A stretch of DNA of 64,000 nt from Candidatus Shapirobacteria bacterium. GTDB taxonomy: Bacteria; Patescibacteriota; Microgenomatia; UBA12405. The DNA lies in contig JALHFY010000002.1 of assembly GCA_022837635.1 (NCBI GenBank), forward strand, positions 69,055-133,054. Direction: 5' to 3'. The notes under the pieces were generated by a model, which was given only the letters and a program-made list of their open reading frames with translations, searched no databases and had not been told where the DNA came from. Positions 1-64,000 of the stretch are shown here, one piece after another. Numbering within the stretch: position 1 is the stretch's first letter; every line of letters starts with the position of its first letter. The translations under genes and the position numbers were made by a program.

Positions 1-281
1 TTTAGGTTTTCTATAAATAAACCTGAATCCATGGCTATAAGAGGTTTTTTAATCTGCTGATAACATTTTTTAACTTTATCAATGATTAAATCTTCTGGAG
101 TATCGGCTTGGATTTCATCTACAGTTACTTCGGTGCCTATAACTTTAATTTTGTATTTGTTCAAGACTAACTGTGCGGATTCAATTTTGTTTTTGTTGGT
201 GGTGGTGAAAATGATTTGCATATACTGTTTATTAATAATTATACTGGGCTGAATTTTGACTTTCCAACTTGTTAAAATAAG

Positions 282-704
282 TTGATGGAGTTTTTACCAA
301 TATTGGCTGAGTTTTTGGTAAGTGATATGGATAAAAGTTTAAGATTTTATGTGGATATAATCGGTTTTAAGGTGGAATATGGCCGAGATAATCCTAGGTT
401 TGCTTTTTTATCTTTTAACGGCAGTCAAATTATGCTGCAAGAATTAAAACCGGGTGAAAAAGAGGTGGAAAAACTAGAATACCCCTTTGGCAGAGGGATT
501 AATTTTCAGATTGATACTCCCAGTGTGCAAAAAATTATGGATAATTTGAAAAAAAATAATTATCCACTAAAAAGAGGGGTAAAAGATAGTTGGTATCGAG
601 CGGGAAAGGTGGAGTATGGTTGCCGGGAAATTTTAGTGATGGATCCGGATGGGTATTTACTCAGATTTTCGGAAGGGTTAAAAAAACGACAATGTGATAC
701 CTAA
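282..704 (+). CDS. Glyoxalase/bleomycin-resistance (VOC) family protein
   Basis: 140 aa; N-terminal beta-alpha-beta-beta-beta VOC-like pattern (FYVDIIGF... ILVMDPDGYLLRF). The 3' end is repeated at 5909-5970. Confidence 0.55.
   Translation: MMEFLPILAEFLVSDMDKSLRFYVDIIGFKVEYGRDNPRFAFLSFNGSQIMLQELKPGEKEVEKLEYPFGRGINFQIDTPSVQKIMDNLKKNNYPLKRGVKDSWYRAGKVEYGCREILVMDPDGYLLRFSEGLKKRQCDT
615..676. repeat. 62-bp direct repeat copy 1 (3' end of glyoxalase gene); left boundary of island
   Basis: tatggttgccgggaaattttagtgatggatccggatgggtatttactcagattttcggaagg; 60/62 identical to 5909-5970. Confidence 0.9.
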
Positions 705-728
705 TTAATGAATCAATGGTTAATCTCT

Positions 729-1175
729 TTAGGGTTCTAAATATTGTAAAGATTTTAATAATTGTCCAATAGTACCTGTAGGACTATTGAGTCCGATGGT
801 TTTTAGTTTTTTGGCTTCATCTAAGGAATACCATCCAAAATCATCAAGTTCTTCACATAGTTTTATTTTTAATTCTTTAATTTGCTGTGGCATTTTAATC
901 AGAAAAATTAACCCTAATTTGGTTGGTGAATGAAAATCCTTTGTCCAAGAATAACTATGTAGAAAGATGGGAGTTGAACTGGATTTTAAACCAACTTCCT
1001 CTACCATCTCTCGATAAATTGCTTGTTCTACAGTCTCCCCAACTTCAACCTTACCACCCATATTTTGCCAATATCCTGGAAAAATGTCGTCTGTTTTGGA
1101 TCTTTTTACCAATAAAAATTTGTTTTCTGCCCTGATAACCAGAATGATTGATATGACTTGAAGAGGATGGTTCAT
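729..1175 (-). CDS. NUDIX hydrolase
   Basis: Canonical Nudix box GKVEVGETVEQAIYREMVEEVGL (Gx5Ex7REUxEExGU). Confidence 0.85.
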   Translation of the reverse strand: MNHPLQVISIILVIRAENKFLLVKRSKTDDIFPGYWQNMGGKVEVGETVEQAIYREMVEEVGLKSSSTPIFLHSYSWTKDFHSPTKLGLIFLIKMPQQIKELKIKLCEELDDFGWYSLDEAKKLKTIGLNSPTGTIGQLLKSLQYLEP

Positions 1176-1186
1176 AATAATGAAGA

Positions 1187-2023
1187 TTATAATTTAAAAA
1201 TAACTTTAGTGCGAGATTCAATATCTTTACCTGTGCTGTTTACAATGAGATTATTGTATTTTTTAATCTTATCGTTAAACCATTTTTGACTTGGTCGATA
1301 TTTACTGTGTTTATGAATTTTTAAAATTTGAATATAGTCATTTTGCCAATCTTGGTAGTTTGCGTTAGCACACATACCATCTTTACCGTACCTAGAAAAG
1401 TATTTGACTAGTGATAAAGGAATATGTAAAAAACCATTAGGATATTTGTTAACAAGTTGCAATAAGAGTTCCCAATCATGCATATATTTAATTTCTTTTC
1501 TCCAAGAGATACCTGGTTCATTTATATGAAAGAGACCATTAGTGTCAAAGCGTTTTGTTCTATTAATTACATCAAAAATATTAATGTTGTCACCAAAAGA
1601 AGATGATTCTTCGGTGTATTTTAATAAAATACCATCTGTATTAAAAAGTTCCCATCTTACATTTTGATTGCAAAATCCAAACTTAATTAAATAATTGTCG
1701 TGTATATGTTGATTAAGATAATAAAGATAATCGTCTCTGTATTCATTATCGCTATCAAGATAGCATATCCATTTGCCTAAAACATGTGTTAATCCGTTAT
1801 TTCTAGCAATACAAGGACCTTGGTTTGGTTGAAAAAAATACTTAATTCGTTCATCATTGAATTCTGCAATTAATTTTTTTGTATCGTCGTTTGAACCATC
1901 ATCTACGATAATAAGTTCCCAGTAAGGATATCTTTGATTAACAACACTAAGAATTGATTTCCAAAGAATATAGGCCCTGTTATAGGTTGGTAATATGATT
2001 GAAAATTTAGGCTTAGGATTCAC
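1187..2023 (-). CDS. Family-2 glycosyltransferase (GT-A fold)
   Basis: FSIILPTYNR...ELIIVDDGSNDDT...YLDSDNE; typical GT2 DXD arrangement. Confidence 0.8.
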   Translation of the reverse strand: MNPKPKFSIILPTYNRAYILWKSILSVVNQRYPYWELIIVDDGSNDDTKKLIAEFNDERIKYFFQPNQGPCIARNNGLTHVLGKWICYLDSDNEYRDDYLYYLNQHIHDNYLIKFGFCNQNVRWELFNTDGILLKYTEESSSFGDNINIFDVINRTKRFDTNGLFHINEPGISWRKEIKYMHDWELLLQLVNKYPNGFLHIPLSLVKYFSRYGKDGMCANANYQDWQNDYIQILKIHKHSKYRPSQKWFNDKIKKYNNLIVNSTGKDIESRTKVIFKL

Positions 2024-2678
2024 CAGACAATAAATTATTAATAATTTTTAAGTCAGATTCTGTGTAAGTAATATTATCTCTAATTAACTGCCAGGTTTCA
2101 TTAAATTGATATTGGGGTCGTCTAGCGAGATTCCAATTCTTGGAGGGATGTAAAGACGCAATTAATGGAATTCGTTGATAATGTAAAATTTGGTTGACTC
2201 TATTACAAAGATTGTCTTTACCTAGTAAAAAATCAACTACTTTATTCCCCAGACAAATTATTAATTCTGGATTAATTATTTCAATTTCTTTCTTTAAATA
2301 AGTTTGTGCACAATAATTGTTTGGGTGTCCTTGGGCGTAGCATTTACAAAAATGAGTCCAATAAAAGTTTCTATTAAATATTTGTTGAAATTGAGAAAAT
2401 TCATGGCGTATTTTATTTACAGACTCTTCTTTGTCACTACCTGTAAAGATTAATGACATAAATCTTAATGCAAAATCAGAATGAGGTACTGTATCGTCGA
2501 GTTTTTTATTTGTATCACTGGATGGATCAGAACTTATAATAATAAAGCGTTGGGTGCTAGAAAAATAATTTAGTACAGGTTTAAATTTCTTAATTCTGCT
2601 GCAAGGAGGAGCTGCTTGTTTATAAAGTGGACATTGGCGAATATGAGAAAAAAATGTGTTGATTTGCACAGAACTCAT
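2013..2678 (-). CDS. Uracil-DNA-glycosylase superfamily protein (family-4-like, divergent motif A)
   Basis: N-terminal C-x-CPL (RQCPLY) as in family-4 UDG; C-terminal motif B HPSxxN (LHPSKNWN); extra Cys (FCKC...C) compatible with an Fe-S ligand set; motif A is SSDPS rather than GEAPG. Confidence 0.4.
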   Translation of the reverse strand: MSSVQINTFFSHIRQCPLYKQAAPPCSRIKKFKPVLNYFSSTQRFIIISSDPSSDTNKKLDDTVPHSDFALRFMSLIFTGSDKEESVNKIRHEFSQFQQIFNRNFYWTHFCKCYAQGHPNNYCAQTYLKKEIEIINPELIICLGNKVVDFLLGKDNLCNRVNQILHYQRIPLIASLHPSKNWNLARRPQYQFNETWQLIRDNITYTESDLKIINNLLSGES

Positions 2679-2679
2679 A

Positions 2680-3228
2680 TTAGTATAAAGACGCAGGTTT
2701 AAGATAAAAATGACTAGACCCCATAGTAATTTTGACTATTTTACGAGTAGTTTCTGGAAATCTACACTCTAGCAAGATTCGATTTAATAAATTGCAAGCA
2801 AAAAGTGCATCCCATGGTAAAAGTTTTACAACATCAGTACTTCGAATGTGCATGAATAATATGGCTGTTTTATGTCTGTAAATTATTTGGACATGAGAGA
2901 TACAATCGGTTGTAGAAAACACGAATCTACGTGAAGTGTAGTCTTGAGTCTTGTCAAAATAAAAAAGTTGTTCAATGGACTGTTTTAATCCTCTAAAAAT
3001 TAATTCATATAGATTGTGTTCTAGACTTCTAATTACTTGGGTTTTTATGCCCTTTGCTTCATAAGAATCTCGAATACTGTTTTCTTCCTCAAGTAAATTC
3101 ATTTTGGTGATATCTAGCTCAATTACTTCTCCTACTAATTCTTTAGTGCCGTTTATTTCTGTCCCCTTAGTTTCAATTTTGTTATAAAGATCAATAGTAT
3201 GTTGAATGATGATTGCGTTATTTTTCAT
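2680..3228 (-). CDS. Compact ThyA-family enzyme (thymidylate synthase / dNMP C5-hydroxymethylase-like)
   Basis: By-eye alignment to ThyA: SRRFVFS~SRRIIVSAW; DCISHVQIIY~PCHAFFQFYV (catalytic Cys retained); HIRSTDVVKLLPWDALFACNLL~[21 protein letters not shown]. Only 182 aa. Asp (PWD) replaces ThyA Asn (PFN). Confidence 0.55.
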   Translation of the reverse strand: MKNNAIIIQHTIDLYNKIETKGTEINGTKELVGEVIELDITKMNLLEEENSIRDSYEAKGIKTQVIRSLEHNLYELIFRGLKQSIEQLFYFDKTQDYTSRRFVFSTTDCISHVQIIYRHKTAILFMHIRSTDVVKLLPWDALFACNLLNRILLECRFPETTRKIVKITMGSSHFYLKPASLY

Positions 3229-3652
3229 ATTTTTGTATTTTAACTATTATTTCATCAACTGTGTCTTGAATAGACTTATTGGTTGTATCCACCACTTCGA
3301 TTGGTATTAAAGAAACTTGTTGATATTTTTGATAGGCTTTAATCGCTTTGTCGAGTAATAAAATCCTTTCATTAGGTGATTCATCCTCTTTTTTGATCCT
3401 TTCTATAAGAATATTTCTATCGCATTGTAAAAGAATTGTAATTACTGGTGTTGATTTTATTGATGCTAATTCTTTCTCGATTTTTAATAACTCTTTAAAT
3501 CTGTTTCTTCTCTGGGTAATAAGATCATATACAAAAGCGGAACCTAAACACCTATCAATACAAAAGTGTTGATAATTAGTGGCTTGATCAACAGCTTTAA
3601 GAAGAGTTGATTTTCCGGTTTTGTCTACACCTTCAAAGAAGATAAAAGCCAT
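3218..3652 (-). CDS. P-loop nucleotide/nucleoside monophosphate kinase-like (Tmk/dNK-like, mini)
   Basis: FIFFEGVDKTGKSTL Walker A typical of dTMP/dNMP kinases; 144 aa, shorter than canonical Tmk. Confidence 0.5.
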   Translation of the reverse strand: MAFIFFEGVDKTGKSTLLKAVDQATNYQHFCIDRCLGSAFVYDLITQRRNRFKELLKIEKELASIKSTPVITILLQCDRNILIERIKKEDESPNERILLLDKAIKAYQKYQQVSLIPIEVVDTTNKSIQDTVDEIIVKIQKYEK

Positions 3653-4560
3653 TAAATTTTTTTAAAACCTATATATTTTTCTGTCCTTACGGGTGGTAAG
3701 TCGTACACCATTTCAAATACTGTTTTATTATAAATAAAGTTTTTCTTGTTATAGTCAAAATCATGAATACTATCAGGAATAAACATTGATGTACCAGTTA
3801 AACGATCAGATTTCGTGTAAAAACAATTACCACTTTGACACTTGTTTTCTAAAAGTTTTTTCAAAAAGGGAAAACGTTTCAGTATAACTTTTCTCATTTT
3901 TCTGGCTACAATAACCATTTCTGGTTCTTGTGTTTGGGTACAATCTCTTTTTTGTATAAAACTTATTAAAGTAACCAGATTAAATTTGACATAAATAAAT
4001 GTCTCTAAACAGTGTGGAAGTATTCGTCTGGCATCTAAGATGGGTATATCCATCGTATCTAACATATCAGCATATATTTTTTTTGATGTTAATACATTGT
4101 GCTGGAATTGCTTATACAGAGGCTTGTTTTTATACAGACTTCTTGGAACTAAGACATCATGATGTCTCCAATCCTTATCTCCTGAGCATTGCTGAGAATA
4201 AGTAGCACCTATTCTATTTCTAACGATTTGGTGGGTGACAATACGAGTAATTCCTGATATTGAAAACACAAAATCATAGAGTTCTAATGAAAGAGGCAGA
4301 CCATTACCCTGAAATGCTGCTATATTGAGATTTGATAATAGTTTGTGGTCTTTTTTGGGATTAACACCGGGTACATAAGGATTATTGGCCCACGTTGCTT
4401 GTTGAAAGGCATAGGAAGATAAGTGTATGCTTTCATCCGGCCAATGTATTAAATCAACCTTGATTGAAGTTAATCCGTCTTTAAACTTAGTTTTAGGAAT
4501 TTCGCCTTTAAGCACGTAAGATGGTTTTTTCCTAACCGGAATGGTGTTTTTATGTGGCAT
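3652..4560 (-). CDS. thyX: Flavin-dependent thymidylate synthase family protein (ThyX-like)
   Basis: ThyX signature region FVFSISGITRIVTHQIVRNRIGATYSQQCSG aligns to [30 protein letters not shown] (RHR motif present as RNR). ARRILPHCLETFIYVKFNLVTLISFIQKR aligns to [29 protein letters not shown]. Confidence 0.6.
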   Translation of the reverse strand: MPHKNTIPVRKKPSYVLKGEIPKTKFKDGLTSIKVDLIHWPDESIHLSSYAFQQATWANNPYVPGVNPKKDHKLLSNLNIAAFQGNGLPLSLELYDFVFSISGITRIVTHQIVRNRIGATYSQQCSGDKDWRHHDVLVPRSLYKNKPLYKQFQHNVLTSKKIYADMLDTMDIPILDARRILPHCLETFIYVKFNLVTLISFIQKRDCTQTQEPEMVIVARKMRKVILKRFPFLKKLLENKCQSGNCFYTKSDRLTGTSMFIPDSIHDFDYNKKNFIYNKTVFEMVYDLPPVRTEKYIGFKKI

Positions 4561-5812
4561 CGGCTTGTTTTTTGGGTTTTATAAATTTTTTGTAACGATT
4601 GTCAATAATTTTTGATTTTCTCCAAAATTCTGTAAAAAAATCTTCGATACTGAATCCCCAGACGTTTCCAATCCCTAACCAATATTTAAACACATCAATC
4701 CACTCTTCAAGGATTTGTGATTTATCTATTTGAACAGTTTTGTATTCTTCAGTTTTCCAGTTAATTTTACTTAGTAATTCGTGGACTTCATCAGTAAGTC
4801 TTAAAGCAAAATCTTTAGTTAATACCTGTTGTTTATCAATATCTTGAACATTAAAGTCAAAAAAATTAAGGTTGAAGTCTTTCTGTTTATTCCAGACTGA
4901 TACAAAATCAAACTGTGTAATAGATTGTTTAATAACCTCTTGAATTTTTACTCTATGATCCCATGTGGCAAACCTACCTAAAAACCTGACTTTGGGGGGC
5001 GGAATATTGTTTAGATTACTCTTAACAATACCATAGTGATCATACCAGTGATTAATAATTTTTAGACCAGGTACTAGTTTCTTTATTTCATTTTTTTCGT
5101 ATTTTCCTGTAAACTCATATAGAAAGATACCATTTTTCATGCTGTTTACTCTGGTATAAGGAATTTTTTTGTCACCAAAATATACCAAGTCCCATATTAT
5201 TTTTTGGTCTGGCAATGGGTTTGTCCTAGAGACTACAAAGGTAATAGGAAGAGCTTCTAATTTTTTTTCTTGTTGATAAAGTTTCCAAAAAACTGGAGCG
5301 GGAATAGTTGAAATGAGTTGAGTATACGGAAATCGACCTGTTTCGCATATTATCTCATCACTGGTAATACGTATAGCTTTGTCTTTTATAATATGGATTC
5401 TTTTTTCTAATTTAGAAATTAATGTTTGATAGTTGATATCAAGAATTGGAATATAATTATCCTGATACGAAAGAGTCTTATCTTTATTTAGATTATTGTT
5501 GGGAGCACAGTTCATTTTCTTTGAGATAATCCTGTCTGTTTCTTGAAGGTTGACAGCATCTTTTAATTTGCCGTCAATAAAATATTTGATTACATGTGTT
5601 TTAAGTCTTAATGGAATATCAAGATCTGATAATAATTTCCTAGTCTCTAAAGAATCATGAATTAACACAGTACCAGCAATGTGTTCATTAGATAATTTAC
5701 CTCCAATTTCTGGCGAAATTACAATGTAATCTGGATTGTAAAAAGCAAATAATAGGCCAGAAATACCACCTCCAAGGATATATTTACAATTAGAATTCGT
5801 TTTAGAATTCAT
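4550..5812 (-). CDS. FAD-binding protein, UDP-galactopyranose mutase (Glf)-like
   Basis: N-terminal Rossmann GGGISG; PYTRV and GRFATWDHR resemble Glf PYTRITEHK and GRLGTYRYLD. Confidence 0.45.
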   Translation of the reverse strand: MNSKTNSNCKYILGGGISGLLFAFYNPDYIVISPEIGGKLSNEHIAGTVLIHDSLETRKLLSDLDIPLRLKTHVIKYFIDGKLKDAVNLQETDRIISKKMNCAPNNNLNKDKTLSYQDNYIPILDINYQTLISKLEKRIHIIKDKAIRITSDEIICETGRFPYTQLISTIPAPVFWKLYQQEKKLEALPITFVVSRTNPLPDQKIIWDLVYFGDKKIPYTRVNSMKNGIFLYEFTGKYEKNEIKKLVPGLKIINHWYDHYGIVKSNLNNIPPPKVRFLGRFATWDHRVKIQEVIKQSITQFDFVSVWNKQKDFNLNFFDFNVQDIDKQQVLTKDFALRLTDEVHELLSKINWKTEEYKTVQIDKSQILEEWIDVFKYWLGIGNVWGFSIEDFFTEFWRKSKIIDNRYKKFIKPKKQADAT

Positions 5813-5908
5813 TGTGTGTAATTGTACCGTAAAATGTGGAAAAAAACAATGGTTATTCCCGGTACAAAAGAATATGGAACATAGACTCTAATTTTTTAAC
5901 TAATTGAA

Positions 5909-5970
5909 TATGGTTGTCGGGAAATTTTGGTGATGGATCCGGATGGGTATTTACTCAGATTTTCGGAAGG
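5909..5970. repeat. 62-bp direct repeat copy 2 (orphan glyoxalase 3' fragment); right boundary of island
   Basis: In frame this reads YGCREILVMDPDGYLLRFSEGLGGEEIK*, a gene remnant. It overlaps the last codons of the P-loop gene 5955-6437. Confidence 0.9.
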
Positions 5971-6437
5971 CTTGGGGGGTGAAGAGATAAAATAAATTTA
6001 TCTAATTCTTTAGTGTGCTTAAAAATCAGAATGCGGGCTTGAGGTGAATGGGTTTTAATTAGTCTCATAATCTTGGGACGACTGGTAAAGCGCCAGGTAA
6101 TTAACCACCACCAAAAATCAAACCTTTCTTTGTCTCTCTTAATAGCTCGACTAAGACAGCACAGGAGAGGGAAATCCAAAATGATAATGGTGTCAGCAGC
6201 TTTGAGTCTAACCTCAAGAGCATCGTATTTACCTAAGTCACCGTCGATAATCCATGCTTTATCAACAACTAGTTTTTTCTGAATTTTTTTCCATTGATTA
6301 ATAGGAGTAGGAATCAGGCCGGGTTGCCAAAAATATTTATCTAACTCCAGGTGAGGAATGTTTAGTATTTGGCTAAGTTTTTTGGCGAGAGTAGTTTTAC
6401 CGGATGCTCCAGGTCCGAGAATGATAATTTTTTTCAT
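5955..6437 (-). CDS. P-loop NTPase (adenylate-kinase/topology-modulation-like AAA family)
   Basis: IIILGPGASGKTTLAKKL Walker A; 160 aa. Confidence 0.6.
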   Translation of the reverse strand: MKKIIILGPGASGKTTLAKKLSQILNIPHLELDKYFWQPGLIPTPINQWKKIQKKLVVDKAWIIDGDLGKYDALEVRLKAADTIIILDFPLLCCLSRAIKRDKERFDFWWWLITWRFTSRPKIMRLIKTHSPQARILIFKHTKELDKFILSLHPPSLPKI

Positions 6438-6449
6438 AGTTGATTTGAA

Positions 6450-7430
6450 TTAACAAAATTTAGAGAGAATGCTTAATAATTTTTGACTGCTTTCCTGAAT
6501 TCCTTTTTTGTAATCTTGTGAACAATACCAAGATAAGGTATCCAAGCCCATGTCTAATTGAATTAGATAAAACAAATCTTCGTAAGATGAAGATTTTAAG
6601 AGACTTTTGTTTTGGTAGCCTTCTATCAGATATTTATATAAATTATTATCTCCGTAAAAAAATTCCCAACGCGCTAAATCAAAAACAGGACTATGCCCCA
6701 AAACATCTTCAAAGTCAATAATACCAGTAATTTTATTATCTTCACAAACAATATGTTTCGGACCAAAATCTCCATGAACCATAAAAGAATTTATGTTTGG
6801 AAATGTCCTGGCAGTTTTGTTAATTATAGAAATGATAGTTTGAATTTTTTGTCTAGATAAGAGGGATTTTTGAGATAATTTAAGATAATTCATAGAGTCT
6901 TTGTTTTTTTGAGTCATAAGTTCAATAAAACTAGAATATATGCCTTGACCAGATGGTTTTAAATGTCCAAAACCTGATATAGAGATACTATGAATTTTGG
7001 AAAGAATATTGCCAGCTTCAATTAAAATTTTCTTAAGATTTGAAGGGGATATTTGTTTTATTTGTGTACCAATACCAAGTGTATGTCCAGGAAGTTTGTT
7101 TTCGAAACAAAGTAGTAACTTACGACCTTGTAATTCAATTTCTTGAATAGCAATAACTTCGGGACAAGGAATATTTAATAGACGACATTGTTGGAACGCC
7201 CACTTCTCTTGATAAAAACCACCTTTAGAACGATTATGACTAATTCGTAAAATGATTTCTTTGTTATTTTTTAATTTAATTTCGTAAACTTCATTAATTT
7301 CACCAGCAACTATCCTTTTTTTGAATATAGGTTTACTTTTAGTAATTTTATAAATACACGCATCGAGAAAAGCGCTGTCTGTATTTTTTTGAAGGTGTAA
7401 CTTGTCGAGATATGTTTGATAATTAGACAC
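6450..7430 (-). CDS. Aminoglycoside/choline-kinase-like phosphotransferase (APH family)
   Basis: Brenner motif HGDFGPKHI and IDFEDV (DFG-like). Confidence 0.65.
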   Translation of the reverse strand: MSNYQTYLDKLHLQKNTDSAFLDACIYKITKSKPIFKKRIVAGEINEVYEIKLKNNKEIILRISHNRSKGGFYQEKWAFQQCRLLNIPCPEVIAIQEIELQGRKLLLCFENKLPGHTLGIGTQIKQISPSNLKKILIEAGNILSKIHSISISGFGHLKPSGQGIYSSFIELMTQKNKDSMNYLKLSQKSLLSRQKIQTIISIINKTARTFPNINSFMVHGDFGPKHIVCEDNKITGIIDFEDVLGHSPVFDLARWEFFYGDNNLYKYLIEGYQNKSLLKSSSYEDLFYLIQLDMGLDTLSWYCSQDYKKGIQESSQKLLSILSKFC

Positions 7431-8676
7431 GCTGTTTCAGTAAAGATAAAGAGTGTTTGTAGGCGATAAGAACATCCTCAATACAATTACTCCAATTTCT
7501 TTCTTTGGAAACATATTTACGAGCTGAAACTGAAAGTCGAGTGACTAGAGAAGTATCATTATAAAGTGTTTCAATAGCATTTGGGTACTTAGAAAAATCA
7601 TTTTCAACAATCATGTATTTTTTAATATCAAGCTCTAAACCTTCAACAGATAAGTCAGTCCCAATAACAGGAATCCCAGCGGCCATATAGTCTAAAATTT
7701 TCAGTCTAGTACCAGAACCGGTTATTAAGGGAGCTAAAGCAATATCTACTTGATTAAATAAGTGATTCAAGTCGTCAACCCATCCTAAAAACTTAATGTT
7801 TGGAGAAGAATATTTGCGTTGTAAAAAAGGCGAGCCTTTACCAGCTATTAGAAAATTTTTATTTACTTTGGGAGAAATTTGTGTGGCAATAATATCGACA
7901 GCCTGTTGATTAGGGGTATAGTTTAAGTGCCCTAAAAATAGGACATTATTATTGGTAAGATGGTGACGTTTTTTAAATTTTATATTGTCGACAGTAATGC
8001 CACCTCTATATATGAAAAGTTTATCCTTGGAACATCCTAAGTTTAGGATGGAATCATAATTTTCTTTAGAACGAACAATAACAGTGTCAGAGTTTTGAAT
8101 AGCTTGTTTTTCTTCTTCTTTAATACGCTCAATCTCTTGGGGATGGGCACCTAATTGTTTAATTAATTCGTTTTCTACATTATGAACTTCAAAAAGGAGT
8201 TTACAAGAGCTAGGTAATAATTGATGTTGAATATTGATTGCTTCGGCTGAATCAAAATGACATATCTGAATACCTAAGGAATTAATAGCCGTAGATATAA
8301 GTTTTTTGTTGGTGTAAAAATCTTTAGGATCAATAAAAACGGTGTGAAAATTTTGTTCTTTATAAAGATTAAAATCTGACCAACCTCGATAACAATAAAA
8401 TAAATAAACTTCAATATTTTTTTTAGAAAGAGCGTTAATCATTCCAAGAATTGAAGTAACAGCGCCAGTAGAAACCGGAAGAAAGGGACCGTCACGAAAA
8501 AAGGCTACTTTTATTTTTTGATTATTTTGTTTAGTTTGATCTAAATTTCCAAAAAATATTTTTCGAGAATTTTTAGGTATAACAACAATTTGTCCAGGAG
8601 TGGTTAAATCAAATTCTTTCTTATTTGAATCGTTTTGAAGAATTTCTTCTATCCAGAGAGGAAGTTTCTTGGTCAT
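7423..8676 (-). CDS. Family-1 (GT-B, GT4-like) glycosyltransferase
   Basis: C-terminal GT-B nucleotide-sugar-binding half (FLGWVDD...APLITGSGTRLKILDYMAAGIPVI). Confidence 0.7.
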   Translation of the reverse strand: MTKKLPLWIEEILQNDSNKKEFDLTTPGQIVVIPKNSRKIFFGNLDQTKQNNQKIKVAFFRDGPFLPVSTGAVTSILGMINALSKKNIEVYLFYCYRGWSDFNLYKEQNFHTVFIDPKDFYTNKKLISTAINSLGIQICHFDSAEAINIQHQLLPSSCKLLFEVHNVENELIKQLGAHPQEIERIKEEEKQAIQNSDTVIVRSKENYDSILNLGCSKDKLFIYRGGITVDNIKFKKRHHLTNNNVLFLGHLNYTPNQQAVDIIATQISPKVNKNFLIAGKGSPFLQRKYSSPNIKFLGWVDDLNHLFNQVDIALAPLITGSGTRLKILDYMAAGIPVIGTDLSVEGLELDIKKYMIVENDFSKYPNAIETLYNDTSLVTRLSVSARKYVSKERNWSNCIEDVLIAYKHSLSLLKQRV

Positions 8677-8736
8677 GTATTAAAAATTTGGGTTATTTTA
8701 ACATAAAAATCATTTTTATGGTATTATTCGCCCAAG

Positions 8737-9225
8737 ATGAAAACTGAACAAGCAATTTCTTTAATTAAACCAATAGGAATGGCTATGAATTTAGGAGAGA
8801 TGGTTACAGATTATTTAGCAAAAAACCAAATATTAACAATTAAACATATCTTAATTGGAGGGTTTTCTGAAGAAAATGTGATAGAAATATATAGAAATGA
8901 TTTTGATAAACTGAGTCAAATATCAATTTTATATCCAAGTGCAGTCATAAAAACAATGACTTCTGAGCCAGTAGAGGTAATTGTAGCTGAAGGGAAAAAT
9001 GCTAAACATTTATTAAGAGAAACAATAGGTTCTGTTCAAGACCCGGCGGATACAATTAGGTGGAATTTTGTGCAACGAATTCGTAATGATAAAGAATTAA
9101 CAAATAAAATAATACAACAAACAGGGCTTCCATTAGATAGAGCTGTTTTAATTGCCAATGGAATACATGGGACCAGGGATTTGGCAGAATTAAGTGTAAT
9201 GCAGAAATTAATCGCTAATTTGTAA
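8737..9225 (+). CDS. ndk: Nucleoside diphosphate kinase
   Basis: IKP...; NGIHGT (catalytic His loop); size 162 aa. Confidence 0.65.
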   Translation: MKTEQAISLIKPIGMAMNLGEMVTDYLAKNQILTIKHILIGGFSEENVIEIYRNDFDKLSQISILYPSAVIKTMTSEPVEVIVAEGKNAKHLLRETIGSVQDPADTIRWNFVQRIRNDKELTNKIIQQTGLPLDRAVLIANGIHGTRDLAELSVMQKLIANL

Positions 9226-9231
9226 AAAGGT

Positions 9232-10080
9232 TTAAGTAAAAATATTTTGGAGATATATTCGTGACATAAAAATATTGACTGGCGTTTGTTTAATACTGTT
9301 GATTAAAAAAGGATTTAGCTTATTTTGTTTTATTGTTTCTTTAATGAATGGGATTTGCTCTTTAATTTCTTGATCTGTGTTAGCTCTAATTCTAATGTTG
9401 TTTTTAGCTAAAGAATCACCAAGGTACATAATACCTATCTCTAGTTTATAGTCAGGATGATTTTCATGTATTTCTACTAAGTCTGCTCTAGTAGAAGGAC
9501 GTCGAACAAAATCTATAGTAAAGTCATGTTGAGTTTCCTTAGCTTTATCTCGAAGTTTTCCAAGTGTGTAATGAAAATTAACACAGTTAGCCACATAATC
9601 GATTTGTCGATCACTAAAACCATACCTCGATATTAAGAGATTGTGTTGATTACGGACAATTTGACTAGATAACAATTCATGATCTTTGAATGAAAAACTA
9701 GTTCTTGGTTCAGAATTTCGTATTTGTCTACAAGCAAACTTACCTATATCATGAAAAACGATGGCAGCTTGAAGTAGAGTGTGTTTAGTAACACCATCAA
9801 TTTGAACAGACAACTCTTTGTTTACAAAATTGTCAATGTTCCATTCTCTTAAAAACACTGGTAGCTCTGTTTGGATTGCTCTAGTGAACATTCTACTGTG
9901 AGTGATAATTCCCCACTGGTGCCATTTAGGTGAATGAGCGTCCACAGAATCTGGGTTATTGAGAAAATACCTATTAAGAGGATTCGAGAGATTAAGGTAG
10001 TTACTAATGAGTGTTCTGGCAAAAATTGGTAGTTGTTGATCAAGTGAATGGATTGATTTTTCTATATTTGTTTGTGACAT
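9232..10080 (-). CDS. HD-domain phosphohydrolase
   Basis: H...HD (IVFHDIGKF)...H...H...D pattern. Confidence 0.5.
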   Translation of the reverse strand: MSQTNIEKSIHSLDQQLPIFARTLISNYLNLSNPLNRYFLNNPDSVDAHSPKWHQWGIITHSRMFTRAIQTELPVFLREWNIDNFVNKELSVQIDGVTKHTLLQAAIVFHDIGKFACRQIRNSEPRTSFSFKDHELLSSQIVRNQHNLLISRYGFSDRQIDYVANCVNFHYTLGKLRDKAKETQHDFTIDFVRRPSTRADLVEIHENHPDYKLEIGIMYLGDSLAKNNIRIRANTDQEIKEQIPFIKETIKQNKLNPFLINSIKQTPVNIFMSRIYLQNIFT

Positions 10081-10110
10081 GGTGCAAAAATGAATTGAAA
10101 CAATGTTTGT

Positions 10111-10119
10111 GGGGGGGGG
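10111..10119. repeat. Homopolymeric G9 tract in divergent promoter region
   Basis: ggggggggg in an otherwise AT-rich intergenic region, 31 bp upstream of the HD gene start. Confidence 0.9.
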
Positions 10120-10178
10120 AAGGTCAGAGTTTTTCTTACCGCTCTATTTTATCAAATTTTTATATTTAATAAACCTAT

Positions 10179-10445
10179 GTGAATAAGAGAAAAGAGATTT
10201 CAATTCCTATTTTAGAATCAACAGAAAAATACATTGAATTTTTATTATTAATTGGAATGAATCGACGTGATTCTAAATCAAAAATTCGTCATGTTTTCAA
10301 AGTGGGTGAACTGGATGTAACTGTGAATGAATGGGATGTAGAGGAACTTGGAGATAGATTAGAAATTGAAGGTGAGGATAAATCTAAAGTGAAAGAGTTG
10401 GCATCTAAACTGAGTCAATATTGTGAACCAACACCATTAAAATAG
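10179..10445 (+). CDS. Hypothetical protein
   Basis: ORF only; 88 aa, acidic. Confidence 0.3.
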   Translation: MNKRKEISIPILESTEKYIEFLLLIGMNRRDSKSKIRHVFKVGELDVTVNEWDVEELGDRLEIEGEDKSKVKELASKLSQYCEPTPLK

Positions 10446-10476
10446 ACTTCGTACTGGGAAAGTTTTTTTTGCTAAT

Positions 10477-11442
10477 TTATAAACACATAGTGCCGTCGTC
10501 AGAGGAGCTTGATTTTTCATTTGTGTCATCAATCCCCGGTATGGGTTCATAATCTTCCATAGGCTTGGCAGGTTTAGGCTGGACATATTTGACTTCCTTG
10601 TTCATTGGAATCTCGGCGTTGGGCAAAGTAACAATTTCCTGATTTTGAAGCCAATTATCAAAATTATTCCACACAATTTTGTCGGAAGTTAAGGCCTTTT
10701 CATACTCTATCCACCATTCAAGTCGAGTACCACCTAAATAGGCATGGGAAACTAAAATCATATTAGTGGGTTTTTTGGCAATACTCTCATCAAGTATTTG
10801 CCCAAATTCTACGGCATCGGCGCCTCTGGACCATAGACTATAATCGCAAAGCGACCCTCTGCCCATGGGTTCACCGACATCCACATTGGTGACTGAAATT
10901 ACCCGTACCTTATATTCTTTTGGTTGATAAACAGTGGCCTCTACATCATTCACTCCACGACCTAAAATATATTCAATCCCTAGGGCGTCAGCTGCTTTGA
11001 GAGTGGTTTCATCATAAGCAAAATAGCGACTACCAAAGACTCGCATTTTTTTGCCGGTAATTTTTTCCACCAAGTCTTTGGATTCTTTCAAATATTTATA
11101 TTGCTCGTCATAAGACATATCCCAAAAAGGGGCTTTGTCGTAACCTCCGGCGATTTCGTAACCTTTGTCGGCCAATCTTTTGAAAACTGTGGGGTATTCT
11201 TCTAAAACATTATCTTGTACCTTAACTAAGGCGGTTAGTCCCCTGCTGTCCAACTCTTTTTCCCATTGTTCAATACCTTCAATTCTTTCAAATTCGATTA
11301 ACATGAGCATGGTGTTGATTCGCGAGGCGAAGATTGGGTTTGATTTCGAAGATTTAGAAATCAAAAATATTACCGAAATGGCGATGATGAGAAATGATCC
11401 CAATATTAACCAAGATATTTTATTGTTTTGATTTTTTTTCAT
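10477..11442 (-). CDS. Membrane-anchored hypothetical protein
   Basis: N-terminal TM helix (ISWLILGSFLIIAISVIFLI), 321 aa. Confidence 0.4.
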   Translation of the reverse strand: MKKNQNNKISWLILGSFLIIAISVIFLISKSSKSNPIFASRINTMLMLIEFERIEGIEQWEKELDSRGLTALVKVQDNVLEEYPTVFKRLADKGYEIAGGYDKAPFWDMSYDEQYKYLKESKDLVEKITGKKMRVFGSRYFAYDETTLKAADALGIEYILGRGVNDVEATVYQPKEYKVRVISVTNVDVGEPMGRGSLCDYSLWSRGADAVEFGQILDESIAKKPTNMILVSHAYLGGTRLEWWIEYEKALTSDKIVWNNFDNWLQNQEIVTLPNAEIPMNKEVKYVQPKPAKPMEDYEPIPGIDDTNEKSSSSDDGTMCL

Positions 11443-11722
11443 GGTCTTTTTGATTAATTTTTATAGCCTTACCTTTAATTATAGCAATGGCTAGTTTTTT
11501 GTAGGCTTTATCCAAAATCCGGCCAAAAGTAGGTTGTGAAACATTCATGTTTTTGGCAGCAGTAACCTGATCCAATTCGTCGACATCATGTAGCTTCAAA
11601 GCCTCCAGTTCATCTGGGAACAATTCAACTTCTTCAAGCATAAATAAAGGTACGCCTTGTGGCTTGAAATAAAGCACCTGTGGCTTAAATCTTAAGCGCC
11701 TGGGGTTCTTTGGTCTGGGCAT
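11420..11722 (-). CDS. DUF134-family predicted DNA-binding protein
   Basis: MPRPKNPRRLRFKPQVLYFKPQGVP... followed by an HTH-like segment; pattern typical of DUF134/UPF0251. Confidence 0.5.
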   Translation of the reverse strand: MPRPKNPRRLRFKPQVLYFKPQGVPLFMLEEVELFPDELEALKLHDVDELDQVTAAKNMNVSQPTFGRILDKAYKKLAIAIIKGKAIKINQKDHEKKSKQ

Positions 11723-11733
11723 AGTTGATATGA

Positions 11734-11895
11734 CTACTTTTCTTGATTTTGAGATCGATTTTGACCTGAAAAGCGACGACCTCGACGACCCATACCTAAA
11801 CCTTTACCTGTACCCTTGCCACTACCGCAAGGACCAAGGCCTCGACCTGTAGCCGAACCTTGACCGGTAGGACCTGTTCCATCTCTATTTGGCAT
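11734..11895 (-). CDS. Small Gly-rich protein, DUF5320-like (missed by the >=60 aa ORF track)
   Basis: Manual translation gives MPNRDGTGPTGQGSATGRGLGPCGSGKGTGKGLGMGRRGRRFSGQNRSQNQEK*; the MP(R/G)xDGTGPxGxGPxTGRGxGxC pattern is classically paired with DUF134. Confidence 0.5.
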   Translation of the reverse strand: MPNRDGTGPTGQGSATGRGLGPCGSGKGTGKGLGMGRRGRRFSGQNRSQNQEK

Positions 11896-11975
11896 ATTGC
11901 CTCCTGATTGAATAAATTAATAATGAATATATATTCATTATATATGATGGATAAGGTTTGTCAAGATTGAGGGTG

Positions 11976-12060
11976 CGGAAGAGGGGGGAGTCGAACCCCC
12001 ATGCCCCTTGCGGGACGCGGGTTTAGCAAACCCGGGCCTTACCATTCGGCACACCCTTCC
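11976..12060 (-). tRNA. tRNA-Ser (anticodon GCU), type II with long variable arm
   Basis: Hand-folded. Acceptor GGAAGGG/CTCTTCC; anticodon stem CGGGT/ACCCG with loop TTGCTAA; T-arm GGGGGTTCGACTCCCCC; discriminator G. Confidence 0.8.
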
Positions 12061-12095
12061 TTTGGGTACCTGCTATTTTAGCATTTAAGGTCAAA

Positions 12096-12644
12096 ATGCT
12101 TTATGATATTTTTATGGCTGAAAAGAAACCGATACCGGTCGAAGTAGTTGACCTAAATGAAGAGAAGGTTTTGTTTGAATGGACGGCAGTCGAAAGAGCT
12201 TACCAGAAAAGAAATAAGGACTTCTGGGTAACGGCTATTGCTATTTTGGTTTTAGTTTCGGTAATTTTGATTTTTTTAAAAGAATTCTTTTTGGTAATGG
12301 CCTTAGTTTCGGTGCTTTTTTTGTATTATGCACTTTCGTCGGTGCCACCGGGAGAGGTTGACAACAAGATTACAAACCGAGGAGTTTACTTTGGGGAATT
12401 ACATTACTCGTGGGATGTTTTGGAAAAATTTTGGTTTAAGAAAAGCTTGTCGACAACGACTGTTAATTTTGGGACATTGTTGAAATTTCCTAGAATGGTG
12501 GCGATGGTAATTGACGAGAAAGATGAAGGTAAAATTAAGGAGATTGTGGTTAAAAGGATTCCCCTCTTGGAAAACTCACCAACCTTTGTGGATAAGTTAA
12601 CCAAATGGTTTGCCGACAGATTGCCGCTAGAAGACCGTAAATAA
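12096..12644 (+). CDS. Hypothetical membrane protein
   Basis: Two predicted TM helices (VTAIAILVLVSVILIFL / LVMALVSVLFLYYAL). Confidence 0.45.
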   Translation: MLYDIFMAEKKPIPVEVVDLNEEKVLFEWTAVERAYQKRNKDFWVTAIAILVLVSVILIFLKEFFLVMALVSVLFLYYALSSVPPGEVDNKITNRGVYFGELHYSWDVLEKFWFKKSLSTTTVNFGTLLKFPRMVAMVIDEKDEGKIKEIVVKRIPLLENSPTFVDKLTKWFADRLPLEDRK

Positions 12645-12665
12645 GGTATAATTGCATGTTATTGA

Positions 12666-12737
12666 GCGCCCATAGTTTAATGGATAGAATAGCGGTTTGC
12701 GGAACCGTTGATCCAGGTTCAATTCCTGGTGGGCGCA
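12666..12737 (+). tRNA. tRNA-Arg (anticodon GCG)
   Basis: GCGCCCATAGTTTAATGGATAGAAT start typical of tRNA-Arg; anticodon stem GCGGT/ACCGT with loop TTGCGGA; T-arm CCAGGTTCAATTCCTGG. Confidence 0.7.
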
Positions 12738-12745
12738 CTTTCCTG

Positions 12746-12829
12746 GGAGGGTTGGCCGAGTGGTTTATGGCGCTCGCCTCGAAAGCGAGTGGGTGCAAAT
12801 CCGCAGAGGTTCGAATCCTCTACCCTCCG
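12746..12829 (+). tRNA. tRNA-Ser (anticodon CGA), type II
   Basis: Acceptor GGAGGGT/ACCCTCC; anticodon stem CTCGC/GCGAG with loop CTCGAAA; long variable arm; T-arm AGAGGTTCGAATCCTCT. Confidence 0.8.
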
Positions 12830-12905
12830 CAATTAAAGAAAAAAAGGGGGTTTTGGTATCATATTGATTGTAGCTAAAATATATTGAAGACTTAATGGGA
12901 TAAAT

Positions 12906-13859
12906 ATGGAAATAAAATCTAAAGGTAGAGCACCAAGAAACAGGACAATCACAATAGATAATAACGAAATTTCTCGATTAAAAAGGAAACTCATCAAAAT
13001 TAATAATCCTGTTTCTGTTTCGGATATTGAAAACAAAACAATTAATCAAGATGTTTTTCAAGTTTTAGATTTATTGCCGGATAAATTTGTTGATTTAGTT
13101 TTTGTTGACCCTCCATATAATTTAAGCAAAACTTTTAACCTTAGAAGTTTTAAGGCAATGGAATCTGAAAAATATGAAGAATGGTTGGATTCTTGGGTTG
13201 AAAAGATAATTCGTTTATTAAAACCTCATGCCTCGGTTTATATCTGTGGAGACTGGAAATCATCTGGTGCAATTTTTAATGTAACTAAAAAATATTTTCA
13301 AATTCAAAACAGAATTACTTTTGAAAGAGAAAAAGGGCGGGGGGCAAAATCTAATTGGAAAAATTGTTCAGAAGATATTTGGTTTTGCACTCTGTCTGAT
13401 AAATATAATTTTGATGTTGAAGCAGTAAAAATGAAAAGAAAGGTTATCGCTCCTTATAAAGACGAAAATGGAAATCCCAAGGATTGGGAGAAAACAAAGG
13501 AAGGAAACTATCGAATAACCTATCCTTCTAATATTTGGACAGATATAACAATTCCATTTTGGTCAATGCCAGAGAATACAGATCACCCCACACAAAAACC
13601 GGAAAAATTAGTTGCAAAGATTATCTTGGCCAGCTCAAAACCGAATGATATAGTTTTTGATCCCTTTCTCGGCTCCGGAACGACATCTGTGGTTGCTAAA
13701 AAATTAGGTCGAAGATATGTTGGAATTGATATAGACGAATTATATTGCTGTTTAGCAGAGAAACGACTGGAAATGGCAGAAAAGGATAAAACAATTCAGG
13801 GTTATTCTGATGGTATCTTTTGGGAAAGGAACACATTAAGCGAGCAAAAAAAATTATAA
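12906..13859 (+). CDS. DNA methyltransferase (N6-adenine/N4-cytosine, beta-class; DPPY precedes FxGxG)
   Basis: VFVDPPYNL (motif IV), then FDPFLGSGTT (motif I). Confidence 0.85.
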   Translation: MEIKSKGRAPRNRTITIDNNEISRLKRKLIKINNPVSVSDIENKTINQDVFQVLDLLPDKFVDLVFVDPPYNLSKTFNLRSFKAMESEKYEEWLDSWVEKIIRLLKPHASVYICGDWKSSGAIFNVTKKYFQIQNRITFEREKGRGAKSNWKNCSEDIWFCTLSDKYNFDVEAVKMKRKVIAPYKDENGNPKDWEKTKEGNYRITYPSNIWTDITIPFWSMPENTDHPTQKPEKLVAKIILASSKPNDIVFDPFLGSGTTSVVAKKLGRRYVGIDIDELYCCLAEKRLEMAEKDKTIQGYSDGIFWERNTLSEQKKL

Positions 13860-13861
13860 CT

Positions 13862-14521
13862 ATGAAAAGTCAAATATTTTATACAGATGAATATAAAAAA
13901 ATAGAAAAGAAAATCCAGAATTTTCTTAATTCTCAGACTGATTTCTTGTCACCCCGAACGATTAATAGTCCTCGTGCTGTTGGTGACGCGATACAAGATT
14001 TGTTGGCGGAGAATTTTGATGAGATTTTGGGCGATTTAAGTTTAAATTATTCTTCGGATTTTGCTCGTAGGGCAATGGCAGATTTGGCTTTTAATGATAA
14101 GGATGGAAATTATTATGTTGTTGATGTAAAAACGCATAGGTTAGATTCAAGTTTTAATATGCCAAACCTTACTTCTGTGGAAAGATTGGCAAGGTTTTAT
14201 GAAGATGATAAAAATTATTTTGTAGTACTAAAAACTGATTACAAGGTTCAGAAAACTAAAATAGTTATAGACAAAGTGAATTTCGTTCCTATTGAATTTT
14301 TAGATTGGGATTGTTTAACACTAGATGCTCTTGGGTGGGGGCAAATACAGATAGCTAATTCAAATAATGTTAGTGTGATTGCAAATAACAGCAGAAAAAA
14401 ATGGATGCTTGAATTATGTGATTCTCTTTTTGAATTTTATCCGAGAGAGATTGAAAAGATAAATGAAAGGATTTCTTATTTTGATCGTGTTAGAAAGTAC
14501 TGGAGAAATAAAAAAAACTAA
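13862..14521 (+). CDS. Candidate type II restriction endonuclease (PD-(D/E)xK)
   Basis: Immediately downstream of the MTase; DLAFNDKDGNYYVVDVKTH contains a D...(D/E)VK arrangement. Start taken at internal Met (MKSQIF) to avoid overlap. Confidence 0.4.
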   Translation: MKSQIFYTDEYKKIEKKIQNFLNSQTDFLSPRTINSPRAVGDAIQDLLAENFDEILGDLSLNYSSDFARRAMADLAFNDKDGNYYVVDVKTHRLDSSFNMPNLTSVERLARFYEDDKNYFVVLKTDYKVQKTKIVIDKVNFVPIEFLDWDCLTLDALGWGQIQIANSNNVSVIANNSRKKWMLELCDSLFEFYPREIEKINERISYFDRVRKYWRNKKN

Positions 14522-14560
14522 AAAATTTGCCACTAAACCAAATGGAAGGTTGAAGTTTCT

Positions 14561-15142
14561 CTAAAAAGAAGTTTTGAGTATTTTCTCGATGAGTTGACGC
14601 GAATAGAGACAATGGATATTTTGATTTTCCCAGTCGATGGCTGCTTTGTATTCACCGGGATTATAAGGGAAAATATTGAGGTCGTGGGCAAGCATGTTGA
14701 CATCACCGCCATTAGAACTCTCGATTTCAAAAACAGCATAATCAAGATTATATTTGGAGAGTTTGACTTCAAATTCACGATAAATATATTCCCAACTTTC
14801 CCAAAAATAAATCATGCCACTGTTGTAACCTAAGCTTTCTAAGAAATCTAAGGCGGATAAAAATTGTCCCGGTTGGAGTTTGATTTCAATTTCAGTGCGC
14901 TCTAGATTAGAAGGATTGCCTGTTTTTAGAGTTATTTTTTCTTCATCATCACTTTTTTTAAGACGGATATCAGTGCCACTGGGTTGAGGCCAGGAACGAG
15001 TGGCTGGATCAAAACCGGGTGAAAGGTCAACAGAGAGGCGGCGATAGTGATCTTTAAGCTCGGCAGTTTTTTCGAAGAGAAAAAAGAGTTTGTCTAAACG
15101 CTCTCGGTCTAAACGACCGCGAATTTCAACTTCTTGAGGCAT
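14561..15142 (-). CDS. CYTH-like (triphosphate-tunnel) domain protein
   Basis: N-terminal EVEIRGRL (ExExK/R) and C-terminal acidic strands EFEV / FEIES; 193 aa. Confidence 0.4.
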   Translation of the reverse strand: MPQEVEIRGRLDRERLDKLFFLFEKTAELKDHYRRLSVDLSPGFDPATRSWPQPSGTDIRLKKSDDEEKITLKTGNPSNLERTEIEIKLQPGQFLSALDFLESLGYNSGMIYFWESWEYIYREFEVKLSKYNLDYAVFEIESSNGGDVNMLAHDLNIFPYNPGEYKAAIDWENQNIHCLYSRQLIEKILKTSF

Positions 15143-15154
15143 ACTTTATTATAA

Positions 15155-15451
15155 TTATACTGAAGGTTTTGAAGAGGCTTTTTTTTGAAAAAAATAGAAG
15201 ACAGAAACTAATAATGAGAGTCCGGAAGCGATCAGAAAAAAAATCATGATTTTTTGAAAATAAGGACGGGTAGTCTCAAACCAAGGTAGACAATTAGGAC
15301 TAGGAATGGTGGCACAGGTCCAGTCAAATTCAGCCTTGGTTTGGGGAGAAATTTTGACGTAGGCGAGAAGTGCAGCAAATAGGAATAAGAAAAAAAGACC
15401 GAGACTGCCAAGGAAATAATCCTGATGACTAAAATTTAATTTAGCTTTCAT
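15155..15451 (-). CDS. Small two-TM membrane protein
   Basis: 98 aa; TM1 LGLFFLFLFAALLAYV and TM2 IMIFFLIASGLSLLVSVFYFF. Confidence 0.4.
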   Translation of the reverse strand: MKAKLNFSHQDYFLGSLGLFFLFLFAALLAYVKISPQTKAEFDWTCATIPSPNCLPWFETTRPYFQKIMIFFLIASGLSLLVSVFYFFQKKASSKPSV

Positions 15452-15459
15452 AGGAATGA

Positions 15460-16347
15460 TTATAGCTTACGTGGGGGTGCTTTAAAGCTGGGTTTTTGGG
15501 CCCAAGCTTCCATTTCGCCAGTATATAGACTAAAAGCCGTGTCTTTCAAGTTAATTTTTCTAACCAGTTTAAGTAAAAAGCCAAAAATGGTGGGTGAATA
15601 ATACAGACAACGATTAAGGATATATTCGAGAGACATAACATGATAAGTAGGATAAATTTGAATATTTGAAAATCCGGTTTTTTCTAGAGTTTTTTTTAAG
15701 TTTGATTTTGAAAAATAGGAAACATGTTCTCCTGGTTTATAGTGATACCAGCCAGAACGAAGAAATTTATGCCAATAACCACCAATGTCAGGGGTAACTA
15801 AATATAACCACCCGTTTGGTTTTAAAATGTGGTTAACCAACTTTAAATGTGAAACTGGGTCGGTAATATGTTCCAAAACATCCTGAGAGGTAATGATATT
15901 AAAAGCATTGTTTTTGAAAGAGTTTTTGTTGAGAACACCATTGGTGATTTTTAAACCGCGCTGACGGGCGAAGTTGGTAGCATAAACCGATGGTTCTATG
16001 CCGTAAACATTGGTCCATTTCAACTTTTTGGCTTCGATTAGACAATCTCCGAGAGCAGAACCGATATCTAGGTAATCTGACTTAAATCCGGTTTTACGAA
16101 AAATTTTTTTGAGACGGTCAGTAAAAGTACGGCGATTGATGCGCATACCTTCGAAATAATTAGCATAGCCACCTTTAGGGTTATCGTTAATATAATAATT
16201 TTTTTCGTATTGAGAAAGAATGTTGTCTTGAGGAAAGAGGTCCCAGATAAAAGAACAATTGGAGCATTTGGCCAAGCGATATCCTTTGAGGGCCCAATAT
16301 TTGGTATTTTTGGAGGAGTCGCAAAGAGGGCAAGTAGTTTTTTTCAT
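15460..16347 (-). CDS. Class I SAM-dependent methyltransferase with N-terminal zinc ribbon
   Basis: CPLC...CSNC ribbon; motif I DIGSALGDCL; NGWLYLVTPD. Confidence 0.7.
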   Translation of the reverse strand: MKKTTCPLCDSSKNTKYWALKGYRLAKCSNCSFIWDLFPQDNILSQYEKNYYINDNPKGGYANYFEGMRINRRTFTDRLKKIFRKTGFKSDYLDIGSALGDCLIEAKKLKWTNVYGIEPSVYATNFARQRGLKITNGVLNKNSFKNNAFNIITSQDVLEHITDPVSHLKLVNHILKPNGWLYLVTPDIGGYWHKFLRSGWYHYKPGEHVSYFSKSNLKKTLEKTGFSNIQIYPTYHVMSLEYILNRCLYYSPTIFGFLLKLVRKINLKDTAFSLYTGEMEAWAQKPSFKAPPRKL

Positions 16348-16368
16348 TTATGGTTTACAATAGCTTTA

Positions 16369-18108
16369 GTGGCTATTATACATAAATATTCCTGGTTCAT
16401 AATATTAACAATTGGTCTGCTTTTAAGACTGGTGGGATTAAACCTAAATCCGATAGGGCTGGCACACGACGAGATACACGACATTATCAATGCTAAATCA
16501 ATTTCTTTAACTGGTTATGGCTCTCCCGGGACTGTAGCTGGAATTTTACCTTCAAGCGGATACTGTGATGGAAATTGTGTTTTCGGAGAATTGGGAACAA
16601 TTATCATGACACCTTGGATGTTAGTATCACCGATGAATTTGGTGATGGTTAAGATTCCGTTTTTGGTGGCTTCAATGTTGGTAGTCTGGTTGGGCGGTAG
16701 GTTGTTTGAAAATCTTACTGAAAACAAGACTATCGGCAAATTAACAGCTTTGTTTATAGCCATATCTCCCTGGGCGATACATTTTGGAAGAACGGCATAT
16801 GAAAATTTATTCGCTTATGCCCTGTTTTTAGCTGCCCTGTGTTTATTGACTAAAAAGAGGGCTAAAAACAAAGAGGTGTTTTGGGCAACAGTCTCGGGGT
16901 TTTTAGCATCATTGGCTTATTTTGGAGCTAAAGCGGTGTGGCCGCCGTTAATGATAACGGGGATTTTTTATTGGAAAATAAACAATAAAAGAAAATGGCG
17001 GGAAATGTTTGGGTGGTGGATAATTACTATTTTGTTGTTAATTGGATATTGGCTATGTTTGGGTAAATCTACAGCTGGTGTTAGAAGTAAAGAATTGGTT
17101 TTGAACAATAACGAAATTTCCCAGATAGTAAATGAAGAGAGAAGAATGTCCCTTGCAATACCTTGGGGGCTGGAAAAAGTAATTAGTAATAAAATGGTTT
17201 CTAAAATAAGGATGGTCGGACAGAAATATCTTAATCCGTTTTCAATGAAATATTATCTTTCCGATAGTGAAAGTGCTTATGATAACTTTTCAATTCCAGG
17301 ACACGGGTATGTCTATCTTCTGGAAATTGTGTTGGCAGTTTTTGGTTTTACATGTTTGTATAAAATTTCTAGTAAGGCGTGGTGGTTTGTGTGTCTGCTG
17401 TTGATGATAGTGCCTATTCCTGGGGCAATAAATACTTATGCGGTGACCTATGCTCTCAGATCAGGGATGATTTTTCCTCTAATATCAGGGTTAGGGGCTA
17501 TAGGTATTTATAAACTGAACGAAACTGTTGGGAGAAAAGGTGTGGTCTATTGGGTAGTTGGTTTTGGGTTAGTAATTTCATTAATTTATTTTGAGATTCT
17601 ATACTGGTACCGAATGCCATTTGAAAAATCAGCCGGTTACGTATTTCATGAGAGGGCAATAATAAATTATGTTTTTTTACTTAAAAATAAAACCAATAAG
17701 CCGATCTTTTGGGTGGTAAATGAGCCAGTAGACATAATGTACAATTATGGTTTTTATACCGGAAAATATAAGGATAAAGAGTGGGCAATAAAAATGAATA
17801 AATCGATTTTATCAGGAAACTATGAAATTGAAGGTATAAATATTTCTAAAAAATGTCCCATAAAGATGGACTCGGGTGTAATTTATATATTTGAAAGAGA
17901 AAGGGGCTGTGTTGAAGAACCAAATGGGTTAACCCGAATTTCAGAACCAAGAGATGGTGGAGCCAGATTTTTTATAACAGAGGACGTGGTATGTGAAACG
18001 GAAAATTTGCAGAGTTATCCGAATCCCAGAAAAATAAGTGATTTTGATCTGGGAAAAATGGATAAAACTGTTTTTTGTAAGACGTGGGTCAGTAGACCAA
18101 GTAGATGA
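16369..18108 (+). CDS. GT-C-fold membrane glycosyltransferase (ArnT/PMT-like)
   Basis: Over 10 predicted TM helices; first-loop acidic motif GLAHDEIHD. The ATG at 16210 would overlap the divergent upstream gene by 138 bp, so GTG 16369 is proposed. Confidence 0.45.
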   Translation: MAIIHKYSWFIILTIGLLLRLVGLNLNPIGLAHDEIHDIINAKSISLTGYGSPGTVAGILPSSGYCDGNCVFGELGTIIMTPWMLVSPMNLVMVKIPFLVASMLVVWLGGRLFENLTENKTIGKLTALFIAISPWAIHFGRTAYENLFAYALFLAALCLLTKKRAKNKEVFWATVSGFLASLAYFGAKAVWPPLMITGIFYWKINNKRKWREMFGWWIITILLLIGYWLCLGKSTAGVRSKELVLNNNEISQIVNEERRMSLAIPWGLEKVISNKMVSKIRMVGQKYLNPFSMKYYLSDSESAYDNFSIPGHGYVYLLEIVLAVFGFTCLYKISSKAWWFVCLLLMIVPIPGAINTYAVTYALRSGMIFPLISGLGAIGIYKLNETVGRKGVVYWVVGFGLVISLIYFEILYWYRMPFEKSAGYVFHERAIINYVFLLKNKTNKPIFWVVNEPVDIMYNYGFYTGKYKDKEWAIKMNKSILSGNYEIEGINISKKCPIKMDSGVIYIFERERGCVEEPNGLTRISEPRDGGARFFITEDVVCETENLQSYPNPRKISDFDLGKMDKTVFCKTWVSRPSR

Positions 18109-18680
18109 TGGACAGAGAGGAAAAAATAAAAAAAGTAATTAAAAACCGACAGGAAGGAATAATAGTTTTGGAAAATATTGCTGATCCGCATAATGCTGGA
18201 GCGGTGTGGCGGACAGCGGAGGGATTGGGTTTTCAAAAAATATATTTAGTCTATTCACAGGAAAAAATGATTAATCCAAAACGAGTAGGCAAAGCGAGCT
18301 CTAGTAGTGCCAATAAATGGCTAAGTTTTAAAATTTTTAAAAGTATAAAAGATTGTTATAAAGAATTAAAAAAAGAGGATTTCAAAATTTTTGCGACAAC
18401 TCTCGATAAGGATTCAAAAAATCTTCGATCTTCAGACTTCAGTCTTCAGAAAATTGCTATAGTACTGGGAAATGAGCATCGGGGCTTATCGGCAGAAGCA
18501 ATAGCAGGGGCGGATGAAAAAATTTATATCCCAATGAAGGGAATGGTGCAGAGTTTTAATATATCGGTAGCTGCGGCAATAGTGATGTATGAGGTAATAA
18601 GGCAGAGAGATCAAAAAAACTACTCTTTGGGCATAGAAGAAAAGAAACAATTATTGAAAGAGTGGGTCCGCCTTCGTTGA
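18105..18680 (+). CDS. SpoU/TrmH-family RNA 2'-O-methyltransferase
   Basis: IVLENIADPHNAGAVWRTAEGLG...LGNEHRGLS. Confidence 0.8.
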   Translation: MMDREEKIKKVIKNRQEGIIVLENIADPHNAGAVWRTAEGLGFQKIYLVYSQEKMINPKRVGKASSSSANKWLSFKIFKSIKDCYKELKKEDFKIFATTLDKDSKNLRSSDFSLQKIAIVLGNEHRGLSAEAIAGADEKIYIPMKGMVQSFNISVAAAIVMYEVIRQRDQKNYSLGIEEKKQLLKEWVRLR

Positions 18681-18707
18681 CTCCGACGAGTCGAGGTACA
18701 ATAGGCT

Positions 18708-20444
18708 ATGAAATGGAACTTGGAAGATATTTTAAAGGTCAAGGATTTTGAGAAGTTATCTAAAGAAGTTGAGAGGGACCTGGAAAAACTTAAACTCTTG
18801 GTAAAAAAACTGTCGCCAAAAATGAGTCAGAAAGAATTTAAAAAATTGCTTTTATTTGAAGAGGAAATGGGAATAAAACTGTCAAGATTGGCATATCTGC
18901 CACACTTGATGGAAGCGGTGGACCAAAAAGATCAACGGGCCAAAGTGTTGACCAGAAAGGCTGAGGATTTGGGTTTAAAAATAAGTGAAGTGAGTACTAA
19001 AATTGGCTTATGGATACAAGGGAAAATAGAACCACAATTGGATAATAAAAACGCAAAAAGACTCTTTGGAGTGATTAAAGATTTAGAGTATTCTCTTTTA
19101 AGGAGTCGAGAGGGAGCTAAATTTTCCTTAAACGAGAAAGAAGAAGAAATTATTAGACATAAAGACAGTAACGGAGTGGGAGTGATTGGCGACCTGCGCC
19201 GCATGATAGAAACTGAATTTGAATATAAATTAGGGAAGAAAAAAATTAAGAGTCAGGCGGAATTGTTGAGTTTGGTTCACAGTCCTGAGAGCAAAGTTCG
19301 AGAAGATGCCTATAGAGCTTTGTTAGAGACCCAGAAAAAGAATATTGATAAGTTTTTTGCAATGTACCAGGCAATTGTCAGGGATTGGGCTTATGAGGCA
19401 AAATTAAGGGGTTATCAGAGCCCAATTAGTGTGCGAAATTGGGGAAACGATGTTCCGGATAAGGCGGTAGAGAGTTTGTTGTTGGTGTGTACAGAAGAAA
19501 AAGAAGTGTTTTGGGATTATTTTAAGTGGAAGGCAAAAAGTTTGGGGGTTAAGCAATTAAAACGTTTTGATATTTATGCCCCGGTGGTCAAAAAAGATAA
19601 AAAGATAAGCTATGGGGAGGCGATAGCAGTGGTTTTAGAGAGTTTTAAGGAGTTTTCGAGTGAATTTTGGGAAGCAGCTAGAGAGATAGTAGAAAAGAAG
19701 CATATTGATGTTTATCCTTCACCGGTAAAAATAGGCGGAGCCTTTTGTGCCACAGTGGAACCTAAAATCAATCCTTATATTATGCTAAATTTTACCGGAA
19801 AAACGCGTGATATCAGTACTTTAGCTCACGAATTGGGGCATGGAGTACATTCAATTTTGGCTAATAAACATCTGGCCTCGGTACAACAATCCGGATTACC
19901 ACTGGCGGAGACAGCCTCAACTTTAGCTGAGTTAGTGGTGTTTGAAAAAATGATGGCTCAAGAAAAAGACAAGGAGTTGAAAAAAGCCTGGCTTTCCGAA
20001 AAAATTGCCGATGCCTATGCCAGCGTTTGTCGACAGAATTATTTTGTCAAATTTGAAATTGAAGCTCATGAGAAGATGAGTCAAGGATTGTCGCCAGAAG
20101 ATTTATCGGCAATGTATTTAAGGAATTTAACAGATCAGTTCGGAGACAGTGTGGTGATTGATCCCCTCTTTGCTTATGAGTGGTCGTATGTATCGCATTT
20201 ATTTGAGAGTCCTTTTTATTGCTATGCTTACAATTTTGGAGAGTTGTTGTCTTATAATCTATATCGAAAATATCAGAAAGATAAGGGGTTTTTGAAAAAA
20301 ATCATTAAAATATTGGCTACAGGGGGAAGTGAAAAACCGAGCAAAATTTTGGCCACAGTGGGAGTGGATATAGAAAAAAAGGAATTTTGGCGGGAAAGTT
20401 TTGAAGTAATTAAGTACTGGCAAAAAGAATTGGAAGAGTTGTGA
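18708..20444 (+). CDS. pepF: Oligoendopeptidase F (M3B metallopeptidase)
   Basis: HELGHGVHS zinc site plus a downstream Glu; 578 aa. Confidence 0.8.
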   Translation: MKWNLEDILKVKDFEKLSKEVERDLEKLKLLVKKLSPKMSQKEFKKLLLFEEEMGIKLSRLAYLPHLMEAVDQKDQRAKVLTRKAEDLGLKISEVSTKIGLWIQGKIEPQLDNKNAKRLFGVIKDLEYSLLRSREGAKFSLNEKEEEIIRHKDSNGVGVIGDLRRMIETEFEYKLGKKKIKSQAELLSLVHSPESKVREDAYRALLETQKKNIDKFFAMYQAIVRDWAYEAKLRGYQSPISVRNWGNDVPDKAVESLLLVCTEEKEVFWDYFKWKAKSLGVKQLKRFDIYAPVVKKDKKISYGEAIAVVLESFKEFSSEFWEAAREIVEKKHIDVYPSPVKIGGAFCATVEPKINPYIMLNFTGKTRDISTLAHELGHGVHSILANKHLASVQQSGLPLAETASTLAELVVFEKMMAQEKDKELKKAWLSEKIADAYASVCRQNYFVKFEIEAHEKMSQGLSPEDLSAMYLRNLTDQFGDSVVIDPLFAYEWSYVSHLFESPFYCYAYNFGELLSYNLYRKYQKDKGFLKKIIKILATGGSEKPSKILATVGVDIEKKEFWRESFEVIKYWQKELEEL

Positions 20445-20462
20445 TAGAATAAGTTAAGCAGG

Positions 20463-21110
20463 ATGAAAGAAGAAATAAAGAAGAGGCTGTCGGCTTTCTT
20501 TGACAGCTATCCAATTAAGAAGTACAAGAAAGGGCAAGTGTTATTTGAGGCCGGTCAAAGCTTTGATTCCGTTTATTGGGTGAAAAGTGGTTATTTGTGG
20601 GCTTACGACTTAAATAAAGAAGAAAAAGAAATCGGAATTCAAGTGTTTCAACCCTTATATTATTTTCCATTAATTGCCCTAAAAACAGGTGGAAAATGTC
20701 AACATAGGATTGAGAGTTTGACGCCGGTAGAGATATTGGTAGCACCAAAAACAGATTTTGAAAAATTTTTAGTTAAAAATCCCCGAATTGACGAGGCTAT
20801 TAACTTGTCAATTATGGAAAAATTTACGGATTTGACGGCTTATATGTCGCAATTGGTGGGTGGAGATGCTTATGCTAAGGTGGCAGGGTTAATTTACAAT
20901 CTGGCTAAAGAGTTTGGAGTGAGTCGTAGTGGTAAGGTTAATACAAAGTTTAAGATTACTCATAAATTTATTGCCTCATTAACCGGTTTGACCAGGGAGA
21001 CAGTGACTTTACAGATGTTGAAACTGGAGAAAAACAAGGTAATTGACAATGAGCGACGTCAGGTCACAATTTTGGATAATAAGGAACTAAAAAGAATTTT
21101 GGGCTACTAA
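20463..21110 (+). CDS. Crp/Fnr-family transcriptional regulator
   Basis: cNMP-binding-like beta-barrel followed by C-terminal HTH (IASLTGLTRETVTLQMLKLEK). Confidence 0.65.
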   Translation: MKEEIKKRLSAFFDSYPIKKYKKGQVLFEAGQSFDSVYWVKSGYLWAYDLNKEEKEIGIQVFQPLYYFPLIALKTGGKCQHRIESLTPVEILVAPKTDFEKFLVKNPRIDEAINLSIMEKFTDLTAYMSQLVGGDAYAKVAGLIYNLAKEFGVSRSGKVNTKFKITHKFIASLTGLTRETVTLQMLKLEKNKVIDNERRQVTILDNKELKRILGY

Positions 21111-21111
21111 A

Positions 21112-21669
21112 TTACTCGCGACAACAGTCAAGAATTTTGCCGATGATGTTACTGACTTTGCCTAGAAAATCGGATTTTTTGTAGGTGATGGGGGTATCAA
21201 AACCCTTCCCCATCCCTTCCCTTGACAGGGCAGGGAGATTTTTATTTTTTATTAAACCTAAATTAAGGCCCCAGAAGAGATTGTAGAGGTGGTAGGATTT
21301 CTCAAAAAATTTATGAGCCGATTTATGATCACCTTTGGTTTGGGCCTTGGTGCCAACTTCAAAAAGTCGCATGGAAGCGGCCAAAAGATGTTTACTGGTA
21401 CACCAAAGCTCCCCTTCTGGATTCTTGACAATCAATTTCATTAATTCTTTACGCATTTCTCGAGCTTCGTTGAGGATATTGAAATATTTGATTTTGCCGG
21501 TTTTGTTGCCGGTAAAAAACAAATGCTCTTCGATACTGATGAGATTCATAATAGCCAAAGACAAATCTTCATCGGAACTGAGATCTAATTTATGACCGGC
21601 TTCGGCAGTTTTAACCTTATCCATAAAATTTTTAAGATTAAGATTGGAGAGATGTTGATTTTTTTTCAT
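21112..21669 (-). CDS. Hypothetical protein
   Basis: ORF only. Confidence 0.3.
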   Translation of the reverse strand: MKKNQHLSNLNLKNFMDKVKTAEAGHKLDLSSDEDLSLAIMNLISIEEHLFFTGNKTGKIKYFNILNEAREMRKELMKLIVKNPEGELWCTSKHLLAASMRLFEVGTKAQTKGDHKSAHKFFEKSYHLYNLFWGLNLGLIKNKNLPALSREGMGKGFDTPITYKKSDFLGKVSNIIGKILDCCRE

Positions 21670-22163
21670 AGCTTAAAAGCCAACTTAAAAAACAAGGTAA
21701 TTAGTAAAAGTGAAGCTAAAGGAATGGCCACTTTAGCATAAGGAAAAGGAGTTTTGTTGCCATTTTTAGCCTTAATGTAGGGATAAAACCAATTGGCGAA
21801 AAACAAGGTCAAGAGACCGATGGTGGTACCAAAAACGAGTTTGTCGATACCCAAAAGAGTGTTGCCGGGAGCGCCGATTTGATCGGTAATTTTGAAATAA
21901 ATCAACACTGTGAGGTATAAGAGAAGAGAGACAAGGTAGGGATTTTGAAAAATTTTGGGAGTGGCTTTGGTGGCTAACCAATAGGCAATGGCAGTACTCA
22001 GGGCGGAAAGCCACAAGGAAGCAAGAAAATCGTCGATACCTAATTTTTGGGCCAAAAGCATACCGCCGCCGACAGTGACAATACAGACGGGACATTGGGC
22101 CTGGACGGGAGAAGTCAGTAACCAGAAACTAAAAACTAGAATAAAAGCAGAAAGAAAAAGCAT
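21666..22163 (-). CDS. Hypothetical integral membrane protein
   Basis: Multiple TM helices. Confidence 0.35.
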   Translation of the reverse strand: MLFLSAFILVFSFWLLTSPVQAQCPVCIVTVGGGMLLAQKLGIDDFLASLWLSALSTAIAYWLATKATPKIFQNPYLVSLLLYLTVLIYFKITDQIGAPGNTLLGIDKLVFGTTIGLLTLFFANWFYPYIKAKNGNKTPFPYAKVAIPLASLLLITLFFKLAFKL

Positions 22164-22166
22164 GCT

Positions 22167-22517
22167 TTATTTTACACGAGAGGGAATTTTTTTGGCTTTT
22201 TTGATGACTTTGTTTTCTTTTTTATCGTCGTTTTTTTTATCAAGACCGAGAAGACGGATAAGGAAATAAACAACGACAGCTATGACTAAAAAGTCGATGA
22301 GGGTAGAAATAAAATGGCCGTAGAGAACTTCGATGGGGCCAATTTTAAAGGTAGCGTCTTTGAGACCTCCGGCCATACCGATAACAACACTTAAAAAGGG
22401 GTTGATGATGTCGCTTACTAAAGCGCTAACTAGCTTGGAAACAGCACCACCCAAAATAAAACCGGTGGCCAAACCGACAATACCTTGTTTTTTGATGAAA
22501 TCGAAAAAATCTTGCAT
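22167..22517 (-). CDS. mscL: Large-conductance mechanosensitive channel
   Basis: GNVVDLAVG-like IVGLATGFILGGAVSKLVSALVSDIINP; two TM helices; 116 aa. Confidence 0.85.
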   Translation of the reverse strand: MQDFFDFIKKQGIVGLATGFILGGAVSKLVSALVSDIINPFLSVVIGMAGGLKDATFKIGPIEVLYGHFISTLIDFLVIAVVVYFLIRLLGLDKKNDDKKENKVIKKAKKIPSRVK

Positions 22518-22544
22518 AAGGAAATTATAGCAAAGTTGTGGGTA

Positions 22545-23384
22545 TTATTGTTGGCATTTTGGACAGTAAAAGGTACCGCGGCCACCAAGTTTTTGATATT
22601 TAATTTTAGTTCTACATTTAAGACAAGGCTCCCCTTTTCTTTCGTAAACCCGGAAAAAAAACTGGTTTTTGCCCTTGGTGCCATCGGGGCGGAGATATTT
22701 ATTGTCCCGAGCAGTGGAACCGCCGGAAAGAACTGACTGGCGCATAATAGAAAGTAGAGAATTATGGAGCTTAAGGGATTTAGATTTTGAAACTCGGTTG
22801 GCGGGAGTAGTGGGGAGTATATGAGCCAAAAAAAGAGCGTCATTGGCATAAATATTGCCAATGCCAGCAAAATAATGCTGGTCTAAGAGAACTATTTTGA
22901 CGGGCCGGCGGGATTTTTGAAGTTGGGAGTGGAAGTATTCCAGAGTAAAAAGAGGATCAAAAATATCGTGACCCAAATTAGATTGGAAGAGTTTTAATGC
23001 TTTAGAACTAAAGAGACGGACCCAGCCGAATTTACGCTGGTCATTGAAATAAAGCCGAGAGCGGTCACTAAAAGTAAAAATTAGGCGGGTGGATTTTACC
23101 GGCATGGGGAGAGAAGCTTCTTTGGTGGGGTGACCGAGAGTAAAGCCCTCGTAAATAAGCTGACCGGTCATTTTAAGATGAACCAAGAGAACGAGACGGT
23201 TGGATAAATGAACGGAAAGTTGCTTGCCAATGCGGGAAAATTTGACAATTTTTTGACCTTCGACAAAACGGAGGTTGCCAACAAAAGATTTGGGGCTAAG
23301 AATTTTGATTTTACTAATGGTTTTACCAAGAAGATGATCTTCTAAAAAGAGTCTAACTACTTCAACTTCGGGAAGCTCAGGCAT
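22545..23384 (-). CDS. mutM: Formamidopyrimidine-DNA glycosylase (Fpg/Nei family)
   Basis: N-terminal MPELPEVE (catalytic Pro2); C-terminal zinc finger CLKC...CPKCQ. Start set at the internal Met. Confidence 0.85.
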   Translation of the reverse strand: MPELPEVEVVRLFLEDHLLGKTISKIKILSPKSFVGNLRFVEGQKIVKFSRIGKQLSVHLSNRLVLLVHLKMTGQLIYEGFTLGHPTKEASLPMPVKSTRLIFTFSDRSRLYFNDQRKFGWVRLFSSKALKLFQSNLGHDIFDPLFTLEYFHSQLQKSRRPVKIVLLDQHYFAGIGNIYANDALFLAHILPTTPANRVSKSKSLKLHNSLLSIMRQSVLSGGSTARDNKYLRPDGTKGKNQFFFRVYERKGEPCLKCRTKIKYQKLGGRGTFYCPKCQQ

Positions 23385-23437
23385 GAATGAATTATAAAGA
23401 AACCAGAAACCAGAAACTAGAAACAAGAATTAAGATG

Positions 23438-24358
23438 TTAAGTAAGGTCGTCGATGTCGATTGCAGAAATGGTTTTGTTATCAGCCAGATGTCGCAGACC
23501 AATATTCATGTCGGTAAAACTATCTTTGATGTTGGAAAAAGCATTTAGATAAGTTTGGGTTTGGGTAACATAACCCATAACTAAAACCAAATCAGAAATA
23601 TCTTTTTCACCCTGAAGAACGGCAAAAACTAGATAGACCAGGATAAAAAAGTAGAAAATGACAGAAGCACCCTGTAGGAAATTCCATTCCTTAAAAGACC
23701 AGTTGGTAATCCGTCGGAAATGACGATTGTAGGAAGTTTGCTCTAAGTCAAAGTCATTATCTGCCTGCATTTTGGCGTAATAAGCCTCAGTTTTAGAGTT
23801 TTGAATATCGCGCAGATGTGAATAGCGCTGGGTAGTGAAATAATCAATAAAGTAATAAATGAGAATATAGGCAAAATTGATAACAAAGGCAGGAAAATCA
23901 ATGACAAATAAAATTAAAGGAATGAAAATCAATGAGACTAAACTGTCAATACCGGGTTGTTTGATGAGGTTGAGAGTGGTGGCAGCAGCATCAGAGAAGT
24001 TGCGAACAGCTTGGATGGTAACTGAACGTTCAGTTTTGGTAGCAGGATGGTGATCTAAAAGAAAGAAATTGTGAATATCCAAACTGAGTTTACTGATGAG
24101 ATATTCCAATTTGGAAATAGACAAAAGACGAAGATAATTATCAACCAAGCGAGACAGGAGAATCAGAAATAAGGTGATTGAAACTAAAGAAAAAGAAGCT
24201 TTAATTTCCAACAATCTAATAATCCTAGAATAAAGGTAAATGGTAATTAGTGGAAAAATAGCGGAAATAAAGCGAACAAGTGCCCAAAAAGCGAGAGCGG
24301 AGCGGTCATGAACAATTTTAAGTAAAAACTTAAAAGCTTTACGAGTAGCAGAGTGCAT
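23438..24358 (-). CDS. ABC-exporter transmembrane domain protein without nucleotide-binding domain
   Basis: Six-TM ABC type-I exporter-like topology; ORF ends where an NBD would begin. Confidence 0.4.
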   Translation of the reverse strand: MHSATRKAFKFLLKIVHDRSALAFWALVRFISAIFPLITIYLYSRIIRLLEIKASFSLVSITLFLILLSRLVDNYLRLLSISKLEYLISKLSLDIHNFFLLDHHPATKTERSVTIQAVRNFSDAAATTLNLIKQPGIDSLVSLIFIPLILFVIDFPAFVINFAYILIYYFIDYFTTQRYSHLRDIQNSKTEAYYAKMQADNDFDLEQTSYNRHFRRITNWSFKEWNFLQGASVIFYFFILVYLVFAVLQGEKDISDLVLVMGYVTQTQTYLNAFSNIKDSFTDMNIGLRHLADNKTISAIDIDDLT

Positions 24359-24426
24359 GAATTCATTATAGATAAAGAAAACAGAAACTAGAAACTAGAG
24401 ACTAGAATTGAGTTAAAATAAAAGTT

Positions 24427-25413
24427 ATGGAAGAAAATATTTATGACTCTGTGGTCATCGGTTCGGGACCGGGAGGGCTGACCGCCGCGATTTATAATGC
24501 CCGAGCTGATTTGAAAACAGTGGTGATAGCCGGCGATATCCCTGGTGGACAATTGACAATTACTACAGTAGTCGACAACTGGCCAGGTTTTCCTAAAGGA
24601 ACCGGTGGAGTGAAGTTGATGATGGACATGCAGGAGCAAGTAAAAAATTTGGGAGTGGAAATTTGGATAGATACAGTCAAGACAATAACCAAAAAACCTG
24701 CCTCATCGGCAGGCAATTTCCAAATAGAGTTGGAGTCGGGTAAAACAATTCAAACTAGATCGGTGATTATAGCCACTGGAGCCAGAGCCAGGTGGTTAGG
24801 ATTGAAAAATGAAAAAGAGTTAATTGGTCGAGGAATTTCGGGGTGTGCCACCTGTGACGGAATGTTTTTTAAGGACAAGGTGGTAGCGGTGGTCGGTGGA
24901 GGGAATGTGGCCTGTGAGGATGCGGCATTTTTATCTAAAATTGCTAAAAAAGTTTATCTGATTCACCGTCGAGATCAGTTGAGGGCGATTTCAGCTGAGG
25001 CTAAAAAAGTTTTAGATAACGAAAAAATAGAAAAAGTTTGGAATAGTGAGGTGGTGGAAATAAATTCCAATAACCAAAAAACAAGTGTTCCAAACAATGT
25101 CCAATTACACAATATAAGGATTAAAAATAATCAAACAGGAAAAGAAGAAATTTTGCCGGTAGATGGGTTGTTTGTAGCCATAGGTCGAGTGCCGTCAACT
25201 GATTTTATCAAAGAGATGGTTAATCTAAACGAAAATGGTTATATAATCACCGGTCAGGATACAATGTATAGCAGTATGACCTCAACACCGGGAATATTTG
25301 CGGCTGGGGATTGTATGGATGAATGGTATCGACAAGCAATTGTGGCGGCTGGAGCTGGAGCTAAAGCTTCAATTGATTGTCACAGATGGTTATCGACTGA
25401 AACGAGTCACTAA
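24427..25413 (+). CDS. trxB: Thioredoxin reductase
   Basis: GSGPGG FAD site; redox-active CATC; GGGN NADPH site. Confidence 0.9.
   Translation: MEENIYDSVVIGSGPGGLTAAIYNARADLKTVVIAGDIPGGQLTITTVVDNWPGFPKGTGGVKLMMDMQEQVKNLGVEIWIDTVKTITKKPASSAGNFQIELESGKTIQTRSVIIATGARARWLGLKNEKELIGRGISGCATCDGMFFKDKVVAVVGGGNVACEDAAFLSKIAKKVYLIHRRDQLRAISAEAKKVLDNEKIEKVWNSEVVEINSNNQKTSVPNNVQLHNIRIKNNQTGKEEILPVDGLFVAIGRVPSTDFIKEMVNLNENGYIITGQDTMYSSMTSTPGIFAAGDCMDEWYRQAIVAAGAGAKASIDCHRWLSTETSH
24689..24728. repeat. Intragenic hairpin repeat inside trxB (same family as 41044-41080)
   Basis: aaccaaaaaacctgcctcatcggcaggcaatttccaaata versus aaccaaaaaacctgcctcgccggcaggcagg at 41044; in frame (TKKPASSAGNFQ). Confidence 0.7.
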
Positions 25414-26577
25414 ATTGCGGATTTTTTTGAGAAAAACTGGTCGGGAAAATTTGAGAGCGTTTCGATAACAATCTTGTGGATTCAGGTGGCTTTGATTAAG
25501 TTTTTGGATGGCGGTAGCACAAGAATCAGGGGTTAGTTTATCAAAAAGAAAGCCAGTTTTGCCGTGGATAACAGTTTCTCTAATACCGCCACTATTGTAG
25601 CCAATAACAGGACAACCTAGAGCCTGGGCTTCAACAGAGACCATGCCAAAATCTTCATTATCGGAACAGAAAAGATAGGCCTTGGCAGTCTTAAAAAGAG
25701 TTTCTTTTTGGGATTGAGTAACTTCACCTAAAAATTCAGTCTTGGGGCCAGCCAATTTTCTTAATTCTGCTTCAAATCCGGCAAAATCACGGCCAAAAAT
25801 TTTAAGAGGTAAATTAAGTTTTTTGCAGGCTAAAATGGCGATATCATAGCGTTTGGCCCTGGCTAAACGACCACCGGTGAGATAAAAGCACTCATCTGGT
25901 TTTTGGCGGTCCTCGCTACCTTCGGGCTGTCCTCCGACTGCGTCGGAGTCACGCGTTCGCTGCGGTCCTGAAAAACCAGATTTCGTTAACTTTAATGGAA
26001 CTTCGATGGGGGGGTTGATGACGATAGCAGAACGGCGGTAGAACTTTTTAATACGAGCAGCGGTAGTTTGAGAATTGGCGATATATTGGTCGACGTTTTG
26101 GGAAAACTTAAAATCGGCTAGACGTAAAAAATGGTTGGCAATGTTGGCCAAAAATTTTAAGAGAGGATATTTTTGAAAATTACGAGCGGTAGGAAGACCA
26201 TAAAGATAGCGAGGTGGAGTATGGCAATAACAAATAAGCTTGGCAGATTTTTTGTTGACAGCATTGGGGAAATAAGCTCCAGTGGCAGAACTAATAATCA
26301 AATCATAACCAGAAAAATCAAAGAACTTAAAAGCCAAAGGGGATAAAAGACGGAGAGGGCTGATAATTTTGTGAGCAAAGGGAATATATTTAAAAAAAGA
26401 TTGATGAACCCGATGGTCCCATTTTTTTTGCAAACGACTTCGGTGAGGACCGAAATAAGATGGGGCGTAAAAGGAAGTGAAAATATCAGCTTTAGGGTAA
26501 AGATCGGTTAAAGTTTCAAAAACCGCTTCAGCGCCACCGTATTCTTTGAGATAGTCATGAACCAAGGCAATACGCAT
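25390..26577 (-). CDS. Family-1 (GT4-like) glycosyltransferase carrying an in-frame GC-rich insertion
   Basis: MRIALVHDY...YGGAE start; GT-B C-terminal half. The 25897-25975 GC-rich palindrome encodes RTRDSDAVGGQPEGSEDRQ. Confidence 0.7.
   Translation of the reverse strand: MRIALVHDYLKEYGGAEAVFETLTDLYPKADIFTSFYAPSYFGPHRSRLQKKWDHRVHQSFFKYIPFAHKIISPLRLLSPLAFKFFDFSGYDLIISSATGAYFPNAVNKKSAKLICYCHTPPRYLYGLPTARNFQKYPLLKFLANIANHFLRLADFKFSQNVDQYIANSQTTAARIKKFYRRSAIVINPPIEVPLKLTKSGFSGPQRTRDSDAVGGQPEGSEDRQKPDECFYLTGGRLARAKRYDIAILACKKLNLPLKIFGRDFAGFEAELRKLAGPKTEFLGEVTQSQKETLFKTAKAYLFCSDNEDFGMVSVEAQALGCPVIGYNSGGIRETVIHGKTGFLFDKLTPDSCATAIQKLNQSHLNPQDCYRNALKFSRPVFLKKIRNLVTRFSR
25897..25975. repeat. GC-rich palindromic element (family with 46739-46806), intragenic
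   Basis: ggtttttggcgg...ccgactgcgtcgg...gaaaaaccagatttcg; compare ...gaaaaacaacatttcg at 46806. Confidence 0.65.
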
Positions 26578-26594
26578 GGCATATAATAGCAAAA

Positions 26595-27500
26595 TTAAAA
26601 TAAGGAGGTTTGTTGTGAAGGAGCGGCGGTTGGTGTCTTGATATTTAGTTTACGCTTAAGACGGGAAGAGAGGGATTTGAAGTGATATTGATCAAAAAGA
26701 GAGAGAAGACTAAGATATTTATCTGGAGTGAGTTTGGCGGATTTAAATTTATATTTAAGTGGGATATTGGTCACAATAGTGGCCAGTTTTTGCGACAAAT
26801 AAGCATTGTCGCGATCTTTTTCTAGTTTTTGTCTAATAGTGGGTTTAATTTCTGATAAATGATGGTAAATATTGTCTAAGCTTTGGTACTTTTCCAAAAG
26901 TTCAGTGGCAGTTTTAGGACCGATACCGGCGACTCCAGGATAATTGTCGGACATATCCCCCATTAGAGCTTTGAGGTCGATCACTTGATTGGGGAAAACA
27001 CCTAAACGATCTTTAACCTCGTTAATACCATAAGTTTTAGTTTCGGAGAGACCGCGAACAGGGACGAAGAGAAAAGTTTTAGAGTCGACCAACTGCATTA
27101 AATCTTTGTCACCGGTGATAATGGTGATTTTTTTTAGTTTTTTAGCACGTCGAGCCAGAGTACCAATGAGATCGTCGGCTTCAAAACCACCTAGAGATAA
27201 GGCGGAAAGTCCGGCGTTTTCAAGAGTTTGGGGTAAAAGAGGTAGTTGAGAAACGAGATCTCTGTCAGCGGGTTGGCGTTTGGCTCGATAACCAATAAAT
27301 TCTTGTTGACGGAAGGTGGGGCCAGGGGAATCAAGACAGACTAGAAGATGGCTTGGTTGGAGGATGTCGATAGAGGACAAAAGCATGGAATAAAAACCAT
27401 ATAGGGCATTAACAGGCTGACCGTCGAGACTGAGAGGAGGAATAGAGTGATAGGCGCGATGAGCAATGGCATGACCATCAATGATGACTAAATGAGACAT
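26595..27500 (-). CDS. 5'-3' exonuclease (Pol I N-terminal/FEN-like domain, stand-alone)
   Basis: LVIIDGHAIAHRAYHS...; GIGPKTA helix-hairpin-helix. Confidence 0.8.
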   Translation of the reverse strand: MSHLVIIDGHAIAHRAYHSIPPLSLDGQPVNALYGFYSMLLSSIDILQPSHLLVCLDSPGPTFRQQEFIGYRAKRQPADRDLVSQLPLLPQTLENAGLSALSLGGFEADDLIGTLARRAKKLKKITIITGDKDLMQLVDSKTFLFVPVRGLSETKTYGINEVKDRLGVFPNQVIDLKALMGDMSDNYPGVAGIGPKTATELLEKYQSLDNIYHHLSEIKPTIRQKLEKDRDNAYLSQKLATIVTNIPLKYKFKSAKLTPDKYLSLLSLFDQYHFKSLSSRLKRKLNIKTPTAAPSQQTSLF

Positions 27501-27564
27501 AGGATATTATAAAAGATACCAGAAACAAGATACTAGAAATTAGAAATTAAGGTAGAATTTAATA

Positions 27565-28500
27565 ATGGAACAGCATCCGATTCCACAGCAAATCAGTTCC
27601 TACGAGTTCAAATTGGTAGGAGACATGACGCTGAAACAATTTGGAAAGGCGGCCGGGGGAATAATTTTGGCGGTGCTAATAAACACGACAGTTTTGCCTT
27701 TTTTTATAAAATGGCCACTAATGTTGATATCAGCAGTGGGAGGATTAGCACTGGCGTTTTTACCTTATCAAGATAGACCACTAGAAACTTGGATTGGAGC
27801 TTTTTTGAAGTCAATATATTCACCAACCGTATTTATTTATAAAAAGAAAAAGCCGGAAAACTGGTTGGATATTGACTTGACAAAAAAAATTGAAAATAAA
27901 GAGGAGGAAAAAATTGAAGTACCACAGAAGGAAGAAAGAAAAGTAAAAGAATTTATCGAGTCACTGCCGTCAGTAGAACGAGAGAGACGAGTTAAAGAGG
28001 ATTTGAAAACAGAAGAAGTGGAAAAAATTGCGGAAAAAATGGAGGAGAAGGTAAAAGAGAAACTAGAAACGAGAAAACAGAAACCAGAAATAAAACAAGA
28101 GGAGGAAACGGGGGACAAGACAAAGGGTATGGGAGTGGAGAGTCGACCCGTGGGACCTAAATTAGACTTAAAAACTCAAAAATTAGAGGCGACAGGAGAT
28201 GCGGTTTTTGGCAGTATTCCCATGCCTAGTATTCCAGAAACGCCTAATGTCTTGGTGGGAATGGTTTTGAGCACTGATAATAAAATTGTGGAAGGGGCAA
28301 TTGTGGATTTGCAAGATAAAAGTGGTAATTCAGCTAGGGTCTTAAAAACCAATCAGTTAGGTCAATTCAAAACGCTAACACCATTAAGTCCAGGAAAATA
28401 CTTAGTAGTCACGGAAAAAGAGGGCTTAAAGTTTGATCGAGTCGAAATAGAATTAGATGGAAAAATCGTGCAACCCTTAAAAATTATCGCCAAAGCTTAA
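27565..28500 (+). CDS. Membrane protein with KE-rich linker (T4SS-cluster associated)
   Basis: Two TM helices, then a charged low-complexity segment containing a heptad minisatellite. Confidence 0.35.
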   Translation: MEQHPIPQQISSYEFKLVGDMTLKQFGKAAGGIILAVLINTTVLPFFIKWPLMLISAVGGLALAFLPYQDRPLETWIGAFLKSIYSPTVFIYKKKKPENWLDIDLTKKIENKEEEKIEVPQKEERKVKEFIESLPSVERERRVKEDLKTEEVEKIAEKMEEKVKEKLETRKQKPEIKQEEETGDKTKGMGVESRPVGPKLDLKTQKLEATGDAVFGSIPMPSIPETPNVLVGMVLSTDNKIVEGAIVDLQDKSGNSARVLKTNQLGQFKTLTPLSPGKYLVVTEKEGLKFDRVEIELDGKIVQPLKIIAKA

Positions 28501-28523
28501 TTAAATAAGTTATGATTGTATAA

Positions 28524-29225
28524 ATGAGTAATGATGCTTTAAGGTACGCCATTAAAGGTAGTACTCAGGATAATTTACCAATTGAGGATATAATTGACGG
28601 AATCGTCATCTTAAAAGATGGTTCAGCTTGTCAGGTTTTACAATTATCTTCAGTTAATTTTGATCTTTTGTCAGAAAGGGAGCAAAAAGCGTTGGTGTTT
28701 GCTTATGGAGGAATTTTGAACTCCTTAAATTTTAATATCCAAATTATTATCAACTCGACCTCTAAAGATATCGGTAATTATATGTCAAACTTGGATGCAG
28801 CCTTGCGAAGACAACCTAATCCAAAACTGAAAGAAAGAATAATTTCTTATCGTAAATTTATTGAAGAAACAGTAAAAAGAAACGATGTGTTGTCTAAAAC
28901 TTTTTACATTGCCATTCCTTTTACCAGCGCTGAAATGGGAATCAAAGGGGCACAAAAACAAATAATGGGGTCACTTAATCCAATTAAAAAGAATACTTCT
29001 CTACCCTTTTCTAAAGAATATATTTTAGAAAAAGCCAAGGCAGCTTTAGGACCAAGACAAGACCATGTGGTCAGGCTTTTTTCTAGATTGGGATTGGAGG
29101 TAAGAGCTTTGGAAACTAAAGAATTGATTGAAATGTTTTATAAACATTACAATGAAGATGATTTTTCTAGTCAAAAATTAAAAAATGTTGATTATACGGC
29201 ACCAGTGGTGACTTCAAAAACATAA
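28524..29225 (+). CDS. Hypothetical protein immediately upstream of VirB4-like ATPase
   Basis: ORF; 3-bp spacing to the next gene. Confidence 0.3.
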   Translation: MSNDALRYAIKGSTQDNLPIEDIIDGIVILKDGSACQVLQLSSVNFDLLSEREQKALVFAYGGILNSLNFNIQIIINSTSKDIGNYMSNLDAALRRQPNPKLKERIISYRKFIEETVKRNDVLSKTFYIAIPFTSAEMGIKGAQKQIMGSLNPIKKNTSLPFSKEYILEKAKAALGPRQDHVVRLFSRLGLEVRALETKELIEMFYKHYNEDDFSSQKLKNVDYTAPVVTSKT

Positions 29226-29227
29226 AT

Positions 29228-31579
29228 ATGGGAATATTAGATCAATTTAAGAAGAAACAAGAGGAGGCGAAACCCGTCTCCGCCCCGCCGGAGCGAGATT
29301 TTGGTGTGGCGAAAGAATTTGTGGAAGGACTGGTGTCTATAAAAGATTTGATAGCCCCTTCAGCGATTGAAGTTGATTTTAATCATATTCGAATTGATAA
29401 CAAGTATTACCGAACTTGTTTTGTAGCTGGATATCCGCGAACAGTGGGAATGAACTGGTTATCAACTTTGATTAATTTTGATGCCTCAATGAGAGTGGCG
29501 ATGTATATCTATCCGACCGACGGAAAAGCAGTGTTAGATGACCTGAGAAGGAAAATTACCGAAATGGAGGCGGAAATTAGCACTGATGTACAAAGAGGAC
29601 GACTAATTAATCCTTCAACACAAGCAAAGCTGGAGGATGCTTTGAATTTACAATCAGATTTAGTTAAGGGTGAGGAGAGGTTTTTTCAACTTGGTTTATA
29701 TATGACTATTTCAACCGATACTAAAGAAGAATTAGACAGAGTGACTAAAAATTTGGAGTCAGCGCTGGGAGCGTTGATGATAATTGCTAAAAATACCACT
29801 TTGCAAATGAACGAGGGTTTTGCCACTACCCTACCTTTGTGCTCAGATAGTATAGAAGTCACCAGAAATATGGACACCACATCATTGGCGTCAACCTTTC
29901 CTTTTGTTTCTTCTGATTTATCTGATGACAAAGGAATAATGTATGGAATTAATGAGCATAACGGTTCCTTGGTTATCTTCGATAGATTTTCAATGCAAAA
30001 CTACAACTCGGTAGTATTTGCTTCGGCGGGGGCGGGTAAATCTTACATGATCAAGTTGGAGGCGATGAGGTCGTTGATGATGGGAATAGATATTATTGTG
30101 ATTGATCCGGAAAACGAATACAGAAGTCTAGCTGATTCAGTAGGAGGTCAATATATTGCCTTTGGATATGGTGAAGAGTCGAAGATTAACCCTTTTGACT
30201 TATCACTGGTAGTAGAGGAAGGAGAAAATGCTCTTAATGACAAGGTGTTGACGCTTCATAAGATGTTTAAGATTATGATTGGTGAAATGGACCCGATTGA
30301 AGAGTCGATTTTGGATAAGGCGGTCATGGAAGCTTATCGAGCCAAAGGAATTACCCCGGATTCTGAAACTCAGAATAAAGAAGCACCTTTGATTGAAGAT
30401 TTATACAAAGCTTTGATTGGAATGGAAGAGGAAAAAGCAAAGAGCTTGGCGGCAAGATTGGAAAAATATATTAAAGGTTCTTTTGCGGGAATTTTTAACC
30501 AGAAAACAACAGTTAATTTAACTAACCAGTTTGTAGTCTTTGGAATTAGAAATTTGGAGGAAAGTTTAAGGCCAGTAGCGATGCATATTATTTTGGACTA
30601 TATTTGGACGGTAGTTAAAAAAGAATTAAAAAAGCGGATTTTGGTGGTGGATGAGGCTTGGTATTTAATGCAATATGAAGATTCGGCGGCTTTCTTGAGA
30701 GGAATTGTAAAAAGAGGTCGAAAGTATTATCTGGGAGTAACGACAATTACCCAGGATGTAGATGACTTTCTACAAACAGCTTATGGTAAAGAAATTGTGA
30801 CCAATAGCGCCATTCAAATATTGCTTAAACAACATAGTGCCGCCATAGAATTGATTGGCAAAACTTTTTATTTGTCTGAAGGAGAAAAACAACTACTATT
30901 GTCAGCTGATAAAGGTGAGGGAATATTCTTTGCGGGACAAAACCATGTAGCAATACAGGTAATCGCCTCAAAAGAAGAACATGATTTAATAACTTCAAAT
31001 CCTGAGGATTTATTGAGAAAGAAAATTGCCCAAAAACAGGCGGATTTGGTAAAAGAAAAGTTGCCAATAAACGAAGAAGAGGTAAATCCACCCCCAACCC
31101 CTCCTTTGGAGAAAGGAGGGGAGAGGCCTGACTCCACTAGCTCCGACGTGGCAAGGCCCGCCTCCGTTCAACAAAATAAAAACTTCGGCGTGGCGAAGCC
31201 TGAAGAACAGAAGCCTTTCGTGGTGGAGGTTGAGGAGACCCCAGAACAGAAATTAAAAAAGAGAATTGAGGAAATGGAGGCACAGGAAAAAACAGAGGAG
31301 GCGAAACCCGTCTCCGCCCCGCCGCTGCGGGACTCCGATGTGGCAAGGCCCGCCTCCGAAATGCCGAAATCTCAAGAATTGTTTAAGGCTGGGACATCAA
31401 CAGCTAAAAAACCGGTGTTTTTAATCAACCAACAAGAAGAGGTAAAAATTCCTCAACCACCACAGTTGGTAAAGAAACCCGTCTCCGCCCCGCCGGAGCG
31501 GGGCTCCGATGTGGCAAGGCCTGAAGATAAGAATAAATTAACCTACGAAGAATTGTTCGGAAATGATAAACAAGTTTAG
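29228..31579 (+). CDS. VirB4/TraC/TrbE-like type IV secretion ATPase with repeat-built C-terminal tail
   Basis: Walker A FASAGAGKSY; Walker B ILVVDEAWYLM; 783 aa; residues ~620-783 consist of GC-rich repeat units. Confidence 0.7.
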   Translation: MGILDQFKKKQEEAKPVSAPPERDFGVAKEFVEGLVSIKDLIAPSAIEVDFNHIRIDNKYYRTCFVAGYPRTVGMNWLSTLINFDASMRVAMYIYPTDGKAVLDDLRRKITEMEAEISTDVQRGRLINPSTQAKLEDALNLQSDLVKGEERFFQLGLYMTISTDTKEELDRVTKNLESALGALMIIAKNTTLQMNEGFATTLPLCSDSIEVTRNMDTTSLASTFPFVSSDLSDDKGIMYGINEHNGSLVIFDRFSMQNYNSVVFASAGAGKSYMIKLEAMRSLMMGIDIIVIDPENEYRSLADSVGGQYIAFGYGEESKINPFDLSLVVEEGENALNDKVLTLHKMFKIMIGEMDPIEESILDKAVMEAYRAKGITPDSETQNKEAPLIEDLYKALIGMEEEKAKSLAARLEKYIKGSFAGIFNQKTTVNLTNQFVVFGIRNLEESLRPVAMHIILDYIWTVVKKELKKRILVVDEAWYLMQYEDSAAFLRGIVKRGRKYYLGVTTITQDVDDFLQTAYGKEIVTNSAIQILLKQHSAAIELIGKTFYLSEGEKQLLLSADKGEGIFFAGQNHVAIQVIASKEEHDLITSNPEDLLRKKIAQKQADLVKEKLPINEEEVNPPPTPPLEKGGERPDSTSSDVARPASVQQNKNFGVAKPEEQKPFVVEVEETPEQKLKKRIEEMEAQEKTEEAKPVSAPPLRDSDVARPASEMPKSQELFKAGTSTAKKPVFLINQQEEVKIPQPPQLVKKPVSAPPERGSDVARPEDKNKLTYEELFGNDKQV
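29276..29323. repeat. GC-rich hairpin repeat family B copy (intragenic)
   Basis: gcgaaacccgtctccgccccgccggagcg... (GCCCCGC nnnn GCGGGGC palindrome). Confidence 0.7.
31085..31126. repeat. GC-rich hairpin repeat family A copy (intragenic)
   Basis: aatccacccccaacccctcctttggagaaaggaggggagagg. Confidence 0.75.
31301..31350. repeat. Repeat family B copy (intragenic)
   Basis: gcgaaacccgtctccgccccgccgctgcgggactccgatgtggcaaggcccgcctccg. Confidence 0.75.
31474..31522. repeat. Repeat family B copy (intragenic)
   Basis: gaaacccgtctccgccccgccggagcggggctccgatgtggcaaggcc. Confidence 0.75.
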
Positions 31580-31593
31580 GATATAATTTTCCT

Positions 31594-34500
31594 ATGGCTG
31601 AGTTGTTTTTGAATATTAATACCCTGGTTTTGGCACTAAAAGGATTAAAAGAGAAGAGTTTGTTAGAAGATAGAGATTTGTATGATGAAACCCGAGAAGT
31701 TTTTAGAAAATTAAACTTATTAAGTGATTTTAACGAGAAAGATCTTCAAAAGATTATTCAAAAATTGGAGGCTTTACCTCCAGAAATAAAAGAAAAAGAT
31801 TTAAGGGAATTAGAGGGCGGGCAAGAAAAGAAGTTGGAAAGTGATCTTAGTCAAAAGAAACTGGAAGAGTTGATTGAAACTTACGAAAAATCTCAAGATA
31901 GCAAAGAAAAGGAGAAGATATCTCGTGAGATTTATTTGAGAACTGGCGAAAAAGATGTGGCTCTGTTTATAGAGAAGCAAAGAGAGTTGGCGGCAGAAAA
32001 ACTCAGCTCTGTCTCAACAGAAAAGGATTTTGAGATGGTAAAGCGAACCTATAGACAGGAAGGAACAATAGAAATTCAAGTAAAACTTGAAAAAGAAATA
32101 AAAACTGAAAGTGAAGAATTAGAAGCAAGAATAAAAGAGGAAAAAACTAAACAGGTAGTGAAAGAGGCAACAAAAAGTGAGAATTTTAATGAAAAAATAT
32201 TAGTAGAAACACTAAAGAGAAATTTAATAGATCCAAAAGAAATAAAAAAAGTAGTGGCGGAGGTTAAGAAAATCAGAAAAGAAAAAGAGAAAACTGAAAA
32301 AATAAACACAGAAATAAAAAAAGCGATTTATGAAGAAAAAAATGATTTAAGGAAAAAATTAGAAGAAAAATACGAGAAAAACAGTAATGAAATACAAGAA
32401 ATTTTAAGAAAAGTAGATCAAGTTAAGGCGGAAATAAAAGTAGAAGCCGAAGCAAAGAAAATTGTAGAAAAAGTTTTTGAAAAATTAAAAGAAGAATCTC
32501 TGCCTATAAACGAGAATTCTCAACTGGAATTAAAACAGGCAATTTTGAATTCCTGGGAAAACAACGAAAAATTGGTATTACCAAAAGAAATAGAGGGATT
32601 GACTAATAAAACAACAGTAGTAAGGGAGTTGTTGGTATCAGTGGATAAGTTCAAAAAAGAGGAACTAGTAACAATAATAAATTTCAGGGCTAGTAAACTT
32701 GAAGAAAAAGTAACTAGATCTTTAAGGGAATCAGGAGTTCAAAACGAAGAGTTGATTGCAGAATATACGGCTGTTTTAAGTGAATTCTATAACGACTCTA
32801 ATAGTTTGGTCGCAGAAATTAATATAGACGAATCTGTTAATTTTGTAAGATCGATGGTACCTCAAGCCAGTTTATGGCAAGCAGAAGAAAGTGTTCGAGA
32901 AGCTCAGTTTTTAGCAAAAAATTTAGTTAAGTCTCCAAAAAGATTTAATACACTTCTAAACAGATATAACTTGGTTCGTGACAAAATTGGAATAGAAAAT
33001 TTACCTAAAGTGGAAGAAGCTAGAGTAACAGAAAAAATCACTAATTTTTTATCTAAGAGTCCTCAAACATTAAAGCTTTTAGGTCGTGCTCAAAGGATTG
33101 GGAGCGTGGTAGCTCAAATACAAGGTTTTCCAAAAACCTTGTTCTTAAAAGGAACAGAAAAAGTGTCGGGCTTTGTTTTTGAAAAAATAGGTAATCAAGC
33201 AATGGCCTCTTTTGTCCAAAATTCGGCGGCAGTAATTGCCAAAGAAGGAAGCACAAAAGGAATTACTTTGATTTTAAAATCGGTTTTAAGTAAAGGGGCA
33301 GTGGTGGCTGGAGAAACTGCAGCTGGAGGCGCGGCTGGTGGTGGAGCTTTAGCAGGAGCAGTAGCTGCTTTTCAGGCGTTACCAGTAGTAGGTCAAGTAA
33401 TTGCTGTAGTAACTTTGGTGGTAACAGCAGTAGTTGTAGTAGCGAAGTCGGTTATTAAAACATTAAAGGGTTTGGTAGAAAAAATTCTGGGGACAAAACT
33501 AAATCAGATTCAGAGGTTTCTGTCGGAAGATTTAGGTTTAGGAAAGTTTGCTGGAAAAGTAGGTCAATTTCTTTTTGATCTCTGGGTGTTTTTGGTGGGA
33601 ATACCAAAAATGCTAAGACTATTAAAAACTGGTGCAGTTGTATCTCCAGTAATCGGTTTTTTCTTTATTGGTACTTTTGCGTATACTTTGTTTCAACACC
33701 AACAGGTTTCATCAATAGTACCACCAACTGATTTAAGTGGATGTATCTTGAAGAGAGGAAGTGGTCCCGGAGGGACGGCTCAAATTGGAGAGGTAAACTG
33801 TGATCCTAATGCTCCAGAAAATGAAGTGCCTGGTTTAAGAGGAGGTAAAGCTAATTATGTCCGAATTGCTAATCAATGGTGGTCGGGAAAGAATTATGCA
33901 GAGGAATGTTTTAATGATGTAGTTAACAGATCTTTGTGTGCCGGTATTAATCCTTTGTATTCTCTGTGGGCTTGGGTCCATGAGTCAGGAGCAAGTAATT
34001 ATGACCATGGTAATGTTCAGGATTTTGGGATAAACGACAGTTCAATTGAAAATAATTTTGATGCTCAAATTAAAATTTTTTTGAACCTAGATCCAGCTAG
34101 TGCTTGTGATTTAAGCGACCCTAAATTAAGTGGTCCGGATGGTTATTGGTTGGCCTGGGCATCTCGTTATTTAACAGGTCAATGTGATCCGGATGTAGGT
34201 CAAGCACAGACCGGGAATACAGGAAGAGAGTATTTTAATGATATGAAAAACAAAACCTGGGATTGGATAGCTAGTGTGCCAATTCCAAAAGATATTTATG
34301 TGGAAAAAGGTGGAAAAAATTGTGAACAGGCGGGAGCACCTTTGGCTCTAACTGGACCAACTAAAGAAATTATTGGAGACGATGGTCAAGTCTATATATG
34401 TAGTACTGGTGGAAGCGGAGGACCATCAATGATTAGTCCAGGAGGAGCGCCAGTAGCCGGTTCTATTACTCAATGCCCCTTTGACTCTTTTAGTCACGGG

Positions 34501-34851
34501 AATTCTTGGGCAATTGACTGGGGAGCACCCTTTGGAACACCGATTTATTCAACCTTTTCCGGTATAGCGCGATTGGGAGAAGGAAATGGTTACGGATTTT
34601 ATGTGGATATACACAGTAACTATAATGGGGATGATTTTTTTATCCGTTATGCGCATATGCCTCCAGGTGGATACACTGTTGGAGACGGTGAAGCGGTGGC
34701 GGCAGGTCAACAGATTGGAATAGTGGATAATACCGGTTTTTCTACAGGGAATCATTTGCATTATCAAGTATTTGGGGCCAATATTGATTGGGATAATGCT
34801 GGACCTTATTTTGGTTTAACCCAAGAGGAATTTAACAGTGCCTGTCGATAA
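31594..34851 (+). CDS. Large coiled-coil/TM protein with C-terminal cell-wall hydrolase region (M23 peptidase; possible lysozyme-like part)
   Basis: K/E-rich coiled coil; TM segments; M23 motifs HGNSWAIDW and GNHLHYQV. Confidence 0.6.
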   Translation: MAELFLNINTLVLALKGLKEKSLLEDRDLYDETREVFRKLNLLSDFNEKDLQKIIQKLEALPPEIKEKDLRELEGGQEKKLESDLSQKKLEELIETYEKSQDSKEKEKISREIYLRTGEKDVALFIEKQRELAAEKLSSVSTEKDFEMVKRTYRQEGTIEIQVKLEKEIKTESEELEARIKEEKTKQVVKEATKSENFNEKILVETLKRNLIDPKEIKKVVAEVKKIRKEKEKTEKINTEIKKAIYEEKNDLRKKLEEKYEKNSNEIQEILRKVDQVKAEIKVEAEAKKIVEKVFEKLKEESLPINENSQLELKQAILNSWENNEKLVLPKEIEGLTNKTTVVRELLVSVDKFKKEELVTIINFRASKLEEKVTRSLRESGVQNEELIAEYTAVLSEFYNDSNSLVAEINIDESVNFVRSMVPQASLWQAEESVREAQFLAKNLVKSPKRFNTLLNRYNLVRDKIGIENLPKVEEARVTEKITNFLSKSPQTLKLLGRAQRIGSVVAQIQGFPKTLFLKGTEKVSGFVFEKIGNQAMASFVQNSAAVIAKEGSTKGITLILKSVLSKGAVVAGETAAGGAAGGGALAGAVAAFQALPVVGQVIAVVTLVVTAVVVVAKSVIKTLKGLVEKILGTKLNQIQRFLSEDLGLGKFAGKVGQFLFDLWVFLVGIPKMLRLLKTGAVVSPVIGFFFIGTFAYTLFQHQQVSSIVPPTDLSGCILKRGSGPGGTAQIGEVNCDPNAPENEVPGLRGGKANYVRIANQWWSGKNYAEECFNDVVNRSLCAGINPLYSLWAWVHESGASNYDHGNVQDFGINDSSIENNFDAQIKIFLNLDPASACDLSDPKLSGPDGYWLAWASRYLTGQCDPDVGQAQTGNTGREYFNDMKNKTWDWIASVPIPKDIYVEKGGKNCEQAGAPLALTGPTKEIIGDDGQVYICSTGGSGGPSMISPGGAPVAGSITQCPFDSFSHGNSWAIDWGAPFGTPIYSTFSGIARLGEGNGYGFYVDIHSNYNGDDFFIRYAHMPPGGYTVGDGEAVAAGQQIGIVDNTGFSTGNHLHYQVFGANIDWDNAGPYFGLTQEEFNSACR

Positions 34852-34867
34852 CAGGTTAAAATAAATT

Positions 34868-35779
34868 ATGATTAAAAAATATTGGTGGATATTTTTAATA
34901 ATTTTATTTTCAGGAATTTTTTTAACTTTAACTAAACCTAAAAAAAAGGAAGAAAGTGTAAAAACAACCACACTTATATCTGACTTTCGTAAAGTTGATG
35001 AGATATATCCAGAGACTTTAAGACAGGTTGGAGGAGTTAACTGGAATCCAGAGATCAAAGATGCTTTTCCTAGAGAAATAAAAAAAGTAACTATCAGAAA
35101 AAAAATAATTGATGAAGAAAGAGAAAAAGAAATAATAAATTATTTAGGAATTAGTCCACAAAATGGTTATGTACAAAAAGATTTTAACTATGTTCAATTT
35201 ACAAATATGCCGGAAAATGTGGCATCTTTACCAGTAGCAATTACTTGGGATATAAATGGAAACCAAAATAAAGTGAGAAAAATTATTGGAGATTTGAATC
35301 AAGAAAAAGATATAGAAATAAATTGGGCTAAGCCAGTGTACCGAAAATATACACAACCCTACATGACAGAAACACTCCAAGATCAGGCTCAATTTTTAGA
35401 GATTAGTGGTGATTATGTGTTGAATGGGAGGAAATTAACCACTTTTCACGGGGAGAGTTTTAATGCTTATTTTGATGATCGAGGGAATTTATTGAAATTA
35501 TCGGTGTATTTAAAACCAGAAATAATTGAAAAAGATGAGTTATGGTCAATTTTAAGTTTAGAAGAAGCTAAAAGAAGTCCAGCTAGAAATTATCGGGCTG
35601 GAGTTAATGACTTGTTTGAAGATATAAATAAAGTTAATGTGACTCAAACTGAACTGGTGGTAATTTTTGACAACACTAGAGAAAGTATCGCTCCCTTTTT
35701 TTTATTGGAAGGCAACACTATCTCTCAACACGAACAGAAACCGGTTAATATAACAGTTCTTTTAGGGGCGGAAAAATGA
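34868..35779 (+). CDS. N-terminally anchored hypothetical protein
   Basis: Signal anchor WWIFLIILFSGIFLTL. Confidence 0.35.
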   Translation: MIKKYWWIFLIILFSGIFLTLTKPKKKEESVKTTTLISDFRKVDEIYPETLRQVGGVNWNPEIKDAFPREIKKVTIRKKIIDEEREKEIINYLGISPQNGYVQKDFNYVQFTNMPENVASLPVAITWDINGNQNKVRKIIGDLNQEKDIEINWAKPVYRKYTQPYMTETLQDQAQFLEISGDYVLNGRKLTTFHGESFNAYFDDRGNLLKLSVYLKPEIIEKDELWSILSLEEAKRSPARNYRAGVNDLFEDINKVNVTQTELVVIFDNTRESIAPFFLLEGNTISQHEQKPVNITVLLGAEK

Positions 35780-36138
35780 AAAAGAAAAATTTTTTTGAAT
35801 ACCCTTTAATAATTTTTTTAATAGTTTTAGGAATACTAATGGCAATAGTGAAATGGCAATATAGAAATGTGGTTTGGGAAGATGTTAGACCGACAGTAAT
35901 AGTGACTCCTAGCCCAACCATTGCCCCGCAAATCAACGAGGAATACCCTTTGTGGGAGAAACTACCATATCGAGGTGAGGGTTATGTTGTAGAGCGTTAT
36001 ACGGAGCCTGGGACTCTAATGGTGAGAATAAACAAAAAAACAGATACAGAGATTATTACTCAAGCAATTTATGAATGGATGAGAGAGTATCAAGTAGCAA
36101 CAGAAAGTCAGAAATTGATTTTTGAAAAATCAGACTAA
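35776..36138 (+). CDS. N-terminally anchored hypothetical protein
   Basis: Signal anchor; 4-bp overlap with the upstream gene. Confidence 0.35.
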   Translation: MKKKNFFEYPLIIFLIVLGILMAIVKWQYRNVVWEDVRPTVIVTPSPTIAPQINEEYPLWEKLPYRGEGYVVERYTEPGTLMVRINKKTDTEIITQAIYEWMREYQVATESQKLIFEKSD

Positions 36139-37253
36139 TCTTGAATTCGGACAGGCATGATAATATGGGTCAGATCAGGATCGGTTTGGTCACGAAAAAT
36201 TCCAGGAGAGAGAGCTTCGTTTAATTCGATAATAATTTCTTCACCCTGACAAATAGTTAAAAAATCAGAAACAAAACGGTAATTAAAGGCAATTTCTAGA
36301 GTTTCACCTTCAACTTTAGCTTCCAAAGAGACTCGGTTTTGGCCAATTTGAGGAGCATTAGCGGAGAGTTCAAGAGAATCTTTTTTAACAGTAAATTTAA
36401 CTACATTAGCTGATTCTCGAGCAAATACAGAACTTTGACGAATAGCTTGGGCAAATTCTTCTTTGTTAAGATAAATTTTAGTAACTGACTCTTGAGGAAT
36501 AATTCTTTCAAAATCAGGGAACTCACCATCAATTAAACGAGAAACAATTTCCGAATTTTCAAGAACAAAAACTACTTGATGCGAATCTTTAGTTAGACCA
36601 ATTTTAATCTTGCCATTACCTTTGGCTAATTTAACCACTTCTGAAAGAGATCGGGCGGGAATAAGTAAATTAACAGCTTCACTATCTAGGTTTAAGGGGG
36701 TAGTTAATTTAATGGTTTTCAAAGAAAGTCTAAAACCGTCAGTGGCCACTAAACGGAGTTCATTGGTAGTAAAAGTACATAAAATAGCAGTAAGGATTGG
36801 ACGAGAATCGTCGGTAGCAGCAGCAAAGGCGACTTCATTAATAGCTTGAGTTAATAGAGAAAGATCGATTTCTAAGGCAGTTTTTTCATCAAGACTGGGA
36901 ATGACAGGAAAATCAGTGGCCGGTAGACAAGCAAAATTAGACTCGGTTTTGTCTGAAGTTAAAGTTAAAAGAGTTTTGTCTTTTAAGGTAAAGTCTAATT
37001 TACCAGCAGGTAAATAGGAAACAAATTCAGTAATTTCTTTGGCTGGTAGACAAAAAGAACCTTCAGTTTCGATTTTGGCACCTAACCAATAATTGATACC
37101 TAATTCTAAATTAGTAGCAGAAAGTTTAAGTCGACCTTGGTCAGTGGTAAATAAAATATGACTAAGAACAGGTAATTGAATTTTAGAAGCTACGAAACGA
37201 GAGGTATCAGACAGAGCTTGAGAAAGATTTTCACTTAAAAGGGATAACTTCAT
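36135..37253 (-). CDS. dnaN: DNA polymerase III beta sliding clamp
   Basis: 372 aa with three-domain beta-clamp pattern; adjacent to dnaA. Confidence 0.85.
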   Translation of the reverse strand: MKLSLLSENLSQALSDTSRFVASKIQLPVLSHILFTTDQGRLKLSATNLELGINYWLGAKIETEGSFCLPAKEITEFVSYLPAGKLDFTLKDKTLLTLTSDKTESNFACLPATDFPVIPSLDEKTALEIDLSLLTQAINEVAFAAATDDSRPILTAILCTFTTNELRLVATDGFRLSLKTIKLTTPLNLDSEAVNLLIPARSLSEVVKLAKGNGKIKIGLTKDSHQVVFVLENSEIVSRLIDGEFPDFERIIPQESVTKIYLNKEEFAQAIRQSSVFARESANVVKFTVKKDSLELSANAPQIGQNRVSLEAKVEGETLEIAFNYRFVSDFLTICQGEEIIIELNEALSPGIFRDQTDPDLTHIIMPVRIQD

Positions 37254-37460
37254 TGACCTATATCTTAACAGATTTTAGGTATAGAAAACAGTAGTTTTAG
37301 TATTAGGTAAAGTGGAATAGTGGAATAAAGGAGAAGATTAGTAGATAAATAGATAAATAGTGAGTAAAAGAAATTGTGGATTGATAGATATAGGCGGGAG
37401 GTTATTGTAAAGATAGTTTTTATGACCTATAAAAAGTAGTTGTTTTTTGGGTTTGTTTCG

Positions 37461-37524
37461 GTGGAAAAGTGAGAGGAAAAATGTGGAAAAGAAAGTGGAA
37501 AAGTGAGAGGAAAAATGTGGAAAA
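37461..37524. promoter_or_regulatory. DnaA-box-like cluster between dnaA and dnaN (candidate oriC part)
   Basis: Two 31-bp direct repeats gtggaaaagtgagaggaaaaatgtggaaaag; TGTGGAAAA (1 mismatch to TGTGGATAA) at 37482 and 37516; ttgtggatt at 37377. Confidence 0.45.
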
Positions 37525-37526
37525 AA

Positions 37527-38888
37527 TTAGAGTGAATTTTTGATTTGGTTGATAACTTGAGAAAGTTGTGGAAAAGTTTGAAGGTCGGCAGTAATTTTAT
37601 CTCGAGCATGCATAATACTAGTATGATCTCGACCACCTAAGAGATTACCAACTTCTTTTAAGGGAAGGTTGAGTTCGGTTAAAAGCAGGTAAGCGGTGAT
37701 ATGGCGAGCGTTAGCAATGTCTTTTTTACGAGAAGGACCGGTTAATTCTCCAGTTTTTAGATTAAAAAATTTAGCACAAACAGAAATGAGGTGGCGAGCA
37801 TTAACTTTGGAAGAAGGAGAAGAAAAGGCGGCACTAGTGGGACTACCTGGGTTACCTAAAAAATGACTAACAAAATCAACATCGACTAGTTTATGGTTTT
37901 GAGCTAAGCTGATAACAGAAATGTCTTGAATTTTGCCTTCAATATCACGAATATTGGAATTGAGATTATCGGCTAAAAATTGAACTGCTTCAAAAGTGAG
38001 GTCTATCCCCCGCTCTTGAGCCTTTTGTTGAATAATAGCCGAGCGCATTTCCAAATCAGGGGGTTGAATATCAACAGTTAAACCACCCATAAAACGAGAG
38101 ACTAGACGGTCTTCAAGATCTTTAATATCACTGGGTTTGCGATCAGAGGTAAGAATGATTTGTTTGCCAGCTAAATGCAAAGCGTTAAAAGTATGGAAAA
38201 ATTCTTCTTGAATATATTCTTTACCAGCTAAGAATTGGACATCATCGACTAAGATACAATCAAGTTGACGGTATTTATTTTTAAATTGAGCGATAGATTT
38301 ACTTTTAAGGGAGGTAATTAATTCATTACCAAAGGTTTCAGCAGGAAAATACTTAATTTTGAATTCAGGATTATTTTTTAAGAGTTCGTGGCCGACGGCT
38401 TGCATGAGATGGGTTTTGCCAACACCAACTCCACCCCAAAGAAAGAAAGGGTTATAGGAAAGACCGGGATTTTTAAGAATACCTTGGGCAGCAGCATAGG
38501 CAAAATTATTACTGTTACCAACAATAAGATTGTCAAAAGTATAACGAGGGTGAAGACCAGCATTACTAAAAGAAATAGTAGAAACTTTAGGTTGATAGGA
38601 AAAAAGAGGAGTAGAGGCAGTAGAAGGAGTATCTGGGTTGATGATATCTTGAACCACAAAATGAAGAGAGTTACTGCTTTTAGTTTGATTATCAAGGGCG
38701 TTTTTGAAAAGCTGATAATAACGTTTTTGATTAAGATCGCAAAGATAGGAGCTGGTACAGGCGATGGTGGCTTGATGATCAACTAAAGAAATTAACTGGG
38801 TTTTGACGACAAAGGTTTGATAAACAGCGGGAGCCAAGACAATCCGAAGTTCTTCTTGAGTGTTTTTCCAAAGTTGAGCTAAATCCAT
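37527..38888 (-). CDS. dnaA: Chromosomal replication initiator DnaA
   Basis: AAA+ Walker A GGVGVGKTHLMQA; C-terminal domain IV; 453 aa. Confidence 0.95.
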   Translation of the reverse strand: MDLAQLWKNTQEELRIVLAPAVYQTFVVKTQLISLVDHQATIACTSSYLCDLNQKRYYQLFKNALDNQTKSSNSLHFVVQDIINPDTPSTASTPLFSYQPKVSTISFSNAGLHPRYTFDNLIVGNSNNFAYAAAQGILKNPGLSYNPFFLWGGVGVGKTHLMQAVGHELLKNNPEFKIKYFPAETFGNELITSLKSKSIAQFKNKYRQLDCILVDDVQFLAGKEYIQEEFFHTFNALHLAGKQIILTSDRKPSDIKDLEDRLVSRFMGGLTVDIQPPDLEMRSAIIQQKAQERGIDLTFEAVQFLADNLNSNIRDIEGKIQDISVISLAQNHKLVDVDFVSHFLGNPGSPTSAAFSSPSSKVNARHLISVCAKFFNLKTGELTGPSRKKDIANARHITAYLLLTELNLPLKEVGNLLGGRDHTSIMHARDKITADLQTFPQLSQVINQIKNSL

Positions 38889-39012
38889 AAGAACTCTCCT
38901 TCAACCTCGCTTTTAACAAGAAAGGGTATAGAAAATTTTATTAAGGTTTTTTCTGTCATTTTTACCTAAAATTAGGCAAGAATAATATCCGGCAGGAAAA
39001 AGTGAGGCGGGC

Positions 39013-39044
39013 TTATCCACATAATGATAAAGTAGTTTTCCACA
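39013..39044. promoter_or_regulatory. DnaA boxes upstream of dnaA
   Basis: Perfect TTATCCACA at 39013-39021; TTTTCCACA at 39036-39044. Confidence 0.55.
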
Positions 39045-39092
39045 ATTTGGAATGGGTCAAATAATTAAAGGTAGGTGTGGTAAAATTTCTAC

Positions 39093-39242
39093 ATGAAACA
39101 AAAGAGAACTTATCAACCAAAAACAAAAAAGAGAGCCAGAGTTCATGGTTTTTTGAAAAGAATGAGTACGGCTTTGGGTCGAAAAGTGATTAAAAAAAGA
39201 CGAGCTAAGGGCAGAAGAAGATTGACGGTGGAATCAAAATAG
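39093..39242 (+). CDS. rpmH: 50S ribosomal protein L34
   Basis: [46 protein letters not shown]; not in the ORF track (49 aa). Confidence 0.9.
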
Positions 39243-39251
39243 AAACTAGTT

Positions 39252-39581
39252 ATGCTTAAAAAAGAATTTAGATTAAACAAAAGAAAGGATTTTGAGGAAA
39301 TTAAGACCAAAGGGAAACTTAAAAACGGGGAATTGTTTAGTGTTTTAGAATTAAAAAAGGAGCAAAGAGGGTTGTTGAATGTAAAGGTAGCAGTAATAGT
39401 GTCTAAGAAGATTTCTAAAAAGGCGGTGGAGAGAAATAAAATTCGTCGAAAAATGTACCTAATGATAGGTAAAAATATGAACATTTTTCCAGAAGGTACC
39501 CGAGTTTTATTTTTAGTGAAAAAAAATATTTTAGATAAGAGTGAAGTGGAGATGGAAAAATGTTTAAGAAAATTGTTTTGA
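39252..39581 (+). CDS. rnpA: RNase P protein component
   Basis: Position after rpmH; basic 109 aa protein with RNR-like KIRRKM. Confidence 0.8.
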   Translation: MLKKEFRLNKRKDFEEIKTKGKLKNGELFSVLELKKEQRGLLNVKVAVIVSKKISKKAVERNKIRRKMYLMIGKNMNIFPEGTRVLFLVKKNILDKSEVEMEKCLRKLF

Positions 39582-39766
39582 AATTATTAGTTTTTTACAA
39601 AAAATATTTGTCTATAGGGGAAAACTGTCGTTTTGTGCCCAGTTGCAGTGAATACACTTATCAGGCGGTGGATAAGTACGGAATAATTAAGGGTTTGTTT
39701 TTAGGATTAAAAAGAATTAGTCGATGTAATAGGTGGCATCAAGGCGGAATAGATTTGCTAAAATAG
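39560..39766 (+). CDS. yidD: Membrane protein insertion efficiency factor YidD
   Basis: CRFVPSCSEYTYQAV...GLKRISRCNRWHQGGID. Confidence 0.8.
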   Translation: MFKKIVLKLLVFYKKYLSIGENCRFVPSCSEYTYQAVDKYGIIKGLFLGLKRISRCNRWHQGGIDLLK

Positions 39767-39770
39767 CCTC

Positions 39771-40553
39771 ATGAATCCTTTGGTAGCTCTCTTTGTTAAC
39801 GCGCTTTTTGGTTTTTATTATTTATTAGGTAACCTAGGATTATCGATTATTGTAGTGACTTTGTTAATTCGTTTAGCTTTGCTGCCTTTGATTTTGCCGA
39901 GTTTAAGGTCAGGTCGAAAAATGCAGGAGCTACAACCAGAACTGCAAAGACTACAAGACAAATATGGGAAAAATAAGACCGCTTTAGCTACGGCTCAGAT
40001 GGAGTTATATAAGAAGAAAGGAGTTAATCCCCTATCAGGTTGTTTACCGAATATTTTACAAATAGTGGTACTAATGCTGTTTTTTTCAGCCTTCAATATG
40101 GTGTCAGGATATGTAGATGGGAGAGTGAATGCGGAAACTATTAACAGGCAGTTAATAGCTCCATTTAAGATTCAAGAAGATTTTCGTTTTAGTGATCATT
40201 TTTTGGGGGTAAAATTATCAGAAACACCGACAAAAATGGTGAAAAATGGGGTGTCGGTGAGCTTATTATTACCATTGGTATTGCTCTTGGGCTCAGCTTA
40301 TTTGCAACATTGGACGGCTAAAAGAATGTTGCCAGCTTCAGCTCCAAAAGATACTGTTTATACCAAACAAACTCCGGGAGAAGGTGATGATATGATGGCA
40401 GCAATGAGAACCCAATCAACTTATATGATGCCGATGATGACTTTGTTTATCGGTTTGAATTTTTCGATGGGAATTTTGATTTATTGGTTTGTAAACAGTT
40501 TGACTATAGCCGGGCAACAGTTAATTATGGCTAAAAGTGAGGCAAAAAAGTAA
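39771..40553 (+). CDS. yidC: Membrane protein insertase YidC (short form)
   Basis: Gene order; conserved LLPLI and NPLSGCLPNILQIVVL motifs. Confidence 0.8.
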   Translation: MNPLVALFVNALFGFYYLLGNLGLSIIVVTLLIRLALLPLILPSLRSGRKMQELQPELQRLQDKYGKNKTALATAQMELYKKKGVNPLSGCLPNILQIVVLMLFFSAFNMVSGYVDGRVNAETINRQLIAPFKIQEDFRFSDHFLGVKLSETPTKMVKNGVSVSLLLPLVLLLGSAYLQHWTAKRMLPASAPKDTVYTKQTPGEGDDMMAAMRTQSTYMMPMMTLFIGLNFSMGILIYWFVNSLTIAGQQLIMAKSEAKK

Positions 40554-40575
40554 ATTATTGTGTTAAAATCGCCAC

Positions 40576-41052
40576 ATGGATAATAAAGCTAGAAACGAAA
40601 AAATCTTGAATTTGACCTGCGAAATGTTGGGGAAAATTAATTATGAAGTGGAAAATGCGTTTGTAGAAGATATTCCTGGAGAGGCAGAAGAAAACCAAGT
40701 TTTGGTGAGTGTAACTGTCCCCCAACCCGGTGGATTAATTGGGTTTCGAGGTCGAAACATGTCGGCACTACAACTAGTGTTGTCGTTGGCGGTTAAGAAA
40801 AAGTTGGGTGAGTGGGTAAGAGTGGTTTTAGATATAAATAATTATCGAGAAGAGCAAAAAGTAAGATTAGAAAAAATGTCTAGAGATTTGGCACAAAAAG
40901 TGTTGGAAACCGGCAAAGAGGTACATATGGCCAACATGAGTTCTTACGAGAGAAGAATTTGTCATATGGTGTTGACGGAAATTGAGGGAATAACTTCGGA
41001 TTCTGAAGGTGAGGGTGAAGAAAGACATATTGTGATAAAAAAATTACAATAA
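40576..41052 (+). CDS. jag: Jag/KhpB-like RNA-binding protein (KH + R3H)
   Basis: C-terminal R3H (YERRICHMVL); gene order after yidC. Confidence 0.7.
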   Translation: MDNKARNEKILNLTCEMLGKINYEVENAFVEDIPGEAEENQVLVSVTVPQPGGLIGFRGRNMSALQLVLSLAVKKKLGEWVRVVLDINNYREEQKVRLEKMSRDLAQKVLETGKEVHMANMSSYERRICHMVLTEIEGITSDSEGEGEERHIVIKKLQ

Positions 41053-41196
41053 CCAAAAAACCTGCCTCGCCGGCAGGCAGGCAAATCTCAAACTCTTTGT
41101 AATTTGAATAATTGGACATTGTTTGTTTCTTGTAGATTTGGTTATTGGAGCTTGTTTGTATCTTGTGATTTTGGTTATTGGAATTTTAAGTGTGGT
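41044..41196. repeat. Composite intergenic repeat (hairpin head plus two ~37-bp tandem units), related to 62143-62262
   Basis: Shares caaatctcaaactct..gtaatttg and ttgtttgtatcttgtgattttggttattggaattt with 62183-62262. Confidence 0.8.
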
Positions 41197-41206
41197 AGCA
41201 TAGGGC

Positions 41207-42400
41207 GTGGAGAGATTTTGGACATTTTTATGGTTGTTGTTGGTGCCCACACAGTTGGGAAAACATTTTTGGTTAACCGAGAGTTATGTAGCAGGGATTA
41301 AGGTTGACTATTTGTCGATTATTTTATATTTGACAGATATGGTGTGGTTGGGGTGGGTGTTTAGCTTAAAAAAAGAAAGGAAGAAAAATAAGATTGGGAA
41401 AATTTTGGCGATATTATTGGTTATTTTGGTAAACGTGTGGATGGCTGAAGCGAGATGGGTGGCAGTGTATAGGTGGTTGAGAATAGGGCAATGGGTAGTT
41501 ACAGTCTGGTTGGTGGCTGAAAATAAAGAGAAAATTAAGGAAGTTTTACTAAAAGTGGTGCCGATATGGATATTGATAGAGGTGTTTTTGGCAGCATCTC
41601 AGGTGGCTAAAGGTGGCAGTTTAGAGGGTATTTGGTACTGGCTAGGCGAACGACGTTTTAGTTTTGGGAGTGTGGGAATTGCGCAAATGCGCTGGGGTAA
41701 TGAGGCGGCAATACGAGCTTACGGAACTTTTTCACACCCTAATTCATTGGCGGGATTTTTGTTATTGGTGTGGGTGTGGTGGAAAGAAGAAACCCGCCTA
41801 CCGGCGGGTAAACGAGAAACAAGAATATGGTATTGGGTGGTGAATTGGTCGGCAATATTGGGAATAATTTTAACGGGGAGTAGAACAGTGTGGGTGTTGG
41901 CATTATTGACATGGATATTAGAAACAAGAAACAAGAAACTAGAAACAAGAAGAATTTTGGGCAGAATATTAGTAGTATTAGGAGTGGGGGCAATGGTGTT
42001 GGGATTGCTGGGACGGGAATATGAGTTAAAGAGTTTTTTGGGTGGCTGGGATAGTCAAAGTTGGCAAAAAAGAATGAGTTTGAACATGTCAGCTTTAGAG
42101 ATGATGGCCGACTCCCCTATTTTCGGAGTGGGAGCAGGAAATTTTACTAAGAGATTGGGAGAATACCAGAAAGGAAGTTTTTACTGGTTGCAGCCAGTTC
42201 ATAATATTTTGTTGTTGGCTTTAAGTGAGACAGGAATAGTGGGAGCAATGATGTTTTGGAAGTTTTTTAAGAGGTACTGGAAAAAGATTGACTGGTGGAT
42301 GGGGATGATAATAATGGTAACAGGGTTGGTGGATCATTATTGGCTAACACTACCACAAAATACTTGGCTTCTGGCCATAATTTTAGGGATTTTGGGGTAG
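41207..42400 (+). CDS. O-antigen ligase/polymerase-like membrane protein
   Basis: Polytopic membrane protein with loop motif GSRTVWV; contains an in-frame heptad minisatellite at 41918-41955. Confidence 0.45.
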   Translation: MERFWTFLWLLLVPTQLGKHFWLTESYVAGIKVDYLSIILYLTDMVWLGWVFSLKKERKKNKIGKILAILLVILVNVWMAEARWVAVYRWLRIGQWVVTVWLVAENKEKIKEVLLKVVPIWILIEVFLAASQVAKGGSLEGIWYWLGERRFSFGSVGIAQMRWGNEAAIRAYGTFSHPNSLAGFLLLVWVWWKEETRLPAGKRETRIWYWVVNWSAILGIILTGSRTVWVLALLTWILETRNKKLETRRILGRILVVLGVGAMVLGLLGREYELKSFLGGWDSQSWQKRMSLNMSALEMMADSPIFGVGAGNFTKRLGEYQKGSFYWLQPVHNILLLALSETGIVGAMMFWKFFKRYWKKIDWWMGMIIMVTGLVDHYWLTLPQNTWLLAIILGILG

Positions 42401-42409
42401 AATTGTTTT

Positions 42410-43624
42410 ATGTTCAAAAGATTAGCCTTAAATACGGCAGTGCAGACTTTGGGGCGGGCAATAATGGTGGGAGTATCGTTATTAACGACTGGAATATTAA
42501 CGAGAAAACTGGGAGTAACTGGGTATGGAAATTTTTTACTGATAGGTTCTTTGGGAGTGTTTTTTGATACCTTGGCGGACTTTGGAACAACTATCATGGG
42601 TGTTAGAGAAGCTTCTAAGGAGGAAAGTGAAGTTGGAAAGAAAAAAGTTTGGTCAAATACAGCTATTTTGAGAATAAAAATGGCTTTAGTTAGTTTTTGT
42701 CTGGCAATAATAGTAACTTTTGTATGGCCGGATTTTAAGGAAATTAGAATGGAGGCAATTTTGGCTTGGGTGATGCTGTTGTTTACTTCAATTGCTGGAA
42801 GTTTTAGCATAATTTGGCAAACAAGATTGAGAATGGAAAAGAAGGTAGTAGCAGAGGTTATGTTTCCTAGTTTGTTTTTAGTGGCTTTATGGTTACATCA
42901 AGGAGAAATAAGTTTATTGTGGGTGTTTGGGATATATTTGTTGGCTCGAATTATAAGTTTGAGTTATGCCTGGTATGTAGCTCGTGGATCGATTTCTTTT
43001 AGGAAAAAAGATAAAGAATTGATTAAAAAAATCTTAAGGTTGAGTTGGCCAATGGGAGTTTATTTACTGATTTTTTCAGCTTATGATCGGGCGGCAGATT
43101 CGTTGATGATTAGGCGAATGTTAGGGGAAAATGAAGTGGCTTGGTATGGGTTGGCGTATAAAATTTATGCAGTATTGGTACAACCAGCATATTTTTTAGT
43201 AAGTGGAGTTTTTCCGACCTTATCGGCAAGAAAAGAGACTAAAAAGGTGTTTGGATTAACGGCTGGCTTGTTATTAATTGCGGCAGGATTGGTGATTAGC
43301 CTGAGTTGGGTATTGGCGCCATGGATGATTAAAGTATTGGCGGGAGAAGGTTATGAAAGAGCAGTGGAGGTATTACGGATTTTAGTTTTTGCCTTATTAT
43401 TCTCATATTTGGGTCATTTGGTAGGCTTTACTTTAATTGCTAAAGAAGGGCAAAAGGAAATGTCAAAATTAAGTTTGTTGGTATTGTTTTTTAATTTGAT
43501 AGCTAATTTGATATTTATTCCTATACTTGGGTTAAAAGGAGCGGCGGGAGTGACAGTAACTACGGAAGCTTTATCACTGGGTTTCATGAGTTGGAAACTG
43601 AGACAAAAAACGAGTCTTAAGTAA
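42410..43624 (+). CDS. Polysaccharide flippase (Wzx/MOP family)
   Basis: 12-TM pattern; N-terminal LGRAIMVGVSLLTTGILTRKLGVTGYG. Confidence 0.6.
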   Translation: MFKRLALNTAVQTLGRAIMVGVSLLTTGILTRKLGVTGYGNFLLIGSLGVFFDTLADFGTTIMGVREASKEESEVGKKKVWSNTAILRIKMALVSFCLAIIVTFVWPDFKEIRMEAILAWVMLLFTSIAGSFSIIWQTRLRMEKKVVAEVMFPSLFLVALWLHQGEISLLWVFGIYLLARIISLSYAWYVARGSISFRKKDKELIKKILRLSWPMGVYLLIFSAYDRAADSLMIRRMLGENEVAWYGLAYKIYAVLVQPAYFLVSGVFPTLSARKETKKVFGLTAGLLLIAAGLVISLSWVLAPWMIKVLAGEGYERAVEVLRILVFALLFSYLGHLVGFTLIAKEGQKEMSKLSLLVLFFNLIANLIFIPILGLKGAAGVTVTTEALSLGFMSWKLRQKTSLK

Positions 43625-43783
43625 AGAGTAATCAGTAGAAAGATATAGTTCCCTATCTATTGTTCTAACGTTTTTTCACGTAATAACTAAGGAGTTTGAC
43701 AAGTTATGACATATTTTGACAATTATTTACCGCAGAATAACCGAAAGATTTCCGCAAAGATATTTTTGCTTTAGAATGGAAGT

Positions 43784-46732
43784 ATGGAAGGGCAATTTAA
43801 TGGAGCAATGATAATTGGAGATAATTTTGTGGCCCAAAAATTGCGGGAGAGGTTGCAGCAGGATGAAATCAGAGTCTGGTGGGACAACGAAGAAATGGTG
43901 GAAAATGCGGCTTATATTTTTGATTTTGAAGGGAAGGAGTTGGTGTGGGAGAGTTTGAACAAGAAACAGAAATTAGTGCTGGTATTGGTAGATGATTTTT
44001 CAAAATTACCTGAGATTAGGGGAAAATTACAGAAAAGTGAGTTAAATTGGCGAATATTGTTGGCGGAAAATGTTTATGGAGAGGGAATGAGTGAAGAGGG
44101 TTTTATCGGGGAAGCCTTGGCATTGGCAGCGAGAAATAAAAACTTAATTTTGCCTGATTTAGGGAGAAATTTTTCCTTGGTTGCAGCAGGTGATGTGGTG
44201 GAAGCGGCTTTACGGGCTTGTTTTGTGTCGGGAACTCAGGGAAAAATTTTGAAAATATCGGGAAAAGAAACTGATTCTTTGGTGGTAGCCAAGGTACTTT
44301 TTGATGAGGCTAAAATGACCAAAGAGGAGGTAATTCAAGATCAGGAAATAGTGGTGTCGAAGCTGGTGGAACTGGATTTGGAGGGAGTGGAGGAAGCGGA
44401 AAGTTGGTTAAGATGGCAACCAAGTATAGAGTTTAGGGAGGGGGTAAAAGGAGTAATTCAAGAATTTGTGGCGAGAGTGGACGAAGAGAGTCGGAATAAA
44501 AAAAGAGAGAAGGTGAAGAAACCCGCCTCCGCCCCGCCGCTGCGGGGCTACGGCGTGGTAAAACAAAAACGAGAGAGGATGTATGAAGTGGTGACAAATC
44601 CACCCCCATCCCCTCCTTTGAAGAAAGGAGGGGAGAAAGTTGTCTCCATGGACTCGATAAATCCACCCCCATCCCCTCCTTTGAAGAAAGGAGGGGAGAA
44701 AGCTAATTTTGAGGCGGAAGAACCAATGACCTTTGAGAGTTTGAGAAAAAAGTGGGTGGTTAATAAGGATATGCAGATTAAGCAGGAGGCGATGACTAAG
44801 GAGGATGAATCATTGATTGATAAATTTGATTTGTTGAATTTGAAGGAGAAAAATCCACCCCCATCCCCTCCTTTGAAGAAAGGAGGGGAGAGTGATCAAA
44901 AAACTAAAATTGGAAAGAAGCCAACAATAGGTAAATATGTGTGGTGGGGGGTGGGTGGAGTGGCGGTGTTGTTGGCGGGATGGTGGTTGGTGAATGCAGT
45001 GAGTTTACTATTATTACCCAAGAGGATTGTAGCGGCTCAAGAAATGGTGATTAAAGGTGAGTACAATCAGGCTCAGAAGGAAGCTGAAAAATTAAAAAAG
45101 AGAAGTGAAAATTTACGGCAAATATTTTCCGGAGGAGAGGTAGGAGCCTTGTTGAGAGCGGGAGAGGAAGGACTGAGCTTATTGGAACTATCGGCTGATT
45201 TAGCACAAAGTAGTGACCGAATTAGAGAAGGGGTGTTTACGGATAAAAAAATTGATTTAAGAGTAGAAATGGAAAAAGGTCAAAAATATGCCAGGGAGGC
45301 AGTGTCGAGAATGGGTTTATTGCAAGGTAGATTGTCGGGACAATGGGAAAAAATTCCCAAAACTATGAGAGGGAAAATAATTGAATTGAGAGATAAGTTG
45401 GCGGTGGAGAGACGAAAGGCGGAAATATTAGCAGAAGTTTTACCAAGTATGGGACAAGTTTTAGGGATAGATGGTCAGAGACGGGAATATTTAGTGTTGT
45501 TGCAAAATGAAAGTGAATTAAGGCCAGGTGGAGGCTTTATAGGCTCCTATGCGATTTTAAGTTTTGAAGATGGTAAATTTATTAATTTTGAAGTACAGGA
45601 CGTTTATGAGGCGGATGGGCAGCTTAAAGGCCATGTGGAGCCACCAGAGGAAATAAAAAAACATTTAGGAGAGGCGGGGTGGTTTATGAGAGATGCTAAT
45701 TGGCAAGCTAGTTTTCCAGCGGCGGCCAAAGATGTTGTTTGGTTTTTGGAAAAGGAAACCGGGCGTAAAGTGGATGGGGTGATTGGGATAAATTTAGCGA
45801 TGGTTAAGGCGATATTGAAGGTAAGCGGTGAGTTGTTTGTGCCCGATTTCAAGGAAAAAGTTAATACTGATAATTTATATGAAAAAGCGGAATATTACTC
45901 GGAAAATAACTTTTTTCCGGGTTCGGTACAGAAGGCCAGTTTTTTGGGAGGAGTGAGCAAGCAATTGATGGAAGAGATTAAAAACATGAAAGTGGAAAAA
46001 GGAGAGGCACTATTATCGGCAATATTGGAAGTGTTGGAAAAAAATGAGATGCAAATAGCTCTAAATGAAGCGCAATCGGCAGCAGTGATGCTAAATTTAG
46101 GTTGGGATGGATCGATTTATGATGGTAAGTGTAGTAGTGACAGATGTTTGGCTGATTATCTTTATTTAGTAGAGGCGAATTTTGGGGTAAACAAGGCCAA
46201 TTATTTTATAAACCGAAGGATAAACCGAAGCGTGGAAATATTGCCAAATGAAGTTAAAAACAATTTAAGAATTAGTTATGAAAATACGGCTAAAAGTAAT
46301 TCTTTTCCGGGAGGAGATTATAAGAATTATTTAAGAGTATATATGCCAAAAGAAGCTCAATTAACGGAGGTGGCAGTGACTGAAGAAGGAAAAGGGAGGC
46401 GGGTGGTTGGAGGTACAGATTTGGTAATCAAGGAAATTTTAGGTAAAAAGGAAGTAGGTTTTTTGGTGACGACAGAGGTAAGTAAAAAGGCGGAAGTTGA
46501 GGTGAAATATAAGCAAACTATTAATTTGGCTCAAGGAGATAAGTTTTCTTATTTAAGTTATTGGCAAAAACAAAGTGGTTATGGGAGAACGGGTGTAAAA
46601 ATGACAGTGAATGTACCTGCGGGTTGGGTGGTGAGTGGAGTGGAACCAGCGGCGGAGGTGTGGAATAATCAGATTATATTTGAAGGAGAATTGGAAAAAG
46701 ATTTGAGAATGGGGGTGGAGATATCTCAATGA
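43784..46732 (+). CDS. Large DUF4012-type surface/envelope protein with in-frame GC-rich repeats
   Basis: Central TM (WWGVGGVAVLLAGWWLV); C-terminal DUF4012-like region (LRPGGGFIGSYAILSFEDGKF...); three NPPPSPPLKKGGE units. Confidence 0.5.
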   Translation: MEGQFNGAMIIGDNFVAQKLRERLQQDEIRVWWDNEEMVENAAYIFDFEGKELVWESLNKKQKLVLVLVDDFSKLPEIRGKLQKSELNWRILLAENVYGEGMSEEGFIGEALALAARNKNLILPDLGRNFSLVAAGDVVEAALRACFVSGTQGKILKISGKETDSLVVAKVLFDEAKMTKEEVIQDQEIVVSKLVELDLEGVEEAESWLRWQPSIEFREGVKGVIQEFVARVDEESRNKKREKVKKPASAPPLRGYGVVKQKRERMYEVVTNPPPSPPLKKGGEKVVSMDSINPPPSPPLKKGGEKANFEAEEPMTFESLRKKWVVNKDMQIKQEAMTKEDESLIDKFDLLNLKEKNPPPSPPLKKGGESDQKTKIGKKPTIGKYVWWGVGGVAVLLAGWWLVNAVSLLLLPKRIVAAQEMVIKGEYNQAQKEAEKLKKRSENLRQIFSGGEVGALLRAGEEGLSLLELSADLAQSSDRIREGVFTDKKIDLRVEMEKGQKYAREAVSRMGLLQGRLSGQWEKIPKTMRGKIIELRDKLAVERRKAEILAEVLPSMGQVLGIDGQRREYLVLLQNESELRPGGGFIGSYAILSFEDGKFINFEVQDVYEADGQLKGHVEPPEEIKKHLGEAGWFMRDANWQASFPAAAKDVVWFLEKETGRKVDGVIGINLAMVKAILKVSGELFVPDFKEKVNTDNLYEKAEYYSENNFFPGSVQKASFLGGVSKQLMEEIKNMKVEKGEALLSAILEVLEKNEMQIALNEAQSAAVMLNLGWDGSIYDGKCSSDRCLADYLYLVEANFGVNKANYFINRRINRSVEILPNEVKNNLRISYENTAKSNSFPGGDYKNYLRVYMPKEAQLTEVAVTEEGKGRRVVGGTDLVIKEILGKKEVGFLVTTEVSKKAEVEVKYKQTINLAQGDKFSYLSYWQKQSGYGRTGVKMTVNVPAGWVVSGVEPAAEVWNNQIIFEGELEKDLRMGVEISQ
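44517..44558. repeat. Repeat family B copy (intragenic)
   Basis: gaaacccgcctccgccccgccgctgcggggctacggcgtgg. Confidence 0.75.
44597..44637. repeat. Repeat family A copy (intragenic)
   Basis: aatccacccccatcccctcctttgaagaaaggaggggagaa. Confidence 0.8.
44659..44700. repeat. Repeat family A copy (intragenic)
   Basis: Identical unit. Confidence 0.8.
44852..44892. repeat. Repeat family A copy (intragenic)
   Basis: Identical unit. Confidence 0.8.
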
Positions 46733-46738
46733 TCAGAC

Positions 46739-46806
46739 TCATGTTGTTTTTGCCGTGCTCACGCGCTGGCGGCTTCGCCTGGCATGATTGCGCGCGGAAA
46801 AACAAC
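46739..46806. repeat. GC-rich imperfect palindrome (MITE-like) downstream of the DUF4012 gene
   Basis: atgttgtttttgccg...cgcggaaaaacaacat terminal inverted repeats; 11-bp perfect arms. Confidence 0.7.
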
Positions 46807-46838
46807 ATTTCGTCTGATTATTGTGTAGAGTTGTGTAG

Positions 46839-47240
46839 ATGAAAAATTTTAAGAGGGTGAAGGAAGATTTTGTGTGCGAGAAGTGTGGTTGGGTGGTGCA
46901 AGGTGATGGTTATACGGATCACTGCCCCAAATGTTTGTGGGGTAAGCATGTAGATAAAAATATACCAGGAGATAGGCAATCTGACTGTCGGGCTTTGATG
47001 GAAGCAGTAGAGACCGAATATAAAAAAGGTGTTTTTCGGATTCATTATAAGTGTCAAGGTTGTGATCATGAATTCTGGGTAAGGGAAGGAGAAGAGGATG
47101 ATAGAGAAAAATTAATGGAGTTAAGTGGTATAATCAGAAACGATGTGGGAGAAAATAAAAAAACTGATTTTGCCCAAAAAACAGGTAAAAAAACAAGTAA
47201 AAAAGCAAGAAGAAAAAATTCCTCAAGAGATTTTAGATAA
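46839..47240 (+). CDS. Cys-rich zinc-ribbon protein
   Basis: CEKC...CPKC and CQGC pairs; 3' end may be shorter because it overlaps the alternative ftsH start. Confidence 0.4.
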   Translation: MKNFKRVKEDFVCEKCGWVVQGDGYTDHCPKCLWGKHVDKNIPGDRQSDCRALMEAVETEYKKGVFRIHYKCQGCDHEFWVREGEEDDREKLMELSGIIRNDVGENKKTDFAQKTGKKTSKKARRKNSSRDFR

Positions 47241-47283
47241 ATTGCCGCCGGGGGTAAAAATAAAGAAAATTGAAATCGGACCA

Positions 47284-49071
47284 ATGTCAGTGGTACGGAG
47301 CTTGTTTTACTTATTGTTGGTTTACATGTTGATTTCTGGTTTATTGTCTTTTTTGGTGGGTGATTCGATTAAAAAAGTGCCTTTGTCGGAGTTAGTAAAA
47401 GAAGTAAAAGAAGATAGAGTTGAAGAAATAACAGTGATGGATAATGAGATTTTGGCTAAGGTTAGGGGTGAAGAAAAAACTTTAGTGTCTTCTAAGGAAA
47501 GTGAAATTTCGATGACAGAGGTATTTCAAAGAGAAGGGGTGGATATCAGTAATTTGAATTTTGAGGTAGAAAATCGAAGTGGGTGGAAGGCAGCGGGGGA
47601 AATTGCGATGACTTTATTGTCAATTGGAATGCCAATTTTGTTTATTATGTGGTTATTTAATCGTCAAGGCGGTGGTGGACAAGGCGGAGGGATTTTTGGT
47701 TTTGGTAAATCGACAGCAAAATTGTTTATTAAGGGTAAACAAAATGTGCGATTTAAGGATGTGGCCGGGGTGGAGGAAGCCAAAAAAGATTTAGAGGAAG
47801 TGGTGGATTTTTTGAAACATCCGGAAAAATATCAAAAAATGGGAGCCAGGGCACCACGAGGAGTGTTGTTAGTGGGACCGGCAGGAGTGGGGAAAACACT
47901 CTTAGCTAAGGCGGTGGCGGGAGAGGCGAATGTACCTTTTTATTCAATGGCGGGCAGTGAATTTATGGAAATGTTGGTGGGGGTAGGAGCATCTAGAGTC
48001 AGAGATTTGTTTGCCACGGCAAAAAGAGCAGGTAAGGCCATAATTTTTATTGATGAGATTGATGCCATTGGTCGGATGAGAGGCGGATTTGATGGTGGGC
48101 ATGGCGAAAGAGAGCAAACTTTGAATCAAATTTTAGTAGAAATGGATGGTTTTGAAACCAATACGGCGGTGGTGGTTTTGGCGGCGACAAATAGAGGTGA
48201 TTTGTTAGATCCGGCGCTGTTGAGGCCGGGACGTTTTGATAGAAGAGTGGTTTTAGAAATGCCTGATTTGGAAGCCAGGGAAAATATTATTAAGATTCAC
48301 GCTCAAGGAAAACCAGTGGACTCTAAGGTAAATTGGAAAACTGTGGCCAAGAGAACAGTGGGTTTTTCGGGAGCGGATATTGAAAATATGCTGAATGAAG
48401 CGGCAATTAAGGCGGCCAGGGAAAATAAGGTTAAAATTGATATGAGTGATATTGAAGAGGCGGCATTGAAGGTAAAATTAGGTTCGGAAAAGAAAAGGAA
48501 TCAGACCGAAGATGATCGAAAAATGACGGCTTATCATGAGGCTGGACACGCCTTGGTGAATTATTATGAAGATTTGGATCCGGTACACAGAGTCTCGATT
48601 GTATCGCGAGGATTGGCGCTGGGTTATACCTTGGTGCCACCAAAAATGGATCGAGTACATGAAACTAAATCAAGACTGGTGAAACAGATGGCGATGGCGA
48701 TGGGTGGTCGAGCGGCGGAGGAATTGGTGTTTGGAGATATTACTACCGGAGCTAGCAGTGATATTAGTCACGTAACTAATATTGCCAGAAAAATGGTGGA
48801 AGAATGGGGGATGTCTGAGTTGGGACCGATTAATTGGGGACCACAAATTGATCCGAGTGATTTTGGCAGAAGTTGGATAGAGCCGGCCAATATATCGCCG
48901 GAGATGCGGGCAAAAATTGATATGGAGGTGAAAAAACTAGTAGAAGGGGCGAAAAAGAGAGCGGTGACTATTTTGAAAACTCATCGGAAAAAATTAGATG
49001 AAGTAGCCGAGGTGTTGGTAGAAAAAGAGAGTTTGGATAGTGAGGAGTTTGAAGAGTTGATGAAAAAGTAA
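47284..49071 (+). CDS. ftsH: ATP-dependent zinc metalloprotease FtsH
   Basis: Walker A GPAGVGKT; Walker B IIFIDEID; SRH; HEAGHAL zinc site. Start chosen so TM1 is near the N-terminus; the alternative ATG at 47143 adds a K-rich extension. Confidence 0.9.
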   Translation: MSVVRSLFYLLLVYMLISGLLSFLVGDSIKKVPLSELVKEVKEDRVEEITVMDNEILAKVRGEEKTLVSSKESEISMTEVFQREGVDISNLNFEVENRSGWKAAGEIAMTLLSIGMPILFIMWLFNRQGGGGQGGGIFGFGKSTAKLFIKGKQNVRFKDVAGVEEAKKDLEEVVDFLKHPEKYQKMGARAPRGVLLVGPAGVGKTLLAKAVAGEANVPFYSMAGSEFMEMLVGVGASRVRDLFATAKRAGKAIIFIDEIDAIGRMRGGFDGGHGEREQTLNQILVEMDGFETNTAVVVLAATNRGDLLDPALLRPGRFDRRVVLEMPDLEARENIIKIHAQGKPVDSKVNWKTVAKRTVGFSGADIENMLNEAAIKAARENKVKIDMSDIEEAALKVKLGSEKKRNQTEDDRKMTAYHEAGHALVNYYEDLDPVHRVSIVSRGLALGYTLVPPKMDRVHETKSRLVKQMAMAMGGRAAEELVFGDITTGASSDISHVTNIARKMVEEWGMSELGPINWGPQIDPSDFGRSWIEPANISPEMRAKIDMEVKKLVEGAKKRAVTILKTHRKKLDEVAEVLVEKESLDSEEFEELMKK

Positions 49072-49178
49072 AATCACCCCTAACCCCTCTTTGAAGAAAG
49101 AGGGGAATTTTGTGTATACTATGTAATAATATTTACATTAATTTTCCCCTCCTTTGGTCAAAGGAGGGGATGGAGGGG
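49071..49178. repeat. Two family-A-related hairpin repeats in the ftsH 3' intergenic
   Basis: cccctctttgaagaaagagggg (49085-49106) and cccctcctttggtcaaaggagggg (49147-49170). Confidence 0.75.
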
Positions 49179-49191
49179 TAGATTTTTAAGA

Positions 49192-49605
49192 ATGAAATAT
49201 CAGTGTCCGGTGGAAATTAGAATGAGAAATGGAGCCATCAAATATTTAGAAGAATTAAAGAGATTAGCTAGGAATAATAGAAATAACCCAACTGCAGCAG
49301 AGAAAATGTTTTGGCAGGTATTGAGAAAATATCCATATACATTTTTGAGACAAAAACCTTTAGGTCGATTTATTGCTGATTTTTACTGTTCAAAATTATT
49401 ATTGATAATTGAGATAGATGGAGATTCTCATGATTTGAGAAAATATATGGACAAAGAAAGAGATGAATATTTTCAAATTAGGGGTATAAAAACAATCAGG
49501 ATTACAAATAAGCAGGTGTTAACTGGTGAAGCAGAGGGATTGATGAAAGATATTTTAAGGAGAAGGGAAAAAGAAGCGGAAAAATGGTTAAATACTTTCT
49601 TCTAA
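49192..49605 (+). CDS. DUF559/Vsr-like endonuclease-fold protein
   Basis: IADFYC...IIEIDGDSH motif typical of DUF559. Confidence 0.65.
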   Translation: MKYQCPVEIRMRNGAIKYLEELKRLARNNRNNPTAAEKMFWQVLRKYPYTFLRQKPLGRFIADFYCSKLLLIIEIDGDSHDLRKYMDKERDEYFQIRGIKTIRITNKQVLTGEAEGLMKDILRRREKEAEKWLNTFF

Positions 49606-51237
49606 TTCAATTATTCTCTGTAAGATGGCTAGGGAGCCGAGGTAGACGGGTTCGACGCCGGAGAGGGCTAGAGAGCCGGCGCCTAGGTTTTTGGCTTGGG
49701 AATAAGGCGTGTCTGAAGTGTAATTAATGATACCAATTTCAAAAGGAGCGGAATTGAGATCGACTAGGGTTGATTTGGGAGTTTGACAATCATAACTGGC
49801 TTCGGTAATAGCGGAAAGATAGGGACCACTTTCCATTTCAATAACAGTGAGGTCATTTTCGGAATATTTTCTTAAAAGCGATTCGTTTTCTAGAAAAGTA
49901 CCTAGAACCGTGACTGATTTTTGGTTGGTAAGAATAGAGCCTTGGCGATTGTTAAAAGGAAAAAAAGTATTGAAAACATTTTTGAAAATATAGGAATTTT
50001 GAGAGTGTTCATCAAAAACCAGGCGGGGAATTTGGATATCACCAATTTCGGAATTGAGAACAGCGGCTTTACCGAGGATGTAGACACCAGCGAGGTGGTT
50101 GACGTTTTCCAGGATTTTACTAAGGATATGGTAAGCGGCAAAGCCGAGAGGGTAGTCAATATTAAAAATGAGAGATTGGCTTTGAGAAATTTTTTTAGGC
50201 TTATTAATTTTGAGACGTGAATCAAACAGAGAGGAGCGAGTAAAACTATTAATAGGAATAATTTGAGCGTTAACATCCATAAAATGGTTGTTTTTAGGAG
50301 TGAGGATACCGAGGTGTTTTTGGTAGCGGTCAAATTCTTGCAGATAACGAGAGTCTTTGGTAAAAAGGCGGGAGAGATAATAAAGAAAGTCTTGGTGAGA
50401 GAGATAAGGATTGGTAGCTTGATAGTTTTTAGGAGCGTATTGAAGAAGTTGTTTTTCGTATTTAAGAGGGAAACCGGTAACTAAATTTCTGAGAGAATGG
50501 GAGTTGCTACTGACAAAATAAACTTTAGTTTTAGTAAAGTTGTATTTTTTTAGATGTTGTTGGGTGAGACCGGTCCACCATTGTTGGGTACTTTTGGCAT
50601 AATCAACCCAACTACCGGCTAAAAGACGAAGACGGAGATCGCGGGGAGATTTATAGATTCTTTGCAGACGTAGTCGCCAACGACGACCAAGAGCGGTGAT
50701 GATTTTATCCCAATCAGCAGAAGAGAGTTGGGTTAATTTTAGAAGTTCACTAGGGTTGTTGTTTAAGGCAGTTTTGAAATCACTGTATTTAGGGTAGGTG
50801 GAAGTGATGAGATGGTGAAATTTATTCCATTCGATTTGATAGGCGATAGCCAAATTAACCAAGTCATCAACGTCAGTAACGGAACTGATAAAGGCAGCTA
50901 ATTGACCGGTTTTGCGGTTAAAATAGTGACTACGACGGCGGGCTCGAGAGGGGCAACGATGCCAGGAGAGAATGTCAATAAAACCAGCTTTAGTGAAGGT
51001 TTGGGGATCTTGGCCCATGATGATAGTATTGACGTGGTCGATACTTTTAGGAAGACGGAGAAGAGAATAGACAACAGCAGAAGGGTCAACACGAGTGGAA
51101 TCAGTAGCAAAAGGATGTAAAATTGTGCCCATTTTTAGGTAAGAATTGGTGAGGGAATGGACAGTGACTTCGAGGTTAGATTTAAGGGCGGAGCGGTAAG
51201 TGCGGAGGTGGAGGGCAATGGCTTCGATTGAGGGCAT
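49588..51237 (-). CDS. Hypothetical protein with possible C-terminal nucleoside-phosphorylase-like (PNP/MTAN-fold) region
   Basis: C-terminal LGKAAVL..EIGDIQIP..VFDEH...TVLGTF...LTVIEMESGPYLSAI resembles the PNP_UDP_1 pattern; weak, by eye. Confidence 0.3.
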   Translation of the reverse strand: MPSIEAIALHLRTYRSALKSNLEVTVHSLTNSYLKMGTILHPFATDSTRVDPSAVVYSLLRLPKSIDHVNTIIMGQDPQTFTKAGFIDILSWHRCPSRARRRSHYFNRKTGQLAAFISSVTDVDDLVNLAIAYQIEWNKFHHLITSTYPKYSDFKTALNNNPSELLKLTQLSSADWDKIITALGRRWRLRLQRIYKSPRDLRLRLLAGSWVDYAKSTQQWWTGLTQQHLKKYNFTKTKVYFVSSNSHSLRNLVTGFPLKYEKQLLQYAPKNYQATNPYLSHQDFLYYLSRLFTKDSRYLQEFDRYQKHLGILTPKNNHFMDVNAQIIPINSFTRSSLFDSRLKINKPKKISQSQSLIFNIDYPLGFAAYHILSKILENVNHLAGVYILGKAAVLNSEIGDIQIPRLVFDEHSQNSYIFKNVFNTFFPFNNRQGSILTNQKSVTVLGTFLENESLLRKYSENDLTVIEMESGPYLSAITEASYDCQTPKSTLVDLNSAPFEIGIINYTSDTPYSQAKNLGAGSLALSGVEPVYLGSLAILQRIIELEESI

Positions 51238-51250
51238 GGATACATTATAG

Positions 51251-51327
51251 AGAAACTGGATACAAGAAACTAGAAACGAGAAAACAGAAACTAGATATAA
51301 GAAACAAAAAATTAGAAATAAGAATCA
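51251..51327. repeat. 7-bp minisatellite (AGAAACW)x11 in divergent promoter region
   Basis: agaaact ggataca agaaact agaaacg agaaaac agaaact agatata agaaaca aaaaatt agaaata agaatca. Confidence 0.85.
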
Positions 51328-51356
51328 AAAAGAGGGATTTTTGATATAATTGAGGC

Positions 51357-53405
51357 ATGAAAAGTGGTGAGTCTGTTGGAGTTAATCCTGAAAATAAAAG
51401 TAGGGTACCGGCTCTACTGCAACAAAAAGTAGATCAGATGTCTAAGAAAGTGTCTCAATTAATGAGTATGTCTGAGAGAGCAGTAGACAGAGAAAGTGTC
51501 TTCAATGGTATGAAGAGTATTGGGGGATATGGATTTGATAATAATATTGAGAACTTAATGTTGGTAGCCAACGATCCGAATAAAACACAGGATCAGAAAG
51601 AAAAGGCTGCTGAAGCGGAACAAATATTTGCTTTAGGAACAGCCAGAGCTTTAATAAATGGGGGGGTGGATGATAAAAAAGCTATTGGAGTGGGAAGTGT
51701 ATTAAAAATCGAAGAAAGATTACCACAGGAATTAAAAGGGCTTGGAAGAAATGTTAGAGATGCGATAATAGATGAACCTAAAATTACCGATATAGTTGAT
51801 TCCTTGGATGTGGTGCGGAAGAGAACATTAAAAGGTGGTGAATCCGGGCAAACAGTGTTGAGAAATCAAATAAAGGATGCACATGAAAAACTAATTTTGT
51901 TAAAGGTTGATAACACCAAAGAAGATCAGTTGGGAATGGTAATAGAATGGTTGGGGGATGAGATTGGTGAAGTAGACACTGAAAGAGGTGAACTAAAAGA
52001 ACTAATAACAAGTTTAATAAATCAAAAAGAACAAGGTATGCCTGCAGGTGAAGGGCTGAGTTTAGAGGAAAAGAAGCAAGAGCAATTAGCTTACGTAAGA
52101 GGAATTTTAGAAAAAATAGAAAGCTCAGAAAAAACAACTAGAGATATATATTTGGGACAATTTGCGGTTCAACTTGAAGAAGAGATCAGGTCTTTAGAGA
52201 CTCATCCCGAGGTAGCAGTAGAAGTCAGGTCTCGTTTAAAGCTCCATGATTGTTATGTGTTAATGAGAAAGGCAAGTGGATATATAGAACCACCTAAGAG
52301 CGGAGGAGATCCTGAATGTCCTACTGTAGGTGCAGCAGCTAACTTAGCAGCTGGATTGAACCATGCGTTAGACAGTGAGACAGTGGGTTTTTTCTTAAAA
52401 GGAGATTCTAATGGTATTCCTGTAGCTCAAGCATGGGATTTATATCAAAAAGTAAATATAGAATATTTTTCAATACTTAATGAAATGGGAATACCAACAA
52501 ACACCGAGGATTTAAAAGTTCTAGTGGATAACGATAGAGATTTGGGTACCATAGAGGCGAATTACTTGAGTGATGGAAGTTTATCAAGGAAACGGAAAGT
52601 AGATGAGTATATTATCAATAAGTTAACAGTTGAGGTTGGTTGTAATAAAGTAGATGCGAGCAAAGCATGGTCATTGGCTAAAAAATTGTCATTAGCAACA
52701 GGAGAAGATTCTGTGTTTAATGAATCTTTGGAGGGCAACGACGAAATGGCAGAAGATATGTATTTAAGAATTTATCGAGGTAAGCGTGATAAGGCAGGTC
52801 GACCACGTGGACCCCAAATAAATTTACCGCACATTATTGGTATTGGCAATTCCTTTTTAAGAAGATTATCGGGAGTACCTCTTTATGACAGAAATAACCC
52901 TCCGTATTTATTGAGTAAGGATGTGGTAGTAGAACCTGACCCAGAAAAAAAATTAGGGATCGAGGAAGGAAGTTATGTGTATCATTTTGGAGTATGGTGG
53001 TCTGGCAAAATTCATCCTTTAAGAAATTTATTATTGGATAGGCAACCTGATCCAAAGAAAATTACTAATATTGATTTTATGCAAACAGCCCAAGATTTTT
53101 TTGACAAAGCGGACCCAGATGGCAGTAAGTATTTAAGGTATTGGTGGGTGATGGGTGTTCTAGATATGGCTACGTCGGTTGGTGAATTAGGTTGGACACA
53201 GGCTGATATTTCTCGGTTTAGACAGTTTTTAACAGAAGTACCACTGTCTGATAACATGAAGCCTGGTAAATCAAAAACATTTTTAGAAAAAGCACATTGG
53301 GATCATGGAATAAAACAAGGCAGGTTTGTGAATAAAATGTTAATATTAGATCTGAAGAGGATAAGGAGAAATATGGTGTCAGGGGTAACTGGTGGACAAC
53401 AGTAA
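51357..53405 (+). CDS. Hypothetical large soluble protein
   Basis: ORF of 682 aa; no recognisable motif. Confidence 0.35.
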   Translation: MKSGESVGVNPENKSRVPALLQQKVDQMSKKVSQLMSMSERAVDRESVFNGMKSIGGYGFDNNIENLMLVANDPNKTQDQKEKAAEAEQIFALGTARALINGGVDDKKAIGVGSVLKIEERLPQELKGLGRNVRDAIIDEPKITDIVDSLDVVRKRTLKGGESGQTVLRNQIKDAHEKLILLKVDNTKEDQLGMVIEWLGDEIGEVDTERGELKELITSLINQKEQGMPAGEGLSLEEKKQEQLAYVRGILEKIESSEKTTRDIYLGQFAVQLEEEIRSLETHPEVAVEVRSRLKLHDCYVLMRKASGYIEPPKSGGDPECPTVGAAANLAAGLNHALDSETVGFFLKGDSNGIPVAQAWDLYQKVNIEYFSILNEMGIPTNTEDLKVLVDNDRDLGTIEANYLSDGSLSRKRKVDEYIINKLTVEVGCNKVDASKAWSLAKKLSLATGEDSVFNESLEGNDEMAEDMYLRIYRGKRDKAGRPRGPQINLPHIIGIGNSFLRRLSGVPLYDRNNPPYLLSKDVVVEPDPEKKLGIEEGSYVYHFGVWWSGKIHPLRNLLLDRQPDPKKITNIDFMQTAQDFFDKADPDGSKYLRYWWVMGVLDMATSVGELGWTQADISRFRQFLTEVPLSDNMKPGKSKTFLEKAHWDHGIKQGRFVNKMLILDLKRIRRNMVSGVTGGQQ

Positions 53406-53410
53406 AGTTA

Positions 53411-55141
53411 TTAGGTTGTGGGTGGTGGGTCGATGTTAGCACCTGAGTTTTCTGGAATAACCACTGCTTTATCTCCTTTACCGAATCGCTGAAGAACTGC
53501 TTGTCCAGTTTTGGTGCCAATTTGGACAACAGTATCTCCAAATTTCTTACCTGCAGACTCAGAAACACTTCTTCCCATTTTGGCAAACATAGTGTTGTTA
53601 AGACTTTCTCCAATGGCCTTACCAAAATCTGGAGCTTTCATGCTTTTAATTGTATCAGGAACTAATTCAGGAAGTTTGGATAAAAGAGCGAGGCCGGCCA
53701 TACCGATAGCGGCGGAAATGACTAGGGTAGGGGTGCCTAAAAGTTGGGAAACAGTACCGGTAGTAAGTGGTCCAGGTGTCCAGGCAGTAGCACTTCCACT
53801 ACTAATGACACCCCAGGTGAGAGAGTCGATAATTAGATTAAGAAGAACCAAGAAAATGCCAACTACCGGAAAAACGGCTATATTGGAAACAAGATCTAGA
53901 ATCCAGGTGTTAAAACCCATTTTAGAATTAGGAAAGGCGCCGGTGGCGATTTCTAAAGGGGCGAGAACAATTTTGAAGATGATAGTGACATAGTTCTTAA
54001 CTAGACCAAAAAAGAGTTTGATTAGCCAAATAACAACTAAAATAGTGAGAATCAAAGGAATGAGCATTCCGCCGACAAGACCACCACCAATAGCTCCAAC
54101 AGCTTGAGTGGCATTTCTTATGCCGATTTTGCTTAAAAAATTAATAAAAGTATTACCTGAGGTTAGGCTAGTACCGATAACACTACCGATGATATTGCCT
54201 AAAGTACCTCCAAGGAGCATTAACGAAAAGCCTCCAGGAACGGCTCGTTGAGTCAGATGTTGAATGGTGGGAATGTTGGGATTACTAAGATCGTCAAAAT
54301 TATAACTATAGCCACCAACATAAGAAGTGACGGAGGAGATAACTTGCTTAATAAAATCAATAATTTTGGTGATACCGTCACTATTGGCTCCTAGTTGAGA
54401 AATTAAATTAATTGCCCAAGAGTCGGAGAATAAAGCGCTGTCTAAACTGACACCTTTAACGGAAAAAAGCATCGCTACAACGATAGCCTGAATGATATTG
54501 GCTAAGTCGATAACAAGACCAGCAATAGCGTAGGAAAAGGTAACTAGAATTAAGGTGGTAATGATTTGAGGAACAGCACTTTGAATGGTAATAACTGCTT
54601 GTGGACTAACTTTGACCCTAAGAATAATCATAATTCCAATAATTAGGAAAATGATGGTGGAAAAAACGTAGACCATGTTTCTAAAACCCCTCCATAGAGG
54701 TAGGAGGAATTGAAGTCCTTGAAAACCAATACCTTGGGCATATGCTGGTTTACCTAAAAAATTATCTTTAACTTGGGCAATATATTCGATGCCTGAAGCT
54801 GGGGGAGTGTGTAATGAAGCTATCATAGTGTTGAGATTACCAACAGCACCTCCAGGAAAGTAATGAAAGGTGGTGGAGTTCTGGTCAGGTTCGAGCAATT
54901 CTTTTGGTATTTCGCCGATTAGACCGGTAAACAGAGAAATCATATTGCTGCTCATGGCTTCATTAGTCCAAGATTCTAGGCCAGTGTTATTTTTGATGGC
55001 GTCTTGTTTTTGAATAAAAAGTTGGCTGCTAGTGTTATCGGTGCTAGTGTCTGGTGATTGGGCTAAACTATTGACAGGGAAGAAAACGAAAAGAATGAAA
55101 AAAGTTGTGAGTAGAATTTTGGTAAAAAGGCTTTTTGCCAT
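53411..55141 (-). CDS. VirB6/TrbL-like polytopic membrane protein (T4SS channel component candidate)
   Basis: Signal peptide, then ~8 TM helices and a Gly-rich C-terminal region; adjacent to the pilin array. Confidence 0.4.
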   Translation of the reverse strand: MAKSLFTKILLTTFFILFVFFPVNSLAQSPDTSTDNTSSQLFIQKQDAIKNNTGLESWTNEAMSSNMISLFTGLIGEIPKELLEPDQNSTTFHYFPGGAVGNLNTMIASLHTPPASGIEYIAQVKDNFLGKPAYAQGIGFQGLQFLLPLWRGFRNMVYVFSTIIFLIIGIMIILRVKVSPQAVITIQSAVPQIITTLILVTFSYAIAGLVIDLANIIQAIVVAMLFSVKGVSLDSALFSDSWAINLISQLGANSDGITKIIDFIKQVISSVTSYVGGYSYNFDDLSNPNIPTIQHLTQRAVPGGFSLMLLGGTLGNIIGSVIGTSLTSGNTFINFLSKIGIRNATQAVGAIGGGLVGGMLIPLILTILVVIWLIKLFFGLVKNYVTIIFKIVLAPLEIATGAFPNSKMGFNTWILDLVSNIAVFPVVGIFLVLLNLIIDSLTWGVISSGSATAWTPGPLTTGTVSQLLGTPTLVISAAIGMAGLALLSKLPELVPDTIKSMKAPDFGKAIGESLNNTMFAKMGRSVSESAGKKFGDTVVQIGTKTGQAVLQRFGKGDKAVVIPENSGANIDPPPTT

Positions 55142-55160
55142 AGTTTATTGTAACAAAATA

Positions 55161-56609
55161 TTACCAAGATGCGGGGCGAAGTAAAGAGCGCATTTCTTGA
55201 TACAAAAGATCAGAACGGAAACCGGGATCAACGACATTAGCTTTATCGTTGGCAGGGGTTTTACTGGAAAAACTTTTAGTCAGTAATTGTTTTTTGTCTA
55301 GGGAATCTGAGGGAATCATATTGGAAAAGGCTTGTTCACTAATTTGAACATTTTCCACAATCTGATTATCGTAGGTACTAGTGGTAGGAATAGAGACGCT
55401 TTTACTAAAGTTTTCGCCAGCTAAAACTCGTTTAATTAAACCTTTAACGAAGGTGGCTAGATTTTTTCTTTGAGGTTTGTCTCGGGAAACGTATGGACTA
55501 ACTTTACTATCATTACAAATATCGGTATTATCAAGAGGTTTTTGTTGACTAGGGTTGACAAAACTGAGGGTGGTTGACTGAGGTGAATAGGCAGCGGCGG
55601 CATTGGGTAGGGTGCGGTTGTGAGTTTCGTCAACAGGATTGATAGGATGGTCATTGGCAGTGTCGTAACCATTATAATTAGTAACCACGACTCGACTATT
55701 GACGTTACCTTTGGGGATGTAATTGAGTTGTTTATAGAAAAGAAAATAATCCTCTTTTGGTAGAGGAACAAAGCTTTTGCCGCCAGAACGTTGTGAATAA
55801 CAGCCGTAGGTACCGCAAGAACCACTATAGTGACTGAGGACTGGGGTGAGAATTTTTTGAGGAAAGTTTTCGGGTGGAGAATCGGGGGTGGAATAGTAAA
55901 GCTTTTCATTTTGAAGTCCAAAAATAAGTTCACTGAGATAAACAGGTCGACAGGAGCTGGTTTTAGTTTCATCTTGAGTCATTTCCATACAAGTACCTTG
56001 GCAGTCCCAAGCGATTTGATAGTCTTGAGTGACAGTATCAAGTTGTTGACTGTTATTTAAGGACATGGCGGCTTGGGTAAGGAATTGACTGCGATAGTAA
56101 TTAATTTGGGTGGTGGGCAAGGAGCGCAAAGAAGCACTAGATCCAGTCATTTCGAGGCTAAGGAAGCTGTTTTTAGCCCTGGCTTCGGTACACTTGATGC
56201 TGCCTCTAGCAAAGAAAGATTGGAAGTTTCGGTAATATTCGTTGGAGAGGTTATTAAGATCAATTTGGCCATCTAAGTCTTGGGCATCGTAATCTTGGTA
56301 GATGTTTTCTGTGTATTTATTACCATTGACGTCAGTTTTTACAACTTCAGTTTTATGATCGTCGGCAGACCAACTTCTTCCGGCTTCACCATGACCACTA
56401 CAAGTGACTGTGTCTTCAGTCAAGGTGTTGGAATAAGAATCGTCGCTAGGGATTTCTGGGGCAATGGCTTGGTCGGGAGCTTTACGTTCAGTTTGATCTT
56501 TAATTTGTAGGGAAGGGAAGAGTTTTTGCCAAAAGCTAGCGGCATAAGCTGGAGAAGTAGTAAAAAAGAGAAAAAATAAAGTAGAAAATATAAAAATTAG
56601 TTTTTTCAC
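55161..56609 (-). CDS. Secreted Cys-rich protein (possible pilus-associated adhesin)
   Basis: Signal peptide MKKLIFIFSTLFFLFFTTSPAYA; about 12 Cys. Confidence 0.4.
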   Translation of the reverse strand: MKKLIFIFSTLFFLFFTTSPAYAASFWQKLFPSLQIKDQTERKAPDQAIAPEIPSDDSYSNTLTEDTVTCSGHGEAGRSWSADDHKTEVVKTDVNGNKYTENIYQDYDAQDLDGQIDLNNLSNEYYRNFQSFFARGSIKCTEARAKNSFLSLEMTGSSASLRSLPTTQINYYRSQFLTQAAMSLNNSQQLDTVTQDYQIAWDCQGTCMEMTQDETKTSSCRPVYLSELIFGLQNEKLYYSTPDSPPENFPQKILTPVLSHYSGSCGTYGCYSQRSGGKSFVPLPKEDYFLFYKQLNYIPKGNVNSRVVVTNYNGYDTANDHPINPVDETHNRTLPNAAAAYSPQSTTLSFVNPSQQKPLDNTDICNDSKVSPYVSRDKPQRKNLATFVKGLIKRVLAGENFSKSVSIPTTSTYDNQIVENVQISEQAFSNMIPSDSLDKKQLLTKSFSSKTPANDKANVVDPGFRSDLLYQEMRSLLRPASW

Positions 56610-56998
56610 GGATTCCCGGGGATTTGGAATATAGTAACGTTAACACCGGTAAATTTTTGAATGAAATTAAGAATTAGCCAGGAAGCAATGACACCAACTA
56701 GACCGATGATGGCCATAGTGAGGGTGGAAGAAGCGGAGGCTAGTTTTTTTTCATCACCACCACTAGTGAGGTATTTGAAACCACCGCTAATGAACATAAA
56801 GAAAAAAGCCAGACCGGCAATAACTACTATTATTTGGAGAATGTTGGCAAAAAGACATTCAAAACCTTGGATGGTAGCGACATCACCTTGGGTAACGCAG
56901 CGACCTGTCCAAGTGCCATCGGAAGCAACTTGAGCTAGAGCTGGATGCACAAATAAGAAACAAGAAACTAGAAACCAGAAACAAGAGAGTTTTTTCAT
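56606..56998 (-). CDS. VirB2/TrbC-like pilin paralogue 1
   Basis: Signal peptide; TM1; loop SGGDEKKLASASST; TM2 IIGLVGVIASWLIL. Start set at MKKLSCF. Confidence 0.55.
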   Translation of the reverse strand: MKKLSCFWFLVSCFLFVHPALAQVASDGTWTGRCVTQGDVATIQGFECLFANILQIIVVIAGLAFFFMFISGGFKYLTSGGDEKKLASASSTLTMAIIGLVGVIASWLILNFIQKFTGVNVTIFQIPGNP

Positions 56999-57021
56999 AA
57001 CTACATTATAGTATAAAGTCC

Positions 57022-57049
57022 AAAAAAAACCCCCTGCAGAGGCAGGGGG
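57022..57049 (-). terminator. Rho-independent terminator after pilin paralogue 2
   Basis: On the minus strand: CCCCCTGC-cucu-GCAGGGGG followed by U8. Confidence 0.8.
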
Positions 57050-57068
57050 TGTGAACTCTACCAAGAAT

Positions 57069-57410
57069 TTATTTGTTGAAGGTAGGAACAGAGATACCAC
57101 TTAAGAGAGTGATACCAAAGACGGTTTCAATCAATTTCATAATGGCAAAGGCGGCAAAAACGATAGCCAAGCCAATGAGAGCATTAGTGATCTGAGTACG
57201 GGCGGTAGCCACAGCTTTTTCATCACCACCGGCCATAACCCACTTGAGTCCGCCGAGAATTAACATAAAGAAGAATACCAGAGCCACAATTAACATAACT
57301 AAGGAAATGGCACCGGAAACGATACCACCGATAGTCATTTTAGTGACTTCTGAACCAAATTGATCTTTGGGGTTAAGTTCGATTACTTGTTTAGCAGCGA
57401 TAAGTTTCAT
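57069..57410 (-). CDS. VirB2/TrbC-like pilin paralogue 2 (followed by strong terminator; candidate major pilin)
   Basis: TM1 IGGIVSGAISLVMLIVALVFFFMLILGGL; loop GGDEKAVATARTQ; TM2 ALIGLAIVFAAFAI. Confidence 0.55.
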   Translation of the reverse strand: MKLIAAKQVIELNPKDQFGSEVTKMTIGGIVSGAISLVMLIVALVFFFMLILGGLKWVMAGGDEKAVATARTQITNALIGLAIVFAAFAIMKLIETVFGITLLSGISVPTFNK

Positions 57411-57461
57411 TTTTTTAGAGAATTAATAATTAATTAATGAAGTTTAACAATAAATTAAGAT

Positions 57462-57791
57462 TTAGGAAAGAGTGGGCCAGGTAAGTACTAATTTTTCTAG
57501 GTCTTGGATACCTAGAACGTAACCAATAAATTTAAGAATAGCAAAGACGGCAAAGACGATACCTAAGCCTAAAATAGCGTTAATCATTTCGGTTCGGGAG
57601 GTTTCGACGCGTTTAGGATCACCTTGGTTATTAATCATATGATAACCGGACATGATAAAGTGCCAAACGAACCAAATGACGGCAACAATAAAGAAAATAG
57701 AAAAAATTGCCTGAACGACACTGTTGGTATATCCAGTAGGATCATCTATTTGTTTTTCGCAGTTTGTGAGGATAGGGTTGCAGATAGCCAT
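57462..57791 (-). CDS. VirB2/TrbC-like pilin paralogue 3
   Basis: Same architecture (GDPKRVETSRTEMINAILGLGIVFAVFAIL). Confidence 0.5.
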   Translation of the reverse strand: MAICNPILTNCEKQIDDPTGYTNSVVQAIFSIFFIVAVIWFVWHFIMSGYHMINNQGDPKRVETSRTEMINAILGLGIVFAVFAILKFIGYVLGIQDLEKLVLTWPTLS

Positions 57792-57796
57792 TTTGG

Positions 57797-58144
57797 TTAA
57801 ATTTTAATACTTCTAAAGAAAGCTTCAAGATCAAAAGGATTGGAGAGACCAAGAAGTTTAGCCAAAAGAGCGGCTAAACCAGTAGCAATAACAACAATAA
57901 AAATACCTAAAATACCGTTAGTGAGTTTAGACCAACCTTCTTCGATTTTTTTAGGATCACCGTGGGCGGTCATCAAGCCATATCCAGCCAGGATTATTTG
58001 AATAGCAAACCAAATAACGGCAACAATGGTTAAAACTCCCATGACATTACTAATAAGTTTTTCTAGAGCGGTGGTGGCTTCAACACCATCACTTGGGTTG
58101 AGGCCGGGACCGTCTAATGAGAATTTTTCAGCAATAAGTTTCAT
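57797..58144 (-). CDS. VirB2/TrbC-like pilin paralogue 4
   Basis: Start set at MKLIAEKF (parallels paralogue 2 MKLIAAKQ); GDPKKIEEGWSKLTNGILGIFIVVIATG. Confidence 0.5.
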   Translation of the reverse strand: MKLIAEKFSLDGPGLNPSDGVEATTALEKLISNVMGVLTIVAVIWFAIQIILAGYGLMTAHGDPKKIEEGWSKLTNGILGIFIVVIATGLAALLAKLLGLSNPFDLEAFFRSIKI

Positions 58145-58145
58145 A

Positions 58146-58475
58146 TTATGGTTGAGTTTGTGGACCAGTAATCTCAGGATTAAGAATGTCAATGCCGAAG
58201 AGACGACCAACAACACCAGCGATAACCATAGCGGCGGAGACTATAAGGATGCCGACGAGACTTTGCCAAATTTTAGTCCAAGCAGCTTCGGCTTTTTTAG
58301 GATCGCCACTAGCATTGAGGTAGTCATAACCACCCATAATTAATTGAACGACAAGAATAATACCAGCGATAACACCAGCTAATTTTAAGAGGTTGCTGAA
58401 GAAGGTGAAGAAACCGCTACCAGCTACGCTGGGGTATTGAGTAGGGTTGTCGATGGTGCCAAAAATAGAAAGCAT
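58146..58475 (-). CDS. VirB2/TrbC-like pilin paralogue 5
   Basis: GDPKKAEAAWTKIWQSLVGILIVSAAMVIAG. Confidence 0.5.
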   Translation of the reverse strand: MLSIFGTIDNPTQYPSVAGSGFFTFFSNLLKLAGVIAGIILVVQLIMGGYDYLNASGDPKKAEAAWTKIWQSLVGILIVSAAMVIAGVVGRLFGIDILNPEITGPQTQP

Positions 58476-58478
58476 GGT

Positions 58479-58805
58479 TTATAGAATAGAGAGCCCGGTA
58501 AGGACTTCTATAATTTGAATTATAAAGTAACTAAGGAAAATTACCAAGAAGCCAATCAAGGAATTGGTAATCATGGATTTAGCAGTAGCAGCTTGTTTTT
58601 GGTCACTGGAACCAGCTGAGACTATCATCATAATTCCACCGGCAATAATAAGAATTAAAAAGATAATTCCGGCTAAGGTTAGGGAGTTTTTGACAATAAT
58701 GTTGACTAAAGTGGTTTCGTCGGGGTAGGTGTTGGAAATGGGTTTTCCGTTGTCGATAGGCAAATCACCGATGTTTACTTGGGAGATAAGTCGAGTTAAT
58801 TTCAT
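58479..58805 (-). CDS. VirB2/TrbC-like pilin paralogue 6
   Basis: Start set at MKLTRLI; SSDQKQAATAKSMITNSLIGFLVIFLSYFII. Confidence 0.5.
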   Translation of the reverse strand: MKLTRLISQVNIGDLPIDNGKPISNTYPDETTLVNIIVKNSLTLAGIIFLILIIAGGIMMIVSAGSSDQKQAATAKSMITNSLIGFLVIFLSYFIIQIIEVLTGLSIL

Positions 58806-58928
58806 ATTGATACCTAGATTATATAACAAAGATAGGAAATAATGGTGTTATAATACGCCACCTTATCAAGCTAGTGACTAGTTATTAGTAATTAGTTAAT
58901 AGTTTTATAATTAGATATTAAAACAGAA

Positions 58929-59750
58929 ATGAGAAAAGCTGCCATCTCTATTTTGTTGTTGGCATTGATGTTGATGTCCAACAGAGCAACTTTAGCTAGA
59001 AATAGATTAATTAGTCCCAGTCCAGAACCAACAGTATTACCAACGGCTACACCAGTACCTGAGTCGGTGAATATAACGGAAGCATACGATAAAAAATCAG
59101 AAAATATCAGCCCGTTATTGTCACTAGCGGTAGAGAAGGGAGTACCGGAAAATACGATAGTACTATTGTTATTATTGCCATTGGTGGCGACTCTAGTATC
59201 TTTTTTGCATTATGTGGTAGGAGTATCCGGTTATGGGATTTTTATGCCGACGATGGTATCGGTGGCGATGTTGGCCACCGGTTTAAGAACAGGTTTAGCC
59301 TTGTTTGTGGTAATTTTAGGATCGGGACTGATGAGTAACAGGTTGTTGAAGAGATTAAAATTACATTTTTGGCCAGCTCGGACAATTACTTTATTGATGA
59401 TTGCTTTAACGACTTTGATAACTATGTCAATAGCGGCTAGTTTAGGTATATTAGAAGTGGGTAAAATTTCTATTTTTCCGATGTTATTTATGATTTTATT
59501 GACAGAAGAATTTATCAGAACTCAGTTGGCTAAAAGCAAAAAGGAAGCAATGAGATTGACTTGGGGAACTTTGTTGTTGGCAACTATTGGTACCTTGACG
59601 ATGAGGATTCAAATGCTTCAGGATTTTGTGTTGAGGTATCCAGGTTGGGTAATACTATTAGTAATAGTTATTAACGTGATGGTGGGAAGTTATAGTGGAA
59701 TTAGAATGACAGAGATAAAGAGGTTTAAGGGAGCAATTAGAAAAAAGTAA
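58929..59750 (+). CDS. Polytopic (about 7 TM) membrane protein, first gene of the ATP-grasp module
   Basis: Signal/anchor, then about 7 TM helices; precedes the ATP-grasp/retropepsin fusion by 32 bp. Confidence 0.4.
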   Translation: MRKAAISILLLALMLMSNRATLARNRLISPSPEPTVLPTATPVPESVNITEAYDKKSENISPLLSLAVEKGVPENTIVLLLLLPLVATLVSFLHYVVGVSGYGIFMPTMVSVAMLATGLRTGLALFVVILGSGLMSNRLLKRLKLHFWPARTITLLMIALTTLITMSIAASLGILEVGKISIFPMLFMILLTEEFIRTQLAKSKKEAMRLTWGTLLLATIGTLTMRIQMLQDFVLRYPGWVILLVIVINVMVGSYSGIRMTEIKRFKGAIRKK

Positions 59751-59782
59751 TTAGTTAATAGTAAATAGTTAGTAGTAAAATA

Positions 59783-61165
59783 ATGTTTAAGTTGAATCTA
59801 AGAGACTATCGGCAGTTTTTGACAAAAAACGAGAGGAATAAGGTGTATTTGCGTAAAAATAGTGCTGAAGGACGAGCAATTGCTGATAGTAAATTTAAGA
59901 CTAAAAATAGATTGATTAAGGCAGGAGTGGCGGTGCCGAAGTTGATAGCTAGGTTTAAGGATGATGAGGAGTTGATGGCTTTTAATTGGAAGCAAGTGAC
60001 AGCTAATTTTGTGATCAAACCGGTGACTGGTTATGGAGGAGAGGGAATTTTGATTTTTAGAAAAAAAGTGGGTGATGATAAATATCAACTAATGAACGGA
60101 AAGACAATGACTTTGGAAGAAATCATTCAGCATTGTCAGGAGATATTGCAAGGAAAATATAGTCTTCATAGTAGTCGTGATCATGTGATTATTGAAGAAA
60201 GGGTGAAGATTCATCCAATGTTTTTGGCGTTGACCAAGGCAGGAACGCCGGATGTGAGAGTGATAGTGGCCAATAAAGTACCGGTGATGGCCATGTTAAG
60301 AATTCCAACTGAAAGAAGTGGAGGCAAGGCTAATTTACAGCAGGGAGCATATGGGTTGGGAATAGATTTGGCAACTGGAATTACTACTTTTGGGATTGAA
60401 GGTAAGGGAGATGAGGTAAAAAGGATTTATGATTTTGGTAAGAAAAAAAATATCAAAGTTAATGGGATTAAGATTCCATTTTGGAAAGAAATATTGGAAA
60501 CTGCCGTAAAATCACAAGCGGCGATACCTGAGTTGGGGTTTTTGGGAGTGGATGTGGTTTTGGATAAAGATGAGGGACCAAAGGTGTTGGAAGTGAATGC
60601 TAGACCAGGATTGTCGATACAGATTTGTAATAAGGCAGGATTAAAAAGAAGAATTGAGAAAGTGGAGGATATTACAGTTAGAAGCGAAGAACATGCCATT
60701 TCTTTGGCTAAATATTTGTTTGGGGAAAAGTTTGCGGATAAGGTAGCAGAAAAAGAAAAGGTAAAAATGATTCAACCATTGGAAATTATCAAGGTTAAAA
60801 TCCCTAAGGGATTTGTGCCAGAGATAGATAAAGACAAGATTTTGAAGTTAAAGAAACATCGGGTGGTAGAAGTGAGGGCCAAGGTAGATACTGGAGCTTT
60901 CAGGAGTTCGATTGATAGAGATTTTGCTGTTAAAATAGGATTATTGTCAGCGGATAAAGTATTGTATTATCGGCATTATCGATCGAGTTTAGGACAAAAT
61001 AAAGACAGGCCGGTGATAGGAATTACTTTTTGGTTGCAAGGGAAAAAAGTAGTGACGGCGGTGAGTGTAGCTAATAGGCGAAAGTTGAGAACAAAATTTT
61101 TATTAGGTAGAAAAGACCTGGAAGGGTTTTTAATTTCAGCTAAAAAAGGAGGTAAAAATGACTAA
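59783..61165 (+). CDS. ATP-grasp (alpha-L-glutamate-ligase-like) fused to retropepsin-like aspartic protease domain (PF05618-like)
   Basis: ATP-grasp core (FVIKP..GYGGEGI ... LEVNARPG); C-terminal VRAKVDTGAFRSSID with a D-T-G signature. Confidence 0.55.
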   Translation: MFKLNLRDYRQFLTKNERNKVYLRKNSAEGRAIADSKFKTKNRLIKAGVAVPKLIARFKDDEELMAFNWKQVTANFVIKPVTGYGGEGILIFRKKVGDDKYQLMNGKTMTLEEIIQHCQEILQGKYSLHSSRDHVIIEERVKIHPMFLALTKAGTPDVRVIVANKVPVMAMLRIPTERSGGKANLQQGAYGLGIDLATGITTFGIEGKGDEVKRIYDFGKKKNIKVNGIKIPFWKEILETAVKSQAAIPELGFLGVDVVLDKDEGPKVLEVNARPGLSIQICNKAGLKRRIEKVEDITVRSEEHAISLAKYLFGEKFADKVAEKEKVKMIQPLEIIKVKIPKGFVPEIDKDKILKLKKHRVVEVRAKVDTGAFRSSIDRDFAVKIGLLSADKVLYYRHYRSSLGQNKDRPVIGITFWLQGKKVVTAVSVANRRKLRTKFLLGRKDLEGFLISAKKGGKND

Positions 61166-62141
61166 AATAGCAGTCTTTTTTGGAGGTAAAATCAGTCGAC
61201 ACTTAGTGTTGGTGCGAAAAGCGGCAAAAAAGTTAGGAGTAGAACTGGATTTAATTTCGTATAATAAGGTTTTTTTTGATACTAAAAGTGGGCGGGTAGA
61301 ACTAAAAGGCAAAGATGCTGCGGATTATGATGTACTTTTTTTTAGAACTACGGGTAAACATTGGGAAGAGGTAGATTTAATATTGGAGAGTATTAAAGAA
61401 ACTGGAAAAAGGCCAGTGATTGTAGATCCGATAGTAGAACATGGAAAACCGAGTTTTGCTAAAAAGGCGTGGCAAATGTTGAGATTGACGGAGGCGGGAA
61501 TAGAAGTACCGAGAACTATTTATGGATCATTGTGGACGTTGTATGAGTGTATGTTAAATTTAAACTCTCGAAATGATTTTTGTGCCTCCTGTGAATGTGT
61601 CACCACGTTCAACGGAGTCAAAAAATCATCTTCTTCGAGTTTAAATTTAAATTTCCCAGTTATAGTTAAGGGTAGTGGGGGGAATAGAGGCGAGAGGGTG
61701 TTTAAGGCTAATAATTTAGAGGAGTTGGAAAAGTTGGTGAGGGAGTTGCGAAAATCGGAGACTGAGGAGGGGAGGCGGTATATGCTCCAGGAGTATATTG
61801 AAAATGATGGTGATTATCGGGTTTTGGTGATAGGTGATAAGGCTCTGGGGGCGATGAAACGCAGTAGTCAGAGTCGAAATGAATTTAGAAACAATTATAG
61901 TGCTGGAGGTAAAGTAGAAGTGGCGCAATTACCTCAGGAGATTTATGATTTAGCAGTAAGGGCGGCTAAAAGTTGTGGAATAGCGATTGCTGGGGTGGAC
62001 GTGGCTTTTCGAGACAAGGAAAGAAAGAGACCGGTGGTGTGGGAGGTGAACAAAGGCCCACAATTCAAAGGTTTTATGAAAGCGACGGGGATAGATGCCC
62101 CGGCTGAAATTGTTAAATATTTAGTATCTATTAAAAAATAA
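61158..62141 (+). CDS. RimK-family ATP-grasp ligase
   Basis: YRVLVIGDKALGAMKRSS...RNNYSAGG...GVDVAF; typical RimK. Confidence 0.7.
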   Translation: MTKIAVFFGGKISRHLVLVRKAAKKLGVELDLISYNKVFFDTKSGRVELKGKDAADYDVLFFRTTGKHWEEVDLILESIKETGKRPVIVDPIVEHGKPSFAKKAWQMLRLTEAGIEVPRTIYGSLWTLYECMLNLNSRNDFCASCECVTTFNGVKKSSSSSLNLNFPVIVKGSGGNRGERVFKANNLEELEKLVRELRKSETEEGRRYMLQEYIENDGDYRVLVIGDKALGAMKRSSQSRNEFRNNYSAGGKVEVAQLPQEIYDLAVRAAKSCGIAIAGVDVAFRDKERKRPVVWEVNKGPQFKGFMKATGIDAPAEIVKYLVSIKK

Positions 62142-62142
62142 C

Positions 62143-62262
62143 CAATAACCAAAAAACAATTTCCAAACAAATTACAAATAACAAATCTCAAACTCTTGGT
62201 AATTTGGAATTTGAAAAATTGGAAATTGTTTGTATCTTGTGATTTTGGTTATTGGAATTTAT
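62143..62262. repeat. Intergenic repeat related to 41044-41196
   Basis: caaatctcaaactcttggtaatttgg ... ttgtttgtatcttgtgattttggttattggaattt. Confidence 0.8.
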
Positions 62263-63172
62263 AAAACACAATATGTCACATAAAAGAATAATTACTTTTA
62301 CAATGTCATTGAGACAGAGTCAGTTTGAAGTGAACAGATTGGTGACGGAAGCGGAGGCGATGGGGATTGAGGTTGATCGAGCTTTGTATAGAGAGTTGTC
62401 ATTTGATTTGAAAAATGGGGAAAGTAAGGTGTTTATTCGAGGTCAGGAGGTGCGACCGGAGGAGGTTTATGGATTATGGTTTAGGGTGGCGGGGACAAAA
62501 AGTGGTAAATATACTGAAGCTAGAAACTTAGCAATTCGGATTTTGGAAGCAAAGGGAGTGAAGTGTGTTAATAGTCGGACTTATTTGGCTTGGACTCGGA
62601 TGGGAAAAATTGCTCAACATGGGGTGTTTTTGCAAAACAGTATTCCTATAGTACCAACGAGAATTTTTTATACCAAAGATCAGATTTTAGAAGTGGACGA
62701 TTGGGAGTTTCCGGTAATTGCCAAGCATGAACGGGGTTTTCAAGGAAAATCGGTAAGGAAGTTTGAAAATAAGGAAGAGTTAGAAGTTTTTGTAGAGAGA
62801 ATTAATGAAAAGAATTTAGGTATGTTTTTGTGGCAAAAAACTTTACCGACTCGCTGGGATTTAAGAATTATTGTGGTTGATGGAGAGGCAATTGGGGCGA
62901 TGAAGAGGTCGGCAAATGATGGTGAATTTAGAAGCAATTTTTCTTTGGGAGGAGCGGTGGAACATTGGCAAATGGACAGTGAAGAAAAAGAATTAGCAGA
63001 AAAAGCGGCTAGAGTGTGTGGTTTGGATTATGGAGGGGTGGATATTATGAAAGACGGTGAGGGTAAAAATTATATTTTGGAAGTGAATCGTCAATGTCAG
63101 TTTCAAGGTTTTGAGAAAGCGACTGGTATTAATGTAGCTAAAAAAGTGGTGGAAATGATGATAAAAGATTAG
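62252..63172 (+). CDS. RimK-family ATP-grasp ligase (second paralogue)
   Basis: LRIIVVDGEAIGAMKRSANDGEFRSNFSLGG...GVDIM. Confidence 0.7.
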   Translation: MEFIKHNMSHKRIITFTMSLRQSQFEVNRLVTEAEAMGIEVDRALYRELSFDLKNGESKVFIRGQEVRPEEVYGLWFRVAGTKSGKYTEARNLAIRILEAKGVKCVNSRTYLAWTRMGKIAQHGVFLQNSIPIVPTRIFYTKDQILEVDDWEFPVIAKHERGFQGKSVRKFENKEELEVFVERINEKNLGMFLWQKTLPTRWDLRIIVVDGEAIGAMKRSANDGEFRSNFSLGGAVEHWQMDSEEKELAEKAARVCGLDYGGVDIMKDGEGKNYILEVNRQCQFQGFEKATGINVAKKVVEMMIKD

Positions 63173-63201
63173 TTTTCTGTGATATACTCTAAAGAACTTT
63201 A

Positions 63202-63275
63202 GGGTGATTAGCTCAGTTGGTTAGAGCACCGTCCTGATAAGACGGGGGTCAATAGTTCGAGTCTATTATCACCCA
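63202..63275 (+). tRNA. tRNA-Ile (anticodon GAU)
   Basis: GGGTGATTAGCTCAGTTGGTTAGAGC; anticodon stem-loop CCGTC-CTGATAA-GACGG; T-arm AATAGTTCGAGTCTATT; acceptor ATCACCC+A. Confidence 0.85.
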
Positions 63276-63427
63276 CACAGTGTAAAATAAGATATGCAAG
63301 AGAAACTAGAAAAGAGATGTAATTGGCTAAGGGTGGTGGGAGTAATTGGTGCTGGGATTTTGATTGTCTTTGGCAGTTTTGCCAATGCTTGGAGAACTCT
63401 GAAAATGACAATAGAGAAACTACGTAG

Positions 63428-64000
63428 TTAACTGTTGTCTTTAATCCATTTTTCTCTTTTAAGATAAAGGAAACCGAGGATTAAGACGGCCCCGATAACA
63501 GTCAGAAGACTTTCAATTTTATCGAGTCCGTGGGCTAAACCAGTAAAAGCTTCGCCCATTTGGTAACCGACAAAACCAAGAATAGTGGCTCGAATAAGCA
63601 GAGCCAGAAACATGACGGGATAGAATTTAGCGGGCTTAAAACGAAAAGCGCCACAAAAAGCAGAAATGAGGGAAACAGGAACCACGGGAATGGTGACGGC
63701 AATGAGCACAAAAAGTTCATCGGTAATGGTTTTTTGGAAATCAGCTTTGACTTTTTCAATTAATTTCCAGGAGATGCCGATATATTTACCAAATTTATCG
63801 ATTAAAGGTCGGCCGCCATAATAAGCTACTAGGAAAACTAAACTAGTACCGATGACGGCACCAATGGAATAGGGAATAGAAACTCGAGTGAATATCTGCC
63901 AAATGGCTTCAAAAATAGGTAGAGGGCGGTTGATGAGAAAGGCGCCGCCGGACATGGTGATGATGGGGGAAGGGATGGGAACGATGATTTGTTCAACAAC
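63428..64000 (-). CDS. DedA/VTT-family membrane protein (5'-partial, runs off window)
   Basis: ORF continues beyond 63955 to the window edge; DedA-like G(x)3-5FRF..F pattern (FCGAFRFKPAKF). Confidence 0.45.
   Translation of the reverse strand, partial: VVEQIIVPIPSPIITMSGGAFLINRPLPIFEAIWQIFTRVSIPYSIGAVIGTSLVFLVAYYGGRPLIDKFGKYIGISWKLIEKVKADFQKTITDELFVLIAVTIPVVPVSLISAFCGAFRFKPAKFYPVMFLALLIRATILGFVGYQMGEAFTGLAHGLDKIESLLTVIGAVLILGFLYLKREKWIKDNS

Follow-up and report, generated by a model that had tools for sequence, protein, structure and literature searches.

Short GC-rich palindromic repeats in frame within intact genes of a Candidatus Shapirobacteria genome

The AT-rich genome (GC ~38%) of an uncultured, ultra-small Candidatus Shapirobacteria bacterium contains short GC-rich hairpin repeats of several families, many copies of which sit in frame within intact genes. 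In the 64 kb stretch of DNA that was analyzed as a whole, hereafter the window, all four host ORFs (GT1, TrxB, VirB4-like and DUF4012) are open, and not one broken frame was seen across the orthologous loci checked. The elements are defined at the DNA level, as they occur in several frames and orientations and also between genes. Furthermore, particular loops of the host proteins are recurrent acceptor sites, at which elements are present, absent or replaced among relatives. The reading that we favor, with a probability of about 75%, is that these are selfish or neutral palindromic repeats, REP-like and resembling the Rickettsia palindromic elements (RPEs) in their behavior toward genes, which persist only as in-frame, stop-free copies in permissive loops, linkers and tails. 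Genomes of the Patescibacteria (CPR) are small and thought to be streamlined, and the turnover of tiny palindromic repeats in essential-looking genes would constitute a route to new protein segments in such small genomes.

The window was compared with six syntenic relatives (18.6–37.3 kb each) and with 80 orthologous loci. Indel blocks of at least 12 nt that distinguish it from the six relatives number 22, and about half of them have a GC content of at least 0.53. The three families proposed by a first-pass annotation, A, B and C, are real, and lie where they had been placed or a few bases off; a direct-repeat search recovered the families D3, D4, D6 and D11. Their description as hairpins is well borne out for A and C, which fold clearly better than shuffled controls (z from −3.4 to −6.0), and less so for B (z = −1.4). 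The claim that the copies leave their ORFs uninterrupted was checked against the possibility of pseudogene frames, and all frames proved intact. The comparison of orthologues likewise supports insertion, with the elements behaving as DNA-level units and the peptides not being ancestral.

Families A and B are stem-loops of 20–40 nt repeated in the genome. Family A, with a 10–11-bp stem and a 4-nt loop, is represented by six copies per 64 kb, of which four are intragenic, and family B, with a 7-bp all-GC stem and a 4-nt loop, by five, every one of them intragenic. As previously proposed, one A unit lies in the VirB4/TraG-like ATPase gene and three in the DUF4012 gene, all on the plus strand. The ATPase unit (31085–31123, AATCCACCCCCAACCCCTCCTTTGGAGAAAGGAGGGGAG, encoding NPPPTPPLEKGGE), recovered by direct-repeat search in an intact ORF, belongs to the C-terminal tail, outside the P-loop domain (residues 255–564). 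The first DUF4012 unit (44597–44635, NPPPSPPLKKGGE; repeat search, fold z = −4.2) lies upstream of the DUF4012 domain (residues 566–701), and the other two (44660–44698 and 44852–44890) are each identical to it at 39/39 nucleotides. All four encode NPPP[ST]PPL[KE]KGGE; the predicted peptides of the inserts include GPQRTRDSDAVGGQPEGSEDR and NPPPSPPLKK. The four VirB4-like and one DUF4012 family B units claimed earlier were all located, again on the plus strand, with one of the former being only partial. The unit at the N-terminus of the ATPase gene (29269–29315, AKPVSAPPERDFGVAK) is truncated relative to those of the relatives, among which its length varies. In the tail of the same gene are the partial unit (31141–31166; direct repeat D11), which consists of a 3' half and the beginning of a following unit, a unit at 31303–31358 (AKPVSAPPLRDSDVARPAS) supported by repeat and relative comparison, and a unit at 31474–31521 (KKPVSAPPERGSDVARP), which has the form CGTC-TCC-GCCCCGC-CGGA-GCGGGGC-TCC-GATG and is the one with the weak fold (z = −1.4). 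The DUF4012 unit (44518–44564, KKPASAPPLRGYGVVK) was identified by repeat comparison. Beyond its variable repeat region, the ATPase has a conserved C-terminal peptide in all relatives.

Three of these and related segments differ by presence or absence among close relatives, namely a 42-nt family B unit, a family A core and a 24-nt piece of trxB. The 42-nt core (31317–31358) is present in relatives L005 and L006 and absent in L001 and L002, the indel lying between direct repeats CGGAGNCGGG, and the hairpin core of the A unit at 31085–31123 is absent in all four. The 42-nt and trxB indels, judged by their sequences, look like products of templated copying or slippage.

One alternative to be weighed is that the repeats are peptide modules on which selection acts through the protein, for instance NPPPSPPLKKGGE and KPVSAPPERGSDVARP as short linear motifs or as linkers of low complexity. 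Such modules would have been shuffled among the tails of secretion-system and envelope proteins, and the hairpins would be incidental. In its favor, the four A and five B intragenic copies of the window all show a single orientation and a single frame per family (9/9), and lie in the tails of two envelope/secretion-related proteins; this pattern, which also fits peptide selection or duplication within and between tails, counts against our preferred reading. However, family B DNA, which encodes KPVSAPPERGSDVARP in two genes, is read in a second frame in the PrgI-like gene of the relatives, where it yields RNPPSSRSSGATAWQD. For family A, at least three reading frames and both orientations are in use elsewhere, in different genes, with different long ORFs giving N.P..PPL.KGGE, KSTPNPSFDERRG, SPLLSSKEGIKGW and FPSFLQRRGLRGRF. 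Both A and C also have intergenic copies, and the 39/39 identity of the DUF4012 A copies leaves no synonymous difference between them. Since the frame and orientation in which one and the same DNA unit is read vary from gene to gene, peptide-level conservation is ruled out, and selection of the repeats as peptide modules is very improbable. The related notion of a peptide tandem repeat or low-complexity module was rejected on the use of multiple frames and strands, the nucleotide-identical copies and the intergenic copies.

The remaining family A copies of the window form an inverted pair (49071–49185, unstranded; fold z = −6.0) in the gap that separates the FtsH stop codon from the following gene, comprising a degenerate forward unit (49071–49107), a 37-nt AT-rich spacer and a reverse unit (49145–49185), the first hairpin being terminator-like on the plus strand. 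In other CPR loci most A copies are in short-ORF or intergenic contexts, and one lies mid-way in an 866-aa ORF. A strict census of family A motifs based on its tail, carried out over the GT1-orthologue loci, recovered few copies, the tail being variable, and was replaced by site-by-site comparison. A family A-like hairpin, termed E (CCCTGCCCTGTCAAGGGAAGGGATGGGGAAGGG, encoding LPALSREGMGKG), lies on the minus strand in a 186-aa ORF (21210–21243), where the relatives have a different 19–22-nt segment; the same element type fills the GT1 linker in L128, L143–L145, L148 and L190.

The trxB gene illustrates both nesting and turnover. Its segment at 24682–24728 (plus strand) consists of the 5' end of an AT-rich element, D (ACAATAACCAAAAAAC...AATTTCCAAA), with a nested mini-hairpin, and encodes TITKKPASSAGNFQ, as supported by repeat D13, the ORF and the relatives. 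The hairpin that had been reported in frame here is indeed so, with CCTGCC-TCATC-GGCAGG at 24698–24714, and the 34-nt stretch around it is identical at 32/34 positions to intergenic 41046–41079 (repeat D13). The segment adds 4–5 residues at a turn relative to solved TrxR structures. It is common to all six close relatives, and its status as an insert is visible only against these structures and distant orthologues, which at this position have short AT-rich turns or other hairpins; the TrxB beta-turn thus parallels the GT1 linker discussed below in being either empty or variously occupied. Further along the gene, a 24-nt in-frame insert (25071–25094, plus strand) is a copy of the element D terminus that is found in the window only, being absent from 6/6 relatives. 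It matches the D termini at 41037–41061 and 62133–62157 (repeat D15), corresponds to an alignment gap in solved TrxRs, and recreates the D terminus via the flank microhomology TTGGAA. Element D itself is an intergenic AT-rich palindrome (41037–41190), in which the mini-hairpin CCTGCCTCGCCGGCAGGCAGG is nested at 41059–41083 (unstranded; repeats D7, D13, D15 and I4), and a second copy (62133–62260) lacks the mini-hairpin. When set against protein structures, as the first-pass annotation had envisaged, the TrxB inserts fall in gaps at turns, and the ATPase inserts outside the P-loop domain as delimited by Pfam.

Family C, whose members are 75–94 nt long, also has an intragenic copy. In the GT1 gene, which encodes a GT4-type glycosyltransferase (ORF 25390–26592, minus strand, open), an 88-nt palindrome (25894–25981, minus strand) was defined by sequence, intact ORF, fold (DNA fold z = −3.4) and a covariance model (match 25891–25984, 77.5 bits). 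It has AT-rich outer arms ATCTGGTTTTT/AAAAACCAGAT around a GC-rich core and encodes K199–E229, reading ...KSGFSGPQRTRDSDAVGGQPEGSEDRQKPDE.... The copy previously placed at 25897–25975 lies within this palindrome, and the termini then quoted for it, ATGTTGTTTTT/AAAAACAACAT, belong instead to an intergenic copy. The insert is positioned between the Pfam domains at residues 13–190 and 227–375, and residues 200–227 (pLDDT <50) are the sole long low-confidence stretch of the AlphaFold model. In 10 orthologues the linker is empty, being only 13–25 aa long and AT-rich (GC 0.09–0.36), with a dG of ~0 and no predicted fold. In the remaining orthologues it is occupied (GC 0.36–0.62, dG −12 to −41) by at least five unrelated hairpin types, which are patchy when placed on the GT1 tree. 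Relatives with 88% protein identity carry different hairpins at exactly the same site, L003–L006 have other hairpins there, and orthologues with 65–72% identity carry a homologous family C segment. Since the latter hold this segment at the same site, the GT1 copy is old, having been inserted in an ancestor of a Shapirobacteria subclade and not recently. Outside the insert many residues are invariant.

The intergenic family C copy (46733–46817, unstranded; 65.6 bits, DNA fold z = −4.4) begins directly after the DUF4012 stop codon, with the arms ATGTTGTTTTT/AAAAACAACAT at 46741–46808 and outer arms TCAGAC/GTCTGA; its core matches the GT1-linker copies of L129 and L130. Its differences from the GT1 copy compensate across both arms. 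Over the family, 14 of 21 pairs show compensatory changes and G-T pairs are few, and 88% of cells are paired as against 65% in shuffles, none of 500 shuffles being as good. Within one MAG, two family C copies share an identical 52-nt core and have quite different outer arms.

These data bear on a second alternative, namely that the hairpins are selected functional structures, with intergenic copies acting as mRNA stabilizers or terminators, and intragenic copies as translational pause sites that aid co-translational folding at domain boundaries. Such roles could account for the occupation of the same GT1 boundary and TrxB turn by different hairpins in many lineages, for the compensatory changes that keep the structure, and for the resemblance of the intergenic A copy after the FtsH stop codon to an intrinsic terminator. 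Nevertheless, a short AT-rich linker without any predicted fold suffices in many orthologues, and elements also lie in terminal tails, where pausing has no obvious use. The almost exclusively Watson-Crick pairing, the few G-T pairs and the equal folding of both strands are more in keeping with a palindrome of DNA than with a structured RNA. In family C, read on either strand, the GC stem has a T-run before it and an A-run after it, the reverse of a terminator, on which ground a terminator role for this family was rejected. Selected structures appear an unlikely explanation. Returning to selfish or neutral repeats, the repeated occupation of the same two loops is a point against them, as it could mean benefit rather than mere tolerance.

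Five independent short-read assemblies end contigs inside the intergenic family C palindrome, and palindromes do disturb assembly, which raises the question of whether assembler-made palindromes or chimeric contigs could have produced the elements. The probability of such an assembly or binning artefact is practically negligible, as elements recur across assemblies made independently (JGI, ENA, Logan, NCBI), identical and in identical contexts across projects and assemblers, and the divergence of orthologous copies keeps pace with that of their host genes. For an empty counterpart of this intergenic site, the contigs encoding the downstream 133-aa protein all represented the same strain, with identical sequence. 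A search of ~1.7 Mb of related loci with nhmmer and the covariance model gave only two family C copies beyond the orthologous ones, and a high-copy interpretation of the family was rejected on this count; so low a copy number is unusual for a selfish repeat and weighs against our preferred reading.

Other classes of element were also considered. Rfam searches of the whole window brought only tRNAs to the gathering score, and at both family C copies gave only sub-threshold noise. An intein or intron reading was rejected, the segments being too short, in frame and stop-free, and the CRISPR and TIGR arrays that surfaced in the literature search are not interspersed hairpins of this kind. The label MITE, applied in the first-pass annotation, is a poor fit: the outer arms differ between family C copies, no target-site duplication was seen at the compared sites, and no parent IS is present in the window. 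Among the larger ORFs of the 64 kb window, as annotated with Pfam, there is no transposase or other mobility gene, and no Y1_Tnp/RAYT in particular; mobility is accordingly deduced from the distribution of the elements alone.

The closest behavioral parallel is with the RPEs, reportedly described by Ogata and colleagues in 2000, of which RPE-1 is ~100–150 bp long. In both cases a small AT-rich genome has palindromic repeats between genes and in frame within genes that are intact and functional, the repeats adding short peptides at tolerated positions, varying by presence or absence among relatives, and lacking an associated transposase. In our material A and C occupy both contexts, frames are kept, and the inserts are at permissive positions as judged from domain gaps, pLDDT and turn gaps. 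The present elements differ in being much shorter (24–48 nt for A and B, 75–94 nt for C), in forming GC-rich islands of several unrelated families with nested mini-hairpins, and in their Patescibacteria (CPR) host; the resemblance, with lengths here of 24–94 nt, is best taken as an analogy of behavior and not as family membership. Comparable features are seen in the GC clusters of yeast mitochondrial DNA, which are GC-rich hairpin mobile elements in a very AT-rich genome and occasionally lie in frame in VAR1. Those are, however, organellar and unrelated in sequence, and their characteristic target sites were not seen here. The cyanobacterial small dispersed repeats (SDR; ~20–30 nt), which Elhai and colleagues are said to have reported in 2008, nest in each other and in other elements; by description they are alike in their very small size, nesting and occurrence in coding regions, and differ in lineage and sequence.

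Intragenic REPs and RPEs have been documented, the former for the GTAG/CGTC super-families (Di Nocera et al. 2013, PMC3733652; RPEs are cited there and in PMC10969869), and the phenomenon is hence less rare than was stated at first (PMC3733652). The REPs of these super-families are stem-loops of 20–40 nt, one end of which carries a conserved motif that is left unpaired; they form inverted (head-to-head) dimers downstream of ORFs, and some of their units inside ORFs encode 10–30 residues (PMC3733652). Some REP families sit in longer, locus-associated palindromes (PMC3733652), as do the family C cores. Family B is flanked by CGTC...GA[CT]G, motifs that are here separated from the stem by TCC, and its stem is of 7 bp and all-GC, as opposed to 8–9-bp stems starting with A-T. 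In family A, GT[AG]G occurs within GGGGT[AG]GATTT, at a distance of 4–8 nt from the stem and on the opposite flank to that in GTAG REPs. In the window most units are intragenic, an inverted dimer lies after the FtsH gene, and no RAYT was seen. The kind of element is thus already known; for the CPR/Patescibacteria our literature search found no description of intragenic palindromes, and searches with the motif strings gave nothing relevant.

The architecture of family A brings in a further alternative, in which its hairpin and one-sided tail are the recognition sequence of a multi-phylum DNA-processing system, with the intragenic copies as by-products; candidates for such a system are a RAYT/IS200-type single-strand transposase and a DNA-uptake or recombination signal. 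The 20-base hairpin pattern was found at at least 118 loci in many phyla, with ~1 expected by chance. The tail GGGG..[TA][AG]GATT accompanies 54/127 hairpins, is one-sided in 53/54, and remains constant while the stem varies; tailed hairpins include GC-rich Thermoanaerobaculia loci and a Moraxella isolate, and REP-like inverted dimers occur (49071–49185). We nonetheless regard this alternative as rather doubtful: the window has no Y1 transposase, GT[AG]G lies 4–8 nt off the stem on the side opposite to that in canonical GTAG REPs (PMC3733652), uptake signals are normally denser and species-specific, and some phylum labels of MAGs may be wrong (L033 versus L060). Moreover, the exact A and B patterns had 0 matches in 2.9 million viral contigs, giving no sign of phage carriage.

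A broader proposal, which we advance tentatively and as one joint claim, is that family A belongs to a widespread, unnamed, cross-phylum super-family of asymmetric mini-hairpins, which would be spread by a mechanism that acts on single-stranded DNA and targets hairpins or palindromes, colonize Patescibacteria coding sequence and replace one another in loops. Its members would combine a C-rich tail, AAATC[CT]ACCCC, an optional and variable nested mini-hairpin, and a stem-loop with compensating stem substitutions, and hairpin would be swapped for hairpin in acceptor loops such as the GT-B interdomain linker and the TrxB beta-turn. If true, this would provide a steady supply of new peptide segments in ultra-small genomes, and if the hairpin-plus-tail seen across phyla proves to be one family served by a mechanism of its own, a new class would stand beside REP/RAYT.

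Under the selfish or neutral repeat reading, short palindromic repeats of non-coding origin would be dispersed in Candidatus Shapirobacteria genomes, arising or landing both between and within genes. An intragenic copy would be kept only if its length is a multiple of three, the host frame is stop-free, and the site tolerates extra residues, as may hold for the GT1 interdomain linker, the TrxB beta-turn, and those tails, terminal or pre-membrane, that lie beyond the mapped domains of the VirB4/TraG-like ATPase and DUF4012 proteins. Surviving copies would be translated to short, hydrophilic Pro/Gly/Ser/charged peptides, which are presumably made, and the elements themselves are probably selfish or neutral rather than functional. 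For their spread we prefer copying via single-stranded hairpin intermediates, with slippage where units are in tandem, and with template switching or gene conversion from one copy to another; alternatively, an unseen HUH/Y1 (RAYT-like) transposase might mobilize them in trans. By either route, the mode of spread is the least certain part of the reading.

Some loops serve as repeated acceptor sites. Such elements have practical consequences, in that palindromes break short-read assemblies, yield spurious small ORFs (e.g. MTRSGQPEGSEHCK...) and inflate the length variation of orthologues, which can mislead homology-based annotation and alignment. One GC-rich stretch, in the Fpg gene (22669–22727), was not counted as an element, as repeat and indel support are absent, and may simply code for the conserved C-terminal part of Fpg.

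The window has a GC content of approximately 30-45% and a GC skew that is positive all along. Its gene content includes dnaA, dnaN, trxB, fpg, ftsH, a gene for a DUF4012 protein and a T4SS-like cluster, which comprises PrgI-like, TraC-like and VirB4/TraG-like ATPase genes, an M23 peptidase and pilins. GT1, its GT4-type glycosyltransferase (25390-26592, minus strand), has homologues that carry the label Candidatus Shapirobacteria, a lineage of the Patescibacteria/CPR. The first-pass annotation had proposed that short GC-rich hairpin repeats of at least three families (A, B and C) are inserted in frame in the genes for GT1, the ATPase and the DUF4012 protein, and a related hairpin in that for TrxB. 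The observation was confirmed, with all four ORFs open from start to stop, and its interpretation as insertion is supported by comparison with close relatives and distant orthologues.

Within the GT1 gene, residues K199-E229 are encoded by an 88-nt palindrome (25894-25981) that has a GC-rich core and AT-rich outer arms (ATCTGGTTTTT/AAAAACCAGAT). The family C copy originally reported for this gene does lie within the palindrome, but the termini quoted for it belong to an intergenic copy (46741-46808). These two copies show compensating differences in both arms, and their folds as single-stranded DNA have z-scores of -3.4 (GT1) and -4.4 (intergenic). The two Pfam domains of the protein span 13-190 and 227-375, and an AlphaFold model (35 orthologues) with a mean pLDDT of 83 drops below 50 at residues 200-227, the element-encoded segment. 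Five independent short-read contigs (L206, L208, L209, L211 and L212) terminate within the intergenic palindrome, at positions equivalent to approximately 46748-46765 of the window, and such hairpins thus fragment assemblies.

Six syntenic contigs from close relatives (L001-L006; GT1 proteins at 95%, 88% and 88% identity; approximately 22 kb aligned) showed that exactly the same position in GT1 holds three different hairpins: family C in the window and L001/L002, TCCCCTTTCTTCAAAGGGGGTGG with a second mini-hairpin in L003/L004, and TCTCCGCCCTGTCAAGGGAGGGGCTGG in L005/L006. We then delimited this linker by the conserved anchors INPP[IV] and [FY]YLTGGRL in 80 GT1-orthologue loci from a scan of metagenome contigs, and it fell into two classes. 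Empty linkers (10 loci) span 13-25 amino acids, with a GC of 0.09-0.36 and a predicted folding energy near 0, whereas occupied ones have a GC of 0.36-0.62 and folding energies of -12 to -41 kcal/mol. The occupants include two subtypes of family C, a double mini-hairpin encoding PALSREGARRAEG, APLSRGAVRRTEGF, several A-like hairpins and others; the ORFs are intact in all loci, including 4 whose anchors escaped the pattern. The patchy placement of the occupants on a rough neighbor-joining tree points to several gains, losses or replacements. Family C itself is shared at this site by orthologues of 65-72% identity, and is thus an old insertion in a subclade rather than a recent one in this genome. 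Further short inserts occur elsewhere in GT1 orthologues (RTCPSGRR, VRSSRRAKDGLP, GLPAGASAKAG and an N-terminal SPLSKGDARRAEGF), at alignment columns ~83-97, 239-250 and 370-380 in P0011, P0046, P0096, P0009, P0015, P0049, P0062, P0075 and P0086; they resemble peptides that hairpins of these kinds would encode.

Family C keeps its GC-rich core across loci, whereas its AT-rich outer arms are different at each one and yet remain complementary. Compensatory changes were seen in 14 of 21 pairs, with few G-T pairs, and 88% of cells were paired against 65% in shuffles, none of 500 shuffles being as good. One MAG carries two copies with an identical 52-nt core and unrelated arms, and hence the arms either stem from palindromes already present at the site or are made on insertion. 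REPs nested in longer palindromes have been described by Di Nocera et al. (PMC3733652).

Family B units (GAAACCCGYCTCCGCCCCGCCGnnGCGGGRCTCCGAYGTGGCAAGGCC; structure CGTC-TCC-GCCCCGC-loop-GCGGGGC-TCC-GA[CT]G) were verified in the ATPase gene (4-5 copies) and the DUF4012 gene (one copy), as were family A units (AATCCACCCCCAWCCCCTCCTTTGRAGAAAGGAGGGGAG), with one copy in the former and three, identical at 39/39 positions, in the latter. As single-stranded DNA, family B folds more weakly (z = -1.4) than the family A unit (z = -4.2) or the inverted pair of A units in the intergenic stretch 49071-49185 (z = -6.0). The units lie outside the recognizable domains: at residues ~13-29 and 620-765 of the ATPase, with its P-loop domain at 255-564, and at ~245-370 of the DUF4012 protein, with its domain at 566-701. 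A 42-nt family B core (31317-31358), flanked by direct repeats as in slippage, is missing in L001/L002. The core of the A hairpin in the ATPase tail is missing in L001, L002, L005 and L006, and L004 has a related unit; in all relatives the frame continues past the variable repeats into a conserved C-terminal peptide, LTYEELFGND. Conversely, the PrgI-like gene holds a B unit in every covering relative (L001, L002, L004-L006) and none in the window. The frame in which the ATPase and DUF4012 genes read family B gives KPVSAPPERGSDVARP, and that of the PrgI-like gene of the relatives gives RNPPSSRSSGATAWQD. The well-aligned part (18.6-37.3 kb) contains 22 indel blocks of at least 12 nt, about half of which reach a GC of 0.53 or more (genome: approximately 38% GC); they include these family A and B differences, the trxB insert described below and an A-like hairpin at 21210-21243 that is confined to the window among the syntenic relatives compared. 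Separately, a window-only 34-nt GC-rich segment (18664-18697; GC 0.65) lies where the SpoU methylase gene meets that for peptidase M3, genes which overlap in relatives. The Wzy_C (O-antigen ligase-like) gene carries in frame a hairpin, ACCCGCC-TACC-GGCGGGT (41793-41816; EETRLPAGKRETR); GAAAC motifs flank it, and it has GAAACCCGCCT in common with family B.

The trxB hairpin is likewise present and in frame. The 34 nt around it match intergenic 41046-41079 at 32 positions. A 24-nt insert elsewhere in trxB is found only in the window among the syntenic relatives compared. Together with the TTGGAA already in the flank, this insert recreates a terminus (TTTTGGTTATTGGAATTT) of an AT-rich element, D, and looks like templated copying. 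Both trxB segments of the window are alignment gaps at turns relative to solved thioredoxin reductases. The β-turn follows the pattern of the GT1 linker: empty forms are AT-rich (GC 0.17-0.23), and occupied ones hold the mini-hairpin known from the window, a family A unit read in yet another, third frame in L127 (KSSPNPSFDKGGA), or, in L129, L130 and L143, A-like elements that nest mini-hairpins of three kinds. Element D itself is palindromic and intergenic (41037-41190 and 62133-62260; termini CCAATAACCAAAA/TTTTGGTTATTGG); one copy has a nested GC mini-hairpin and the other lacks it, and trxB contains two pieces of the D terminus. In its N-terminal part, a T4SS-pilin ORF (56606-57100, minus strand) encodes PPASAGG through a perfect 9-bp hairpin, CCCCCTGCAGAGGCAGGGGG (57028-57054); this may be a further intragenic mini-element, or the true start codon may lie downstream of it.

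A scan of a genome collection for the family A stem-loop recovered at least 118 loci. Where these are AT-rich CPR loci, long ORFs contain the element in three or more frames and in either orientation; one such copy is mid-way in an 866-aa ORF, following CNLGSINLARFV. Together with the two readings of family B and the intergenic copies of families A and C, this excludes selection on a particular peptide as the unifying feature. What family A and its relatives share is a stem-loop, whose stems vary between subfamilies by compensating changes, and a one-sided G-rich tail, GGGGT[AG]GATTT (AAATC[CT]ACCCC on the other strand). The tail is present in 54 of 127 hairpins across phyla, and single-sided in 53 of these 54. 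Stem and tail often enclose a nested, variable second mini-hairpin (for example GCCCGAAGGGC, GTCCGAAGGAC, GTCCGCAGGAC and GGTCGAAGACC), with GAA or GCA triloops and a C-G closing pair, a motif known from DNA mini-hairpins of unusual stability, for instance d(GCGAAGC). Several AT-rich MAGs (GC 0.34-0.37) with family A are labelled "uncultured Gammaproteobacteria", and their copies have almost the same flanks as copies in Shapirobacteria MAGs (L033 versus L060; also L009, L013, L056, L074 and L075). These labels may be wrong, and the cross-phylum spread of family A is accordingly provisional.

One intergenic family A hairpin, directly 3' of the FtsH stop codon, is terminator-like, and no intragenic copy was flagged for such a signal on the sense strand. 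Pfam annotation of the larger ORFs showed no transposase in the window, the A and B patterns had no match in a viral contig collection, and Rfam yielded no match to the families. Hints at the mechanism come from the trxB and family B indel junctions. The favored reading is selfish or neutral REP/RPE-like repeats, which would spread through hairpin-prone single-stranded intermediates, with selection for frame and position filtering the copies; alternatively, another part of the genome may encode a Y1 transposase that acts in trans. The elements behave like Rickettsia palindromic elements (a likeness drawn from behavior) and like intragenic REPs (PMC3733652), and by analogy resemble the GC clusters of yeast mitochondria in composition. 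Family B is only loosely similar to CGTC-tagged REPs, and the strict definitions of GTAG REPs and CGTC REPs do not appear to fit; that of MITEs does not. A literature search of incomplete coverage turned up no account of such elements for Patescibacteria, which is absence of evidence only. Most worth pursuing are the hairpin-plus-tail architecture seen across phyla and the way in which hairpins repeatedly replace one another at two loops of proteins.

Other repeats were also noted. Tandem heptamers, AGAAAC(N), occur near start codons, mostly immediately upstream, as before those of trxB and the PrgI-like gene (23393-23439, 24378-24424, 27509-27555, 28053-28099, 41908-41954, 51246-51334 and 56944-56990). 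They are also in frame in the PrgI-like gene (KLETRKQKPE), where relatives have the family B unit instead, and in the Wzy_C gene (LETRNKKLETRR); they could belong to a 5'-UTR or a promoter, or form a further repeat family. A 68-nt direct repeat (612-679 versus 5906-5973; 94% identity) may fall in two paralogous genes. Finally, 10-12-nt repeats containing TGTGGAAAA, a sequence similar to a DnaA box, lie at 37461-37524, between dnaN and dnaA (minus strand, 36135-38888). The sign of the GC skew is unchanged at this putative origin, being positive over the whole 64 kb; one paper (PMC7143001) reportedly deals with disparity in strand composition in the genome of a member of the Microgenomates.

Follow-up and report, generated by a model that had tools for sequence, protein, structure and literature searches.

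The AGAAACN arrays in a 64-kb stretch of Candidatus Shapirobacteria DNA (the whole of the stretch analysed, hereafter the window) are, in the explanation that we favour with moderate confidence, a lineage-specific family within the self-propagating minisatellites (variable-number tandem repeats, VNTRs) of 7-bp period that occur in this group, tolerated near gene starts and in linkers and changing promoter spacing and protein length over evolutionary time. The same unit recurs at many unlinked sites of one genome, and over the time in which strains diverge (by about 1% in sequence) arrays grow, shrink and are replaced. Their purine-rich strand lies on the G-rich strand of the chromosome (61 of 72 arrays, the exceptions being near-symmetric units). 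They persist only at permissive places, namely the DNA just upstream of leaderless −10 boxes, the first ~20 codons of secreted proteins, and the loops or linkers of membrane and T4SS proteins.

Heptad arrays in the window

The window has a G+C content of 30–42%, reads well in bacterial genetic code table 11 and has a strongly positive GC skew throughout (0.03–0.49; 0.13–0.49 from 12 kb on). Homologues of its DUF6909 protein carry source names that place the DNA in Candidatus Shapirobacteria, within the CPR/Microgenomates group. Eight AGAAACN arrays lie between 22 and 57 kb (Table 1), with AGAAAC on the plus strand in all eight; no AGAAACN array in reverse orientation was found in the window. 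A preliminary description of this DNA had listed seven of them as AGAAACW arrays, and all seven were recovered in place, TRF assigning a period of 7 to every one (with starts, besides that at 51251, at 23398, 24379, 27534, 28058, 41920 and 56951). A position-wise score adds the eighth, weaker AGAAAC-type copy at 22110–22140. When four consecutive AGAAACN units were searched for with up to three mismatches, 19 matches were found in seven arrays compared to none in 100 dinucleotide-preserving shuffles of the sequence, and so the arrays are real and far beyond chance.

The count of 11 units proposed earlier for the array at 51251–51327 was borne out, though the array is degenerate (TRF, 11.1 copies, 67% matches). 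Its units read AGAAACT, GGATACA, AGAAACT, AGAAACG, AGAAAAC, AGAAACT, AGATATA, AGAAACA, AAAAATT, AGAAATA and AGAATCA. TRF matches for the window arrays range from 67 to 92% and most arrays have only five units. Those arrays that lie between or adjoin −10 boxes consist of 5–11 contiguous 7-bp units, and the units (NTTTCTN, or AGAAACN on the other strand) are all direct and co-oriented. Unit entropy is 0.15–0.73 bits at positions 2–6 (TTTCT) and 1.91 bits at position 7; the seventh base varies in almost every unit, and the units fall short of near-perfect identity. A second unit type, AnTAGTn, forms two to three further heptad arrays in the window.

A structured-RNA reading was considered and dropped, since a search of Rfam 15 with the window and 10 array-bearing loci gave only tRNAs, with no family overlapping an array, and since intergenic arrays, with the −10 boxes downstream of them on either side, are presumably untranscribed. 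Literature searches with the repeat strings matched only unrelated primer sequences, and those on heptanucleotide repeats or leaderless promoters in CPR bacteria found no description of these arrays.

Table 1. Heptad arrays of the window with the genes and −10 boxes next to them
Feature	Coordinates	Strand	Remarks
Weak AGAAAC-type array, 3–4 units	22110..22140	+	encodes FILVFSFWLL on minus strand
165-aa membrane protein with the 22110 array in its N-terminal hydrophobic segment	21666..22163	−	
5-unit array	23398..23432	+	between stop of 23438..24358(−) and fpg promoter
TATAAT −10 box of fpg	23391..23396	−	6 nt before ATG at 23384; leaderless-type
5-unit array	24376..24410	+	fills gap between back-to-back −10 boxes of 24358(−) and trxB 24427(+)
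TATAAT −10 box	24365..24370	−	6 nt before ATG at 24358 (306-aa protein)
TAAAAT −10-like box	24414..24419	+	7 nt before trxB ATG at 24427
5-unit array, AGATAC/AGAAAC/AGAAAT variants	27514..27548	+	between 5′-3′ exonuclease 27500(−) and PrgI-like gene 27565(+)
TATAAT −10 box	27506..27511	−	5 nt before exonuclease ATG at 27500
TAGAAT −10-like box	27553..27558	+	6 nt before ATG at 27565 (PrgI-like gene)
In-frame 5-unit array	28058..28092	+	encodes KLETRKQKPEI, charged linker of PrgI-like protein
In-frame 5-unit array	41920..41954	+	encodes LETRNKKLETRR, loop of Wzy_C-like membrane protein
Second variable loop of Wzy_C-like gene	41785..41825	+	AGAAAC remnants flank GC-rich palindrome CCCGCCTACCGGCGGG
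11-unit degenerate array	51251..51327	+	between back-to-back −10 boxes of DUF6909 51237(−) and 682-aa gene 51357(+)
DUF6909 gene	49588..51237	−	
TATAAT −10 box of DUF6909	51244..51249	−	6 nt before ATG at 51237
TATAAT after TGA (extended −10)	51345..51350	+	6 nt before ATG at 51357
5-unit array	56953..56987	+	minus strand encodes signal-peptide hydrophobic core SCFWFLVSCFLF
T4SS pilin (PF18895) holding the 56953 array	56606..56998	−	
TATAAT −10 box of pilin	57005..57010	−	6 nt before ATG at 56998
AnTAGTn heptad array	58866..58905	+	directly upstream of TATAAT before gene 58929(+)
Second AnTAGTn heptad array	59745..59779	+	directly upstream of ATG at 59783

Arrays abut leaderless-type promoters

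In the window, a TATAAT sequence (at least five of six positions) stands 4–8 nt before a candidate start in 30 of 67 predicted genes (~45%), compared to 4.3% of all ATGs. From this excess we infer that transcripts are largely leaderless in this Candidatus Shapirobacteria, in which case the intergenic arrays would cover roughly −12 to −50 or further and would not be transcribed. Exact TATAAT-N5-7-ATG sites number 11, nearly all of them at predicted starts; an array lies directly upstream of four of these sites and directly downstream of one.

Read on the minus strand, each of the four intergenic arrays runs into a perfect TATAAT placed 5–6 nt before a minus-strand ATG, and the four start 0–4 bp upstream of a −10 box. 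The junctions read GTTTCTT-T-TATAAT-TCATTC-ATG for fpg (where the last unit is 1 nt from the −10 box), TTTTCTT-TATC-TATAAT-GAATTC-ATG for the 306-aa gene, GGTATCT-TT-TATAAT-ATCCT-ATG for the 5′-3′ exonuclease, and GTTTCTC-TATAAT-GTATCC-ATG for DUF6909, whose proximal unit GTTTCTC directly abuts the TATAAT. The plus-strand partners (trxB, the PrgI-like gene and the 682-aa gene) have a −10-like hexamer 6–7 nt before their ATG. The arrays are AT-rich, each unit has a G and a C, and no recognisable −35 box is present; nothing resembling TTGACA occurs at the −35 hexamer positions inside them.

The arrays had been placed between divergently transcribed genes, which holds for those at 24376, 27514 and 51251. 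The array at 23398 has co-directional neighbours instead: the open reading frame at 23438..24358, on the minus strand like fpg, ends there, so that this array is upstream of fpg only. The protein from that reading frame has no Pfam hit, and the label ‘ABC-TMD’ given to it before could not be upheld.

Across the wider sample described below, 32 of 72 arrays lie close to a gene start (no more than 60 bp upstream, or inside the first 35 codons), compared to 10.2 expected and a maximum of 20 in 1000 random placements, the loci being orthologous regions of related genomes so that the array counts are not independent.

Arrays read as protein

Three heptads make 21 nt, and hence translation of an array runs through the three reading frames in turn and gives a peptide repeat of seven residues. 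When the T-rich strand is coding the peptide is hydrophobic, of VS.F.FL type, and when the A-rich strand is coding it is charged, of ETRNxKx type. With the peptide type set by the strand, minus-strand genes retain arrays as signal-peptide cores and plus-strand genes retain them as disordered linkers. Two arrays (56953 and 22110) encode signal-peptide-type cores within the first ~20 codons, and two (28058 and 41920) encode charged segments. The in-frame coding copies reported before at 28058, 41920 and 56953 were all confirmed.

In the pilin gene the 56953 array starts ~10 nt after the leaderless ATG and contributes to a canonical pilin signal peptide, MKKLSCFWFLVSCFLFVHPALA/Q. The 41920 array corresponds to about residues 238–249 of the Wzy_C-like protein, inside the Pfam match, and relatives carry QETRNEKQELKG where this protein has the array-encoded segment. 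Coding arrays keep long open reading frames open and are conserved as peptide in orthologues, and every coding array seen is in frame. Frameshifted (OFF) pilin alleles were looked for and none was found; an apparent OFF pilin in one relative (L259) turned out to be a gene missed by the simple gene caller and not a frameshifted allele.

Arrays vary between strains and are stable within a clone

The clone from which the window derives was recovered from ~11 samples by exact-protein look-ups, as contigs 99.86–100% identical to the window. Three of these contigs cover the surroundings of DUF6909 and 14 those of trxB and the pilin cluster. None of the 17 has an indel in any array, as read from consensus assemblies, in which rare variants are invisible.

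Orthologous arrays of relatives, on the other hand, vary widely in unit number. Upstream of DUF6909, where the window has 11 units, L124 to L127 (95% protein identity) have one, L130 and L131 (90%) two to three, L225 five and L129 ~21, while L128 has none and carries a GC-rich hairpin instead. At this locus all these relatives retain the two −10 boxes and the GTATCC-ATG leader, and the DUF6909 −10 box with GTATCC-ATG is conserved in close relatives of 75–95% identity. With the number of units varying between conserved boxes, the box-to-box distance in orthologues ranges from ~31 to ~165 bp. The ~21-unit array of L129 has a higher-order period of 49 bp, which points to block duplication.

Three of these relatives, L128, L129 and L225, are conspecific, with 98.9–99.8% DNA identity. 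Their arrays upstream of DUF4012 have ~8, ~5 and ~21 units, respectively. When L129 is aligned to L225, heptad arrays account for the only gap and for two of the three breaks in the alignment, and the third break ends at an array in L225. In the Wzy_C loop, two of the three strains have a 12-unit array and the third a GC-rich palindrome, with the reading frame open in all. Arrays longer than ~100 bp in the short-read assemblies of L129 and L225 may be mis-sized, whereas presence or absence and the lengths of short arrays should be reliable. A comparison of L124 with L223 was set aside, the two being too divergent (82–90% identity) to inform on repeat dynamics.

Arrays are thus hypervariable at ~1% divergence and stable within a clone, as seen from the 0, 5 and ~21 units at ~99% identity and the lack of indels in the clone contigs. 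The count of units across strains that the preliminary description had proposed has hereby been made (0, 5 and ~21 upstream of DUF6909; ~5, 8 and 21 upstream of DUF4012) and agrees with its suggestion of a minisatellite with length variation. Its further suggestion of phase variation is not supported in the sense of a rapid switch, given the 17 same-clone contigs without an indel and the lack of a frameshifted allele; the arrays do not behave as a fast phase switch.

Three sites hold either a heptad array or an unrelated GC-rich palindromic insertion, depending on strain or species. These are the region upstream of DUF6909, loop 1 of the Wzy_C-like protein and the DUF4012 linker at about residues 240–380. 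At the Wzy_C loop site at 41785..41825, relatives have a long heptad array or a different GC-rich palindrome. The window itself holds GC-rich palindromic elements inserted in frame in VirB4-like and DUF4012 genes, one of them CCCCTCCTTTGAAGAAAGGAGGGG and another encoding KPVSAPPER.SDVARP. Such alternation is expected if both arrays and GC-rich elements arise often and survive only where harmless. A reading of the arrays as mobile elements (MITEs) was rejected: the arrays share no flanks, differ in how many units they contain and all have the same orientation, which goes with strand composition.

The period of seven is conserved across species

A DUF6909 alignment scan gave 72 Shapirobacteria-like metagenome loci, 0.83 Mb in total. 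Arrays of GTTTCT type are nearly confined to relatives whose DUF6909 identity is at least ~59% (with an exception at 56%), and in these relatives their chromosomal orientation is nearly always the same. Other species carry different heptads, both upstream of the DUF6909 −10 box (AATTCTT/AATTGAT, TTTAGAC, AAAAATT, AATTAGT and TAATTNN) and in pilin signal peptides (ACTTTCT, CACTATT, CATTACT and (TTGTTTC)5). Some of the latter arrays are perfect, with (TTGTTTC)5 in L124, (ACTTTCT)4-5 in L240 and (CACTATT)4 in L259. Several different unit types coexist within one genome, and a core may be reused at unlinked promoters, with three occurrences each of TTTAG.. in L240 and of ATTGA.. in L236.

An unbiased autocorrelation scan that covered ~1 Mb of Shapirobacteria sequence yielded 41 arrays at lag 7, compared to 1, 2, 0 and 2 at lags 5, 6, 8 and 9, respectively. 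Across species it is the period of 7, and not the AGAAAC sequence, that is the conserved feature. The two most variable columns of the unit are adjacent in 25 of 37 arrays, compared to one third expected, an excess that weakens with harsher trimming of the array ends.

Beyond Shapirobacteria, four consecutive AGAAACN units were found in GTDB (one genome per species) at no fewer than 120 loci from many phyla among the matches listed. In viral contigs, AGAAACN gave similar numbers to permuted-heptad controls (45 compared to 34 and 36, the two controls overlapping when N is A). This similarity indicates that the broad AGAAACN matches are generic heptad minisatellites and not one family, and we argue no homology from them. 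The GTDB loci listed held 40 non-AGAAAC arrays at lag 7 and at most eight at any other lag from 4 to 12, these loci having been chosen for containing a heptad array.

Origin of the arrays and alternative explanations

If the arrays are minisatellites of the kind we favour, they would arise, expand and contract by slipped-strand mispairing or unequal exchange, as the higher-order periods and nested alleles suggest. They would probably spread between sites by ectopic recombination, which is suggested by a 27-mer that is identical in the arrays at 28058 and 51265–51291. Array orientation would follow the strong strand asymmetry, and selection would leave arrays only in signal-peptide cores, in linkers and in intergenic DNA close to gene starts. 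The main effect at promoters may be geometric, exerted through the variable spacing of back-to-back −10 boxes and through variable AT-rich upstream DNA. Copy-number change would then tune the expression of both flanking genes rather than switch them on or off.

Simple slippage leaves unexplained that only period 7 is seen, that the same 5-bp core appears at many unlinked sites and that variation is concentrated in one or two linker positions. The strict period, the reuse of the core and the core-plus-linker pattern fit a sequence-reading factor better than they fit slippage. We tentatively raise the idea that the heptad periodicity itself is selected or generated. A dedicated system in Shapirobacteria, perhaps also in other heptad-dominated phyla, would write or read DNA in 7-bp steps, the arrays then being co-opted as signal-peptide cores and disordered linkers. 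Possible candidates for such a system are a chromosomal Omega-like polymerising protein that co-evolves with promoter-proximal arrays, or a templated generator that seeds one 5+2 unit at many sites. If this were true, the co-option of arrays would amount to the de novo birth of coding sequence from promoter DNA.

The preliminary description had also suggested a UP-element or a regulator-binding array. Core positions that are conserved beside a variable linker favour some constraint on the sequence. Against a dedicated cis-regulatory role stand an orientation set by strand composition and not by gene direction, the presence of the same arrays in protein linkers and their alternation with unrelated GC-rich insertions. 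A related alternative is that the arrays are operators, which a polymerising protein (like the RHH protein Omega/ParB of pSM19035) would coat, reading one 5-bp core per 7-bp step. As the arrays lie at −12 to −50 or +10 to +50 of leaderless promoters, such binding would occlude RNA polymerase. Protein and core would co-evolve, explaining the species-specific units. Much of the layout agrees with such a role: 4–11 gapless, contiguous 7-bp units overlap promoters, as described for Omega (PMC9499535), the 5-bp core is conserved next to a variable linker, period 7 is the only one found, one genome reuses one core at several unlinked promoters (L240 and L236), and intergenic and N-terminal coding arrays both lie within the footprint of RNA polymerase. 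We nevertheless consider operators unlikely. The units are all direct, with an orientation set by chromosomal strand and not by gene, and arrays also lie deep inside genes (Wzy_C loops, DUF4012 linker), at places where one would not expect a promoter. One and the same promoter has 0, 5 or 21 units in conspecific strains, or else an unrelated GC-rich hairpin, several unit types coexist in one genome, and no regulon is obvious among the flanking genes (fpg, trxB, exonuclease, pilins, DUF6909). Among 40 proteins of the 64-kb window, small ORFs included, Pfam revealed no RHH or Omega-like binder (no RHH, Omega_Repress or ParG match).

The arrays could also act through their DNA alone, as an intrinsic promoter element (UP-like or substituting for the −35 box) whose periodic narrow-minor-groove A/T tracts would serve promoters without TGn. 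The perfect TATAAT boxes of the four minus-strand array promoters do lack TGn, and many array-less promoters of the window have it. The close approach of arrays to the −10 box (0–4 bp), the retention of the proximal GTTTCTC-TATAAT where the rest of the array is absent (L124 and L130) and the presence in every species-specific unit of an A/T run of at least 3–4 bp point the same way. However, L124, with one unit, and L128, with unrelated sequence, keep the same −10 box and gene, and so the array itself is dispensable. Moreover, a period of 7 bp does not keep phase with the helix and does not resemble the UP consensus, and arrays are also found downstream of start codons and inside genes. We regard this explanation as improbable.

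Very improbable, in our view, is the proposal that the arrays are contingency loci, in which frequent slippage by ±1 unit frameshifts pilins (as in neuO) or grades promoters (as in hmw1A) within a clone. Here too a 7-nt unit occupies pilin 5′ coding regions and promoters, the same positions as in neuO and hmw1A, and relatives (L124, L240 and L259) have perfect arrays of four to five units in their pilin signal peptides. Yet the 17 same-clone contigs from ~11 samples have no array indel, the window units are imperfect at the seventh base, the arrays are short (five units), and all coding arrays are in frame with no OFF allele. Fast phase variation of the neuO or hmw kind is not supported, the clone being invariant and no out-of-frame allele having been seen.

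We give practically no credence to an assembly or sequencing artefact or to chance low complexity of an AT-rich, purine-skewed genome, because, even though short-read contigs tend to break next to arrays and the sizes of long arrays may be wrong, independent assemblies from ~11 samples contain identical arrays, shuffles gave no matches, and coding arrays keep reading frames open with their peptide conserved in orthologues.

Comparison with known heptad repeats

We place the arrays among variable-number tandem repeats or contingency-like elements, from which four features set them apart as unusual: a lineage-wide, strict 7-bp period with species-specific units; placement against leaderless −10 boxes; three-frame reading into signal-peptide and linker modules; and stability within clones. 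In E. coli K1, neuO has (AAGACTC)n in its 5′ coding region (PMC13001214) and in H. influenzae the promoters of hmw1A and hmw2A have 7-bp repeats (PMC8262952), in both cases with a copy number that changes expression. The Shapirobacteria arrays resemble these in having a 7-nt unit placed within promoters or within the 5′ coding part of surface-related genes, in that three units make one in-frame repeat of seven residues, and in a copy number that differs between strains. The neuO and hmw repeats are perfect and long (3–53 or ~20 units) and vary within a clone (PMC13001214, PMC8262952), whereas the Shapirobacteria units are imperfect, in short arrays that are invariant across ~11 samples of one clone. 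The Shapirobacteria unit is also dispersed over at least eight sites in 35 kb, and no frameshifted allele was seen.

Omega, an RHH ParB of plasmid pSM19035, binds contiguous 7-bp units, WATCACW, in which direct and inverted units are mixed (PMC9499535). Common to the two systems are runs of 7–10 contiguous 7-bp units whose core is conserved and whose ends vary, and the presence of several arrays per replicon, each overlapping a promoter. The cores differ (TTTCT in Shapirobacteria and ATCAC for Omega), as does orientation, with all units direct in Shapirobacteria and mixed in the Omega arrays. Unlike the Omega sites, the Shapirobacteria arrays are chromosomal, have no RHH gene in the window, occur also in coding regions and are dispensable between strains.

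In the ctxAB promoter of Vibrio cholerae, TTTTGAT heptads at a single locus upstream of the −35 box reportedly recruit known regulators (bioRxiv 10.1101/2021.05.14.444153). The two cases have in common T-rich heptad direct repeats upstream of a promoter in strain-dependent number, and they differ in that the Shapirobacteria arrays are at many loci, next to −10-only leaderless promoters, with no known binder. The rapidly evolving tandem repeats of Borgs, giant archaeal extrachromosomal elements, are reported to create intrinsically disordered regions (PMC9879509). The Shapirobacteria arrays are like them in evolving rapidly, in being both intergenic and genic, and in adding low-complexity or disordered peptide. 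Borg repeat units reportedly vary in length, with genic units divisible by 3, whereas the Shapirobacteria unit is strictly 7 nt and keeps the frame only in 21-nt steps.

The cyanobacterial STRR sequences (Mazel et al. 1990) are said to be dispersed, multi-copy, lineage-specific tandem heptanucleotide arrays. Their units are reportedly GC-rich (e.g. CCCCAGT), mostly intergenic and restricted to heterocystous cyanobacteria, and we know of no report of STRR as signal-peptide or linker coding sequence. The Shapirobacteria arrays are likewise dispersed tandem heptads of a few lineage-specific unit types (eight AGAAACN and two to three AnTAGTn arrays in the window), but with AT-rich units and in Candidatus Shapirobacteria, not in a cyanobacterium.

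Significance

CPR bacteria have not been cultured, and very little is known of how they regulate their genes. The window provides direct evidence, at the level of sequence, that promoters of a Microgenomates lineage have a leaderless, −10-only architecture. Heptad arrays are the main source of structural variation between near-identical strains, and this variation is concentrated at promoters, in T4SS pilin signal peptides, and in linkers of surface-polysaccharide and T4SS proteins, parts that are likely to face the host. They also offer a clear natural case of a non-triplet repeat that is read in three frames, with a hydrophobic or charged product depending on the strand. Should a binder or a generator underlie the strict 7-bp period, the arrays would represent a new regulatory or mutational system, which might then bear on the long-unexplained heptanucleotide repeats of cyanobacteria.

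In practical terms, arrays are places at which short-read assemblies break, and they can be used to tell strains apart. Contig ends beside arrays in the short-read assemblies lie at 23438–23466, 24348, 27577 and 57017.

Heptad families and palindromic repeats

The AGAAACN arrays are accompanied by further heptad arrays built on other units, which means that the window's genome harbours at least two heptad families (Table). The 482-aa gene that follows the T4SS pilin gene encodes a protein starting with VKKLIFIFSTLFFLFFTTSPAYA (56520-56609, minus strand), and the DNA under this start has the appearance of a T-rich heptad array that has decayed. The orthologue in strain locus L128 carries a clear GTTTCT array at the corresponding start, MKKVFIVSCFLFLASCFSF.

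Repeats of the window and of strain locus L128 (window positions unless L128 is stated)
Feature	Position	Remarks
Heptad arrays of other units (AnTAGTn; AATAACC/AACAAAT)	58866-58905, 59745-59779, 62137-62192	upstream of plus-strand genes
Perfect GC-rich palindrome (A/T)CCCCTCCTTTGAAGAAAGGAGGGGA	31073-31136; 44585-44903; 49082-49170	3 copies in 44585-44903, 2 in 49082-49170
GC-rich hairpins related to (A/T)CCCCTCCTTTGAAGAAAGGAGGGGA	L128 9905-9935, 19310-19360	
Second GC-rich repeat GAAACCCGTCTCCGCCCCGCCGGAGCG...	29250-29310, 31284-31344, 31455-31515, 44499-44559	
Short palindrome	41797-41812	Wzy_C loop; AGAAAC remnants on its flanks
~54-nt repeat TTTGGAATTTGAAAAATTGGAAATTGTTTGTATCTTGTGATTTTGGTTATTGGA	41096-41182, 62203-62256	upstream of Wzy_C-like and RimK-like genes
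68-nt direct repeat, 94% identity	612-679, 5906-5973	copies ~5.3 kb apart
dnaA (37527..38888, minus), rnpA, yidD, yidC, jag cluster	37254-41052	
DnaA-box-like repeats TGTGGAAAA	37461-37524	adjoin 3' end of dnaA

The GC-rich palindrome, which resembles the Rickettsia palindromic elements, is found between genes and also, encoding the peptide NPPPSPPLKKGGE, as an in-frame insertion in the VirB4-like and DUF4012 genes. Related hairpins in L128 occupy exactly the positions at which strain loci L129 and L225, conspecific with L128, have heptad arrays. The second GC-rich repeat, again in the VirB4-like and DUF4012 genes, encodes KPVSAPPER.SDVARP. Since GAAAC precedes every one of its copies, this repeat may target the AGAAAC motif or have it in common.

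Similar arrays are present in Thermoanaerobaculia MAGs (L043, L057, L083, L101, L110 and L117; Acidobacteriota, 61-66% G+C), in which AGAAACC/T arrays occur as inverted pairs with 10-20 nt spacing, several per genome; such pairs would form long perfect hairpins. In five further array-bearing loci (L007, L027, L054, L102 and L118), different heptads adjoin the AGAAAC heptads.

Assembly breaks and a possible variant or junction

Independent short-read contig ends cluster beside the arrays (23438-23466, 24348, 27577 and 57017), and the heptad repeats therefore fragment assemblies of this genome. In one contig (L296 1-37) of SRR23289483, one of the runs carrying the window's clone, a sequence similar to the ~54-nt repeat replaces the region of the 23398 array upstream of fpg. 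The replacement lies at the contig end, beside a gene tail with 8 substitutions, and may be either a variant that co-exists with the window's form or a junction in the assembly graph. The copies of the 68-nt direct repeat are in or near a glyoxalase-like and an AAA-like gene.

Promoters and strand composition

Gene starts throughout the window show a recurrent TATAAT-N5-7-ATG arrangement (for example at 15142, 15451, 22517 and 31594), implying leaderless mRNAs for ~45% of its genes. At promoters without arrays the TGn of an extended -10 element is frequent.

With its adjoining DnaA-box-like repeats, the dnaA cluster looks like an origin region; contrary to this appearance, however, GC skew is positive on either side of it. 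The skew is very strong, at 0.13-0.49 over most of the window (mean |GC skew| in relatives, 0.33), and A exceeds T on the plus strand whatever the gene orientation. The first 10 kb have a lower G+C content (0.30-0.32) and a weaker skew.

What the first reader, a model, noticed from the sequence alone, without database searches (positions are those of the whole stretch)
53411..58829. Six tandem VirB2/TrbC-like pilin paralogues with a VirB6-like protein and a secreted Cys-rich protein
Six consecutive small genes of 109-130 aa on the minus strand share one architecture. Each has a leader, a hydrophobic helix, a short polar loop with a G(G)D(E/P)KK motif, and a second hydrophobic helix. That is the T-pilin/TrbC fold. 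The array is followed by a secreted 482-aa Cys-rich protein and an ~8-TM VirB6/TrbL-like protein. A strong rho-independent terminator (57022-57049) follows only paralogue 2, consistent with a highly expressed major pilin. Together with the VirB4-like ATPase and the M23/lysozyme-like hydrolase at 29-35 kb, this outlines a type-IV-secretion-like DNA-uptake or conjugation apparatus split by the origin region. Such a system may be used for episymbiotic attachment or DNA uptake.
Basis: partly seen in the sequence, partly recalled or inferred. Interest (0 to 1): 0.65.

Follow-up and report, generated by a model that had tools for sequence, protein, structure and literature searches.

The report
Six-pilin type IV secretion module
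This stretch of a Shapirobacteria-like ultrasmall bacterium encodes six different VirB2-type pilins, a secreted protein and a probable VirB6-like membrane platform, a gene set already described in these bacteria but seen here in an unusually fixed layout.

Summary
Six small genes lie on the minus strand at 56606-58805. All six match Pfam T4SS_pilin; five pass the curated cut-off, P1 misses it by 0.6 bits, and P3 also passes TrbC/VirB2. A VirB3/TrsD/VirB4/M23 module lies at 27.5-34.9 kb, across dnaA-dnaN.

VirB2-like pilin arrays in Patescibacteria are already published (Wang 2023; Quinonero-Coronel 2025), so this is a new member of a known kind.

What I add:
- **Fixed order.** 56 of 58 species-level relatives with enough upstream DNA carry six pilins; all 56 keep the order P1-P6 except one slot in L059. 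Best hits were positional in 120 of 120 comparisons, which argues against interchangeable variants.
- **Two operons.** A hairpin terminator follows P5 in 48 of 56 loci and any other pilin in 0-1 of 56. A TATAAT box sits 5-8 nt before the P6 ATG, implying P1-P5 as one unit and P6, the secreted protein and the membrane protein as another.
- **VirB6 link is remote.** The top six PDB fold hits are TrwI/VirB6 (E 0.03), and three relatives give sub-threshold TrbL hits.
- **Secreted protein.** It has a confident model with no known fold and occupies a highly variable slot.

Function is inferred: a pilus or conduit for host contact.

The parts
58818..58823 (-). Putative -10 box (TATAAT) of the P1-P5 transcription unit, 12 nt upstream of the P1 ATG.
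   Evidence: Read from the sequence. An exact TATAAT lies upstream of P1 in 86% of 56 related loci, against 0-7% in coding controls. Its distance to the ATG is 2-15 nt. It is a consensus match only; no transcript data exist.
58479..58805 (-). P1, a VirB2-like pilin paralogue of 108 aa. The mechanical ORF extends to a TTG at 58829.
   Evidence: PF18895 at 26.0 bits, just under the 26.6 cut-off. Two TM helices. Positional orthologues in 56 loci, with 50% mean pairwise identity.
58146..58475 (-). P2, a VirB2-like pilin paralogue of 109 aa.
   Evidence: PF18895 at 36.5 bits. Positional orthologues.
57797..58144 (-). P3, a VirB2-like pilin paralogue of 115 aa. The mechanical ORF extends to 58216.
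   Evidence: PF18895 at 35.9 bits, and PF04956 TrbC/VirB2 at 28.8 bits against a cut-off of 27.9.
57462..57791 (-). P4, a VirB2-like pilin paralogue of 109 aa, with two N-terminal Cys.
   Evidence: PF18895 at 35.1 bits..
57069..57410 (-). P5, a VirB2-like pilin paralogue of 113 aa. It is the most conserved of the six and the last gene of the first transcription unit.
   Evidence: PF18895 at 30.8 bits. Mean pairwise identity among 57 orthologues is 62%, against 47-55% for the other five. Weak hit to NCBIfam NF045849, a Mycoplasma ICE pilin-like family: 24.7 bits against a cut-off of 40.
57021..57050 (-). Intrinsic terminator: a 9-bp stem with 7 G-C pairs, a 4-nt loop and a T7 run. It separates P1-P5 from P6.
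   Evidence: An equivalent hairpin plus T-run follows P5 in 48 of 56 related loci, against 0-1 of 56 after any other pilin gene. The stem sequences differ between loci.
57005..57010 (-). Putative -10 box (TATAAT) of the second transcription unit, 6 nt upstream of the P6 ATG. This spacing implies a leaderless mRNA.
   Evidence: Sequence. TATAAT is present in the P5-P6 gap in 66% of loci, against 11% in the more AT-rich P4-P5 gap. The spacing to the in-frame ATG is 5-8 nt, mostly 6, in 45 loci.
56606..56998 (-). P6, a VirB2-like pilin paralogue of 130 aa. It is the only one with a canonical signal peptide, and it has a conserved Cys pair in the extracytoplasmic N-region.
   Evidence: PF18895 at 43.8 bits, the best of the six. 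Three hydrophobic segments including the signal peptide. The motif C-V-x3-D-V-A-T-I-Q-G-x-E-C is conserved in 57 orthologues.
55161..56609 (-). Secreted 482-aa protein (signal peptide, 8 Cys). Its GTG start overlaps the P6 stop codon. It occupies a variable 'slot' between P6 and the membrane protein.
   Evidence: No Pfam, NCBIfam or PDB sequence hit. 31 homologues. AF2 model with pLDDT 86.8 and pTM 0.82, with no credible PDB fold match; best probability 0.10. In relatives the slot protein is 240-1119 aa with 2-24 Cys, and only about half are detectably homologous.
53411..55141 (-). 576-aa polytopic membrane protein, the candidate VirB6/TrbL-like pilus assembly platform. It has a conserved core and hypervariable loops.
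   Evidence: 6-7 hydrophobic segments. No Pfam hit itself, but 3 of 29 relatives hit PF04610 TrbL at 17.6-19.6 bits. The AF2 model has pLDDT 65.5. Foldseek PDB ranks 1-6 are all R388 TrwI/VirB6; the best has E 0.033 and probability 0.96. Relatives occur in 244 species genomes, always downstream of the pilin array. It is 57% identical to the L001 copy, where flanking genes are 83-96% identical.
27565..28500 (+). PrgI/VirB3-like protein (311 aa) of the partner ATPase module.
   Evidence: PF12666 PrgI at 37.4 bits against a cut-off of 27. Two TM segments.
28524..29225 (+). TrsD-like protein (233 aa), resembling the N-terminal region of VirB4.
   Evidence: NCBIfam TrsD at E 1.3e-7, far below its cut-off. 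Also matches the N-terminal parts of VirB4 models.
29228..31579 (+). VirB4-like ATPase (783 aa).
   Evidence: NCBIfam conju_CD1110 at 391 bits against a cut-off of 325. Pfam TraG P-loop and AAA_10 domains.
31594..34851 (+). 1085-aa protein with a C-terminal M23 peptidase domain and three central hydrophobic segments. Likely the cell-wall hydrolase of the system.
   Evidence: PF01551 at 54.3 bits.. Peptidase and lysozyme homologues downstream of virB4 are essential in Southlakia, as reported in PMC12102498.

Best explanation
The region is the pilin and platform half of the chromosomal, Patescibacteria-type type IV secretion system of a Shapirobacteria-like (Microgenomatia) bacterium. The system is related to monoderm MPF-FATA conjugation machines.

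**Shown here**
- There are six anciently diverged VirB2-like pilins, each with its own 1:1 orthologue in the same position in relatives.
- Conserved sequence signals imply two transcription units. Unit 1 is a -10 box, P1-P5, then a terminator. Unit 2 is a -10 box placed for a leaderless mRNA, then P6, a signal-peptide protein of highly variable sequence, and a conserved polytopic membrane protein.

**Inferred mechanism**
- The pilins insert into the membrane as helical hairpins, with the short basic G-D-x-K loop on the cytoplasmic side.
- The polytopic protein acts like VirB6: a membrane platform on which pilins are recruited.
- The VirB4 ATPase, encoded with VirB3-like, TrsD-like and M23 hydrolase genes about 18 kb away across dnaA-dnaN, levers the pilins out of the membrane into a filament or conduit through the wall.
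- The six pilins are non-redundant parts of one structure. P5 is the best candidate for the main building block. P6 may be an initiator or adaptor made together with the platform.
- The variable secreted protein takes the place of VirB5 by gene position, as a distal, host-contacting component.

The apparatus most likely serves contact with, or exchange with, a host cell rather than conjugation.
For: - **Pilin identity.** PF18895 hits for all six genes, PF04956 for P3, and the conserved two-helix plus G-D-x-K loop architecture.
- **T4SS partners in the window.** PrgI, TrsD-like, VirB4 at 391 bits, and an M23 hydrolase.
- **Non-redundancy.** The best hit of pilin i in another genome is pilin i in 120 of 120 comparisons. 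Orthologues share 41-87% identity, paralogues 24-30%. Of 58 species-level loci with a full upstream region, 56 have six pilins; apart from one slot in L059 they read P1-P6 in that order.
- **Operon structure.** A terminator follows P5 in 48 of 56 loci and other pilin genes in 0-1 of 56. TATAAT is enriched before P1 (86%) and before P6 (66%) but not before P5 (11%). The 5-8 nt TATAAT-to-ATG spacing at P6 is seen in 45 loci.
- **Platform.** Foldseek's top six PDB hits are TrwI/VirB6. Three relatives give colinear sub-threshold TrbL hits. This is the only protein with six or more hydrophobic segments among the T4SS-associated proteins run through the hydropathy scan.
- **Variable slot.**
- **Literature.** A six-pilin array plus a structure-inferred VirB6 is essential in Southlakia (PMC10633639 and its supplement; PMC12857230). 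VirB2 arrays and T4SS genes near dnaA are described across Patescibacteria (PMC12102498). The VirB6/VirB5/VirB2 assembly model comes from R388 (PMC9259494).
Against: - No experiment or transcript data exist for this organism. Promoters, the leaderless start and termination are consensus-level inferences.
- VirB6 membership fails the curated threshold. Profile comparisons with PrgH, Tn916 Orf15 and R751 TrbL gave nothing. The model is of only moderate confidence (pLDDT 65.5) and the TM-scores are low.
- The secreted protein has no VirB5-like fold, so its tip role rests on gene position and variability alone.
- No pilus has been seen in any Patescibacterium (PMC12857230 calls it a possibility).
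- P1-P5 lack canonical signal peptides, so their insertion and processing are unclear.
- The window ORFs scanned show no relaxase or coupling protein, but the rest of the genome was not available.
Confidence: 0.7

Rival explanations
1. The paralogues are interchangeable variants. Tandem amplification and divergence would provide antigenic or host-range variation, as proposed for Bartonella and Anaplasma VirB2 arrays and suggested for Patescibacteria in PMC12102498.
For: - Paralogues are very divergent, at 24-30% identity. This matches the 25% average reported in PMC12102498.
- One relative, L068, has three P5-type copies, so duplication does occur.
- The neighbouring secreted protein and the loops of the membrane protein are hypervariable, which shows host-facing diversification at this locus.
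Against: - Number and order are fixed in 56 of 58 species-level loci.
- Positional orthology is perfect, 120 of 120.
- Each paralogue has its own conserved signature, for example the P6 Cys pair and signal peptide.
- P1-P5 appear co-transcribed rather than alternatively expressed.
- No silent cassettes or recombination repeats were noticed.
Confidence: 0.12
2. The small proteins are T4SS membrane subunits that never form an extended pilus. They would make a short stalk or channel lining through the monoderm envelope, like the pilin-like protein of Mycoplasma ICE T4SSs. The 5+1 layout would then reflect channel stoichiometry rather than a filament.
For: - P5 and P6 give weak hits to the Mbov_0395 pilin-like conjugal transfer family, and VirB4 matches the Mbov_0397 ICE ATPase at 290 bits.
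- Monoderm T4SSs generally lack pili (PMC12102498).
- No pilus has been observed in Patescibacteria (PMC12857230).
Against: - The NCBIfam hits are far below the cut-off (22-25 bits against 40).
- The best family match is to VirB2-type pilins of pilus-forming systems.
- A variable secreted partner is easier to explain if it is displayed at a distance from the cell.
Confidence: 0.25
3. The 576-aa protein is not a VirB6 relative. It would be an unrelated lineage-specific membrane protein, such as a transporter or anchor, that merely sits next to the pilins.
For: - No Pfam, NCBIfam or PDB sequence hit for the window protein.
- None of about 240 listed relatives carries a precomputed Pfam domain.
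- hhalign and hmmsearch against PrgH, Orf15 and TrbL give no signal above controls.
- Foldseek E-values are only 0.03-0.4, with TM-scores of 0.3.
Against: - Six of the top six hits among 350,542 PDB chains are VirB6, and DotA is at rank 8.
- Three independent relatives align colinearly to positions 39-212 of the 215-position TrbL profile.
- Linkage to the pilin array held in every related locus whose upstream DNA reaches it, except L024.
- Southlakia's VirB6 was likewise recognisable only by structure.
Confidence: 0.25
4. The small genes are unrelated small membrane proteins, such as holins or bacteriocin-immunity proteins, and the T4SS resemblance is chance.
For: One marginal hit of P2 to Phage_holin_3_6, at E 0.059.
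Against: - All six hit the same pilin family, at E 1e-5 to 3e-11.
- No lysis or phage genes are adjacent.
- T4SS partners are present.
- The same family is annotated in the essential T4SS cluster of Southlakia.
Confidence: 0.02

Closest known systems
Essential T4SS cluster of Ca. Southlakia epibionticum ML1 (SEML1_0006-0019; Wang et al. 2023, PMC10633639)
   Same: - Chromosomal T4SS with PrgI, VirB4, a peptidase or lysozyme, and a VirB6 recognisable only by structure.
- Exactly six consecutive PF18895 pilins.
- No recognisable relaxase or coupling protein in the cluster.
- A larger gap (83 nt) precedes the sixth pilin there as well.
   Different: - In Southlakia the pilins sit inside one cluster with VirB4, and the VirB6-like gene (over 1085 aa) precedes the array.
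- Here the pilin, secreted-protein and VirB6-like module lies about 18 kb from the VirB4 module, on the other side of dnaA-dnaN.
- Here the platform follows the array, and a variable secreted protein is inserted between them.
- Whether the six paralogues are orthologous between the two classes was not tested.
VirB2 arrays of Patescibacteria (Quinonero-Coronel et al. 2025, PMC12102498)
   Same: - Arrays of 2-11 VirB2-like genes with about 25% identity, most abundant in Microgenomatia and Saccharimonadia.
- T4SS genes near dnaA and dnaN.
- TrsD and PrgI next to VirB4, and M23-containing hydrolases.
   Different: - That survey reports VirB6 as scarce in Microgenomatia and proposes host-range variation for the arrays.
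- It does not mention orthology or terminators.
- The present data give a candidate VirB6 family for this class, strict positional orthology and a conserved two-operon layout.
VirB2/VirB5/VirB6 pilus-assembly core of Gram-negative conjugative T4SSs (R388 Trw; PMC9259494)
   Same: - Two-helix pilins.
- A polytopic platform whose best structural matches are TrwI/VirB6.
- A secreted protein encoded between the pilin and platform genes, as virB5 lies before virB6.
- A VirB4 ATPase with a VirB3 partner.
   Different: - Six distinct pilins instead of one.
- A monoderm envelope, with no VirB7, VirB9 or VirB10 seen.
- The secreted protein lacks the VirB5 helical fold.
- Most of the pilins lack the long cleavable leader.
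- No VirB11, VirD4 or relaxase in the window.
Mycoplasma ICE T4SS (Mbov_0395 pilin-like protein and Mbov_0397 VirB4; NCBIfam NF045849 and NF045975)
   Same: - A monoderm MPF-FATA-type VirB4, matched at 290 bits.
- A small two-helix pilin-like protein encoded near it. P5 and P6 hit that family weakly.
   Different: - The hits are below the curated cut-offs.
- Mycoplasma ICEs are mobile elements with a single pilin-like gene. This is a fixed chromosomal six-gene set.

Membership tests
Pfam PF18895 T4SS_pilin | HMM score at or above the gathering cut-off of 26.6 bits | tested here: met
   P2 36.5, P3 35.9, P4 35.1, P5 30.8 and P6 43.8 bits. P1 scores 26.0, which is 0.6 bits short, but it is a clear paralogue and has orthologues in 56 loci.
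Pfam PF18895 T4SS_pilin | Small protein with two hydrophobic helices joined by a short polar or basic loop | tested here: met
   Two TM segments in each protein, plus a signal peptide in P6. The loop carries invariant G, D and K residues.
Pfam PF18895 T4SS_pilin | Encoded together with T4SS machinery (VirB4) | tested here: met
   VirB4 at 29228-31579 in the same window, 25 kb away. The two are not adjacent.
Pfam PF18895 T4SS_pilin | Assembles into an extracellular pilus | not testable with these tools
   No imaging or proteomics is available. This is also unproven for any Patescibacterium (PMC12857230).
Pfam PF04956 TrbC/VirB2 | HMM score at or above the gathering cut-off of 27.9 bits | tested here: inconclusive
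   Only P3 passes, at 28.8 bits. The other five gave no TrbC hit at E up to 1. hhalign of the six-pilin alignment against R751 TrbC alone found nothing.
Pfam PF04956 TrbC/VirB2 | Long N-terminal signal peptide removed by signal peptidase | tested here: not met
   Only P6 has a canonical signal peptide. P1-P5 have hydrophilic N-regions with a short leader-like start. Actual cleavage could not be tested.
VirB6/TrbL (Pfam PF04610) | HMM score at or above the gathering cut-off of 25.9 bits | tested here: not met
   The window protein has no hit. Three of 29 relatives score 19.6, 18.4 and 17.6 bits, aligned colinearly to profile positions 39-212 of 215.
VirB6/TrbL (Pfam PF04610) | Polytopic membrane protein with five or more hydrophobic helices | tested here: met
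   A signal-peptide-like segment plus six further hydrophobic segments, and long helices in the AF2 model.
VirB6/TrbL (Pfam PF04610) | Structural similarity to a solved VirB6 (TrwI of R388) | tested here: inconclusive
VirB6/TrbL (Pfam PF04610) | Encoded within a T4SS locus next to pilin or VirB genes | tested here: met
   It lies directly downstream of the pilin array, here and in every related locus whose upstream DNA reaches the array, except L024.
VirB5/TraC pilus-tip protein | Elongated three-helix-bundle fold with a globular appendage | tested here: not met
   A confident mixed beta/alpha model (pLDDT 86.8) has no VirB5 or TraC hit among PDB matches; the best probability is 0.10. The protein resembles VirB5 only in being secreted and encoded just upstream of the VirB6-like gene.
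Patescibacteria-clade T4SS (related to MPF-FATA) | VirB4 of the monoderm CD1110/PrgJ type, with PrgI/VirB3 and TrsD neighbours | tested here: met
   conju_CD1110 at 391 bits (cut-off 325). PrgI at 37.4 bits (cut-off 27). The TrsD-like match has E 1.3e-7 but is below its cut-off. No VirB4 phylogeny was made.
Patescibacteria-clade T4SS (related to MPF-FATA) | No relaxase or coupling protein associated with the cluster | tested here: inconclusive
   Neither was found among the window ORFs scanned. Some short ORFs and the rest of the genome were not examined.

The most novel reading that the evidence does not exclude
The six pilins may be fixed, non-interchangeable subunits of one heteromeric T4SS filament. 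The five co-transcribed pilins P1-P5 would each supply one strand of the five-start helix that sits on a pentameric VirB6-like base. P6 would be made from a separate leaderless operon together with the platform and a hypervariable tip protein, and would act as initiator or adaptor. If the six paralogues prove orthologous to the six essential pilins of Saccharibacteria, this 5+1 heteromeric pilus would be an ancestral feature of Patescibacteria. It would also be the first T4SS pilus built from several different pilins.
Probability: 0.1. Interest if true: 0.85.

Novelty: new member of a known kind. Interest (0 to 1): 0.4.

Why it matters
The T4SS of Patescibacteria is essential for epibiotic growth in the one species tested, and its function is unknown (PMC10633639, PMC11665869).

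This locus adds no new kind of system. The comparison it prompted does give three testable constraints:
- The pilin set is a fixed six-member complement, not a variable repertoire.
- The set is split 5+1 by a conserved terminator and promoter.
- In Microgenomatia, where VirB6 was reported as scarce, a conserved 530-590-aa membrane protein family next to the array is the obvious VirB6 candidate.

The hypervariable secreted protein and the hypervariable loops of the platform are natural candidates for host-specificity determinants.

Tried and rejected
- **Holin or other small-membrane-protein reading.** Rejected: there is only one marginal holin hit (E 0.059), against six consistent pilin hits.
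- **Direct sequence link of the 576-aa family to VirB6.** All of the following gave nothing:
  - phmmer and a profile search against PDB sequences;
  - hhalign against pCF10 PrgH, Tn916 Orf15 and R751 TrbL as single sequences;
  - hmmsearch of the family HMM against those three plus eight control proteins;
  - a third large homologue search seeded with the three TrbL-like relatives, which returned 638 relatives, none of the 120 listed carrying a precomputed Pfam domain.
- **VirB5 identity for the 482-aa protein.** Rejected on fold and on sequence.
- **A promoter private to P5**, which would make it a separately expressed major pilin. Not supported: TATAAT occurs in only 11% of P4-P5 gaps although they are 80% A+T.
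- **Other checks.** Rfam found only three tRNAs, none near the locus. The 682-aa convergent neighbour has no Pfam, NCBIfam or PDB match.
- **Not run.** I did not run the representative-library HMM search, because its top 150 hits would all be in-family and could not bridge to TrbL.

Full report
**What is there.** On the minus strand of 53411-58829 lie eight co-oriented genes. After choosing plausible start codons, which agree with gene calls in close relatives, they are:

| Gene | Coordinates | Length |
|---|---|---|
| P1 | 58479-58805 | 108 aa |
| P2 | 58146-58475 | 109 aa |
| P3 | 57797-58144 | 115 aa |
| P4 | 57462-57791 | 109 aa |
| P5 | 57069-57410 | 113 aa |
| P6 | 56606-56998 | 130 aa |
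| secreted protein | 55161-56609 | 482 aa |
| polytopic protein | 53411-55141 | 576 aa |

The GTG start of the 482-aa gene overlaps the P6 stop codon. The six small proteins share 24-30% identity with P1. Each has two hydrophobic helices joined by a loop with invariant G, D and K residues. A strong intrinsic terminator follows P5: stem at 57050-57029 with 7 of 9 G-C pairs, then T7. Only P6 has a canonical signal peptide, the 482-aa protein has 8 Cys, and hydropathy gives 6-7 hydrophobic segments for the 576-aa protein.

**What the small proteins are.** All six match Pfam PF18895 (T4SS_pilin) at 26.0-43.8 bits against a cut-off of 26.6; only P1 is marginally below. P3 also passes PF04956 TrbC/VirB2. 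P5 and P6 weakly resemble the pilin-like protein of Mycoplasma ICEs. The only holin-type hit is marginal, at E 0.059.

T4SS partners are present at 27.5-34.9 kb:
- a PrgI/VirB3-like protein;
- a TrsD-like protein;
- a VirB4 of the monoderm CD1110 family, at 391 bits against a cut-off of 325;
- a 1085-aa protein ending in an M23 peptidase.

dnaN and dnaA lie between the two modules, at 36.1-38.9 kb. GC skew does not flip anywhere in the window, so the origin is inferred from gene content only. The window ORFs scanned show no relaxase or coupling protein.

**Organism and literature.** Homologues of the two large proteins come almost entirely from Candidatus Shapirobacteria and Woesebacteria, that is Microgenomatia in the Patescibacteria.

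This kind of locus is already described:
- Wang et al. 2023 found an essential T4SS in Southlakia epibionticum with a series of predicted pilins. Their supplement lists a structure-inferred VirB6 (SEML1_0013) followed by six PF18895 pilins, SEML1_0014-0019.
- Quinonero-Coronel et al. 2025 report 441 VirB2 arrays of 2-11 genes with about 25% identity, most abundant in Microgenomatia and Saccharimonadia. They also report T4SS genes near dnaA, TrsD and PrgI next to VirB4, and M23-bearing hydrolases. They find VirB6 'scarce' in Microgenomatia and suggest the arrays may help adaptation to different hosts.
- That paper does not mention orthology or terminators.

The finding is thus a new member of a known kind.

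**The six pilins are a fixed set.** In four related contigs spanning 43-57% identity of the large membrane protein, the layout is always the same. Three ATP-grasp genes (one ATPgrasp_ST, two RimK-like) and a 7TM_transglut gene point one way. Six pilins, a 418-481-aa protein and a 534-574-aa polytopic protein point the other way. A large convergent gene follows.

The best BLAST hit of pilin i in any other genome is pilin i in 120 of 120 comparisons. Orthologues share 41-87% identity, far above the 24-30% between paralogues.

A scan of one genome per species found relatives of the membrane protein in 244 genomes. Among the 80 loci kept:
- 58 carry a full upstream pilin region; 56 of these have six pilins, classified P1-P6 in order in all but L059;
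- L068 has three P5-type copies, eight pilin genes in all;
- L059 has an atypical fourth gene;
- L024 gave no pilin hits despite a full 8 kb of upstream DNA.

P5 is the most conserved, at 62% mean pairwise identity against 47-55% for the others. P6 keeps its signal peptide and a Cys pair. This pattern fits six non-redundant subunits and does not fit a rapidly turning-over repertoire.

**Conserved regulatory layout.**
- A hairpin plus T-run follows P5 in 48 of 56 loci, and any other pilin gene in 0-1 of 56. The stems differ in sequence but keep their pairing.
- An exact TATAAT occurs upstream of P1 in 86% of loci and in the P5-P6 gap in 66%. It occurs in only 11% of P4-P5 gaps, although these are 80% A+T, and in 0-7% of coding controls.
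- At P6 the TATAAT ends 5-8 nt, mostly 6, before the in-frame ATG in 45 loci. In the window the box is at 57010-57005 and the ATG at 56998. That spacing implies a leaderless mRNA.

I therefore infer two transcription units: P1-P5, and P6 with the secreted protein and the membrane protein. The terminator closes a five-gene operon. P5's higher conservation still makes it the best major-subunit candidate. All of this is sequence-level inference without transcript data.

**The 576-aa protein.** It has no Pfam, NCBIfam or PDB sequence hit, and none of about 240 listed relatives carries a Pfam domain.

Evidence for VirB6 likeness:
- Three of 29 relatives give colinear sub-threshold hits to PF04610 TrbL/VirB6: 19.6, 18.4 and 17.6 bits against a cut-off of 25.9, covering profile positions 39-212 of 215.
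- An AF2 model of moderate quality (pLDDT 65.5) has R388 TrwI/VirB6 chains as its six best matches among 350,542 PDB chains, with DotA at rank 8. The statistics are weak, however: E 0.03-0.4, probability 0.54-0.96, TM-score about 0.3.
- Linkage to the pilin array held in every related locus whose upstream DNA reaches it, except L024, and it is the only protein with six or more hydrophobic segments among the T4SS-associated proteins run through the hydropathy scan.

I rate 'works like VirB6' at roughly 0.7. Formal family membership is not met.

Between the window and a strain whose flanking genes are 83-96% identical, this protein is only 57% identical. The divergence is concentrated in residues of about 230-350 and 440-480 and in the C-terminal tail, and the nucleotide alignment breaks at 53119-54522.

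**The 482-aa protein.** It has a signal peptide, conserved cysteines and a conserved C-terminal motif. It has 31 detectable homologues. The AF2 model is confident (pLDDT 86.8, pTM 0.82) but has no credible structural neighbour in the PDB; the best probability is 0.10. It has no sequence match to solved structures either.

In relatives the same slot holds a signal-peptide protein of 240-1119 aa with 2-24 Cys. Only about half are detectably related to this one, some with an N-terminal extension of about 300 aa. It is not a VirB5 by fold. Its position between a pilin gene and the VirB6-like gene, its secretion and its variability make a distal, host-contacting role the most economical guess.

**Mechanism (inferred).** By analogy with the R388 model, VirB2 subunits dock on a VirB6 pentamer, are levered up by VirB4, and grow a five-start filament beneath VirB5 (PMC9259494). 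I propose the following:
- The pilins insert as helical hairpins.
- They are recruited by the 576-aa platform.
- They are assembled by the VirB3/TrsD/VirB4 module, after the M23 protein opens the wall.
- The variable secreted protein sits at the far end.

Published genetics in Saccharibacteria indicate that the homologous system is essential for epibiotic growth and is probably not conjugative. Its real cargo or role is unknown.

A more speculative reading is that the five co-transcribed pilins each fill one strand of a five-start helix, with P6 as initiator. I give this about 0.1.

**Verdict.** The system is a known kind. The comparative regularities give it moderate specialist interest: a fixed order, a 5+1 operon split, a candidate Microgenomatia VirB6 and a hypervariable secreted slot.

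Noticed in passing
window 58929-63172 (+); also L001, L004-L006 and 52 of the loci L007-L086: A divergently transcribed cluster shares the 99-123-nt promoter region with P1. It comprises 7TM_transglut (58929-59750), ATPgrasp_ST (59783-61165) and two RimK-like ATP-grasp genes. A 7TM_transglut homologue lies within 600 nt upstream of P1, on the opposite strand, in 52 of 52 loci that have six pilins and enough upstream DNA. This could be plain synteny, or a functional link such as peptide modification of a surface component.
   Followed up: partly
window 51357-53405 (+): A 682-aa cytoplasmic-looking protein with no TM segment and no Pfam, NCBIfam or PDB hit. It converges on the VirB6-like gene with only 5 nt between the stop codons. 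tblastn recovers it in only 20 of 80 related loci, at about 27% median identity and always convergent. Its last ~95 codons fall in the same stretch, unalignable at nucleotide level between close strains, as the membrane protein.
   Followed up: partly
window 53119-54522: A local hypervariable patch between near-identical strains. blastn to L001-L003 aligns both flanks at 81-87% identity but not this 1.4 kb, which covers the 3' ends of two convergent genes. This could reflect diversifying selection or a recombination replacement.
   Followed up: partly
P1, P3 and P5 N-termini (window 58805, 58144, 57410) and their orthologues: P1-P5 lack full signal peptides but begin with a short conserved M-x(1-6)-L-(L/I)-A-like motif, for example MKLTRLISQ, MKLIAEK and MKLIAAKQ. 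Some orthologues carry longer A-x-A-type leaders, for example ...ALIAVPAYAA. How these N-tails cross the membrane, and whether they are cleaved, is unexplained.
   Followed up: partly
L068:3437-5263: One relative has three consecutive P5-type genes, eight pilin genes in all. This is the only clear recent duplication seen among 58 arrays.
   Followed up: no
Southlakia SEML1_0017-0019 (supplement of PMC10633639): The sixth pilin of the Saccharibacteria array is preceded by an 83-nt gap, against 20 nt between the fourth and fifth. This is reminiscent of the P5-P6 terminator and promoter gap here.
   Followed up: no
window 1-64000: GC skew is positive across the whole window and does not change sign at dnaA-dnaN (36.1-38.9 kb). 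The replication origin is therefore not evident from skew.
   Followed up: no
window 1-10000: The first 10 kb has lower G+C (0.30-0.32, against 0.35-0.42 elsewhere). It contains a glycosyltransferase gene at 7423-8676, and a polysaccharide deacetylase gene follows at 10477-11442, just outside this stretch. It is possibly a horizontally acquired surface-glycan cluster.
   Followed up: no
window 49588-51237 (-) and 46839-47240 (+): A DUF6909 protein (514 bits) is a conserved neighbour of the module, found in 42 of 80 loci. An RNHCP-domain protein, FtsH and a DUF4012 protein are syntenic across relatives. Their functions are unknown.
   Followed up: no
L007, L009, L014, L018 and many others: Many public MAGs that carry this Shapirobacteria-type locus are titled 'uncultured Gammaproteobacteria', 'Lactobacillales' or 'Candidatus Methanoperedens'. 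These are probably mislabelled bins or records.
   Followed up: no
window 11976-12829 and 12906-13859: Three tRNA genes lie next to an N6/N4 DNA methylase gene.
   Followed up: no
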